Assembly (NCBI GenBank): GCA_973895155.1 | Contig: OZ316894.1 | Location: 13,821,580-13,885,579, forward strand | DNA from: Marsupella aquatica | Taxonomy: Eukaryota; Plantae; Marchantiophyta | Direction: 5' to 3' | Length of the DNA stretch: 64,000 bases | Shown here: piece by piece, positions 1 to 64,000 of the stretch | Numbering within the stretch: position 1 is the first letter of the stretch | Layout: the number at the start of each line of letters is the position of its first letter | Position numbers and translations under genes: made by a program | Notes under the pieces: generated by a model | Told to the model about the DNA's origin: nothing | Database searches by the model: none | What the model saw: the letters and a program-made list of their open reading frames with translations, nothing else

Positions 1-2944
1 CACACCAGTAATGCACAAGTTCCAACAGTTGTGCCTAGGCACAGTAAGTTGACTACAGCTACCAAACAAGGTAGTAGAAAGCGATCTCTTACTTTTTCAG
101 GCGATAATGAAGGTAAAATTCTCTATCATGTATACACTATCCATTCAATGTAATTATTGTGATGTGTCTATGTCATTGCATGTTTATAATGTTCTTGCAT
201 GTATTAAGTGTGATCATATGTTGCTAGTGTATACATGTTGCTAGTGTATACATGTTTGTATACACGTACTCTCCTAACGTGACAAGACTTCTTCTAGATC
301 ATTCTCTGTAACAAAATTTATTCGTTTGAAGTAAAAGACTGAAATCATTTGATGGCAAATTCTCCCCTTACTTAATCAAACCTCGCTTGGGGTGGACAGT
401 GGGGTATAATGAAGTAAGACATTCCCACTGTTGAGCAATCTCTTTGAGATAGTAAAATTTCTTAGGTCTTTCTGAACGAGGACTTTTCCAGCACACTAAA
501 AAAAGATTGGCAAAACATCAGGCTGACTTTCATGGTCAGACACTGCCAATAAAGTTTTGAACACAACAAACACAGCAAACATTTCCAATAGAATTTTTGG
601 GTAAAAGGGTGCAGCATCCTGATTTTCCTAAACTCCATGAATTTACTAGCAGATTCTTATGTTCAATTAGGCAGCATTAAACAGACCAGCCTTCCACTCA
701 GGCAGAAACAATCCTAGCCCACTCAAGCATTAAATAGGGTCGAGCCAAAAACTTTTGGCATCAATTTCTGAAACACCAAAAATGCCAATGCTAACACGAT
801 GAAATACTAGAAGAGATAGAAAAAGATACAGTAGCATTTGAGGCAATAATTGCCAGATGACAAAAAGAGAAGACAATAACTTATGAAAACTGAACACAGC
901 AGACACAAAAAATTGATGCTAAGGAGGAATTGAAAGAAAAGTGCCTTCAAACCTACTCTAGTGAGTTGCGATTCATGAATTGACAAATCAAAGGAGTGAG
1001 CACTCCAAAAGACTAATAGTTAGCATCGACAGCACCGATGCCACTACAGACATGCCCTGCCTGATACAAGGAGTAGAACCATATTGGGAGATACTACAGG
1101 GTATATATTGATCAGAACGATGATTGAGTTGCTAAGGAAGGGAGATCCTCAGACACAAAAGCAATCAGCAGACAAATTGTCGCTTGGCAATCATACATCA
1201 ATAGCAGTCAGAAAGGAACACTATCATTTGGAGCTTTATTTTCTTTTTGCAATTATAAGCTTGAGGTGTATGGTGTTCAATGATTCTGCAAGGCGGTCCT
1301 CGCTTGCCTCGAATAGTTTTTTGAAATGACAATCAAACAATTGATAGGACGAGGCTGCTCCTACCATCGCGGAGCAAGCACAGGCCACGAAGGAGAGCGC
1401 CAAGGGGCAGGCTGAGTCTACGAAGGTGACCGCAATGGACAAGGTTGCTCCCATGATCAAGGAAAAGATCAGGGCCGCGATGGAAGCAGGCAAGAAAGAG
1501 GCTGCATAGTTGGGGGAGACCGTCCAGTCATGGAGGGAATGGGCGATGAAGTATGTATTGATCTGAATCTGGCTTCCAAAGTGTATGCAAACATTGCTTA
1601 TGAGAGTTCCGGATACAAAGATATAGTAAGGATGGTAGTTCTTATCTAGATAAGAACATATGGTGATGTTGGTCGGGGTGATTTGGACTCATGATATATC
1701 TAGTGAGCTGGAGGTGTTTACAAAAGGCAGTAAATTAACAGCAAACAGAAAACTATAACAGGAACTGGAACTGGTAACAGCAAAATGTCCTGTTTTGGGA
1801 GCACATTTCTCCTGGTATTGTGGCAAAATTTAAAAAATCCGTTCCTAAAATACTGATAATTATGCGATGCCGAATACTAGCGCCGGGAGTCTACAGGCAA
1901 AACAATCACAAACGCATCATGCCGAATACTAGCGCCGGGCGTTCAAACCCAAAATAATGAAACATTAATCGCCCAAACGTGCCGAATACTAGAGCCGGCC
2001 GCTTCTAATGCTTTGTGGAGAAAATCACGAGAACGTAGGATTGATGTTCAGGCTGAGATCCAAGTAGAAACCAAACATTACTAATAGTCTAAGTTCAATA
2101 TCAAAGCACAAAAGTAGGACTTAACCAGGGTATCTGAGTCATAACTTCTAACGGGAAATTGAAAGAAAAGAAACCCAAGCTTTTTTATTTAAGTGAAACA
2201 TATTGTCCTCGATGTACAAATATTGCTACATAGGAACACTAAAGTTGCCAGTGCAATTGTAACTAGCGCCAGGCGCTAATACTCCCGGTGGGTGCTTCCT
2301 CGTACAATGTCCTAGCTCGAAGAGTGATAGTCATCATCAATCCCAACGTCCTGACGATCTGGATCTTGGCGGAAACCATCTAATCGGAAGTTGACATATG
2401 CTCTCGTGGGCTGTCGATACACTGGCCTTCCATGGAATCGAGAAGGAGAAGAACGAGAGCAATGGACTTTGAAAGAAACAATAGTATGTTTATAAGGGGC
2501 TTGGATTTCCCGTTATTGGTCCTCTTGACGGTACCAGTCGCCGACTGAAAGCCAAATGACACTATGGCGGAAACGATAAATATCAAACGGAAACTTCCAA
2601 CGTGTTTTTTGGGGAGCGTTGGGCGCTAGTTAAACAAGGAGAGGAACCCACGCAAAGGACGTTACTAAAGACCACATTAACCATTGAATGGAAGGGGCAA
2701 CCTCCATCAAACTCAATTCATATTTAATAAATTCAATAGCGCCCGGCGCTAACAAAAACCAAGGGCATACTCATACAGTTGGGAGGAAGTTTGACCTGAT
2801 AGAGGAGAAAATTGCTACCTTCAGTGTCATATTCTGAGCTCTCATTCTAGGAGCTATGAGATCTGTCGGTCGACTCTGCCTCATCATCAATATACTTGCT
2901 TCTAGAAACATCATCTACGTAGGGGTTCCTCATGAACTTCCTGT

Positions 2945-5900
2945 CTACTCCCCTAAGAAGCCTAAGTCCTTTGTTTCCCAGCAGAGCGTTCTAAATTTCT
3001 CTACCTTCCTCATGACGTTCTCAGCGTATGATGGCAACACAAACGGCTTCTCGGGAGTGATGATTACATTTCGAGCCACTTTCCTCCGGAGTTGAAACCG
3101 TTTTCTTTGGTTCCATTCTGACCTGCTCAAAAGAGAAGCGGAAAAGAAAGAGGAAGTAAGTACTTAACAGATAGAACCAGTGGAATTGATGGTTAGCCAA
3201 CAATTGAAAGGATAAAGGAGCTTACGAGAGACAAAAATTACTCGGAAGACTCTTCGCTGTCCTCCGTTGACCCATCATGTCGGGTTTCCTCTTTCCCGCC
3301 GTCATTGACATCCTCAGGAACATCATCTTCTGGCGTCCCATCATCTTTGTCCGAATCAAAGTTGAGGACAGATCTAAGTCTATCTTTCTTTTTTCGTCTG
3401 GTTATTTGAGGAGGGGGAGGTTGTGTCTCCAAAGGTTTGGGAGAAATGAGATCCAAAAAAATCCTCGAAGCGGTCTCAACAAACTCCTGACGATTTTCTA
3501 ACCCGATGACAAAACGGCCCGAGTAATCCCCAGCAATGAATGTACTACCTGAGCCGATGGTCCAATCAATTACAATATCCTTAGGTATCGTAAAGAGTTC
3601 AAGGACAGTTTGCATAAAACCAACCGGTAGTCGGGAATTCCCAGTAAAATGGAGTTCAGGACAATGATCTTCCTTCAAAGATTGTAGCCCAATAAGGTTT
3701 GAGATTGAAGGATCTTCACCGCTAGATAACGGCTTGAATCTTGGATCCTTTGGGACCTTTCTTTTAAAAGAAACTTGACAAAATATATCCAGTCTAAGAG
3801 TGAAGACCTGCAAAAGTTGACAAACCAACTGGATTCTAAAAATCTCTTATTCATGAGAGAAGACCTACTAAGAAAGAAAGAGTAGCGTCGGGCGCTAGTA
3901 TAGCTCTACTCAGAGAGAACATTTACCTGGACATCTGTCTTGGATCTGTACATTGGGACAGACATGAAAACATTATGTGTATTGATGCACATGAACTTCT
4001 TGGATTGCTGACATGCAGAAATGACCTGGGAAATCTGATCGTGGTCATCCGAGTATAAGATAGCGAGCATGCCGTCATCAGAAAGGAAAGGGTCCATCGC
4101 CCGAAAAAATGATTCGGCTGCTGTGTGATCTGTGACATTCCATTTTGGGACCCGACGATCAACAATTGTGGGTTTCAAACCAGTTGGGAGATAGATGAAA
4201 CCCGCATTCACCCCAAATGATTGTTCCTTCCCACCTCGAATGATTCCTTTATCTCTACACCCCGATTTGATCAAATCGTTACCCCACTTCTCAGCGTCTG
4301 AGACCCAATCTGGCTTCTCTTCCTTACTAAATGCACTATCAATGAATTCTGCCAAGCTTGATTCGACCATACAGTGTCTTTCGAGTTTAGTCTTGAAAGT
4401 CCCCACATCCTGTTGGATACCGGCCCCAGAAGCATTATCTCGCGACAATTCCCAGGCATCGATGGTCCTTTTCTTCTTCTTCTTCTTCTTTGTGCTTGTA
4501 GCATCCACAGGAACTATAACCTTTCCCTTCTCAACGGGGGTGATGGGGTCTGGATTGGCACCAATGTTGGCCTCAGAGACTTCTGGTGTTGCATCGACTT
4601 TTGTGTCATCCGTGGCGGCATCAGATTTTCGACCACCTACCAAAAAACGGTGTCAAGCACAGAAAGAGTGTTAGCGCCAGGCGCTGACCAAACACCCACA
4701 TTAATTTTGGGAAATAAGACACATTAAACTTACGACACATGATCGCGCCAGGCGCTAACAAAGAAGGAAGTCGGAAGAAGGAGGTGTAGCTTACATTTTT
4801 TCCCAGACTTGGCACTAGCACTTGCCATAGGGGCATCCGCCTTGGCTTTGGCTCTTGGTTTTTGGCTTCGATCAACATGAACCACTGTGGTTTCAAATTT
4901 TTTTTGCAACTTAGTTGTCGACGAGTTGACGTCCCCCTCAATTCCTTGCTTCATGTCGGAGACAAATTGTCTCGGAACTTGAGATTTAGACAGTTTATGG
5001 AAAGCATCCTTCTTAGTGTCGTCAAAAGGAGAATCCCATCTGTCGGTGTCAAGGTACCAAGGGCAGTGAATTCTCTCCCACTCGGACAATTTCCTCGGTG
5101 GAAGTATACCCTCAGCGGGATACATCGAATACAGTTCGGCCAAAATGTCTCCATCTGCGCAGATGACCCAATTCTAGAAAGCAGCTGGGTAAGCCCAAAA
5201 ATAGTTAGGCTTCACAATCTCCATGTGCATGAAGAAACAATAGACATATCGTTTCGCTCGCTTTTGATTCTTGAGTGTGTAGTCTTCCTTGTCCGGGTAC
5301 TTGGACATCCACATCGTATTGAAAAACTTACCTTTCACTGCATCCCCAAATTTTTTGAAATCATTGCACACTATTTCAACGAGTGAATCATAAGACTCAC
5401 ACTTCCATTCCTCCAATCGATTGGAAGGAATTATTTCACTGATTTGTTGGAGGGCAGTCTGCAGCATACCAATGGCAATTCCCTCCACGCTATTCCAAGT
5501 TTGCCAAGTGTGGCACCACTGCTTCACAGGGTCATCGCTAATGCTTTGTGGATGAAAGAACTGCTTCCTGAGCTCTGGCGTGCAATGCGCTACTTGCTCC
5601 TCAATTTGGGGTCGAGGGCGGAGACTGCTATAAATAACCTGGCACGATCCATGGTACAGACAACCACATCCGGTTTCTTCTCGCGTTTGTTCACCTCTGT
5701 CATCGGATACATCTTAGCACAGGTTGTCATGAAGTCTTCAAACTCAGGACTCAACAAGGGAGTGATCTTTGAGACCTTGATCGCCCAATCCTTTGTTGCT
5801 TCTTTCATCATGATCGCATGTTGTTTGGATGTCTCTTCCTGAGACCAAGGATTTCCCTGAGCGGTAGCCGACTCCATGTCCATCTTGAATTGTCGAGAAT

Positions 5901-6956
5901 AGGATTTAATCTTATTCTCGCATAAGATATACAGAAGTGCTTCTTGAGGCATTTTCTTGGAATACCACGATGCTTTTGAGTCTTCTACATCACCTGCCCA
6001 AACTTCTTGAAGTTTGCCCCATCGATGATTGATTTGTAGTATTCTAGATCGTTGGACAAAATCCTCTTAATTCGGTCTGCATCAAGTATCCAGGAAGGTT
6101 CCACCACGGCCTGTCCAAGTCTACAGAAGAATTTGTCAGTCAATAGCGCTAGTAAAAACTACACTATAAAAGATAAGGATAGGTGAAATTCAAAGAGAGA
6201 CTTACTGGTTCACAGTATGCATAGCCGCCTCAATTTCAATCAAAGATCCCTTTTCACCCTTGAAGATAGTACATTGCACACGCGGGTGATACTTGCTATC
6301 TTCCGGATTTTCTTTCGTAATGATCGACCATGCGTAAAGTCGACGGTTACCGTCAAAAATGTAAAACATCTTATCTTGTAACACCATGAAGTCTGGATCG
6401 GCCGCACATTCAGCTTCAAACTTCTCATTCTCGGCCACCCACACCGGGTCCCAGGTCACTCAAATTTTTGGAGTACACGTCTGGACATTCCCATTCGAAT
6501 CTGTCGGCTGGACATAGAACAACATTCCGATTTTTGAGTTGTATCCTGTGCTACGAAAAGAGTCCTTCAACTTTTCAATTGAAGGACTTCCCTTCTGTAA
6601 GGTGCGGACAACTTCCATGTGAACCAAGCGGCACATTGGAATCCTTGGGGGGTCTTTGTCGTGTCCTTGCCAAACACCATAACGTGCTTGGAGATAACGT
6701 CGGACATCGTCAGTGATAGTTCTCCTCGATCTTCCACAGCGTATGTGTCAAGATTGTCCATCTTTGCTCTCCTGCTCTTCGGAAATGTGACTACCGCGAT
6801 TGTTTCAGGATCTTGGGATGTTGTAGACCGTGTCACACGACGACTGTAAACAGATCCAGAAAACAAGCACTCAGATGTCTGGGAATGGATCTGCTCTCTC
6901 TGCCTGTTAGCACTATACCCATGCGAGGTGGTGGGGAGAGGGTCCATGTTTCGCAT
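2945..6956 (-). pseudogene. Spliced ParB/Srx-like + beta-class DNA (N4C/N6A) methyltransferase-like gene (disrupted)
   Basis: ParB-like segment VRTLQKGSPSIEKLKDSFRSTGY...FYIFDGNRRLYAW (~6620-6205). MTase-like segments FLSDDGMLAILY and PVGFMQTVLELFTIPKDIVIDWTIGSGSTFIAGDYSGRFVIGLE (3238-3828 ORF). GT-AG introns at ~6205-6121, 4794-4637 and 3926-3808; the last two join the flanking ORFs in frame. In-frame stops at ~6460 and 5174 plus frameshifts. The 3' end is uncertain. Confidence 0.7.
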
Positions 6957-7928
6957 ACACGAAGTGCTTCACGATCACGATGAGTACCTCATTCATACCG
7001 TACTTCTTCTAGAGAATTCTTGCACGAAGAACCTCCAAAACGGAACCTAAATACAGCGGACAAGGGAGGTGGGGAGAGTATCATCTCTAAACTATCCCCT
7101 CGCTACATTGATATCTATTTACAACATTCTCTTGAGCGCCACTTGTCAATTTTGGATTAGTTGTTAGAATACCGTTGGCATATCTTCAACGTTACGTGAC
7201 CTAACGTTACCATTGAATATGACCGTTAACGAAGAGTTCGGTGATTTTAATCTATATTCCTAGGTCAAATCTGATATTGGTCAATGGTAGCGCCTGACGC
7301 TACCCAAAACGATCAATATTTAAACCCTAAATTTTCCCTAAGTTAGGCCAACATTGACCCTGAAGTATAAAATAAAAAACAAAATGAATACAATTTTTGA
7401 ATATTTTTCCTTAAATGAATGTCATGATTACCTTTTCAGATTAGCGCCCGGCGCTAATATTAAATGGGCACATTTTGGTAAAATTTTAGATAATATTTGG
7501 ATAATAGCTACATACATTAGGATTTATTCTGAAACCCCGGATAAAATATTCCAGTTTTCTACCACAATTTAGGGTGTGGGTTTGAGTAGCGCATGGCGCT
7601 AAACATATATTGCACCATTTTGGGTCCATGTTGGAGTGAGGATGTTTGAGTAGCGCCCGACGCTACTCAATTAAGATGATTTAATAAACATGATTATGCT
7701 CTTCAGAAACGAACATCTTAGGCTCATTAGTGTAAATGTTGTTGACATAACGACAAAAAACATTTATTGTGTCAGATGTGCTTTCGACCGGTAGTGATTC
7801 TATCGTATTCTAACGGCTTTGACAAACGGATTATTGACTATGAATACCATTGTGTGCATTCGAAGAGTGCATTCGAAGACTTCATTCATTATTGTGAACT
7901 GAGTGTTTTTGGGTTGGATGATCTTACA
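6957..7928. promoter_or_regulatory. Putative bidirectional promoter between the ParB-MTase-like gene and the transposase
   Basis: AT-rich ~1-kb gap between head-to-head genes. Holds four palindrome copies (7288, 7442, 7587, 7651). Confidence 0.5.
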
Positions 7929-10900
7929 ATGTCGAGGTCAATTGTTCTGACGCGTCCGTCTACCAGTGACCTTGTATCCATTCCATTGTCGGCCAATGAC
8001 GTATACAAGCAAGTTAGTGAGAATTATCTCTTTGGGCGCTTTGGTTTGGATTTGAATGACATTGAGGACATTTTGGAGGAGGGAAACGGAGACGAAGCCT
8101 CTAATTTCACTACTTCTTTTGATGTTGATGACGGGATTCGTTTTTGGCACCTGAATGCAGGAATTCGGTATTCCATTGTCATTCAAAAACCAGTCGCATC
8201 CGATCTCCCATCTTCATCCAAACCCTTTGTTGATGTTGTCTTGCTTTCAGATAGCGACGATGGTGGACCTTCTGGTTTGCCTGAGTCTAGTGCTAAACCC
8301 CCTCACACAGTTGTTAAACAGGAGGTTACCCCTGTTAAACAGGAGGTTACAGCAGTTTTTACCAAAAATTCCATTGTGTATCGGAGAAGTGCAACGGATA
8401 CCATTCTCAAGTCAACTGGTTCCAGTGAAATCTCGAGGTTCATCACGGCTGGGGACTTCTGCCATGAACAAGTCGGCTGTTTGCCAAAGAAATACAATGG
8501 AAATATTGTATTCGAGTTGCCTCCTGCGGGAGCTCTTTCAAAGGGGTCACGTCTACGCTACATCTGGACCAGAATATTTCCTACATTAGCTAATGTTCAT
8601 CCCAAGAAATATTGGGAATTTGGTAAAGTAACGTGCACTGGTTCCATTGAGTGTAGGAATAATACTTGCGACTATTTTTGACGGAAGAAAAAGAGGAACC
8701 AGAAGGCCTGGGGTAGAACCCCCAAACTTGGCGGGCAACATTGTGTTGCCTCCTTCATTGATGAAGGTGGAGTTGTTTGCCAATTTTGTGATCAAGTTCC
8801 GTTTTGTGTCCAATCCTGTCCAGCAAGGTTATTTTACATGTACCCCCAGGTTCTAGTTGACTCAGAAACCTGTACTCACATGTCCCGCTTGGCAATTCAT
8901 ATGGGGATGCACAACCATCCTTCAAGAAAGGTGTTTTCTCGGAGCGCAGAGAAGATTGTTGAGGAGGTTATCAAAAAGAAATTGGAAGGAAATCCAATTT
9001 TCACCCCTGCTGGTGTAAAAAATGTGGTGACAGGGTCCTTTGTAAAGTCCTTGTGTGAAAGTGTGGAAGATATTCAAGATATTGAAGAAACCGAGATATT
9101 TGAGTCTCTCATGGTAGTTTCCACACCCCAGAAGTTTGCGTCCCTCTTTCGTAGTGTTAGACAGGACCAGAAAGGTCGAGGTGAACTTGATTTTCTTGTT
9201 CGCTATCAAAGAAATATCAACATGCCATTCCTCCAAAGGTACCTCCTACCAGGTCAAGGGTCTGAAGAAGACCGTCCTCACATATTCAAGATGACTTCGA
9301 TCGGCCATGGATCAGGCGTCAATCTTTTGAGACAAATGCAACCTGGTGGAAGTCTAGAAGGTTCTTGGGTAAGTTTTGATGTGATGAAACGACTCACAAA
9401 AGACTGGGTTACTTTTAGTGCGCATATTTACGATCACAACTATTGCGCTCTGTGTACCTTATTTACCTGCAAACTAAAAGCAGAGGATACAGAGTCGTTC
9501 GAGAAGGCTTGGAGACTAATGATTGAGGTGTCCAAGGAGAATGGATTAGAAAATCCGATTATTCATGGATTCATGGTGGGCAATGCTCAAGCTGGTTGAA
9601 TTGGCTGGCAGTCCGAAATGTCTTTTTTGGAGGGCATCCAAACCCTGAGTGTGAGCGAACTGACGCATTCCATTTCTACCAAGCCTTCCATCGCCATTCA
9701 GTTGAAGGAGTGATTGAAGAGAGTCAAGGAGAGCATCGGAGGCTTTGGGATAAGATGCAAAATGCCCCCACGTTTGTAGAGGCTTACAGAATTTCAAGGG
9801 AGATTGATTTGTGGTGGCAGTCGGGTAACTGTGTCCCGGGGAAGCTTCGGATGCTCCAGAGTTGGATTTCATGGTGGGTCGTTAGGTGGAGGCAATGGGG
9901 AAATTTTATTCGTTTGGTAAGTTAGTTTACTTTGCTTTCCGCTCTTTAGGTATTACTGTGCTATATTCTCATTACAAAATGTTTGTATCCATATTCAAAT
10001 ATTACAATACCATAGCATCCTTTAATACTAGCGCCTGGCGCTATCATTTATTCAAACTGTCATATGACACAATACGACGCAATAAGTTGTCCCTTAATGG
10101 ACAGTGCCAGTTTTTACTTCTAGGTACAGACTCCACTTCACTAGTGCCCGATGCTAGTGTTTTCTTGTTGCGTAACAGACAATTTATTCTATGTAATTGC
10201 AGAACAAGAGTGTCAAAGAAGGGGCTAAGATTCCTAATTGTACAAGATCAGAGTCCGTGCACGCAGGTATGAAAGCATGGGTAATGAAGAAAAAGGTTGG
10301 CCTCTTTGAGGCATGTGAAATGGACCAAAATCAAGCTATTTCTCAGGTTGCTGCTTACACTGCGTATCGGAAAGGGTTGCATAGAGGAAAAGGTCCCACA
10401 ATTTGGGAACTCGCTTTCCAATCAGCGGACCAGGCAGGCTCCCCCAAGTTGTATGAAGATGCAATGAATATGCTACTGTCCAACGCTGCCGAGTTTGACT
10501 TGGAGAGACGTGCACCTCTCAATGGAGACGTTGTCACCAAATCTTTGAAGAGGAAAGGACATGCATCTGGGAATATCTCGCCACAAGACTCCCATAGGCA
10601 TGATAAAATCCTTGTCACCTTGCCCAATACTAGATCGATGAAAAGGAAGAATCTTAATCGCACGACGTTTGATGCTATCCCTGGCCCCACGCCTCAAGTT
10701 AATCCTGTTGTTAATCTGTCTGGAAGTGACATTTTGGGCGGTGGAGAAGATGTCGATTTCAATACCCCTCCTGCTCAAGACCAAACGCGTTCAACGAGGC
10801 TTCCCCAGACTGCTCCCTCCGTGCTTCAGCAACTGTTACAAGAGTGTCCTATCCGTGAGACCGAGGTTGCTCCAGCTGCATGGCAATTACGTCGAACTTC

Positions 10901-11717
10901 AAAATTTGGCGCTGGTCCTCAAGTGCAACGGATCATTTTCCCGTAATTCTGAAAGAGACGAGTGTCGCAATCGCATGAAAAAAGTTGGATTTCCCTCACC
11001 ACATGGTGTTATCAGCGTTGTTGTCAAAGGACAACGCATTTTCAGGGGGGAACCCATAACCGAAATGATTTGGTTTTGCCCACACAATACATGTTATAGA
11101 AGCCGCCCGCGTCGAGGTGTATTGAACCTGCCCCCTTTCCCTGATGTTCTTCCCGTTTTGTTTCGGAAGACGAGCTGCAATATCTTCTTGACAACGGAAT
11201 CTCCCTAGTGCGCGGAAATGAACGTACAACTACACCCCCGTCAGATTTTGATCTTCGAATCAATGTCAATATCTTTCTAGAACATGTGAATCTTCTCGAA
11301 CCCAATGTTCGTCTCCAAAGCCGGAATGGGAGGAATACGGTTCCTCGGTCAAATCTTACCCAGGGTCACATGAACAAAATTGCGTCTGCAAAAAAAGAGA
11401 CGATGTCCATTCAGGGAGAGTGGGATGTTGCGATTGGGAATGCATGGGGAAAGCAGTTTAAGGTGCAAACACACAAAAATATGCGGACGCCAAATTGTTA
11501 CTTTGTTCAAATTTGCATTTTCCCCACTTGCTCGTGTGAGGATTTCTACCGGCGACATTCTCGGAAACATCCATATATGCCTTGCAAACGTTTGTATTGG
11601 ATTTTCCTTACCGTTTTCAAACTAGATGTTGAGGAATCTACATTGACCAGCCAACCAATTCTCACTGTTGGAGAGGTCCGGCTCATATTAGAGAGGCAAA
11701 ATGCTCATGGTTTATAG
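7929..11717 (+). pseudogene. MULE-type DDE transposase with N-terminal GCM-like Zn domain and C-terminal SWIM finger (disrupted)
   Basis: Joined from ORFs 7767-8681, 8838-9599, 9596-9925, 10197-10946, 10669-11208 and 11208-11717. Motifs: CTGSIECRNNTC...CQFC...CPAR...HMGMHNHP; VSFD...GFMVGNAQA...AFHFYQA...ESVHA; SWIM-like PTCSCEDF...PCKRLYW. In-frame TGA at 8679, frameshifts near 9597, 10920 and 11208, and a GT-AG intron at ~9917-10202. Confidence 0.8.
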
Positions 11718-13731
11718 CATGAATCATGATGATGTAGGTTGTATTATCGGTCCAAACGGTTATATTGATTTTGTCGTATGTCAACGAAATAGTGTTATTT
11801 ATGTCACGTCATGTTTTGTTAGCGCCAGGCGCTGATAATTTTGTCGTTTAGGCTACACCGTTAAATATCATCGTGTTGTGCTTGATGTTCTCCACGCCAA
11901 CTATTTGTTTCCTTAAATACCGATAAGATAGCGCCAGGCGCTAGTCAAGACGTTGTTCGCTTTTATTTTGGACCATATAATACCATAAAGTTTTGGGCTG
12001 CATTCATTTTGTATTATTTTCATATATTTTGTTGCCGATTGTGGTGGGACCTACCATTTTTGTGCGCATTCCTTGACATTTTTATGTATGCTCCCCCTTG
12101 TTTGTGTTGGGATGTGAGGTTCAATTATTATGTGGTTCAGCGATTCATGACAAGGTCTCCTCCCTCACCGCAATGGACTAACTCCAACTTAAACAATTCT
12201 AAACTCCTGATTGTGTGTTCTTTCCCCTAGTACAAGATGTTTTTTCTTGGTAACAGCATAAGGCAAACAGGAAAAGTATTTGCTGTTTGCCTGTTTGCTA
12301 TCTCGGTCGCTATACCCGTGAGCTGTAAGAAGTACCTGGATTTTTGGACCCAGTTTTAGGAACAATTAATCATCTAGTTCGAAATGACAATCGAACAATT
12401 GATAGGGACTGTTGGAAATCAATAGCAGACAGACAGGAAAACATGTATGCTAAGCAGGAGGAGAAACAGAGCAATAGAGCAACATAGCAAGAAGGCAGGG
12501 GTAGCATGGCAAAAGGAAAGAGTAAATTGAAACTCTAAAACATAGCCAGATTGAAGGTGAAGAAGCGCTCAAACCTAACTCCGGCTCCGACCGTTGCTTG
12601 ATCCCGCAGCTCTTGACCGACCAACAGCTCCTCACCGACCAGCGCTCCTGCAACTCCTCCCTGATGTAACCGCTTGCAGCTCCCGTAGCTCCTCCCGCAG
12701 CTCCGCAGCTCCCAATGTAACACCTCCCGCAGCTCTTTGACAAACATTCTAAACTAGTTGCTTTCACTGCCTTCGATCCATGAGCTTCCACCGTTTTTGC
12801 CTTCCACAATGATTTGGGTCCCCAACACGCAAATGCCTTCCCTTCCCTCCTGCAACTCAAACATGTGCTCGGAAGAGTGTCAAAACTCCTCCCCTCCCGC
12901 AACTCCAACCTGTGCTCCTGTAGGTCTAAACGGTGAGACCAACGTGCGAATGCCTTCCCTTCCCTCCCACAACTCCAGTCTGTGCTCCCAGGGCAAATGT
13001 GCTTGGAAGAGCGTCGCAGCTCCTCCCCTCCCGCAACTCCCACCTATGCTCCCGGGGAAAATGTGCTCGAAACAGTGTCAAAGCTTGGTGGAATGGAGCA
13101 CAAAGCTGCGCAACCCTAAGCCCTTGCAATGTGCACACAAAGGCATGCCAAGAAATAAGCACATATTGCGTTGCCCTCTTGATGTTTGTTCAGGAAAAAG
13201 GGCTCCTGTTGGTACACGAGAAAACTTGAGCGGGATAAACCTAATTGCTGGACCCCTAAACCCCGTAAAGGTAAGGTATTTCGTTGGATGGGGATGGTGG
13301 ATATTGTGGGTCATTAATTAGGGTTATTTTTTGAGACTAGTTAATAGCAATGTAACAAAACCCCCCATAAGGCCCTAGGGAATTACCAACTAAATAGGTT
13401 AATAACAAGGTCCGGATGCCCCAATAAGGCCCTAGGGAAGGCACTGAAGGTTAATAGCTCATAATGTCGCGACACCCCCATAAGGTCATGGCTGTTTGTG
13501 TAGGTGCCAACAAGACATTGACCCTAAACCCATAACCCGCCCCTCATTTAAACCTCCTTAATGGGAGGTGAGGGTGTTGTGGATTACATTAGTGTAATTA
13601 ACTATGTACCGGCCATGTTTTTTGGGTGATAGGTTATGTCTGCAAAAAGGACCATATGCATGAACACAATTTTGGACTACCTTATTAGTCTCACCATATG
13701 ATAGTTATTAGTTTCATAGACATACGTATAG

Positions 13732-14062
13732 GAGGGTTTTCACCGTGACAGCAAATAGCAAACAAATTTACTGTTACGAGCAAACTAGACAATCTAAAAA
13801 TGTGTCATTAAAAGTCACAATTTTCAAAATAATTTAAAACATGACAATTTTTTGCTAGGGTAAGGCGATACTATTACTAGCTCCGGGCGCTAGCCAAAAA
13901 ATATCGACTCACAAACAAAATTTAATATTTTTTCCCCAAAAAAATTCCCCAAAAAAAAATTCCCCAAAAAATTCCCCAAAAAATTCCAAAAGTTTTACCA
14001 CCCGTTTGTTGTTACGAGTAACTATTTGCTGTTTGCTGTTTGCTGTCACGGTGGTTATACCC
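13732..14062 (+). mobile_element. MULE-derived MITE (331 bp)
   Basis: 9-bp TSD TACGTATAG (13723-13731 and 14063-14071). Ends GAGGGTTTTCACCGTGACAGCAAA ... TTTGCTGTCACGGTGGTTATACCC. Internal palindrome variant TAGCTCCGGGCGCTA at 13878. Confidence 0.9.
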
Positions 14063-14071
14063 TACGTATAG

Positions 14072-16720
14072 TATGTGTACTTGCCAGCATCCTCGTCTAG
14101 GGCCCACATCCCGGGCCCCTTACATGCTACATGAGCACTACATATGAGGCTATGTTGTCTAAGAGTTTTTGAGAGCATTACACCAAAGCATTAATAAGTG
14201 AGCCTTCCCATGACTATATGACCTCCAATATGCCAACATTAATGGCTTCCAAGATGACAGCGTGAGTGACCCCACTTTTAGTCGTTCAGATTGAAGCACT
14301 ATTTAATTCACAAATGACCCAATGAACTCCCTTGTACCTCCAAAGAGAACCCCCCAATAGCCTTTGTAAGGACCACATTTCCAATCATTTGGAACTTCTT
14401 ACCTGTAGTATGATAACCAAGATGACCCTAATTTGAGGTGTTTTCATTAATGACACACCATGAGGGACCTCTCTAATGACCACAACTTTGGCATTGCTCC
14501 AAATGACCTCCAATATGATGATAAAAATGACCCTATATGTAGTCATTGGCATTAATGACACACCATTATGTGAAAATGACCCAATGAAGAGTACATTACC
14601 TCTCGGAGTGCCCCCTTACAATTCATTTGGAATTTAATAGAATATATCCAAATCCAAATATCGGCACAAACATGACAAAGATATATAGAAGGACATAGTC
14701 TTCCACTAGTATTACATTATATATCTCTTGGAGAGACAAAAACAATTTTTGTTTGCCGTTTGGATGGGATGGTATGCATGCATGGTGACACTTTTGGCAA
14801 ATCACTCCAAAGTTATATGACTTGGGAGTGATTTCCCCAAAGTTCCATCGTGCCTAAAGTAAACGCAAAAACACGGCTCCAAAGTGCTAATGGTGCAACT
14901 AGGGGTTGGAGAATGGTAAATATAGTATTTTGCACCTAGTGGAGGGGTTGCGAGCTCTATGTGGGGCCACATGGCACTCTAGGGCCCGCCTCCAACCCTT
15001 AGCCCCAAATTGGTCATTCATGCTTGTCTTCAATGACTGCACTAGGGACATCTCAAATGACTCAAAGTCCAGTCATTTGCCTTTTATGACATCCCATATG
15101 ACCAATTCAATGACCCTGCTTGTAGTCATTGGCAATTATGACACGACTTTGTTAAAAAATGACCCAATGAAGGTCCTAGTACGTCAAGAAAGAGGCCGCT
15201 TTAGATTTCTTGTAAAATAGGAATATTTCTAAGTATACCTTTAACCAACACACATGTCCACCGTAGAGGGAAGCACCTTTACCACGCCCATTCCATTGGT
15301 GTTGCACTACCTCATTGAGGAACAAAACAAATGGCTCCATTTGCCTTTGGAACATAAGATATTCATGATCCATGATGGTGCTTTTGGCAAATCACTCCAA
15401 AGTTGTATGACTTGGGAGTGATTTCCCTAATGTTGCATCATCCCTTAAATAAACGCAAAAACTCACATATGAGGTACGGTGCTAATGGTGCAACCAGTGG
15501 TTGGAGAATAGTAAATATAGTATTTTGCACCTAGTGGAGGGGCTGCGAGCTCTATGTGGGGCCACATGGCACTCTAGAGCCCACCTTCAGCCCCTAGCCC
15601 CAAACTGGTCATTTGTGCTTCTGTTTAATGACTGCATGAAGGGCCACACAAATGACCACAAGTCCAGTCACTTGACTTATATGACTTCCCATATGACAGT
15701 TTTAATGACTTGAATTTTGGTCATTGGCATTTATGACAAGTCATTGGTCATATATGACCCAATAAAGGCCCTAGTACCTCCAAAGAGAGCCCGCAATAGA
15801 TTCCTTGCAAGGTTGGAATATTCCTCTTCCCTAAACTCGCACCCACACCATACAGAGAAGCACGATTCCCCTGCCCATTCCATTGGTGCAGCACCACCTC
15901 TTGGAGAACCAAAAAATAACTTTTATTTGCCTTTGGATGTGATGGTATGCATGCATGGTAACACTTTTGGCAAATCACTCCAAAGTCGTACAACTTGGGA
16001 GTGATTTCCCCAAAGGTGCATCATGCCTTAAGTAAACGCAAAAACATGTGTCCAAAGTGCTTATGTCACAACTAGTGGTTGGACAATGATGAGTATAGTG
16101 TCCCGCACCCAATGGAGGGGTTCTCACCTCTATGTGGGGCCCCATGGCATTCTAGGGCCCACCTCCAGCCCCTAGCCCCAAACTGGTCATTAGTGCTTGT
16201 GTTTAATGACTGCATGAGGGACCACACAAATGACCACAAGTCCAGTCACTTGACTTATATGACAGTCCATATGACAAATTTAATGACCCTACTTTTAGTC
16301 ATTGGTATTTGTGATGAAAATGTTTTTAGAAATGACCCAATAAAGATTACACTAGCTCCTTGAATGCCCCATCACTATTCATTTGCAAATTAAAATATTC
16401 CCCATCCAAACACCGGCACAAACATGACACGATTACAACAAAGGATGACAACCTTCCATTGGTATTGCCCTACTTCTTGGAGAGACAAAAAGGCTTCATT
16501 TGCCTTTGGATACGATAGTATGCATCTATATATGGTAACACTTCTGGAAAATCACTCCAAAGGTGTATGACTTGGGAGTGATTTTCCCTAAGCTAGGTGC
16601 ATCACGCCTTAAGTAAATGCAAGACATGTGTTCAAATTGCTAATGCCGCAACCAGTGGGAGGAGAATGATGAGTATTGTGTCCCGCATTTAGTGGAAGGG
16701 TTATCAACTATATCAATGAC
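14072..16720. repeat. Tandem array, ~580-590-bp unit, ~4.5 copies (CACTA subterminal)
   Basis: Anchor G(C/A)AAATCACTCCAAAG recurs at ~14796, 15386, 15969 and 16546. The same spurious ORF repeats at 14906, 15501 and 16079. Confidence 0.85.
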
Positions 16721-16759
16721 TCTACAATTATGACCGGTGTCTGGAATGACTATTGAAGT

Positions 16760-17262
16760 AGTCATTTATGCAATAAGTCCATAATGACTGTATGTTATTG
16801 TAAACATTGATATATCATGATTTTTGGATTGACCCTATATTTAGTCATTTATGCGACAAGTCCATAATGATAGTATGTTGTTGTAAACACTGATATATGT
16901 TAATTTCAAGATTGACTCTGGAGTTAGTCATTTATGAGAGAAGTCCATAATGACGGTATGTTCTTGTAAATACTGATATGTCCTAATTTCAAGATTGACC
17001 CTAGAGTTAGTCATTTATGAGAGAAATCCATAATGACGGTATGTTCTTGTAAACATTGATATGTCCTAATTTCAAGATTGACCCTAGAGTTAGTCATTTA
17101 TGAAAGAAGTCCATAATGACGGTATATTGTTGTAAACACTGATATGTTCTAATTTCAAGATTTACCCTAGAGTTAGTCATTTATGAAAGAAGTCCATAAT
17201 GACGGTATGTTGTTGTAAACACTGATATATTCTTATTTTCAGATTGACCCTATATTTTGTCA
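16760..17262. repeat. Tandem repeat, 83-bp unit x6
   Basis: TCCATAATGA recurs at 16778, 16861, 16944, 17027, 17110 and 17193. Confidence 0.9.
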
Positions 17263-18431
17263 TTTAACACCGTTGGTTAAAATGACGGAAATACATTTTT
17301 TGTCATTTATCATAGTTGACCAAAATGACCCAAATAAATTTTTGGTCATTTCAATCATTGTCCAGAGTGACTATAATGGTGCTAAACACTGATTTATCAT
17401 TGTTGTTATTAATTGCGTCATTTAAGACATGTGTCTAAATTGACCATTTTGGGAAATTGGGTCATTTTGGTCGCATCAGTCATTACAAACATTATACAAA
17501 ATGACGCAAAAGTTAACATTTTGTCATTTCAGTCTATTGGTCATTGTGGACAGTCATTCTCCTGTCATTCTTTTTGTGTCATTAGAAATTTGGTCATTTA
17601 TTCATCTTCGTCATTGGGTGATTGGTCATAAAGGGCCCTGTTTTCTTCTAGTGCGGCCTATTCAATCTAGCTCTTTGAGCACTTGGCCCTAAAGCACACA
17701 ACTTCCCATCATCTAACAGGATATCACATCCTTCATAGACCAAATTGTTGCCATGCATGCCCCAAATTGCTGTAATAGTAACTCCTAACAAGTTTCCTTA
17801 CTGATCCATTGCTACAGACCTTTCTCCTATTCTTGCTGATCAAAACTTAGCCACTGCTACACAAAATGAGGCTTCCTTCTATTTCACAGAGTTTAAATAC
17901 TAGTTGCCCTAACAACTTAATCCTTACTTTACTCTAACTTTGTAATTACCTTAAAGATTTTGCTAATCTAAGACTTGGTAATTTCTTGCCACTTCACCTG
18001 CCCATATTTAGTCCCCACTGGATGGTCATTCCAGAGGCCTAGACCATAGAGGAGCTCGGCATTGAAGTCAACGACCCCGGAGCTAAGTGGTAGGGTAGTC
18101 AAATTTTGCAACTCTGTCAAAGTTTAGGAGAAATCATTACCAAGCAACATCTAGTGGTGTGGATGAGAAGTAGAAACAAGGATATGGGGTTTCATAGATT
18201 TCCGTTTAAAAAATTAAAATTAAAAATTTATTAAAAAAAGTGAGGATATGGTTGAGAGAACAAACTCTTTTGTTGCAAAAACAGAATCATCGAATTGATA
18301 GATCTCAACAGTTTGTGGAACTTGGGTGAATGCCAATTTGGTGCCAATCAGGGAAAATTCTATGAAGCAACTTGATCAGGATTGGCTGCACATGCAAGGA
18401 TTGTTGGCTACACTTGCAAGAAGTGATTTGT

Positions 18432-19567
18432 GAAGATGTTGTGAGATGCCTGGATGGTTTCTAGCACCTACAGGATGACATGATTTGTTCCATTATCAAG
18501 ATGTGCGGGAGGTTTGGAGTAAGGACGATGTCGGATTTTAATGGTTCTCATGACTCAGTTGTTCGAACCATTTCTACTAAAATCACAAGAATACGTGGTG
18601 CTGACGCTGCAATGAAAGAGCTTTGTTTAGCATTCGTGGACAAAATCAAAGATACTATGGATTGCTTTGGAGATCTCCAAGCTCGTGCCGCCCAATGGTT
18701 CTGGTCTGACAAACGTGAACGGCTGAAGAGTTTCACTCTGCCCAATGCACGTACGTATCAGCTTATTCGACCGAAAGGCTCGGATTCTCTCAGGCTCAAC
18801 GGGATTTGGAACATCTCTTTTTCTGACCTCGAATGGAACAAATTCTGGAATGCTCTATGGTCATCTGATTTACCGTTAAAAGGCCGCTTATTCCTCTGGA
18901 GATTAGCTGCTCAAGGGTTATTCACTGGAACACGAGCTAGAAAGATTGGTAAAGGAGATGGAAACTGCCTACTGTGCACCAATGTTCTTGAAACAATTCC
19001 TCATCTTTTCTTCACATGTCCCTTCGCTAAGAGGTGCTGGCAGCTGGCTGGGAGGACTTTTCCGGGTGCCACTTCTTGGAGATATTTGAATTTATTCTCT
19101 GTCTTGGGAGACATTGGATGCACCAAAATTGAGAGAACCATTCGGGTCTTTGTGGTTTACCATGTGTCGTGGACTCTTTGGCTGGCACGGAATGAGCAGC
19201 TCTTTAATCGTGTCAACAGTAGAAGGTTTAACCTGAATCTACTCCTTTCAGATTTGTTAGACTCCTTGCATGGCCTATGTGAAGCCTCGGGGCCCAGTAG
19301 AAAACATACTAGATTACTGCGAGTCAAAGAATTAGCTGTCAGGAACGTCTTAGGTGGGTTACTCGTCCGGATGCATGGCTTTTTAGTTGAAGCTATACTT
19401 GTTTCTGCATTCTACTTTAGTTGGCTAGGAACACTTCTTTGTGCCTTTGCACTTGTGTGCTCATTTTGGTCTCACCTGGGTTACACTCTGCTGCCCATGT
19501 TTATGTTGCCCTGTTGGGCCCCCTTTCCCGTGGGTTTTCGCGGGTTTCATTTAAAAATTAAAAAAAA
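18432..19567 (+). mobile_element. 5'-truncated LINE (L1-type) with zf-RVT domain and A-rich tail
   Basis: ORF 18480-19610 contains FWNALW...KGRLFLWRL...CLLC...ETIPHLFFTCPFA...W...WTLWLARN (zf-RVT). A-rich tail at ~19553-19569. 11-bp TSD AAGTGATTTGT (18421-18431 and 19568-19578). Confidence 0.9.
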
Positions 19568-20740
19568 AAGTGATTTGTTGTACAATTGTTGGACTCAAGA
19601 GAATCATTAGGAGTGTATATCAAGCGTGAGCCGTCCATCCTCAATACCCAATTTAATGATAAGAGCAATAACATGTAGAGAATGCCGAATGTGCCTTATT
19701 TGATCTGTTTAATTTTGAATGGAGTGTATTCAATTCTCTAAAGTCTTTGGAGCCAAAACAGAAAAGTCTATGAATGATTGATGGAATGAATGAACAAAGG
19801 ATCGAATGAGCCTAGCAAAGAGAAGACATACAAAACATCTAGGTTGAGAAAAGAAGAGCAAACTTGGAAAATATGTAGAGTGTTGCAAACATGCACTTCA
19901 ATTTTATGTTTGATTCATGGAATCTAATTGGCTCTATGAAATCTTTTGGCCAAAATAGTACATAGACGACCGATCAAATGAATGAATGAAGGAATGAATA
20001 AGAGAAAAAAAATTAGAACCAAAATCAGTTGAGACGTCACACGCATTACCCCTAGTAGCATCTCACATATTTTGTAATGATTGGTTAAGCCAGTCTCTCG
20101 AGTGACTCATATCACCGAGCATATCACCATGATATGCATCATCGCAGGTTAGTTGTTGGATCAAACTTAGCTTAGCTCACCATGAGTAAATAGGATGGGT
20201 ATAAACAAAAACCGCCTTAGACTCATGAAGGGAATAAATGACCATCCTAGGAGCCTCCAACGTTGTTACTCCCACAATTGACCTGAGAATCAAAGAAGTT
20301 GGTCAGTTTGTCAAGATTCTCGTGAGGAATGTGAAATAATGATGAAAACCCAGTTGCCACTATACTGCTCAATTCAGCCAAACAGTTGACTACCTGACAA
20401 GGGAGACATTTCGCCTTGCATGGCCATTTAAGTGCCTTTGTGTGTGGTGGATGATGAAAGATGAAGACCTTGCCTTGTCAACTTCCTTGCCACGAAAGTT
20501 GTTTTGAATAGTTCAGCCAAGCATCCACCTAAACGGTAGAATGGGAGAATTGACATTGATCAGTCAAACAATGGTAGGTTACGAGAGAATAATTGGAATC
20601 ATGATTACTTAAATTATTTTGGGATTTGTGCATGTAGTCAAGAAACTTGCATCCACCTGAAACCATTCACGCATCTAGTCGTGAACATTGCATTCACGGG
20701 CTTGGAACTTGATTTGCATGGACCCAGATTCAAAAGGAGT

Positions 20741-23016
20741 TGTAAGGCATAAACTCTTAGGTCTAGAGTTACAACTATAACCGTAGTTAGGGCTAACCTT
20801 AGTCGCGGACTAGGTTAGGTTAGCTAGGTTGCACACTATATCTTAAGCGGTGTTTGTTTGGATAGTGGTAACTTAGGCTCATTGTTACTCAAGCATTTAC
20901 TATTCTTCAAAGGGCCAAGGCGTTGGTTTTAGGGCCTCTAGTCAAATTCTACTTGTGGCCCTAGTGTACTTTGGAGCTCTACCAGGCCTTTAATTTGAGT
21001 TTGTTTCTTAATACGACTTTATTTATTTTTCCATTGTTGGGTTTAGGGTTAATTTCTTGAGCTTTTTGGCTTGGGATTTTTTAACTGTTCGGTTGTAGTG
21101 GGTGTTAGGAATTGACTCAAGTTCCCTACTTAGTTAGTTTAGCCTTACTAGGGTTAGCTAACCCTGGATTACATTAGGATAAGATCCGCTTAGTTTAGGC
21201 CCACCCCTTGGGGGATACAGGTTGGAGGGAGAGCACTCTCTCCCTCATTCTTCACATGTACTCTCATTTGTTATGGAGCCTTCAGGAGTTTCTCCACTCG
21301 GGGTGTCTCATCAATGTAGCATCTGATTGAGTGTCTCTCTCATGTTTCCGCATTGTTGTCTAGTTTGGAGCCGACGGTTTCTTACAAGGCTTTGAAGAAG
21401 CTAGTATGCTTGTACCTGGCTTGTGGAGGACTGTACTGGCATAGTACAGGCAAGCAGGTACGAGGCCTGGTGGAGCACAAGGAACAATGGCATGTGGTAC
21501 ACAAGTCTTTAAAGGAGCATAAAGTACATGTCTGGTACCTGGTACTTGACAGCATTATACGAGAGGGAAAGAGCATATGTGCTCACATCCCTTTAGGAAC
21601 TATGGTGAGGGGCATTTAGGGCTTTGGAGGGTCCGGTGGGGCAGTAAACTGGCCCTATACCCAAGGTACAACAGCTACGTAGTGGAGTGGAGACATGGGG
21701 AGTTAAATGATTCCTTTTCTTTGGGAGCCTTTTACTAAGGCTTGAGGCACTGAGAAGAGCCAAGTATTTTTGGCTTTTAATTAGATAGCACCTTGTTCAA
21801 GATCCAAGTTGAGGGCCGGCACGCGCCCTATGCACAAGGTGCATATTGTTTGCAAAAGAATTTGGAGGCTTGGAGGAGCGATCGTCGGCCTTGGTTCCTT
21901 TGTCACTTGTCTAAAAATGAAGGGGTTTTCTTTTGCTGTTCTTCCTTTCTTTTTGCAATTGGACAGGTGTCAGCTCCATGTTCCTTCTGCTGTAATTTTT
22001 TACTGTACTTTGATTCCCTCCAAAAGATACTTTTCCAGAGAGCTGATTTTTGGCCAAAATTTCCAAAGTCGAAGGTCGTCAAGGAAGATTTTTTTTGTGA
22101 GACTTTGCAAGGAGATACTAAAGGGAGTTGAGCACGGGTAGTGAAATTAATTTGCGGGTTGTTGTTGCAAAATATTTTTGGGGACCTAAGATACGCGACA
22201 GTGGTCTAAACGGCCATTTTAATCCACCTCCGATCTGGGTTGAATAAGTTTTTTGCCAAATCATTTTCAGATCCTAGCAGTGTACCTTGCAGGCTACACG
22301 ACGGTGCATTCCATTTCCACTTTTGCTAACTTTCATTTTTTGGTGAATTTTTGGGTGGAGGTATTTCGGTTGTGTGTTTGTGTGTTTGTGGCAGCATCAA
22401 CGGCTTCAAGAAAACTTGCGGCGCCAAAGTTTGAGGTGGAGAAGTTTGATGGGAAGGTCAACTTCAGCCTCTGGACTTGAAAGGTGACCAACGTGTTGAT
22501 CCAGCAGGGTCTTGAAAAGACCATCATTGGAGTGAAGCCCTCAAATTTGGCAGATGAGTAGTGGAAGACATGTCGGTGTAGGTGTGTAGCACAATTGAGT
22601 TGTTTTTGGCAAACAACATTGTCAAGAACATGTTGGGGATGGATCGTAACGCCAAGAAGATCTGGGATATGCTTACTCAACTATGCTAGAGTACTTTGTT
22701 GACTACTTGCATTTATCACTTGGAGTGGCTGTTCAGGTTGAAGTTGAAGGATGGTGGCAACATGCGTGATCACCTCAGTCTCTTCAATGAGATTGTGCAC
22801 AAGGTGACCATAGCGGAAGACAAGTTGACCGATGAGTATCTTGCGATGCACTTGTTGATGTCGCTTCCTCAGAGCTATTCAATGTTGGTGATAGTCATCA
22901 CACATGACAAGTCTATGTTGAAGTTGGATGAGGTGAAGGCTACCGTTCTTGTAGAATGGAGCAAACGACAACTTTCTGGCCGTGATAATGAGTCTGCAGC
23001 CTTAGTGGTTAGAGGC
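20741..23016 (+). mobile_element. Ty1/Copia retrotransposon, probable 5' LTR and gag (degenerate)
   Basis: Gag motifs PKFEVEKFDGKVNFSLW and LLMSLPQSY (22410-23016). A TGT start at 20741 is taken as the LTR edge; LTR limits are uncertain. Confidence 0.7.
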
Positions 23017-25449
23017 TGTGACACGGGTAACGTGTCACTTGACCGAACCCAGGTCGTAGATTAGGACTTATACGGTCATTAGGACCGTAGCCATAGTGTA
23101 GAATAGCACGTATAGCCGTCTGTTGCCATTATGATTAGATTAGGAGTAGGTTAAGATGATCGAATCATTAAAAGTTAAGGAAGGGGATTATTACGCGCGA
23201 CCGAGGTACAGTGGCGGCAGCGGAGTAAAAATCAGTTAGAAGAATCACGCTTGGACTGAGGCGCCGACTTCAGCTCGCTATCAATGCCCAAAACAGCCTG
23301 GCCTTCTCACGCTCGGGCTCATCCTGGCACCTCCATAAGAGAGGAGCCGATGGCGTTGCGGGCCATTTGCTCATGTCTACCTTTCTTTGAATTCGCGGAC
23401 GTTGCCACCCACTCGCCCTGCTGATCGAATCGAGTCGACCTTTACAAGGAGATTATCGAGGGAGAAGAGCGGAATGTGGCGAGATTTAGTCAGGACGAGC
23501 GAGGCCTCCACGAGACAGAGGACCAGCCGGGTGGGAACGCGGACTCAACGAACCGGACTACGAGGTTAGTATGACCCTCACAGCCTTGGGATTTTGGACC
23601 TTGTTTGGCGAGGTAGGTGCTAAGTTCTCCCAGACTTACTGGTACTCTTGCCCCGAGAAAGCCGCTTACGAACGAAGATACGCGAGGCTGGTGACCAAGG
23701 TAGCACTGGTTAATTGCGAAAGGACAGCCATCACCAGGGATTCCAGCTACAACGAGCTGCGAGACTACATCACCGAACTATATCTCAGCAAGGAAGGGCT
23801 TAGATCGGTAGCTGAGGCGATTCTTGAGGTTCCAGCGAAGTTCTTTAAGCTGAAGGGCAACCAACGGCTTACTCAAGCGGAGTTCGACAAGATTCCGGGG
23901 TACCTAGACCAGCAGATCACAGCCGAAAAGTGCCAGGAAGACATCAGCAGACAACGGGAAGCGGCGCGTAATCTTACGTTCCTCGGGGAAAGCTCCAACG
24001 CCTTCAACTGGGATATGGCTACCCCGATACCACCAGCGCCTCAACCGATGACCACCGAAGTACCGCCGAACCAGTCCCAAGTCCGTCCAGTAATCAACAC
24101 GGAGTGTTCTTCGGGTTCCGAGCGAGCTAGTCCGCAACTCAAACAGTGTCCTTGTAAGCGGCCAAGGACTACGATGGCCCCCGAATCAACACGGACCGAC
24201 GCCGCGCCTGCACCTGCCCCGGCAAACCTCCCCGACCAACCAGACCCGACGGCCCCCGGATAACCCAAAGTCCAACTTATTACAGGTAATCCGCATCCCC
24301 GAAGTAGTCTGGATCGCGATCAAGAAACTCAAACATGCGGACTATCTCAAGGAGCATCAATTGAAGCGGTTCGCCCACTTGCTATGGAGGCCGTGCGCCG
24401 CCGGGCCGAAGGAGATTTGTGAGTTCATCTCCAATTTCGACACTAACGCGTCGACCACCAAGGTTTCGGGGCAGGCCTTATCACTCATGGAGCATCGGTT
24501 AACGCAAATCTTCTGCCTACCAATCGGGCCCGTGCCGGTGGAAATCCAAATTTGGGATAAGGAGTATACGCCGCGGCACTTCAAACCCGAGGGTAAGACG
24601 GACAACGGATACAAGCAGGGGGCGTGCACCAACTTAACCTGTATGGAGCGGCTTAACTTCATACGGACTACCCTACACATGATTGAGCCACGATCCGAGA
24701 TTTCCCTCTGCACGATCGTGCAGGTGGAACAGTACAAACGACGAAACTGGGCCCAATTCTTCTACCGAAGATTCTCGGGGCAGCTGAAGCGGGCTCAGGG
24801 TGGTATGGCTATTGGGGGGAAGACTTACTTGGGAAGTCATATCGCCATTATCCTTCTCCTGGTACAAGGCACGGCGGGAGGCCAGAGGAAAGAATATGGC
24901 CACCTCAGCCCCGGGTAATGTCACCCCCGCCCTAGAGGAGGCAACCCCGACTACGCGGACTACCGTCCCTCGGGCAAACCCCGAGCCGGAAGCCCCGACT
25001 AATACTCCGCCACCGCCCCCTATGGAAATTCTGCCGCCCCCTTCCGTCGAGCCTCCGCTGCCCGCAGTACAACCACCCCCAATCCCTCCACCACCTGAAG
25101 AGACCTCACTAGTAGAAACCGGGGCAATTTAGACCAAACCTTATAGGACTAAGGCCACTAAGTCCTTTTTGGCAACCTTAAATGACTCGAAACCATTGCC
25201 ACGGTTCACATGAACACTACAAAAGACTGTGAGTGCTTTTTGGTTTTGGATAAGACTATGAAAAGTACCCTTCTTTGTGAATGTATGAACACTCTAGCAC
25301 ATGATGGGTTGTAGGGTTTAGTTGTGGGCTTTAATTTGATAATGGGCATATGGGGGGGGGGGCACAATTCATTTGACGACCTCTTTACCAACATCCCGCT
25401 AACTTGAACACGGACAAACGGCGTAAATGTTGAAATTCCCTAATTTTGA

Positions 25450-25955
25450 ATATACTCCATAGTGGGTTTGGGGGGGTTTAGGGCTCAAGGGTGGGCCAGT
25501 TACATGCGAAGGGTGTGGGGGTTCACCACTAAAGGGGTTTAGGGGGGTTTATATGCCAAGGGTGGGCCGGTTAGGTCTCAAGGGGGTGGGGGTCAGTAAA
25601 GGGGGTTTAGGGTCAAAGAACACTCAATTGAAATAGTGACGCAGCGATTTAGGGTAAACGAACAGGGACCGTGGACCCTAACTTGTTTGCTGCCTTGGGA
25701 GGATTTGGAGAGCTGGAGGCAACATGCTTCATTGATCCTGAGCTTGCAAGCGGCGCTCTAAAACGGCCCGTGGCATTGCAAAAACAGTCTGGCCACAGTC
25801 GAGTTGTCAAGACATTTAGGGGGTTTATATGTCAAGGTGTGGGGGTGGCTGAGTTTTCACTAAAGGGGGTTTAGGGGGGGTTTATATGTCAAGGGTGGAG
25901 GGTTGAGATGTCAAGGGTGGGGGGTTTAGGGTTAAGGGGATGGGGGGTTTAGGGA
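25450..25955 (+). repeat. G-rich, plant-telomere-like (GGGTTTAGGG) tracts in the CACTA 5' region
   Basis: Repeated GGGGTTTAGGG, GGGGTTTATATG and TCAAGGGTGG motifs. Confidence 0.7.
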
Positions 25956-28900
25956 CCATTGGATGGAGTCCATCGATCCCCACCATCAAAAAGTCGCATA
26001 TTGGAAGTTTACTCAGCTGGGCTATACTTTGAGAGGGCCGAGTAGTCATGACTTAGCACTAGTTTTTTAGGGGCTAGACAAGGCTTGGAGTGTAATTAAT
26101 TTAGACACTTGAAGTAGAGGGAATGGGGGCCTGGGGTTAACATGAAACCTGCATATTGATGGTCGAGATCACTCAAGGCAATCTCTTTTCATCCGAATGG
26201 CTGAGATCACTCTAGGGGCTGCCATGTCATAGTAAGGTTGGCGCCAAACGGCTCTTTGCACCCTTTTCACCCTCGCGCCTTTCAGTCGTGTTTTACTTTT
26301 CTCACAAAGTATCGAGGCTCAACGTTGAATGTTGCGGTTAGTGTCTGCCACTCAGCGTTTAGGGCGAGAGGGTCAAGGGGTTTAGCAAGGTTGCGCTGCT
26401 GTTTTGCCTCAAGAGTGTGCAATCAAGGCTTCAATCAGGTCTCCAGGAGCTGCGGGAGCGCTGTGCAAAGTATTGCGGGAGGATGTGCAATGTGCTGCGG
26501 GAGTGCTGTGCAATGTGTTGTTGCAGGAGTGCTACTGCGGGAGTGCTGCGCGGGAGTCTGAGCTCAGTGGGAGGGTTTAGGTTTGGCTGATCGATGTGCA
26601 TTTACAATTGTGGATAGTAGTTTGCATTGGAGTTGCAAAGGAGCTCGCCAGAGTTGTGAAGGAGCAGGGTGTGGGAGTTGCGGGCTGCCATCGGCCCTCC
26701 TATTTTTCTTTTACTCCCACAGCGAGCTCCCGTATGAGCTCTTGTGTGAGCTTTGTTCAGCTGCGGTGGGTGCTGAGCTTATTTCCGTCGAGCTCAGTTG
26801 TGCTGTGCTGATTTTTGTCTAACAAAGCTCGGGGGAGGGTTGCCGGTTGGACGTTGGAGCTGCGCTTGTGATATTTTGGGGTTCGGGCAAAGGGCGGAGG
26901 GCAGAGGGCGAAGATCAAGCATTTTTGTTTTGCTAACGCTGCGTGGTGGAAACTGGACCTGCGAACTCCTTGTCTATGGTGTTGTGGAGCTGGGCGAGCT
27001 GCAACAAGGGACCGAGCCGGGCGACCTGTGAATTAAGGCCCATCGATCGCTGCTGAAGGTTTGATGTCCAGATTTCTTGCCTGTGAGTCCCCATGTTTGC
27101 AGTCTCTGTCCCAATCTCTTGCGCAGTGCTCGGCGTAGTGATTACACTTACTGTGATTGACCACCTTGCATGATCTACATCCGTGGGCTGGACCCCAAGA
27201 AGTAGATTTCGGCGGCTACTTGCGAAAGGGATTGAAGAGATTGGAGTGCTTGCTCTCTTTGTCCCTCCCCTTGAAATTGTGGGCATTAAAAAGGTCACTT
27301 GGCTTATGTAGTTTTGCTCCCCTCCGCTATGTCAATGCGCGCATGTCCGCTATGTCAATGCACATTTTTTCCCTCTTCTATGTCAGTCGCCGTTTGCCTA
27401 TAATTGGACTGCTCATTTGATGTCCACTCGTCTGATGTAATGCTTCCCGTTGCCGCTGCTAAAGGTTTGATGTCCAGATTTCTTGCCAAACAAAAGTCCC
27501 CATGTTTGCAGTGTCTATCCCAGTCTCTTGCGCAGTGCTCGGCGTAGTGCCCATGATTCGATAGGGAACTGATTCATGAACTGTGACTACTTTTATGCTC
27601 TGCAATGTGAATATGTTGGCATTTGCTGCACTTGGTGTTGATAGTTTTTGTTAAAACTTCAATTTAAGTACGTGGGAGACAGACGGGAAGTCGGACGGGG
27701 AGGTAGAAGTGCACGGGAGATAGACGGGGAGACAGGAGGTAGCGAGCTATTGATTTGCGCCTTACATGACACCGCCCAACATTCACCTGCTACAAGGACT
27801 CATCTTGGTGCGCTTTGAGAATCTCCATGCTGCAAGGTGAGACTCTTTCCTGGTCGTGAACTTATATATGCCCTCTCATAGTCTCGTTTAATATTGAGGA
27901 ATGACTATATGCTTTAGTGACACGGCTCATCTGTCCATTTTTTACTGTGCACGGCTCATCTGTCCATTTTTTATAGCATGATTGACGTCAGTTGTGGCTT
28001 AGTCCACCTTCTTGTAACAAAGCAGGCGGTGATTGGACCAGACCGTGTACTTGGAGCTGCCCCTATCCAGCTGAAGGAGCGTCGAGCACTCTAAGGCAAG
28101 AGTTTCTCCTGCATTGTTACCTGGTTACAAGGTTACTCTAAGGCAAGAGTTTCTCCTACATTGACAACTTTCCCATGCCACCTTCAATCAGTTTTCCTTT
28201 GCACCTTGGCTTGATCATTTCAAAAAACCTGTCACATTGAGCACGGAATCTATCGCCTAAGTTCAGCCTTTCAGCTTTTTTCTGGACTGTCACATAGCGA
28301 GTCGGTCGCGCTACCGGAAGTACTACCACTTTTACTATACGGTTCATCTCAGTGCCTTTTATGGAATGCTTTCTTGTTCTTCTACTCGGCATGGCATCAT
28401 CCTGATTGCCCGTCGCTGTGACCAGCAACGGAAAGCGTAGACTCGCGTTTGGATTCAGAGTCTAATCCAGAGTGTAAGGCTCTGAGCAGACCGTAATAGG
28501 AAGCCTGCCTGATTCTCTAGCCGATCCGACAGAGAGCCATCCTTGCAGAACTTGTTTGAGTGTGTTCCAGTGTTCTAGTGTTCAGCTTTCGAGTGGGTTT
28601 TGTTATGATTTGATTTGGTGATTGTTTTGGAGTTGTAGCCGTGGTCAAACGCATGTCTATTAAAAACAAATTCATGGAGCTCAGGTTGCTGCTGTATATA
28701 AACCGCAACAGGATCCAGAACTGCCTGCAGTCCCAGCAAATCATACATGCTACAGTCACAGGATAGGAGTTCAAGAAGTCTTCACAGTTTCTCATTTTTG
28801 TAGAATCTGAGATGTTGCTGGCCCAGGAGATGAGTTTCCCTTAAGAGTCAGGGACGTCAGCAGTGTGGGCCATGTAATACAGTTGAGAATGATGGCAAGT

Positions 28901-30061
28901 ATAATTTGTTAATGGGTCCAATGCCATGTTTGTGAGCTATTGAGTTGGATAGGAGAAAAAAACCAAAACATTGTCGCAACTGCTTCCAGAACAATCATTC
29001 ATGGTTAGACTAAGCTCGGCTGAACACCCCTCGCTTGCATGGGGCGGACACAATGCGGAATAGGCTGTCATGGAGTTGTCAAATGGATCTTCAATTTTCA
29101 TGATAAATGTCCCCGGGCGTCCGTCCTATGTGTAGATTTTATAGGGGATGATGGGCGAGGATCATCTTTCCCATCTTCCTGAAGCTTTGTCTGCTTTCTG
29201 CCACCTCAGTGGAGGTTCACTTGCACAACACGACAACCAGTGAGTTTTCTCTTTGCTGCAACCTGCAAGGTGAGACTTTCGATCTTTCTGGATGAAAAAA
29301 CAGGATCCAAATATGATTTATGTACATGTCCATGGAGAACATGGTTTTATATACATGCTCTTTGTCTCAAGAACTTAGCATCAAATATGTACTATGCACC
29401 TTTCATGCTATGTGTATATTGTGACCTGTAGTTGGAACCAATTTAGTGAGTGGGAGATGATAAGTGCAGGTTGGTTGCTGTGGGCAAGGCAAGTTGACCT
29501 CCTGCTCGCCTTGCTCATCAAAGGACGTGAACAGAGGACATCACAACAAAAGCAACATTTATGGTGAGGACCCGCAACGCTGAACATGTGTGGCTTGCAC
29601 GCAAGGCAGAGATGTTGCGCCTTGAATATGTCAGACTGGGGATTCTTCCAGCCCAATCTGCATGGTACTTTGAGTACTCTCACGGTTTGCTTATGGCCAT
29701 TATTTGCAATTTGCTGCTACTAATATGTCTCCGACTGGGCAGCATACACCGGAAGTAAGCAATAGTGGAGGTTTAACTGCACATCAACACATCTAGTGAA
29801 CTACCTCTCTGCTGCTCACTGGAGGGTGAGACTTTCACTCTTTCTGGATATTGTAGTTTGTAAGCAAGTTGATTAGGAGTGTTTCATGCTATGTTTACAT
29901 TGTGACCCCTAGCTGGAACCAATGGAATGACACAGTGAGTGGGAACTGATAATTTAAGGTTGGTTGCTGTTGGTGAGGCAAGTACAGCTCCTGCTCACCT
30001 TGCTGATCGAAGGTGCTTATCAGAGGACGTGAACACACGACACTCCACAAAAGCAACACTT

Positions 30062-30511
30062 ATGGTGAGGACCCGCAATGCTGAACATGTGCGGCTTGCA
30101 CACAAGGCAGAGATGTTGCGCCTTGAGTATGTCAAACTTGGGATCCTTCCAGCCCAGTCTGCATGGTACTTTGAGTACCCAGTTGTTGCCAGGAATAACT
30201 ACAGCCGCCCTGTACCTGCTTCTCCACCCTTCCCAACATCCTTGGTATTTTTGTCTCTCGTACATGACCCACCACAAATTAGGGCCCAAGGGTGTGTGCA
30301 CAGTTGCCAGTATGACTGTCCTGCCTGTAGGGCTTCTGGCCTAGAGTTGGATGACCGTTCTCTTGGATGTCGGTTTTTTCACAGAGCACAATGTATCATC
30401 TGGAACCACTCGCCATCCTGCAGTGTGCCTGGCGATGTCACTTGTCCTGCCCTCCCAGACCCCACCACCGGTCACTTTGGTGTCTACACATGTTTGGATC
30501 ACACGCTGTAG
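30062..30511 (+). CDS. Cys/His-rich orphan protein (CACTA cargo), 149 aa
   Basis: Open frame from the ATG of MVRTRNAEH; contains CVHSCQYDCPAC...CRFFH...C...C. The N-terminal part is duplicated at 29561-29680. Confidence 0.45.
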   Translation: MVRTRNAEHVRLAHKAEMLRLEYVKLGILPAQSAWYFEYPVVARNNYSRPVPASPPFPTSLVFLSLVHDPPQIRAQGCVHSCQYDCPACRASGLELDDRSLGCRFFHRAQCIIWNHSPSCSVPGDVTCPALPDPTTGHFGVYTCLDHTL

Positions 30512-31180
30512 AAGACCACTTGTCACACCGCATGCACAGACCAGAGACCATTGACCTATAACTTAACACTTTGACTTGAACAGAGAGGATATTTACTTAA
30601 GATTTTGAATTATGAGCAATTTTGGGTCCAGGGTTTACGGTCAACAGTACATAACTTATCCTATTATGGCTGCACTAAGTACAATATCCTAATTTAAGAG
30701 GCTAGCAAGCTCACTTAAAAGTCTCCTTTCAAAGACTGGAATTAATGGGCCATGTGATAACCTGGAAAAAGTGATTTATGCCTAACTTATTTGTCTCATT
30801 CACTATCATAGCCTATTTAGGATGTATAAATTACAACCCTGATCACACTGCTTGATACCAATCCTGTTCAAAAAATGCCTGTTTTACATGTCACGACTGT
30901 TATATGTGATTCAAATGCATTAAATCTTGTTGCAGATCTCCTTTGGTGAATCATAGCCACAAAATTGAGGTGTAGGTGGAGCTATTGTACGAGGGGATCA
31001 GTTTTTAGTGTGGGCTCAACAAACCAAAAAGTATGTCTACTCTGCACATGTGTGTGAACATTTCATTGCAGTAGCAATTGCCACTCTAGTCTATATGCTA
31101 CACTGTACTTTTTGTACACTGCACTAAATTGTATTGTCTGTGCACTCTACTAAATTATACTATTTGTCTCAGGCGTAGGC

Positions 31181-31861
31181 ATGGCACGCCCTAAAATCCG
31201 AGCCAAGAAGCGGGGGACAGAGGTGAGCAACACAGGTGTAGTTGGGCCAGATGGTAGTAACTTCTCCGCAAGTCAGATTTTCCAGAAGGCAGCTCATTGT
31301 TGTGCCATTTGTGACGATGGTGGTGGCTTAGCCATATGTGAGGGCCCTTGCATGAGGCATTTCCACCTCAACCCGGAGTCTGACCTTGCTGCAGAAAACA
31401 ACTGTCCAGGGGTGGGCCTCCCGTCAGCACACCAGGGAGGCTGGATGTGCACTGATTGTTTGGAGAAGCAGGCTAAGTGTGCACAGTGTGGGAAGTTGGG
31501 GTCTTATGAGGGCTCTGTTGATGCTCCACCACTTGTTAGGAAATGCCCTGACAGATATTGTGTGAGGTTCTTTTGTTTTTCATGTTTGCCCGATCTTGCC
31601 ACAGCTTGCCCACTTCATAAGTGCAAGGCATGTGGTCAGCACGATGAAGATTTTTGGGTGGACATAGTCCACTGTGTTAGGTGTCCCACCATGTGGCACT
31701 TTCATTGTTTGAAGGAGCGTCAAGCAGAAGGCTATGCTTGTGACAGACACATCTATGATCACTCTGCACATGGTGTTGATCGATGGATCTTCTATTGTCA
31801 TCGCCATGCCATAGATCCTACTTTGCACACTCCCATGAGAGATCACATTTCTTGGCTTTGA
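31181..31861 (+). CDS. EDM2-like composite PHD-finger protein (CACTA cargo), 226 aa
   Basis: CAICDDGG..CEGPCMRHFH..WMCTDC..KCAQCGKLGS..CPLHKCKAC..CVRCPTMWHFHCL..YCHRHAIDPTLHTPMRDHISW parallels the PHD region of Arabidopsis EDM2 as I recall it (CAICDNGG..CEGSCLRSFH..CPLHKCSVC..CRRCPKSYHRKCL..YCQEHEIDEELLTPVRDHV). Basic N-terminal NLS. Intact and intronless. Confidence 0.85.
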   Translation: MARPKIRAKKRGTEVSNTGVVGPDGSNFSASQIFQKAAHCCAICDDGGGLAICEGPCMRHFHLNPESDLAAENNCPGVGLPSAHQGGWMCTDCLEKQAKCAQCGKLGSYEGSVDAPPLVRKCPDRYCVRFFCFSCLPDLATACPLHKCKACGQHDEDFWVDIVHCVRCPTMWHFHCLKERQAEGYACDRHIYDHSAHGVDRWIFYCHRHAIDPTLHTPMRDHISWL

Positions 31862-32459
31862 ACCTGAATAATGTACATGCATAGTGCACCTGATGTGGAT
31901 ACCTTGGAGATTGCAGACATTCCAATTTTGAGAAGAAGGACCTCTGTAGGAGAGGATGCTTAGGCAACAAGTACCCTAAGTTCATTACTTGTTCCTGGGT
32001 ACATGCCTTCAAAAACTCCCCTTAAGCCTTCTAGGAACTTTTTTAACTCTGCAATCATTTTGATCACGACTTACATGACACTGCTTAAATTAAATCAGGA
32101 CTTCTCATTATGAGCATATAAGTTACAAGGCTATTTAATTTGCGAGAATTCCCTTAAAGTGTACCAACATTTTCTATTCTCATTGAATGTCTGCCCATTT
32201 ACAACATCTGTATGTGGCATCACAAAACAATTGCACTTGTCACCTTCAATATTGTCAAGGCACATATTCAAACTATGAGGTGCATGCTTGCAGGTGTCTA
32301 GTACGTTTGTCCCAATATTTCTCCCGTTTGGAATCGGAGCAGAGACTCACCAGACGACTGGACTGGACCAAGTTATAAACGCAGCATTTTAAGGGCCCTC
32401 CGATTATCAGGTGAACGCATTATCTTCCGGTCTGCAGTGATTAGGTGGCCCGTGTGTAC

Positions 32460-33308
32460 ATGGCCTCTAGGAAACGTACAAAGGTTGACCACCCGCCTCT
32501 GTTGGCTGGAATCAAAGCCATTTTGATTCCTGGCCACTATGGGTTCACCCAAGTGAGTTGGCCAATCGTACAAAAACGATTCTCAGAGTTCCATGGGACT
32601 GAAGTCAAGGACATCACTCCACAGACTACACATGTTGTTGCGGGGACATGGCTGGATGTGATGAACAACTGGTCATGGTCCTTCATTGATTCTGCCATTA
32701 CCAACCAAGGTCTAAAAGTAGTTGAAGTCTCTTGGCTAACCGATTCTGTTAAACATAGGTGTGTACAGAGTACTGAGCAATATGAGTTGTGGGAGAGTGA
32801 GGAGGCCACTGCAGAGGCTTTGGCTGAAAAGGAAGCCTATGAAGCAGCGGCAGAGAAACCCAACTTTGCTTCTGTCCAATATGGACCTGTTGTCAACATA
32901 GGACACCATCCTATGCGTGCAGATGCTATATTGAATGAGCATGGCAAGGAGAGAAATACCATTATGAAGGGGTTCAGTGTGGTATTTGCAGAAGAAGGAA
33001 TTGGGGAGACTAAGTGCAGATTGTACAAGTCTATAGTTGTTGAGCTAGGTGGGACAGTGGAGGAGAGTCTAACAGAAACCTCCACTCATGTTGTAGGTCT
33101 GTCATACATGAAAATATGCAGAAAATTCTTTAAGACAATAGTGCGTGATTTTGTCATGAACAACAATCTTTGGGTGCTTTCCCCTGATTGGCTTCTGGAA
33201 TCAGCAGCTAGAGGGAAGCGACAGAATGCTTGGGACTTTGATATTTTTGAGGCCTGGCCCTCCAAGATTCAGCGGAGATGTATGCTTAGCAAAGGTGGGA
33301 GAGAGTGA
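32460..33308 (+). CDS. Tandem BRCT-domain protein (CACTA cargo)
   Basis: Two repeats with the BRCT signature: G..V....TTHVV...VVEVSWLTDSV and GGTVEESLTETSTHVV...VLSPDWLLES. NLS-like start MASRKRTK. Intact. Confidence 0.85.
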   Translation: MASRKRTKVDHPPLLAGIKAILIPGHYGFTQVSWPIVQKRFSEFHGTEVKDITPQTTHVVAGTWLDVMNNWSWSFIDSAITNQGLKVVEVSWLTDSVKHRCVQSTEQYELWESEEATAEALAEKEAYEAAAEKPNFASVQYGPVVNIGHHPMRADAILNEHGKERNTIMKGFSVVFAEEGIGETKCRLYKSIVVELGGTVEESLTETSTHVVGLSYMKICRKFFKTIVRDFVMNNNLWVLSPDWLLESAARGKRQNAWDFDIFEAWPSKIQRRCMLSKGGRE

Positions 33309-33484
33309 GGAGTAGGAGTCCCTCATATTTTTGTATAAATCACAATTTTGTAATAAATGTGATCCTTGAACTAACTCATCTTGTCATGGTTGGTCGCAGT
33401 TGAAGTGATTGTTGTTTCCTGCTGCGTGGGGTGTGACTGTGAATCTACTTGCTGGGCTCTGTTTGGCTAAAGACTTTGGTGGGT

Positions 33485-34018
33485 ATGCTGCCTCTTCCAG
33501 ACCGTCAGGCCCTATGTAGGGTCCTCCTACGGGTTGCATCGTGCATGGCTACTGCTTGGGCTTACTTGTGTGGATTGGTAACCAGACAGAGTGTAGCTCC
33601 ATCCGAGATAATGCCTGCAGACCTTGGATGTGTTGTGAATGCTGTGGTGAATGAGGATGCACAGTCGGAAGAGGACATTTACTTTTCAGCAGATGAGTTA
33701 GACAAGCACGATGCTGTAGGTGGTTCCTTGTTGCCTGATTTGGCAGATGATATAGTTCTTACACATGTCTGGCCGAGGGTTCTTGTGGTGTCTGGTGCAC
33801 AAGATATCTGCAAATATAGACTAATTAGTACCCAGTGGAGGGACTTGGTAGCAACATGTGCACCATGGAGGGCACTGCTGCCACTGCTTGTAGGCACGGA
33901 TCGAAGACCACCATGGCATGAGCAGGGTTTAGACCTTGATGACTTAATATACATGCCTGAGTACCTCAGGGCTGAGTGGCATCGACAACAGGATTGGTAT
34001 CCGTATTTGATGTGGTAG
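33485..34018 (+). CDS. F-box-like protein (CACTA cargo)
   Basis: LLPDLADDIVLTHVWPRV...YRLISTQWRDLV fits the plant F-box pattern (LLPGLPDDI...LRLVSRRWR.LV). Start codon uncertain. Confidence 0.6.
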   Translation: MLPLPDRQALCRVLLRVASCMATAWAYLCGLVTRQSVAPSEIMPADLGCVVNAVVNEDAQSEEDIYFSADELDKHDAVGGSLLPDLADDIVLTHVWPRVLVVSGAQDICKYRLISTQWRDLVATCAPWRALLPLLVGTDRRPPWHEQGLDLDDLIYMPEYLRAEWHRQQDWYPYLMW

Positions 34019-34344
34019 TAAGATGAGGACATCTCACACCGGTCTCACACCTGGCACCTGTGTCTATGACTATACATGATTGGACTCTGATATGGTCATG
34101 GATGTACGTGCAAAGGCAGTACATGTGAGGACAGCGGAGGAGTTGACACCCTCAAACATTTAGGAATTTTGTCTCATTCACTTGAGAATAGGTACATGAC
34201 TCAGGCACCTATGATTTTTGTTTTTTTGTTTTTTTGGAACGTTACGTATTTTGGCAAGTACAGTCGGGGGTGAAATCCTTAACAGGAAGTGTATTTTTCA
34301 CTTGCATAATAAAATGACAGGGTGCTGAGTGTGTGTGTATAGTG

Positions 34345-37300
34345 ATGGCTCCAAGGTTGCCTCTTCACAACCCATTTAGGATTAGGCATCATGATTCTAA
34401 ATTGTGGATGCGTGAACAAGCCCGGGCCGCCCAAGGTAGGAGTAGGAGGATGAGATGCCCATGCACACAGTGCCAAGGATTCAAGTTGTTGAGTTTGAAC
34501 ACTATGCACCTTCACCTGGTGCGGCATGAAAGGCACCCTTGATGGAGGGTTTGGAATGTACCAGCAGAAGAAGACTCCTCTGATGAAGAGTGGAGAGCTG
34601 ACTTGGTGGATTCTAATACAGCTAGGCGTAGAGACTACGTAGAGCAGGACATAGACTGTGCAGAGGATGGTCCTGGGGTCCAACATGAGAACGTGGATGA
34701 CCAAGATGGAGATGGAGAGGCAGTCACTAAGGACGGTGGGATGGATGTCCCAAGAATGGTTCAAGAGATTTTTGAAGACCTTGATGCTTTTTACGACACA
34801 GTGGAATCAGAAGAGGACAATGAACCGCAGCCACACATTGGCGACGGCCAAGCTGAACCTGACTTTGACATTGGGGAAGGTGCAGCAGAGAGGGAGTGGG
34901 TGTTTGGGGGCCCAAAACACATCAAAGAAGCTTGCATTCCTATCTACGAGGGGTCGAACTGCTCCAAGCTGGGTTTTGTCGTGTTGTTGTTGAACATCTG
35001 TGGCAATCACAATGTTCCCAATATATTTGTGACAGAGTTGTTGACCTTCCTGCGCCGAAATGTGTTACCAGATGGTAATTCAATTCCAAAAAATATGTAC
35101 GAGGCTAGGAAATTGATGTCTAACCTTGGGCTGAACTATGTGTCTATTGACGCATGCCCTGATGGGTGTGTTCTCTTTCGCAAAGAGCATGCAGATAAAT
35201 TGACATGCCCTCATTGTGGTAAGCACAAGTACAAGAATGTAGGGAAATGTACACACCCTGCCAAGGTTCTTCGTCATTTTCCTCTCATTCCTAGACTACA
35301 ACGTCTGTTTAGATGCCCTGCCATTTCCAAGCTGATGACATGGACTCCTGATAACAAGAGCAGTGATGGCCTGCAGCGTCACATTGGAGATTCCAACCAT
35401 TGGAAATTTGTTGATGAGAGGTGGCCACAGTTTGCTGCAGAGAAGCGGAACTTTAGATTTGGTCTATCACTGGATGGAGTAAACCCATTTGGAGACAAAA
35501 ACAACCGTTATTCATGTTGGCCGGTTACGCTGCTAAATTACAACCTTCCCCCATGGATGACTACAAAGAGGTTTTTTGTCATGATGGTGCTGTTAATCCT
35601 TGGACCAGCTTCTGTGACCGAGCAATTCATAGATATCATGTTGGCTCCAGCAGTGGAAGAGTGGAAGACTTTGTGGATAGAAGGGGTGTTAACCCATGAT
35701 GTTCTGAAGGGGCTTCTTCGACCCAGCCCCTTTAGACTGCATGCAATTTGTTTGCTGGATATAGCAGATTACCCAGGCCATGGCATCATATCTGGACGAG
35801 TGACAAAGGGCTATGTGGGGTGCACACCATGTGGGAAAAATGTGACAAGTGAGTGGTCGCATGCCCTGCACAGTATGAAATTTCAGGGGCATAGAAGGTA
35901 TCTGCCTGTTGATCATCCTTATAGGCACACACGGTCTCAAATTGCACACTTCAACAACAAAACAGAGCTTCGTGGCCCACCACAGAGGGTCACCAGAGAG
36001 CAAGTCCTGAGGTGGGCAGCCAGGAAGGCTGATTGGGACAAGAGAAGTGCCACTGATCGAGAACCTGAGGATCCAGTGGTGAAACACGGTGTGAAAAGAC
36101 AGACCTTGATGGACTTGGAGTTGGAGTACTGGAGGGTAATGTACTTAGCCTCCAGCCCCTGTATGATTGCAATTTTAGATTGGAGCAATGGTGGATTGAT
36201 GTTGGTTACAATCCTCCTATGTGGTTAATTAGTGTTTCTGTTGTTGAATTCTTTGCTTTGTGGAGTGCAGGAATTCGAGCCCAACAAACACAATGTGGAC
36301 GTCATGCACATTGAGAAAAATATTTGTGAGAGCTTGCTGAAGTTCTTGTCTGGTGAGAAAGATACAGGAGCAGTTCGAGCTGATATGCAACAGAAGGGGA
36401 TTCGCCCTCACCTTTGGTTGAAGCCCCATGCAAGCAATCCCAATGTACTTCTCAAGTTCCAAGCTCCCTATGTGTGCACACAGGATGAATGGAAGACATT
36501 CTTGTATAGATTGAGCTGTCTGAAAGTGCCCTCTGGCTATGCTGGTGCCTTCAAGAAGCATATTACAAAGAATAAACTTGGCAGTATGAAAACACATGAC
36601 TACCATGTGTTGATGTAGCACATTCTGCCCCTATGCCTCAGAGGTCTCATGCAGAAACCAGTCCGTAATGTCATTCTTCGACTGTGCAATGTATTTCGCC
36701 GTATATGTGTGAAAGTGTGGGATCCCCAAGGATTGGAGCAGTTGAAGCAGGATGCTGCTTATGTCCTCTGTGACTTGGAGATATACTTCCCCCCTGCTTT
36801 CTTTGATGTTATGACTCATCTCCTAATCCATGTGGTAGAAGAGCTAGGGCAGTATGGGCCAGTCAGTACCAGATGGATGTACCCTATGGAGCGATACATG
36901 AAGTTGTTGAAAGGTCATGTGAGAACATACTACAGGCCAGAGGCTTCCATGGCATTGGGGTACATTAAGGATGAGACGTTGGGATTCCTAACAGAGTACA
37001 TGGCTGGGTCTGGTGAAGCTATGACAAGAGTTTGGAAATCTGGTGAAGATGATGGAGTGAGTGGCGAGGTTGTTGAAGGTGTGGGACGTGCTGTTCAGCT
37101 GCTTGTTGCGATTCGAGACAAGGCTCATTCATATGTGCTGGCAAACATAGAGCCTATGCAACCATGGTGGAGGTGAGTGATTGAATTGACTTGCCTTTGT
37201 TGTGATGCTTCTTGTCTGTTCCAAGGGTGATCTTAGGTTGTCATGTGTTGTTTAGACCTAACTATGCCTGTACCTCATATTGCAGGGAATATGATATGCA

Positions 37301-38045
37301 AAAAGCTGCACACTCTGGGCAGCAGGATCCCTTCCCACAGTTCGAGCAATGGATTCGGGTGACAATTCGAGAGCATAGTAGACATCACCCAGATATGGAG
37401 AAGGATTTGTATCTTCTATTTGTGCCACCACGATTGTCTATTCTGACCTACAAACGGATGAGAGCTTATGGAAATCATTATCGAGTGAGGGATGAGCAGG
37501 GTGACCATTGTGTATCATATGATTGTGGTTTGATTTCTGTGTTTGAGCAGAGAACCTCTGAAGAACAGAGGGGGTGGATGAAGATGGGTTACGTGGGGGA
37601 GTTGACCGACATTTGGGTGTTGAATTATGGTAACACAAGTGTCCCAGTGATATTGATGAAGGGATCATGGGTGAAATCAGAGTGGCAGAGACCAAGGGCC
37701 ACCATGAAGCGTGATCATGATGGGTTCTTGTTGGCCAATTTTAGGTCCAGAGTACCAGAATGGTCTGAGCCTTTTGTTTTCCCTAGCCAAGTTGAACAGG
37801 CTTTCTTTGCAGATGTGGAGGAGTCACATGGCTGGAGGGTGGTATGCCATAGCCAAGCACGGAACAGGCGGATGGATGGAAGTAAAGTAGAGTTCAGTTT
37901 GGATGACCATGCTGCATTCGAGCATCCTAGTCATGAGACTGTACTTCCAACTCGGGCAGGGACTGACTACATCCCCTTAACATTGAGAGAGACATATGAT
38001 GAACCTGGGCAAATGGAATATGATGAGGTTGATGATTTGCAATAG
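34345..38045 (+). pseudogene. CACTA TnpD transposase (Transposase_21/DUF4218/DUF4216 type) with premature stops
   Basis: Motifs CPCTQC, IDACPDGC, LSLDGVNPF, YNLPPW, DVMHIEKN, HDYHVLM and WMYPMERY. In-frame TGA at 34540 and TAG at 36616. Introns at 36136-36270 and ~37173-37285. Confidence 0.95.
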
Positions 38046-38217
38046 GCAACAGCTGGCGATTGGCAAGTATGAGGTTGAGGATGACTACCTGCACAGAGTC
38101 ACAGAACGGGAATTGCTGCCTGGAATGATGTTTAGGATAGTTGGATATGCATGAAATTGATTGATACTTTGAATTTAGTGTGCTGATTCTCCCTGTTTGG
38201 TTGTGGGTGATGTGCAG

Positions 38218-41200
38218 AAGCTATGGGGGAAGAGGGTGATGACATGGAGACAGACATGGGGCTTGGAGAGTGGGGTGAAGAGGAAAGATTGGATATGGAT
38301 GGAGACCCAGATGCAGGGGGCTCACAGAAAAATGCACCTGTGCAAGATGCACAGGGCCCTCATCAAGTCCCAGGTAGGTGGGCAGCTAGAGAGAAATCAC
38401 ATAATCCATACCCTAGAAGGAGCCAGAGTTATTGGCAAGGGACGCCTGATAATTATGATGATGACTATGATGGAGCAGAAGATGGATGGGATGAATATGA
38501 ACACCCAGAGCGTGGTAGAGACGGGTACAGAGGGCAATGGAAAGGTGAGGAGGATGATTGGACAAGTAAGTGCCTTGTGCTAGTGATTTTGTGATGGTAG
38601 TAGAGATTTAGCTCAATATGCACTTATCTGATGTGTAGCTAGGGCAAAGAGTTTATCTTACAGGTCCATGAGTGTGGCATGTACCTGTTGGTATGCAGAC
38701 TCTGATTGGGACAATCACGAAAACAACAAAGGCCATCCACGTTCAGATAGGAGGCAATCATTCACAGGCGGGAGAAACGCCCCTAATTCATCAAGACAAA
38801 GCAATAGGACAGGTGGTCCAGAACCATCTATGCGCCAAGGGAGAGGTAACTTGGTCATTGCAGAATTGCTCTGAAGTCCACTGTATATTTGGCAACGGGA
38901 TTTATGATTCATACTTACCTAATGTAAGTGACTGTAAATGGATCCTCTAAATGTGCAGGGACTCCAGGGAGGTTTGGACAATGCAATCCAGGCCGTGGGG
39001 GGAGATCAGGCCGTGGAGGGACCCCAGGCCGTGGGGGGACACCAGGCCGTGGAGGGACACCTAGTAGCGCTTCAGGGAGTACCAAGGCAGGAGACAGTAA
39101 CAAATTTGGTAAAGTAGAAGTGAATTCCGAAGGTTGGATAACTCCCACATGTGATGGTAAGAACCGTTGGCATTCTGACCTAAGAGGAGAAGTATTGCGT
39201 TGGTTAGATTTGAGCATTACAGAGTTTAGGAGTCAGAACAAAGCTGATTGGGCTGCTATCTGCAAGGACATTCTTGAACGGTGGGAGTATGTTGGTAATG
39301 ATGGTAAGGGCCCAGTTGAAGATTGCATATCAGATTATGCAATGAGGATTTTGAAACAAGAGAGGCATAGGTTGAAAAGGATGTGGATAGACAATGGTTC
39401 TAACAGGAGAATGCCACCACCCCCATCATTGGAACTGGATCAATGGACACGGTTAATCAAAGGGTTCATGTCGGAGGCTGGACAGAGCAAGAGTGAACTG
39501 ATGTCAAATGCTCGAGGCAAAGTGAAACACCTTTCACAGGCTGGGAGAGGAAGTTATGCTCTAGTGAAAGAACAATTGGTAAGGCAGTGACATGCCTGAT
39601 AGTAAGCCTCAAACTTATCATCTTGCTACCATTATTACATTTTCATTGACAATCAACACTTGGTTTCATTCATATGTATGTTGATGTGGACTGCAGAAGA
39701 AATTGACAGGTGAAGAACCATCAGCACAAGAAGTGAGAGAGGAGTTCATGAAACAAAGGAGTGAGGTGACAAGTGTAACTTCCAAACAGGTGATTATGTT
39801 GTAATTCTGTATGTTCTGTGACTATTTGGCCTTGAGCATCAGAAAGAAATGTAGTAGGAAGTAAGCAACCAGTTCTTGGGGACAGTTATCTGAGATATGT
39901 AAGCTGTGTTATGACAGGGAACTGTTACAACTCTCACAGAGATGTGTGAACGGTTGAAGTCATTAGAGTGTGGACTCCCTCGAGTGGAAAGTAAATTGGC
40001 TGATCGTTTGGATATTGTGGAGGCATCTGTAGCGAACCTTCTTGCATCAGTGGAATCTAATTTCAAGCTTGTGATTGAAAAATTGGGTGGTTCCCAACCA
40101 AACAATGAGGGCAACATTGTACAAAGTGTGCCCTTGTTAACAAAAAAGGGAATTGGCAAATCTGACACAGGTATGGAAATGACACCGGCCCATTGTTCAT
40201 TGTGTCCTATGTTCAAATGTCAGAAGTAAGTTTTCATGAATTGAGTGAATGGTTTGAATGCAGGAAGAGTGGAGGCAGAGAAGGACCCTATAATCAGTAA
40301 GCAGAAGGGCAAGAAGGTTGCTGGGATAGGTAACCTGCTATGATCCAGTACATTACATTTGAAAAGTGCATGGAGTTTTGTGAAGCTTAAGCCGGTTGGA
40401 GGTAATCTTTTCTGTAAGAACTGGTTGGATGAACTGGGATCTGAAGTGACATCATGATTGATGTATTAGGTGATTCAAAGAGCAATAATGAAGAAGATGT
40501 GCCCAGTGCCTCAGTGACCATAGCCAAGGAGGTATCAGGTAAGCTGATGCTTTAAATTCCTCTATATGAATGTTGAGCAACAATTCAGTGGTTAATAGAT
40601 TCAACCTGAATATTGTGGTGTGTTTATTGATCAACAGAAGCAGACATGGAGCATATGGCAATGGCAAAGAAGGGGAAGAAGGCTGTTCATAATGGTAAGG
40701 AGATAGTGACAACTTTGTGGTTGGTGACATGTACATTTAGCACATGTGATGAGTGATTGACTTATGTTGGACATGACACTGAATTGTAGTTGATGCAGAG
40801 TTGACAGACTCTCAACCAAGTGGGAGTAGGGTGAAGCGACGTTGAAACTTGGGAGCAACATTGGATGCAAGTAAGATTGTAGATGCTTCAATTGAAGCAA
40901 GTACAATGTTGGCAGATACTGAGATGATGTCGCAGGGAAATCCTGCTACACAATCAGAAGTGTCAAATATGGATGCAGATTCTTTGAAGAAGAGTGTAGC
41001 CAATTCTCGATCACCAGCACAAAACACTCGTGCCAAAGTCATGACTCGCAACCAAGGTATGAATAATGTCATGTATAAGCCACCCAGGAAAGCCAAGAAA
41101 AACAGCCAGGGTAAGGTGGAGGTGATAGCCACAGCAGAGCCAGTCCATAATCTTCTATCATGGGAGGATGACTCGCAAGTATGTGTGGGTACAGGCATTT

Positions 41201-41394
41201 TGCGACCGGATCATGCAAAATTCCATGGCAAAGTGGTCCCGGATGACCATGTAGTAGTGTTGTTGACTACAGTGATTGTATCTGATTGTAATTTGCCATT
41301 TCCGAATAGAGACGATGATCCACCTCAGGAAATAATTGCAGATGCAGTAGGATCTCTTGTGCTCTGGCCATCAGAGTGTGTTAGTCTGCAGTGA
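38218..41394 (+). CDS. CACTA TnpA-like multi-exon gene
   Basis: Acidic and GRGGTP-repeat exons, a Ptta/Transposase_24-like exon (38958-39578), a coiled-coil exon, and a terminal exon with FHGKVVP...LPFPNRDDDPPQ...DAVGSLVLWP. Exon structure approximate. Confidence 0.7.
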
Positions 41395-43849
41395 CTGAAT
41401 GCAAGTGTAGATAGCATCATGTGAATTGTGTCACATTTTGACATTGCCTTGGAAAGATCCAAGAAATATCTGTACCAATTTTTCCATTTGGTAAAGAGGA
41501 TGAAGGAGACGTTGTGTGTGACATTGATATTTCTGAATTCTGTATGTATGAAACAAGTGATTGATGTCAAACTATGGCTCTATGGTGATTGTCTATGATA
41601 CTTGAATCTATTTTATCATTTCAGTATTAGTGTGTATGGTATAGAGGAATACTTTGTGACCTTCTTTGTAGTCTGTTTGAATCTGTGAATTCATATTAGT
41701 GTACATGGTATAGAAGATGGCTTTCTGAAACTATGTATTCTAATGTTAACATTATGAATGGTGAACTTATAGAGTGAGTTCATTCCAAGTACACAATAAA
41801 ACATGAATGCAATATATTATTTGTGCACAAGAGTGGGTTCATTCCAAGTAGTATAGTGGGGTCTTCATCACTCATATCCAGTTGACATGAAAGACTTATA
41901 CATACCCCACAAAGTATATTTAAAGACTACCCTCCATAACCTTTTTAGTCGTTCCCAACGACTCATCATCGCAGCCCATAAAAGACTGAAAATGACTCAC
42001 CAAAGCTACCCAGACAAAGACTAAAATAGACTGAAAATCCAGTCTATTAAACGACTTATAAACCAGTTCTATAAAGGACTCAGTTGATTATAGTAACAAA
42101 ACATACGACTCGCAGTCCTATAAAGGACTAGAGTCCTTCCCAGTCGTTTCCAAGTCCTATACGGTACTGAATAGTCGTTTAATGGGGTCTAAATACCCCC
42201 CGGTTTCTACTAGTGCCTTCCCCTCCCCAGCGCTGACTACGGAGGAGCTCATTGCCCCTGCCGAGGAACCACCGGTACCCGAGAGGATGGAGGACTACCA
42301 AGTAGCCCCGGGGACCACGGCCTACGACCTGGTCTAGAAGTTTAGCCAGACTATGTCTGGGGAGCTGGCGACGTACATCGGACAACAAGTCTCGGCGTAC
42401 TTTCAACCAGCCTTCTTCATGTTAGAGCACCAACCACGGATCGTAAGCCGCCTGGAAGAAGAACTCATGGCGAAGGGGAATGAGATCGGGCGCCTCCAGA
42501 TGTTGGTAGAGCACCTCAAGGAGGAGGCAACAACCCGACGCAAGGAGTTAGTCCGCACCGTCGAACAGAGGGATGGACTAAACCAGGAGTTAAGCGGAGC
42601 GCAGGTTGAACTCAAGAAGCTGGATGACACCGTGCTTCAATTACGCTCAGAATCTTCGGCTCGGGTTACCAACCTGACCGACCTCAACAAACAATTCCTA
42701 CAGGCAGCACAACAGGTGGCTAGTCTCTCCGCCGAACAAGATAAATTGCTAGCACAGGACCAGATCCATCGCAACTCCATCGACAAGCTCAATCTGGAGG
42801 TAGCGCGGCTCCAGACCGAGGTCGATGAAGCTGCAAATGAGGCGGAGGAGGCAGTACGGGACAACAAGGCCTTGCAGGACCGCATTACCCTGCTCATCCT
42901 CTAGCGGGGAAAACCTGGGCCCACCTCTGATCAAGGCGGCTCGAGGTCTCGTCCCGACAAGGGGACCAGCCTTGGTCCAACCACTGCACACACGTAAGGG
43001 GTGGTTAGCGAAGGGTGGAAGCAGGCGCCGTGCGAGGCAGTTAAGTCAGCGGCATCTTTTGGTTAGGCGTAATGACATAATGACTGTCATTAGGTGCCGA
43101 TTAGCGGCAGTAAGAAGAATTAGGGCCGGATCAGTTAGGATCCGCCAACGTAGGATGGAGTCCATCAACGGACTAGAATTAGTCAGTAGGCTTGGCCGTT
43201 GCCATTCCGGTCAGCACCTTGTCGTCGACGGTCAACCAGTCAGAGCGGCGCGGCCAGTAGTCAGTAGGTAGTTAGTCAGTAGGTAGTATCCCGGAAGGCA
43301 GTATCCTCCGGCTCTCCTCCGCGATTGTAGTATTTAGGCTTCCCCTTCCGCCGAGGAAGGGGAGAAGGCTTAGTTATCTCAGCAGAGGGAAGGTGAGGCA
43401 CGGGGAGTCCCGGCCTGAGCAGGGTCAGAGTGCACCAAGGAGTGAGAGCCAGAGTCGAGCTTGCTGGGCAAGTATGTGGTGTTGTATGTATGCTTTGTCT
43501 GGGTAAAGGCGCCATTTTAAGGGACGTACCGGGTGCGGACTAATGGTAGGGATTGCCACTCATTGTATGTCACAAGGTCCTGTCGTGTTGATGGCTTGAA
43601 AGGCCCCAAGCCGGGAGTTAGTCCGAGTCACTAACTGAGGGAATATTCCAGCGGTGGAAAACAAATATACCTATGACTAGTACAAATTATTCAGGTGTTA
43701 TACCGGTAAGTATATCGACTTAGCCCAACTTAGGGCTAATTGAGGTCACTACACACCTCCTTGCCCGAACCCTCACCCTTACTGGTGGTCGAGGTCGCAC
43801 CATGGCACTAAACTGGATTTAAGGCCCAGGTTAGCGGCGCGATAGAGGC

Positions 43850-44379
43850 AGATTGATGGAGCATACTATGGATCTGTCTAGATCTAAATCACACAATGGA
43901 TCTAAATCTAAGTCCCATAGTAAGAAAGTTCAGTGTTGGCATTGCCATGAGAAGGGCCACACCAAGTGGAATAGTCCTTCTTTGTCAAAGCAAAAGCATC
44001 TTGCTTCCAATGGTGCGTCCTGATCATCAGCTGGTATTGTGATTGTTGATAATGAGGATGTTGTTGAAGTGCTATGTATTGATGCTATGAATTTTGTGTA
44101 TGACAATAAATGGATGTTGGATTTGGGTTCCTCTTATCACGTGTGTCCAATGCAATCATATTTCTCCACTTACCAATCTTGTACTGGTACTGCGGAAATC
44201 AGAAAAATGGTGTTCGATGTGCAATTGTTGGCATGGGGACTATCAAATTCTGGATGTATGATGGTGTTGTGCGAGCACTAATAGGAGTTAGGCACATCCC
44301 AGACATCTCTAAGAACTTAATTTCTCTTGGTGTTTTGGAAGCTGGTGAATCTTATTTCACTACACGTGATGGGTGTGCT
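43850..44379 (+). pseudogene. Continuation of the Copia gag-pol: zinc knuckle and aspartic protease
   Basis: RSKSHNGSKSKSHSKKVQCWHCHEKGH; WMLDLGSSYHVCP; VRHIPDISKNLISLGVL. Resumes exactly after TSD GAGGC. Confidence 0.85.
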
Positions 44380-44737
44380 TGTGACGCCGCCAGGACGGCT
44401 GGTAATAAGTAATACGGCTTAATCCGTGTTATGCATGTCAGAAGTAGATGTAGGAATCCGTAGTTATTAGCATAATGACACAATGTTAGCTAGTCATGAT
44501 GTTTAGAACGGGTTTAGTAATAATGGGATTTCATGCTCGGGTTGGCGACGCGGCACCTGACGTACCAACGGATTGGGGGCGCGTTATGGCGGTCAACTGC
44601 GGGCCCGTATAATAGTGCCACAATCAAATTTTTGCCACGCTCTTACCCAGATTGGAGGAGTGATTGAGAAGCCTTGAGCGTAATAGGCTTGGCCTATCAT
44701 AGGCAGAGGGAGCCGATCGTTCGACTCACAACAAAGG

Positions 44738-47017
44738 TGTGACACGGGTAACATGTCACTAAATAGGACACAAGTCATAGATAGGATATATACGGTCATT
44801 AGGACCATAGCCACAAGGTAAAGTAGAGCGTGTAGCCGTCTTTGCAATTATGAATAGACTAGGAATAGGTTAGTTGACTTAATGATTAGGAATTGCGGGT
44901 GAGTTATTATGATCATAACAACAATCTGTTAGGGGGATCACGCTTGGACCAAGATGTCCAAACTTGAGCCATTAACGACAATTAACGGCCCCGCATTCTC
45001 ACGCTCGAGCTTGCCTTGGCACCCCCACAAGAGCCCAGTTGATGGCACCGCAACCCATTTGCTCTTTCGCACTTTTCAAGATTGGTGGACGTTGCCGGTC
45101 GCTCTCGCATTTTGCTTGGATTGAGATAATTTTTATCGGAAAATATCAAGGGTTACGCGCGTATTGTGATGAGATTTAGTCAGAGCGGGAGAGGCAGACT
45201 TGACAAAATGGACTGCAAAGGTTAGTATGACCCTTACAGCTTTGGGATTTTGGACCTTGTTTGGTGAGGTAGGTGCTAAGTTCTTCGAGACTTATTGGTA
45301 CTCTTGCCCCAAGAAAGCCGCCTACGAACAAAGATACGCAAAGTTGGTGGCCAAGGTAGCACAGGTTAACTGTGAGAAGACAACAATCACCAAGGATTCC
45401 AGCTACAACAAGCTACAAGACTACATTACTGAGCTATACCTCAGCAAGGAGGGACTTAGATCGGTAACAGAGGCAGTTCTTGAAGTCCCCACAAAGTTCT
45501 TTAGGCTGAAGGGCGGCCAGAGGTTGACTCAGGCGGAGTTTGACAAGATCCCGGGTTACATTGACCAGCAGATTGCAGCCAAAAAGCACAAAGAGGACAT
45601 CAGCAGTTAACAAGAAGCGGCGCATAATCTCACATTTCTTGGGGAAAGCTCCAATACCTTTGACTGGGATATGGCTACTCCAACGGCACCCCCAGCCACT
45701 CGACCTATGACTACCGGCGTACCCCCAAACCAAACCCAGGTTCGTTCGATGAACAACACCGAGTGCTCTTCAGGTTCCAACGGACGAGTTAGTCTGCAAC
45801 TAGAGCAACGCTCCCGTAAGCGGGCAAGGAATACACCGGGTCTAGAACCGACTGCGCGGACTAACGCCACCCCCGTACCCGTTCCTGCCCTGGCCAACTT
45901 GCCACCCAACAACCAGTCCCGACGGCCATCAAGAATTTGCATCCCCAAGGTAGTCTGGACCGCCATCAAGAAACCAGACCACGCGGGCTACCTTAAGGAG
46001 CATCAGTTGGAGCATTTTGCTCATTTGCTATGGAGGCCTAGTGCTGCCGTGTCAAAGGATGTTTAAGAGTTCATCTCCAACTTTGACATTGATGCACCTA
46101 CCACCAAGGTCTTAGGGCAGACCCTATCGCTTACGGAGTACCGGTTGGCACAAATCTTTTGTCTGAAAAACGGGCACGTGTTGGTTGAACTCCAAATTTG
46201 GGATAAGGAGTATACACCCCGGGACTTCAAACTCGAGGGTAAGATGGACAACGGGTAAAAGCAGGGTCCATGTACCAACCTAGTCTGTATGGAGCGGCTT
46301 AACTTCATACGGACTACCTTACACATGATCGAGCCATGATCCGAGATCTCCCTCTGTACGATTGTACAGGTGGAGCAGTATAAACGGCAAACTGGGCCCA
46401 ATTCTTTAGCCGTAGGTTCTTGGGGGAGCTTACGTTGGCTCAAGCAGGTATGTCTATTGGGGAAAGGGCCTATCTAGGAAGTCACATCGCCATCATCCTA
46501 GCTTGGTATAAGGCACAGCGGGAGGCCAAGGGAAAGAATATGGCTACCTCGGCCCCGACTAGCATCGCCCCCGCTCCCAAAGAGACTGCATCAATCGAGC
46601 GGACTACCACGCCTCGGGTAAACCCTAAACGCGCAACACCGCGGACTACACCTCCGCCACCTCCCCCCGTCGAGCCTCCGCTACCCCCAACGCAACCACC
46701 TCCCATTCCTCTGCCGCCTGAAGAAACCATTCCCTCCCCATTACGGACTACGGAGAAAGTCGTCGCCCCGCCCGAGGACACACCTCTACCCGAGAGAATG
46801 GAGGACTAACTATGGGAGCCTTCCAGCGGTGGAAAACAAAAATACCTATGATATTAGTGATTTTCATGTAATATTATACCGGTATGTATATTGATATAGT
46901 CCGACTTGGGCTAACTAGGGCCACTACACACCTCCTTGCCCGAAACCTCATCTCTACTAGTGGTCGTGCGCGCGCCGAGGAACTAACTCGGATTAAGGCT
47001 CGGGTTATTGGGCGACA
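44738..47017 (+). mobile_element. Solo-LTR-like unit, copy 2 (internally deleted, 2.28 kb)
   Basis: Ends TGTGACACGG...GGGCGACA with TSD AAAGG (44733-44737 and 47018-47022). About 1.5 kb is missing at ~46808 relative to copy 3. Confidence 0.88.
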
Positions 47018-48137
47018 AAAGGTATAAAAGGCGAGCCCTTCACTCTTTTCCCTCTCATGAATCTCTCCTCGTGCAAGCTCTGAGCTCACCCCTTTGCACA
47101 CTTAGTAATTCATCTAGCCCTCAACACCTCGCCATATGTCTGTCACAATCGAGTCATAATTATGTCCAATTTTGCTATTTGCTTTTGTACCAATTTTTAG
47201 GCATTGGTAACCATCTTGCAACCTCACTTGCCAAGCACAATCCGTGCAAGTACAAAGCCGAAAGGCATTACAAACGGCTTATCCATTTGAACGGGTGCTC
47301 TCAGTACAACAACGACCTTAATCTTCCATTCAAGAGCAAGTATTGCCAGGACAAAGAGATCATTGAGTTCTTCTTTGAGGGATCAAAGTACCTCGGCTTT
47401 GGAGAAGCATTGCTCCGACTCTCGGACAAGGTCTTCAAGATCCCTGGCATGATGGACTTACAGCGTCATCATTTTGACGACATCCCTGCCAGGGTGTAGT
47501 CCGATCTGAACTGTCAGTTTGGCAATAATCCAAACCCAGGCGGACCTTCATCAATTGCAACATTGCTTGGCTTTCCAGCAGGAACACTGGGCCCCATGGC
47601 CAACTTGCCCGCATTAGGGCAAGCGCAGACGCCCCCGGGCACCCTCAAGCCGCTCTCCCCCACTGGTCGCACCATCTGCTTGTGTGCGGTCCATAGTGAA
47701 TGTGGTCAACCTCAGTTCAGAGGATGAGGAGGCCCCTTCCCTTCACCGCAATCCACTAGGTACCTATCAATCCGAGATGGGTATCATGCCACCGTCCCAA
47801 TCACCCGGGAGGCAACCCCGGTAGACAACATAGTGACGGTCACAGCCCTGACACCAATACTAACGGCAATAGCAATACCGCCACCGGATAGACAAGATGG
47901 GGAGATGTCCCCCTCCATGCGTCAACCCCATAACCAATCTTGGGGTAGGAAGCAAAATGAGCCGGCTTTAGTATTTACCTGTGGCCACCATTGCAGTGGC
48001 CAAATTAACCATGCATCAAATGGAGGAGAATGTCCACAAAAACATTCTCCACCCCAAGCATGCAGGGTACCTGAAGACCCAAGGGTTTGAGCACCTCGCC
48101 GCCCTCCCTTGGAACACTTGCATGTATTATGGGCAAG

Positions 48138-51100
48138 TGTGACACGGGTAACGTGTCACTTAACCAAACCCAGGTCGTAGATTAGGTCTTATACGGTCGT
48201 TAGGACCGTAGCCATAGCGTGGAATAGCACATATAGCCGTCTGTTGCCATTATGAATAGATTAGGAGTAGGTTAAGTTGATTGAATGATTACGAATTTGG
48301 GAGGAGGACTATTACGCACGACCGAAGTACGGTGGCGGCGACGGAGTAAAAATCCGTTAGAAGAATCACGCTTGGACCGAGGCGCCGACTTCAGCTCATT
48401 ATCAATGACCAAAACGGCCTGGCCTTCTCACGCTTGGGCTCATCCTGGCACCTCCATAAGAGAGGAGCCGATGGCACTGCGGGCCATTTGCTCATTTCTA
48501 CCTTTTGGAATTCGCGAACGCTGCCATTCACTCACCTTTTTGCTCAAATCAAGCTGACCTTTACAAAGAGATTATCGAGGGATAAGAGCGGAATATGGCG
48601 AGATTTAGTCAGGACAAGCAAGGCCTCCACAAGCACGAGGACTAGCCGGGTGGGAACGCGGACTCGACGAACCGGACTACAAGGTTAGTATGACCCTTAC
48701 AGCCTTGGGATTTTGGACCTTGTTTGGCGAGGTAGGTGCTAAGTTCTCCGAGACTTACTGGTACTCTTGTCCCGAGAAAGCTGCTTACGAAAAAAGATAC
48801 GCGAAGCTGGTGGCCAAGGTAGCACTGGTTAATTGCGAGAAGACAGCCATCACCAAGGATTCCAGCTACAACGAGCTGCGAGACTACATCACCGAGCTAT
48901 ATCTCAGCGAGGAAGGGCTTAGATCGGTAGCAAAGGTGATTCTTGAGGTCCCAGCAAAGTTCTTTAGACTGAAGGGCAGCCAGCGGCTTACTCAAGTAGA
49001 GTTCGACAAGATTTTGGGGTACCTAGACCAGCAGATCGCAGCCGAAAAGCGCCAAGAAGACATCAGCAGACAACCGGAAGCAACGCGTAATCTTACTTTC
49101 CTCGGGGAAAGTTCCAACGCCTTTGACTGGGATATGGCCACCCCAACACCACCAGCACCTCAACCGATGACCACCAGCGTACCTCCGATCTGGTCCCAAG
49201 TCCGACCAGTGATCAACACAGAGTGTTCTTTGGATTCCGAGCAAGTAAGTCCGCAACTCGAGCAGCATTCTCGTAAGCGGTCAAGGACGATGCCGGCCCC
49301 CGAATCAACAACGCAAACCAATGTCGCGCCTACACCTGCCCAGGCAAACCCCCCGACCAACCAGACCCGACAGCCCCCGGCTAACCCTAAGTCCAACTTA
49401 TTACAGGTGATCCACGTCCCCGAAGTAGTCTGGATCGCGATCAAGAAACTCAAACACGCGGACTATCTCAAGGAGCATCAGTTGGAGCCATTCGCTCACT
49501 TGCTATGGAGACCGTGCGCCGCCAGGCCAAAGGAGATTTGTGAGTTCATCTCCAATTTTGACACCGACGCATCGACCACTAAGGTTTTAGGGCAGACCTT
49601 ATCACTCACGGAGCATCGGTTGGCACAGATCTTCTGCCTGCCAACCGGACCGGTGCCGGTTGAACTCCGAATTCGAGATAAGGATTATACACCTTGGCAC
49701 TTCAAACCTGAGGGTAAGACGGACAATGGATACAAGCAAGGGTCGTGCACCAACTTAATCTGCATGGAGCGGCTTAACTTCATACGGACTACCCTACACA
49801 TGATTGAGCCACGATCCGAGATCTCCCTCTACACGATCATACAGGTGGAACAGTACAAACAGCGGAACTGGGCCCAATTCTTTTACTGTAGATTCTCGGG
49901 GGAGCTAAAGCGGGCTCAGGGTGGTATGGCTATTGGGGGGAAGACTTACTTGGGAAGTCATATCGCCATCATCCTCGCCTGGTACAAGGCACGGCGGGAG
50001 GCCAGAGGAAAGAATATGGCCACCTCAGCCCCGACTAATGTCACCTCGCCCCAGAGGAGGAAACCCTGAGCGCGCAAACTACCGCCCCTCAGCCAAACCC
50101 CGAGCCGGAAGCCCCGACTAATACTCCGTCACCTCCTCCTGTTGAAATTCCGTCGCCCCCTTCCGTTGAGCCTCCGCTACCCGCGGTACAACCACCCCCA
50201 ATCCCTCCACCACCTGAAGAAACCTTCCCCTCCCCAGCGCAGACTACGAAGGAGATCGTTGCCCCGCCCGAGGAACCACCGGTACCCGAGAGGATGGAGG
50301 ACTACCAAGTAGCCCCGGGGACCATGGCCTACGACCTGGTCCAGAAGTTTAGCCAGACTATGTCTGGGGAGCTGGCGACGTACATCGGACAACAAGTCTT
50401 GGCGTACTTTCAACCAGCCTTCTTCATGTTAGAGCACCAACCACGGATCGTAAGCCGCTTGGAAGAAGAACTCATGGCGAAGGGGAATGAGATCAGGCGC
50501 CTCCAAATGCTGGTAGAGCACCTCGAGGAGGAGGCCACTACCCGCCGCGAGGAGTTAGTCCGCACCGTCGAACAAAGGAACGGACTAACACAGGAGTTGA
50601 GCGGAGCGCAAGCAGATCTCAAGAAGCTGGACGACACCGTGCTTCAATTGCGCTCATAATCTTTGGCTCAGGTTACCAGCCTGACCAACCTCAACAAACA
50701 GTTCCTGCAGGCAGCTCAGCAGGTAGCTAGTCTCTCCGCCGAATGGGATAAATTGCTGGCGCAGGATCAGACCCATCGCGACGCCATTAACCGGCTCAAC
50801 TTGGAGGTAGCGCGGCTCCAGACAGAGGCCGATGAAGCTGCAAACAAGGCGGAGGAGGCGGTGCGGGATAACAAGGCCTTGCAGGATTGCGTTGCCCTAC
50901 TTGTCCTCCAGCAGGGAAAACCTGGGCCCACCTCTGATCAAGGCGGCTCGAGGTCTCGCCCCGACAGGGGGACAAAACCTGGTCCGACCATAGCACACAC
51001 GTAAGGGGTGGTTAGCGAAGGGTGGAAGCAAGCGCCGCGCGAGGTAGTTGAGTCAGCGGCATCTTTTGGTTAAGCGTAACGACATAATAGCTGTCATTAG

Positions 51101-51987
51101 GCGCCGATTAGCGGCAGTAGGAAGAATTAGGACCAAATCAGTTAGGAGCAACCAGCGTAGGATGGAGTCCATCAACGGACTAGATTTTGTCAGTAGGCTT
51201 AGTTGCTGCCATTCCGGTTAGCACTCTTGTCGTCAATGGTCAACCAGTCAGTACGGCACGGCCAGTTAGTCAGAGGGTAGTTAGTTAGTAGATATTGCCC
51301 CGGAAGGTAGTATCCTCCGGTTCCCTTCCACAAATGTAGTATTTAGGCTTCCCCTTCCGCTATGGAAGGGGAGAAGGCTTAGTTATCTCAGCAGAAGAAA
51401 AGGCGAGACACGGGGAGTCCCGGCCTGAGTAGGGTCAGAGTGCACCAAGGAGTGAGAGCCAGAGTCGAGCTTGCTGGACAAGTGTGAGGCGGGGCCTCAT
51501 AGAGACTGGGCATCGACTGCCGTTGGGCCTGCTGACCCCCTTAGAAGTCGAGTCAACCATGTAAACTGATGCTTCACGGAGTAAATGTAGTCTTTTCCCT
51601 CTAATGTTTCCGTGAGTAACTGGTGTTGTGTGTATGCTTTGTCTGGGCAAAGGCGCCATTTTAAGGGACGTACCGGGTGCGGACTAATGGTAGGGATTGC
51701 CACCCATTGCATGTCACAAGGTTCTTTCGCGTCGATGGCTTGAAAAGCCCCAAGCCGGGAGTTAGTCCGAGTCACTAACTGAGGGAAAATTCCAGCGGTG
51801 GAAAATAAATATACCTATGACTAGTACGAATTGCGTAAGTGTTATACCAGTAAGTATATCAACTTAGCCCAACTTAGGGCTAATCGGGGCCACTACACAC
51901 CTCCTTGCCCGACCCTCACCCCTACTGGTGGTCGAAGTTGCGCCATGGAACTAAACTGGATTTAAGGCCCAGGTTAGGGACGCGACA
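48138..51987 (+). mobile_element. Solo-LTR-like unit, copy 3 (3.85 kb, uninterrupted)
   Basis: Ends TGTGACACGG...GACGCGACA with TSD GCAAG (48133-48137 and 51988-51992). No gag/pol and no internal LTR pair. Confidence 0.9.
48690..51004 (+). pseudogene. ~770-codon ORF inside the solo-LTR-like unit: plant-retroelement accessory domain, Pro-rich linker, coiled coil
   Basis: ORFs 48690-50069, 50294-50659 and 50663-51004. PKEICEFISNF...V.G...LTEHRLAQIFCLP resembles the Athila-ORF1/Transposase_32-type domain. Homologs start at 23571 and 45227. Confidence 0.7.
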
Positions 51988-54699
51988 GCAAGACATGACC
52001 AAGTTCATCTAGAACTTTGACAAGGCCCATCAACAGACCCGTGCTCACGGATGAGTGATGCCCCTGAATGAGGCATGGCTTAAACTGATCTTTGGCCTAC
52101 CCGAGGGAGTTACGGGGCAAGGGAGCCAAGTACCAATCCTCCAGCTTCCCACCCAAGGGTTTGGTGGACAACGGCTTCCTCATACGGACATGCCTCGTTC
52201 TAGAGATAGCGGAGCGGCTGGAATTCTAGAGGTATGCACTCCACATGATGGAGCCACGGGGAGAGATATTTTCCGCCAAGGCGATTCAGGTCAAGAACTA
52301 CTGGCCTAGGAAGTGGACCTTTTTGTTTGTCAAGAAGTTCCACGAGGAGATGGAACAACAAAGGAAGACCTTGTACCTCAAGGGAAAGGCAAACCTGGCA
52401 AGCCATATCAAGATTATCATTGAGTGGTACGCCCATTTTGATTGCCGAACCCTAGCTTCCTTGGTGCAACGAGCCCAAACTCACCCCAACCAAGTGGGTC
52501 TTTCCGGCTCAAGAGAGGCGGCCCCAACCCAAATCCCGGAGTCTAGCGCTTGTGGTGTCCACCACCACCCCAACCCCACAGACAACTACTGGAGCCCCTT
52601 CTCCTATACCTGACATAGCAGTCATTGTGACCTTGAACGCACAAAACCAGGCCCGTGCGATCACAGTTGATCTGGCCCCAAACCAAAGGCCTTGACCACG
52701 GAGGAAGCCCCAGCACCCTCCGCACCCATCCGAGCGGGTTCCCTTCCCCTTTGGGAGAACCATCTCCCCCTGTCCTCGTCACCCCGGGTTTGGACGTAAC
52801 CACTCCGGCCTTTGCCCGAGTTGAGGTCTATCCTTGCCCTAACCCAAGTGGGCACAGCCTGGTGGACCCAAAACTCTTTGGACCGGGCATGTATTTGAAT
52901 GGGTTGGGCAACTTCTCCCAACAAGTTGGTCAAGATATGAGGGAGTTCTGGCCCGCATGCAAGGTGGCTTATTTCTTTAGCCAAGAGCTAGTTGTGGCGG
53001 TGAAAGCAAGGCATGCTCAGGCTAAAGCCGCAAAGAAGATAGAGTAGTATCGGGTTGAGGCAACCAAACTATTAGATGAAGCCTCAACCCGAGAAACCAA
53101 GCTTCAACTTCTCCGCCCTTAGCTTGTGATTGCTTTGACCTAGGTCACTAATGCTGAAGCCAAGATAGCCTTGGCCGGGCGAGCCGGAGCTAGAAAGGAC
53201 ACCCAGATCTCACGGCTTCGGACCCAGATTGACAGCTTGAAGGGGAAAGCCGTCATCTAGAAGAAAGACGTGGAGGAGGCCGACACTTGGCCTAAAGAGA
53301 TGCAACCAAGGTGGACGCCCTAAAAGAAAAAGTGGCAAGGCTTCTACAAGAAGCTACTAAGCAAGACCAATTGGTGGTGCAACTAACGAGCGATGCCCAA
53401 CAGTTGGAAGAGATGTGCCAAGAGGCTGCGGAGGAGATGGACGCGAAAGTGAGAGAACAAGTCTCTCCTAGACCAAGTCCAACTACTCAAGCGACATGTA
53501 GACCGACTAAGGAGACAGTGGGATGGCCGCTCCAAGTCCAACTTGGGTGGGTCTAGCAAGCGTGCCAGACATTAGCGGCAGAGCAAGGTTAGAATAGAGT
53601 TAGGTTTAGTCAGGAAGGTCAGACACTTGGGACAAGCACCAAAATTAGTTAGCGGCACTGTCCTATCCGACTGACCCCCTTTAGCGTAGAATCTTAGCAT
53701 AAGACAAGTCATTTTTTGGCCTGACAATTAGCAAAATTTAGGGTAGATTAGATTCAAGCACGTGGCCGTTTCAGGCCATGGCTCTTAGTTAGTATTTAGT
53801 GCACCCCCGGTAGAGGCAAAGGGGGGGGATTTTATGTTCAAAACCTGGTATCCGTAGGACGTGCGGGGAGTCCCAGCCTTTGTGAATAGAGAGGCACCAA
53901 GGGGTGAGTGTGCGACTAATCTTGTTGGGCGAGTGTGGAGCAAGGCTCCGTTGTAGTGTACAACTTACCGCATATATTATCTCTTTTTGGAGTACATGAA
54001 TTCTAATAAGGAAAGGATTAGGGAGAGGAAGAATAGGTACTGGTCTGGGCATTATCGTACTATCAAATATTCCATCTAACTAATATTCATTCTAATGACA
54101 AGATATAGAATCATTCAACGAAAAGTTCATTTATTTTAAATAAATACTATGCATTGAGTTAATTCTAAGTATAGACATGCAGATGTTTATCTTAATAAGT
54201 TTATCTTCTTTTGAATGAAAATACTATTTGAAGGTCCAACGCATATAAATTACCACTGACTGAGCTAAGCTCCAAGCCAGCGTGCATGCGTGGGTCTACT
54301 TCATAAGGGTTTCACCCAAAAGGAGCATAAGATGTTAAGGTATTGTTGAACACTTTGCAACTCTTTAGGACTTAATAACCATCTCCCATCAAATGATAAC
54401 ACTTTTTGAAGGTCCAATTCATACAAAATATCTCTAGCAAAGCCAAAGCTCTAAGCAAGCGTGTATGAGTGGGTCTATTTCATAAGGGTTATATTCATAG
54501 AGGAGGTCACCAAGTCCAATGGATTCTTAAGGCTTCACAACTTAGTTAATGAAAGATGGGGAGTGAGGGGAGAGAGTCTCTCTCCTCTTTATTTATAGTG
54601 CTCACACCTCAAGCACACGGATCAAGCATGGCACACGGATGGAAGCCATGTGTCACACATCCAAGGCAAGTAAGTGTGCTAGTACTGTAATTACGTGAG

Positions 54700-55025
54700 T
54701 GGAGCAACTGTAGATAGTACACTGTAGCATGCACACTGTAGATCGTACACTATAGCATGCATATTATAGATCGTACACTGTAGCATGCACACTGTAGATC
54801 TTGCACTGTAGCATGCACACTATAGATTGTACACTATAGCATGCACACTGTAGATCTTGCATTGTAGCATGCACACTGTAAATTGTACACTATAGCATGC
54901 ATACTGTAGACCGTGTACTATAGCATGCACTCTGTAGATCATACACTATAGCATGCACATTATAGATTGTATACTGTAGCATGCACACTGTAGGTCGTGC
55001 ACTGTAGCATGCACACTATAGACTG
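54700..55025. repeat. 28-bp tandem repeat (~11 copies) within the Gypsy LTR
   Basis: Unit TAGCATGCACACTGTAGATCGTACACTG at 54725, 54753, 54781 and onward. Confidence 0.9.
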
Positions 55026-55111
55026 CATATAATGCAAGAATTCAAACTACTATCCTATACTACTAAGCTATACTTAGGAGGAACTTATTAAATAAAGAAT
55101 CCCCATGACAT

Positions 55112-55275
55112 ATCACCCCTACTAAACCTGTGCAGCCTCCGGTCTGCACCACACTTAATAGTCACCCCTACTAATCTTGTGCATCTTGTAGTCTGCACCA
55201 CACTTAATAGTCACCCCTACTAATCTTGTGCATCTTGTAGTCTGCACCACACTTAATAGTCATCCCTACTAATCT
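55112..55275. repeat. 49-bp tandem repeat reiterating the PPT
   Basis: TCA(C/T)CCCTACT at 55113, 55162, 55211 and 55260. Confidence 0.85.
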
Positions 55276-55355
55276 CTTACTTCACTCAATGAATATTTCT
55301 TCCTCTTGCTTTTCAAGTTTCTCATGTCCTTCTTCTTCTTCCTCTTCCTCTTCTT

Positions 55356-55694
55356 GAGGCTTTACACCGTGCCAGGAAACAGGAAAATGATTTCCTATTA
55401 TGAGCAAAATTTTACTGTTATCAGCAAAAATGAGATATAAAAAATTTCTCATTAAAACTCAAAATTTTCAAAATATTTTTAAAAACGATCATTTTTGGCT
55501 AGCGCCAGGCGCTACTATTACTAGCTTGGGGCGCTAGTAAAAAAATGTCAAAAATTTAAACCAAAAAAAAAAAAAAAATCCAAAAAAAAAAAATCCAAAA
55601 AAATTTTCAAAAAATTTTCAATTTTTTTAATCCATTTTGCTGTTTACTATTTACTGTTTCCTGTTTCCTGTTTCCTGGCACGGTGGTTATACCC
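55356..55694 (+). mobile_element. MULE-derived MITE (339 bp) inserted in the Gypsy integrase tail
   Basis: TSD CTCTTCTT (55348-55355 and 55695-55702). Ends GAGGCTTTACACCGTGCCAGGAAAC ... GTTTCCTGGCACGGTGGTTATACCC. Paired palindromes at 55500 and 55522. Confidence 0.9.
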
Positions 55695-58600
55695 CTCTTC
55701 TTGGTCTGAATCGATGGTCTCTTCCTCTAAAAAACGTGTTCGCCTTTTGAATATTTTCACCCTTTTTCCTGCATAAGGCACACGATGAATTGCTCCATCC
55801 AACTCACGGAGAGTGTAAGTGGAATTTGGGTGAGTAGTAACTACCAAAAATGGGCTCCTCCAATGTTGTGCAAATTTCTTGATCGAGGAGTGATCTTGTC
55901 TGAGACCGCCTTCAGAGACTAAGACCCAATACTCTTTTTGGATTGTCTTGGGTCTCAATCGATGGGTCTTGTCAAAGCGGGATTTGTTAGCCATTCTCTT
56001 TTGCTTCAATTGTTTAATGGCACCTTGGATCTTTGTAGGAGTGTGATCAAACTGCTCTATGCGACGAAGAATCAAATCCTCTTGAGATACACCATCCTCC
56101 CACTCTATTGCCCTCCAACTATTAATGTCTTTTTCTATTGGCATGAGTGAAAGTTGACCCTGATCAACTCTGAAGGTGCATATCCTGTTACCGATGTGCA
56201 AGTTGTTCTGTGTGCCAGAAGTGCTAGGGGAAGGAAGTTTGGCCAAATTGAGATTCTCCCCTTGCATGCCTTAATCAAGGCATTCACAATTGGTTGGTGT
56301 CCCCTCTCACTCTTGCCATTACCTTCAAGATTGTAAGCAGTTGTCAATTTGAGATTCACCCTAAACTTCCTGAAAAATGCAACTGCTTCCTCTGCATTGA
56401 GCTCCCCTCTGTTTGCCCTCATGCGATCAAAGCATCCATACCTTGCAATGATGTCCTCCAATACAAATTTGCATATCACCTCGGTCTTATTTGTTGTCAA
56501 GGCTCTACCTTCAATGTAGGAGGAGAGGTCCTCAATAGCCAAGACAAGATACTTGGCTCCTCTTACTCCTCTCGGCATGTGTACCACATCTACAACCCAT
56601 TGGTAGTGTAGGGAAAGAGGGTACGTGGGTTTTAGTCCATCTCTATGCTTCACCTTTGAGTAGAGTTGACACACTTTGCAAGTTTCCACATACTTACTTA
56701 CATCTACATACATCCCTGGCCACCAATATAGCCTTCGAATCCTTTCATAAGTAGCCAATGGAGTAGATTGCTCTCCCAACAAACTCCTCGGCGAACTCAT
56801 CCACCACAGGTCCTGTGCCCACATTCCTTATGGTGACCTTGTTTGGTGGTTGCATTTCCTGAATGAACCTTAGCTTCCACTAGAAGAAACCGGGCCATTC
56901 TGAGACCCTGCCTTAAGTGACTCCAGTGAGACCTTCCAAAATTTGTGACTCCTAGGTTGTTGGTGTCATTTTAGTTACAAGTGTTGGACTGAGTTTTGGA
57001 GAATTCTTGGGAAGTCATTTCTATAACTATTGTGGAAGTTGCAACTATAACTAAGTTTAGCCAACAAGAATGAATTTTGTTAAGTCACTCACATACCATT
57101 TGGGATATATCATCATTTTCTTAGTTTACCTGGATATTCTACTCGTGAGGTATGCCTTTAAAAGAGTAAGATAAAGGGGAACATCGGGAAGAGACTTACA
57201 GGCCACATGGGGGAACAGTAGTGAGAAAGGAGGGGTGGAGCTTGATGGTCGCCTAATATTCAAACAGGGTCGCCTTGCTTGATTTGCAAACTTTCACTTA
57301 GGACGTAGATTAAAGCATTAGACTGCGAGCTTCAATCGCTATGGAAAAGTAGGTTTTTGCTGCGTGGCCGAGGAGGTTTAACCCAGGTTAATGGTAGACT
57401 CAACCTTGGGTTGTAACACTCCCCCTTGGTTGTACTGTGGAAACATGTTATGGTGCAACCAACAAGTCTACCGTATATGTGGAGTGTAATTGTTGTATCT
57501 TTAAGATATGGCCTAATGAAAAGGAGAAGAAATTGGGGGGGGATGTAACCTCATTAAAACCTCCCCTACTTTCTTTTGGGAGGATAGAGTGTTACCATCC
57601 CTCCTATTCTATAGTATAATGTAATTGCATGGTTTGTGAGGTAAAGTTTAGTAGACTATGTGGTCTTTAGGCTCTTTTGAGGTGAAGTGTAAACGTAAGT
57701 AGACTGTGTAAACTAAGGTAAGTGGTGTATGGGTCCGTAAAGTTATTCGGCCAAGTTAGGTTGTTGTAAAGCTAGTCATAGTTGATGGAGGATGGGCGTA
57801 GTTGGAAGGAGTCGATCCTCCTGCTCGTTGCCATCCCTTGCTTTTGCTCGTGGTTGACTCGCTGTCTCTGGTGCTCCGTGTCTCTGTCTGTGGAGAAGAA
57901 AGGTCGGCAGTGAGGCTCGTCCTTTGTTTGTGAGGAAGAAGAGGGGAAATGTTAAGGGCTATGGATTGGGGCAGCGACGCGCGGGCTGCATTATCAGAAT
58001 TCGAGTTGAGGAGTAGCGTTCTTGATGGTAAGATCTAGCCTATAGCCTGTATATTCCTTTGTTGAATTGTCTGTGTTTGTGCATCTCCTTTATTGCCTTC
58101 GGTCTGTTTTAGTGAATGTAAATATGGTGTCTTAATTTTCTGTGCTGCGATCTGTTCCAATGCGCTGCTGGGTCCGGTTTCCAACTAGCTTCGTGAGAAG
58201 CGCCATTGTAGTCCTTTGGATGCAGTCAATAGAGTATGTCTTCACAGTTCTGCTGTCGTTCATCTTTCGCCCGATTGAGTTGATTGTAAGATTGCTGTCG
58301 ATTCCAAGATTAGCTTTGTAGTCCGGTTGCGCTTGCTTCTAGTTATTCCTCTGTGCACTTGGTCTTCCATGCCAAGATTGAATCTATTTTCCAATGAGCT
58401 CTATAATCCCTTCAACAGTTGAGTGGTGTGAGGGCGTGCGAAGACAACGAGAGCTTTGGAAAGTAACTGTCATTCAGCCCGTTGTCCGAGTTAAGTTGCT
58501 GGTTGCAGTTGTCACATTGCTAGGTTTGGCTGCTGTGCTGAGTGTGCACATTTCATGTAAGTTAGGTGGTCGGTGTTTTTTTAGGCATTGCGGAACTTGA

Positions 58601-59554
58601 TTGACCTCCCCATGGCTAAGGTTTAAGGTGCGGACTATGACTCCTAATTATGCAGAAGGACTTCAAGCCCCCTGTGTATTGTAAGGAGCAGTGAGTCGAC
58701 GATAGGTGGAGGAAGAAGACCGAGAGAAACTGCCCACCGAATGTGCTTGCTTGGGCTGAGGTTCAGGCTGCACCAGTAGGAAGAGAATCAATGAAGCGAC
58801 GAGGCTTTGCATTTGGCCAAGAACAGCATTCGGAGCAGAGCAGCAGGGCAGGATTTGCAACTATGTTCTCTTTTCATTGCAGCCGCTATTTTTTGTTGTT
58901 GGAGATGGCCGCGGTTTCAGCTACGATTTGCAGTGCTGCTCTTTCTACGCGGCAGACGGATTCCACATAGGAGTGGCCATCACGAGCGCTCTCTAAGAGG
59001 TCGAGGACTGTCTAGTGCCGTTCCCTCCTTTTTTCCATTTCAGTTGGGTTTTCGGTGTTCGTATCTCCTGTAGTAGAAGTGGTCATTCAAGAGAAGCTTT
59101 TCTGAATTATGGTGTGTCACAATAATGCTTGATCACGAATGGATGGCGTTGTCATCAATTGGAGTCTAGGGTTTATTCCAACGTATAGATATCTTGTGGC
59201 TACAATTTGTGTCGAGCCGGGCGTATTGTATCATAGAAATTGGTTTGGGAGTGTTTTTTCTTAAGACTGTGAACAGTGTCCTCGATATAAAAACCATGAC
59301 ACTCGTTGTAAGCTTCAGAAGTAGAATTCAGGTCCGATGTATTTCTCTTGAGATTGTGGTGGAGGTGTCCACGTAGAATGAGGGTTGCTCCGTAGTCGGA
59401 CCTAACCTCGTAGCCCCTTGTGAGTCTCACATCAAACATTAAGCCTTTCACACATGCTAGATTGGTCTGTCCCCCTAAGTCACCCAATACTTGTCCCTGC
59501 AGACAGTCGGACGGATGGAAGGAACTTTCCTCTAGAGCCCTTGCTAGCTCGGAA

Positions 59555-59951
59555 ATGGCATGTTCGACATATCCCCCACCACCACCTTACTACAAATTGT
59601 ACAAAGATTTTGCAAGCAATCCAGAGTATGCTCCGGCACCGCCTCCACCAGTTAGTGGCACTTATGCGATGTTCGGCTCCAATTACACAGTGAGTATGAT
59701 TGTTTGAGAAGAAAACTTGAAACAAGACGTGTTTGTATGATTGCCGCAAATCTTGTTCTTGCTTTACAACTGAAATTGACTCTCTATAACTGTATCTATT
59801 CCCAGAGTCGTTGGCTGAGTAGTTCGGGTCAAACCTATTCGGTAAGCGTGCACGTCTTAAATCTTCTTTTGTATATATCAGACGGATGACATGCTACCAA
59901 GCCTAGAGGAGCAAGGTCTACGGCAACTGTATCCGAAGGGTCCAAATGTAG
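59555..59951 (+). CDS. MED7: Mediator subunit 7, exons 1-2 (59555-59689, 59882-59951); rest of gene not found in window
   Basis: MACSTYPPPPPYYKLYKDFASNPEYAPAPPPPVSGTYAMFGSNYT|TDDMLPSLEEQGLRQLYPKGPNV matches the plant MED7 N-terminus. Canonical GT-AG intron. Confidence 0.9.
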
Positions 59952-60899
59952 GTTCGTATTCCTTCAGTTTCCTTTGTTTGTGATGGAATAGTGAGAGTCG
60001 TTGGTGGACATCATATTCTTCACCCGTCGGTCTGCAGGATGTTTAAGTGCGCTAGGTCAGACGGTGAGGGGAGGAGTTAATTGAGCTGAATCAGGAGGAT
60101 TGGAGATTGCTTCGTTTCTTCTTGTCAACTTCAATCGAAACTATTGCTCTGGAGTTGACATGTCTTTTGACAAGACTTGGGGCACTCGTGGCACTCGACA
60201 TGTTGATTGAAATCGTGTTGCTGCCTTACAATTGTGAAGATAGAATATCTGGCTGTGTTTATGAAGCTGAAAATTTCTTGCCTGCGGTGATGCAGATTAC
60301 AAGAATGATTTCTCATAAACACGGGAAATAATCACACTCCAAACTTCAACCCCAAAGCACAGAATAGTTCATCGCAGACAACTGAATTTGCTTCAAACTA
60401 AGACCCGTGCTGACCGTTCATTCAAAGTACCTTGGATGAAACCTCTAATCAAACAACAGCTCCCTTACCCATTTTAAGGCGTTGACAGGCTCTAAGCTTG
60501 GCTTCTGACATGGAGTTTGTGAGTTGGAGAATGGTCACGAACAGTTTCCTTGTATCGTTTCACAAGGCAGACGAAGCTGTTTGTCACTCCTTTTAACTTA
60601 TTTTAATGTCTACCATAGAGGACTAAGACCAATGGTGGACGTGAGCTGGTAAGTTTCTCAGCTTTTTTAGAGCACCATGTCACTTCCCTAAAGTCATTTA
60701 TGCTGTGTGACGACGTGGTTTCACTGCCGCTCATCCATTGAAATATTTGTCATAATACAGAGCGTAGAAAACCTAAGAGGTGATGTTCCTTTGCTCATAA
60801 ACCATTACCATGGTGCACCTGTATACTTTGTGCTTACCGAGAAAAAGAAGCAGAAATGATGGGTGTTCAATAATTTCTGCCTATGTACGTTGGGGTTTT

Positions 60900-61079
60900 A
60901 ACCCTGTTGTCTCATAAATTCAACGGAGACATTTTAGCTGACCTCTTGTTTTTGATTTCTACTTCATGGTGTCTGACTGTTGCAAAAACCCAACCCTGTT
61001 GTCTCATAAATTCAACAGAGACATTTTAGCTGACCTCTTGTTTTTGATTTCTACCTTCATGGTGTCTGACTGTTGCAAA
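60900..61079. repeat. Tandem duplication, ~90 bp x2
   Basis: AACCCTGTTGTCTCATAAATTCAAC...TGACTGTTGCAAA occurs at ~60900 and ~60992. Confidence 0.85.
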
Positions 61080-62349
61080 TGGAACTTGGCTTTTTCCATT
61101 TGATTGTTATGCTCAATTCTTGTTGCTTTTCTTTTCTACTCCTCTTATACTTACCCTCCAAAGAGTGAGGACAGGTCACAACTGGCAGTGTTCTATATAT
61201 GTATCATTCTGGTTCATGTCGCAGGGACAAACTGAGCTTCTTACTTGGGAGGCTGCCACTTATGGGAAGGACTCCTTTTGATAGACTGGCGCTTTTGACC
61301 GTGCCAATAAGAAATAGAAAATTATGTGATAAGTGGCATATTTTCAAGCTCCCTTCCTTCAATGCGTCTAAGCAGCCATCAGGTGAATCCACAAGTGAGA
61401 TTCTTCCACTTGTGGTCCAGGTTCCGTGTTAGCTGCTACTGTTGAAGAAACACCAACTGACTTTGCTGTTGAGATGTTTTGACCCAAGTACGAAAAGGCA
61501 CTTGAGAAAATAGTCACTTGGAATTGTCAACGAGCACGGCTAGAACAAATCTTCAAATGCAAAACTGAAACCGCACAGGAGGAAATGTATTATGAGTAAA
61601 CTGTTATCAGTTGTCTTTGACACATCATGGCCATGTTCTGGATAGTCCTCCTGGGCTAGATGGCATTTGTAGGACTGAAAAACCGGTCTACAAAGCTGTA
61701 CGCACACTAATGTAGTGTGTAACCAAGCTGTAGATATTTCTAAAGGAAAATGTGGCCCAAATGCTAATCCCTTGACTTCTGGAGGTCACAGAGATCTTAT
61801 TTTGGTTGGTATGGCCAGCTGCATATTATTCATTTTGTGATGTGAATTTTTACATTCTTGTAATTTGCCTATTCAGCTTGTCTTTCTTCAGTCTTGGTGT
61901 ATTTTACGATGGATGTAATTGTTTATCCTAAAGAGTTCTCCTTCAGATATCTTGTGTCTGTTTGAAATCTTTTATTTCCGTGTCGGCTTTGTAAACTCTT
62001 TGCCCCCCCTAGGTCTTGTCGTTTCGGAATTTGGAGGCTTCCATATGCTTGAATATTCAGCTCTTAGTGCCAATGGTTTTCTCTTGACTATCAGCATTTG
62101 GCCAAAGGATGTCTTTGCAGTCACAGTAGATACGTGTACAGACTTGAATCGGAGTCAATGCATTTTGGTGCCTGAATAAAATATTGTTGATGCAGAAAAA
62201 GAGAGGAGGTTTGCCACTTGCTACAAGAATCACCGCAATCGCTTGATGATCAAATGAATGATGCAATACAAGATGGCGGGATTCTTGGGGATCCTAATAT
62301 GATCCTGCACTGAGTTTGTGTGACATGAATAGTTCAATGTGACACTGAA

Positions 62350-63983
62350 ATTATGACTATATTCTCATATTGGAATGTCGCAGAACCACAAAATTTTCAA
62401 AGAAACGAAAGGAGTACGCAAGAAGGGTGACCAACACTATCTCTAGGCCTGTGCATCGGAGTGAAAGGTTGAGCAAGAAGGTCGTACCTACAATGGCAGA
62501 ATGTGGAGATGAGATGGATCTTGCACAGGTGGGTGCAGACACCAGACAAGAAAATGCAGATGATGAGTATTTTCCAGAGGAAATGGATGAGGATGGGGGT
62601 TATGAAGATGAATACATTGCAAAGCAGCCCAAAAAGAAACAGGTAAGTAATTTTCCCAGCAAGGTACTGAGTTAAATTCTCTTCTTTAGAGGTTTCATGA
62701 CTCCTTTACACATATGTACAATACTTTGTTTGTGACATTGTAGTTGGTGATGTGATACAATGTCCTGTGAGTTTTGTTTTGCTTGCAAAGCCTGTGCATA
62801 CACCATACCAGCAAAGGGGGCTGACCTCTGATCAAGGTTGGCGAGGTGGTTGTAGCGATAGATCCCAAGCTGGTGCCCAATACTATGACAGGGGGCAGAG
62901 TAGTGGTTATGCCCGTAATAGAGGTAGAGCAAGTCCAAACCCACAATCTCGTGGGTACGGATGTCCACCTCAACCATGGGGATGTGAGTATATCTATATG
63001 TCAGTTCTTTGTTAATTAGTAACACTTGTGAATTTCAGACTGCATAGCAATGTTTGACATTGTTTGAGATTGGATTCATACAACATGAAATTCATTCCAC
63101 CTGGCATTGCATGCAGATTCCGCTCAACCTGATTGGAATAATGCTGGTAATGATGATTTTCAATGAGAATATGACAAGTCCTGCAGAGAAGAAGTATGAT
63201 CACCTGGCAAAGAGTCGCTGCAATTTAGAGGCAACAAAGTTGCAGTCTGTACATGCAACTAATTTGACAGAGGGCAGTGAACCATGTTTGGTTGAGGATG
63301 AGATTGGCAAGGGATCGGATGATATCAATGTTGGGGCAAAGGAGGATATCAACAAGCGTGACAATGATACCATTGAGCCAGATTCATGTGATGTGGAGCA
63401 AGGTTTGTGCTATGTAGATCTTGATACCATTGCAGAGATAAATGATTTGCAGAATGTGTCATTGTCAATGACAGGTGTGCCTCTTGTTGCGATACATCCA
63501 ACCAAAGAGTTAGTTGGTATGGCACTCCCAGGTGAGGAACCTGCTACTATGACAGTCCCAACAGAGGAACCTACTGAGCCTAGCTCCACTACTGTGAAGA
63601 GAGGAAGCTACATGCACACACGAAGCAAGTCTGTTGGGAGTAGAGCCACGTCAAAGGTTTCATACAAACCTCCAAGATCGGAGCTGGCAGAAACATCTAA
63701 GGTGGAGGTAGGGAAGGCACCTAATGCAAAGGGAAAAAGTGGCTTATTAGCTATTGATGAAAGTGGAACACGAGTAGGATTTGGCAGAGTGCAAGTTAGT
63801 TCTACAACGTTCCATGGCAAGAGGATCCCACCAGGTTATTCAGTAGTGTTAATCACATTACTAGTTAAACCTAAAGTTGTCCTTCCCATTCCAAACACAA
63901 ATGATGATCCTCCTCAGAAGACACTTGGAGATGCTGCAGGTTCTTTGGTATTATGGCCAAGAAAGTACATAGAGGATCCATAA
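62350..63983 (+). CDS. CACTA TnpA-like exons
   Basis: C-terminal FHGKRIPPG...LPIPNTNDDPPQKTLGDAAGSLVLWP is clearly homologous to 40849-41394. Acidic and RG-rich upstream exons. Confidence 0.7.
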
Positions 63984-64000
63984 CAATGTAGTGTGAGTCA

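Follow-up and report, generated by a model that had tools for sequence, protein, structure and literature searches.

In the liverwort Marsupella aquatica, a dead member of a multi-copy family of MULE-like transposons carries, head-to-head with its transposase gene, an accessory gene confirmed at the level of gene models to be a spliced fusion of a ParB/Srx-fold domain and a beta-class amino-methyltransferase (MTase)-like domain. The non-coding DNA of the element holds many matches to one 15-bp palindrome, TAGCGCCNGGCGCTA. We tentatively propose, with slightly less than even confidence, that the accessory protein likely binds the element's own palindromes and likely blocks silencing of the family without adding methyl groups.

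Results

Architecture and copy number of the element

The window, which is the whole stretch of 64,000 nucleotides analyzed, contains the element at positions 1711–12317 (10,607 bp). Its ends, GAGG.. and ..TATACCC, are shared with two MITEs in the window, and it is flanked by 8-bp target-site duplications, GTGAGCTG on both sides (1703–1710 and 12318–12325, plus strand). The putative terminal inverted repeats, common to the element and the MITEs, are short (only ~35–40 bp) and imperfect in the element and clearer in the MITE. One MITE (13732–14062) has a 9-bp duplication, TACGTATAG, and a palindrome at 13878; the second (55356–55694) has an 8- or 9-bp duplication and palindromes at 55500 and 55522. 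These duplication lengths are within the MULE range, which is given as 8–10 bp in the available text of PMC5225508. A 29-bp direct repeat (93%) at 1320–1348 and 12378–12406 falls beyond the shared ends and was therefore not accepted as the target duplication.

Both genes lie within one target duplication, and the accessory gene has five exons and ~1,208 codons. The original prediction of an intron-bearing gene of more than 1000 codons facing the transposase was borne out. Four sequencing runs, drawn from two studies, yielded 1,727 to 4,403 matching contigs whose identity varied and which covered all 30 bins of the element. This indicates that the family is multi-copy and contains both genes; no single contig from the four runs covers both the accessory gene and the transposase. 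Contigs in two runs join position 2759 to 10022 with 33 other letters between them and support from only 22 letters. Two palindromes adjoin this joint, which is possibly an internal-deletion derivative. The CpG observed/expected ratio is 0.70–0.73 in the genes, compared with 0.54 elsewhere in the window, and youth accounts for the raised value as well as protection does.

The transposase gene (7929–11717, plus strand; intron 9917–10202) encodes, by eye, a Zn-rich N-terminal part, a D..D..DxxH..E layout, and a SWIM-like C-terminus. The motifs seen are FD, ADN (VGN in the present copy), DAFH, SES, and CxC..CKR, which we take to be a DDE core with C/DxxH and a SWIM finger. The label "MULE-like" is used because the DDE layout was recognized by eye, but neither Pfam nor PDB gave a match for the transposase. 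In the present copy, the reading frame is interrupted by a stop (8679) and a frameshift (9596), the second Asp is changed from D to G, and more breaks follow. A search with the transposase returned nine matches, none of them from Riccia; the sole species-named match was from Calypogeia fissa (59%, spanning one third of the query). The present species is the one in which the accessory gene was seen linked to this transposase, which counts against our preferred reading.

Several other features were recorded in the window. The stretch 31154–38045 on the plus strand contains a CACTA/EnSpm transposase (Transposase_21, E 3e-59; DUF4218) and, upstream of it on the same strand, a twin-BRCT ORF along with PHD fingers that are NSD-like but weak, possibly a chromatin-reader cargo. 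Tandem arrays at 14250–17450 have units of ~585 bp and ~83 bp, and remnants of a LINE zf-RVT (18465–19610) and an LTR integrase (56135–56827) were found. A repeated unannotated ORF family has at least three related copies (23490–24918, 45611–46066, and 48609–50659), and the one that was scanned gave no Pfam match.

Gene model of the accessory protein

By six-frame reading, the accessory gene runs on the minus strand from the ATG at 6956 to ~2850 and is interrupted by four GT–AG introns (6205–6121, 4794–4637, 3926–3808, and 3241–3123). Exon 1 (6206–6956) encodes a low-complexity N-terminus and the ParB/Srx-fold domain (~6665–6206), and exon 2 (4795–6120) encodes a conserved middle region, as judged from tblastn colinearity with Riccia models. 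Exon 3 (3927–4636) contains a linker and the first half of the MTase-like domain, including the motif IV position; exon 4 (3242–3807) contains the second half with the SAM-binding motif I; and exon 5 (2850–3122) encodes a conserved C-terminal tail (LPSYA..YIDDEA). All five exons lie on the minus strand.

Riccia gene models are colinear over all five exons in tblastn: P0153 through its residues 169–540, 461–747, and 1054–1191, with further placements of P0020 (residues 925–1038) and P0169 (320–359). P0153 (1207 aa) and P0020 are single gene models, although they are predictions and not transcripts, and the colinearity agrees with the earlier claim that the two domains belong to one gene. The intron after the ParB exon occupies an identical position (the same codon) in four of four metagenome loci, each shorter than 2 kb, and 61 of the 150 listed matches terminate in Asn-x, as expected of a gene caller that halts at the first intron.

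The present copy was correctly described as disabled, with four frameshifts and two stops in the accessory gene. Exon 1 has a frameshift near 6665 and a stop at 6460–6462, exon 2 has frameshifts near 5990 and 5594 and a stop at 5174–5176, and exon 5 has a 1-nt frameshift at 2969 that leads to an early stop at 2945. Among the sequencing-run contigs, other copies have the letters that the present one lacks at 5594 and 2969, and at least two of the frameshifts are absent from them.

ParB/Srx-fold domain

The predicted model of the ParB part has a pLDDT of 89; in the query, the first ~26 residues precede the frameshift near 6665 and were translated in the wrong frame. In the Foldseek search with this model, the 25 best listed rows all belong to the ParB/Srx superfamily at E values of 0.04 or worse, with sulfiredoxin, KorB, Noc, and ParB coming first at weak E values. 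The VIA structure search gave KorB (Z 8.0, rmsd 2.6, 92 aligned). Of the 14 rows with Z ≥ 2, the best 13 are proteins that we take to be members of the same superfamily. The viral structure library returned phage ParB proteins for the N-terminal domain. The ParB/Srx assignment is made because three structure libraries agree, and no single score carries it. Pfam, PDB sequence, and PHROG searches missed the domain, the best match being a weak one to a PHROG ParB-like entry at E 0.056 (1 of 47 rows).

The G-x-x-R box of the family is DGNHR, and [DE]GNHR is the first regex match in 89 of the 150 listed matches. Because a His codon is found at 6344 in 96–100% of the depth in the four runs, the DGNRR of exon 1 is private to the present copy. 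The ParB/Srx N-terminus that had been proposed stands as a fold, with no sequence-profile match, whereas the DGNRR cited for it is private damage of DGNHR. The middle region gave no significant match, and neither a helix-turn-helix nor another recognition domain was found in its low-confidence fold, which counts against binding of the palindrome by this protein. Atlas leads were all below 0.9; they included N6_N4_Mtase for exon 3 and nothing useful for the middle region.

MTase-like domain and motif IV

Exon 4 matches Pfam N6_N4_Mtase (E 1.2e-8; 35.6 bits, above the cutoff of 26.7) and, by sequence, M1.HpyAVI (E 9e-5); a word-based search of longer proteins with this exon as the query gave no match. 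The unsplit MTase-like domain of Riccia P0154 (predicted model, pLDDT 56) gave CcrM at E 4.6e-7. Beta-class enzymes were ranked top for this model, including MboIIA (Z 11.3, rmsd 4.9, 165 aligned); the structure matches with Z 9.5–11.3 cover 6mA and 4mC writers alike, and the fold does not tell them apart. The beta-class motif order, IV before I, is kept, and motif I reads DWTIGSG..GLE in the present copy and DFAGGWG..E in relatives. The beta-class MTase assignment of the C-terminus was confirmed by the Pfam match, the motif order, and motif I. UniRef names several of the MTase-like Riccia proteins (P0151–P0179) "Trimethylguanosine synthase," apparently a misannotation.

The motif IV position reads YLPT (IYLPTG) in the present copy and D[LM][PS][TS] in 15 of the 15 covering Riccia rows, which are paralogues of one species; row P0179 does not extend over this position. 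Two fern proteins have DVPF and DFPI. The canonical motif, defined as (D/N)PP(Y/F/W) in the available part of PMC6787082, occurs in none of the 15 Riccia rows and neither of the two fern proteins. The alignment was used in preference to a regex census whose pattern already demanded D and P/S and which had two spurious rows out of 25. The Tyr codon of IYLPTG is one base away from Asp, and this Tyr is probably private to the present copy, replacing the Asp kept by relatives. The catalytically altered motif IV of the original prediction holds in so far as the family is devoid of PP[YFW], but the Tyr on which it was based is probably private and the relatives keep Asp.

These features bear on the possibility, which we judge unlikely, that the accessory protein is an active self-marking writer that would bind the palindrome and deposit 6mA or 4mC via an atypical D-x-P-[TS], thereby blocking host 5mC. 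The whole beta-class fold is kept, as the CcrM and MboIIA matches illustrate, and so are the Asp and motif I. True catalysis would be compatible with the conserved Asp, Pro, and SAM motif and with the DVPF of one fern protein. However, the canonical motif IV is absent from every relative examined, and loss of the aromatic residue usually cripples amino-MTases. The MTase model is also that of a Riccia relative at pLDDT 56, with a fold that fits 6mA and 4mC writers equally. Self-modification has been proposed for the algal counterpart, in the portion of PMC12477816 at hand, which speaks for an active writer.

Palindromes in non-coding DNA

The palindrome TAGCGCCNGGCGCTA has 15 matches at ≤2 mismatches versus 0.06 expected, and none of 100 shuffles equaled that number. 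At ≤3 mismatches, 19 palindromes occur in the window, 16 in the element and three in the MITEs. All 16 in the element are non-coding, where non-coding DNA makes up 33% of the element (P ~2e-8). Five are 3' of the accessory gene in the region 1930–2751 (at 1930, 1990, 2264, 2614, and 2737), three are in its introns 3 and 2 in the region 3883–4757 (3883, 4672, and 4743), and four are in the shared divergent promoter region (7288–7665). The others, in the region 10029–11943, are in the transposase intron (10029 and 10142) and downstream of the gene (11820 and 11929). In intron 1, a palindrome at 6144–6151 has its center deleted in the present copy, and the seven missing letters are present in other copies. 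The outermost palindromes are ~220 and ~375 bp from the ends of the element. The palindrome is likely the accessory protein's candidate binding site, and the self-targeting role envisaged before the palindrome had been noticed gains support from it. Its center, CCNGG, presumably resembles bacterial N4C methylase sites, a point for the active writer.

In the intron after the ParB exon of one relative, L002 (884–990), a different inverted repeat, CTCGGC-N7-GCCGAG, was observed with a second imperfect copy, and it may be the binding site of that relative's own family. The short intron stretches of three of the four metagenome loci showed no inverted repeat.

Retention of the palindrome in both MITEs suits binding by the transposase equally well and counts against our preferred reading. 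The palindromes would then be transposase sites, and the accessory protein would aid the transpososome or act on chromatin without a sequence target of its own; we regard this as somewhat improbable. The searches detected no domain for DNA recognition in the accessory protein, as this explanation would have it, and the sites are nevertheless dispersed over the promoter and both genes' introns, with no clustering at the ends. Subterminal repeats are described as frequent in MULEs (in the available text of PMC5225508), and the Mutator transposase AtMu1 can activate cognate copies sequence-specifically, according to the accessible part of a preprint (bioRxiv 10.64898/2026.08.24.746577). On the other hand, an unrelated superfamily also combines ParB accessory genes with inverted repeats, as far as the text at hand of another preprint goes (bioRxiv 10.1101/2025.02.11.637652).

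Relatives, constraint, and origin

Relatives of the accessory protein are full-length in the liverwort Riccia and partial in Adiantum ferns. The representative search yielded 215 matches at E ≤ 0.001; among 30 examined relatives, picked mostly by length, 20 have a species name (14 Riccia sorocarpa and six Adiantum). The MTase search returned 26 matches, all from Riccia, where the gene is multi-copy and many of the models are fragmentary. In the ParB exon, synonymous sites are saturated in 10 of 10 pairs with dN of 0.35–0.83, and this dN despite saturation indicates that the exon is constrained between lineages. The ParB tree contains many deep lineages; it was built without bacterial rows and with one mis-cut row (P0049), and is uninformative on origin. 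A phage tblastn search gave three weak 46-residue matches. A horizontal origin of the accessory gene fits the bacterial matches of the predicted folds, and any transfer would be old, because all 20 species-named relatives are from liverworts or ferns.

It is highly improbable that the accessory gene is a passively captured host gene, in the style of Pack-MULEs, with no role for the element. The present copy and many relatives are broken, and many Riccia models are fragments, as such a gene would allow. At least two of the frameshifts, however, are missing from other copies, the family has deep lineages under constraint and is multi-copy in Riccia, and its palindrome is located inside the introns of the accessory gene itself.

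Discussion

Here, we propose a mechanism in which the accessory protein shields its own family from silencing. The protein would be made from the divergent promoter and would recognize TAGCGCCNGGCGCTA in the way that ParB recognizes parS, probably in dimeric form. The DGNHR site would bind a nucleotide and may allow loading at the palindromes and spreading. The MTase fold, with SAM binding and the Asp presumably retained and the stacking aromatic residue lost, might grip or flip bases; it would protect cytosines in CG and CHG contexts against methylation by the host or recruit erasers in a VANC-like manner. We count for this non-methylating reading the single target duplication around both genes and the excess, non-coding placement, and MITE retention of the palindrome. 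The intron 1 site that is complete elsewhere, the constraint on the ParB exon, and the non-canonical motif IV are also counted for it, as is the different inverted repeat in the same intron of L002 (one case). The matching placement of VANC21 target motifs and the inverted repeats adjoining Bostrychia ParB accessory genes speak for it too. A bolder version, which we find distinctly doubtful, is a parS/ParB-like self-system in which a nucleotide-gated clamp would load at the palindromes, spread, and write 6mA or 4mC through a non-canonical active site, providing a family-specific anti-silencing address.

The novelty implied by the original prediction was not upheld at the level of the gene class, since such accessory genes have already been described in brown, red, and green algae, as seen in the available portions of PMC12477816 and bioRxiv 10.1101/2025.02.11.637652. 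No paper on a land-plant version of a ParB–MTase transposon gene was found in a search with subscription journals and Repbase outside its coverage. What is new is a land-plant, MULE-like form of the design described from algae, with a clear candidate target site. VANDALs are presented as the sole known transposons that bind and modify themselves (bioRxiv 10.1101/2025.02.11.637652, in the part available), and two 2025 algal papers propose, in their accessible text, that ParB-containing proteins bind and modify their own transposon (PMC12477816; bioRxiv 10.1101/2025.02.11.637652). The element gives material for testing: exact ends, a candidate 15-bp site that is statistically strong, short derivatives keeping the site, and full-length relatives from a liverwort that has been sequenced. 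If the proposal is true, it would represent a second anti-silencing system, in seed-free plants and from bacterial parts, and possibly a sequence-specific tool for epigenome work.

Comparison with known systems

At the domain level, the N-terminal domain has the core fold, the conserved Arg, and the G-x-x-R box in common with the ParB/Srx superfamily (KorB, ParB, Noc, PadC, sulfiredoxin, and SerK), and differs from these proteins in an ~30-residue helical insertion that contains an invariant Trp. Unlike ParB, the accessory protein has no detected ParB-type helix-turn-helix. The MTase-like domain shares its fold and the IV-before-I order with CcrM, M1.HpyAVI, M.MboIIA, M.PvuII, Marchantia DN4MT1, and rotifer N4CMT. 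Beta-class amino-MTases have (D/N/S)PP(Y/F/W), whereas the accessory protein and its examined relatives do not. DN4MT1 has TSPPY in the available text of the Marchantia preprint and is described as having no added N- or C-terminal domains in the consulted part of PMC8885841. Eukaryotic N6A-MTase clades include chlorophyte ParB–HTH fusions and are few in land plants, as far as the text at hand of PMC4738411 goes.

A close counterpart in domain layout is the accessory protein of Ectocarpus Sola1-1_Ec32, a ParB-like and N4C/N6A MTase fusion of 1104 aa for which binding and modification of its own element have been proposed, with green and red algal cases cited alongside (available text of PMC12477816). 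Both have ParB and MTase in one protein of similar length on the strand opposite to the transposase. The Ectocarpus system is that of a brown alga, a Sola1 element with a 4-bp duplication and a 282-bp TIR (PMC12477816, same portion), whereas ours is in a land plant and MULE-like, with an 8–9-bp duplication, a dispersed palindrome, and a non-canonical motif IV. In the Bostrychia Plavaka elements, PAG2/PAG3 comprise a ParB-domain accessory gene beside inverted repeats and a PF01555 methylase as cargo, and homologues sit on Chondrus Mutator elements (bioRxiv 10.1101/2025.02.11.637652, available part). The ParB accessory gene with inverted repeats and the methylase are thus common to both systems, but the Bostrychia elements have ParB–2OG oxygenase and methylase–SET fusions as separate genes and repeats in tandem arrays (same preprint text). 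By motif placement, the element resembles the VANDAL MULEs of Arabidopsis, in which VANC is also a MULE accessory gene with a short family motif in non-coding DNA; VANC21 targets introns and intergenic and terminal non-coding regions (accessible text of PMC5735166). VANC motifs, however, are non-palindromic and often tandem, and the function of VANC has been shown (PMC5735166, in the same text), whereas we infer that of the present protein.
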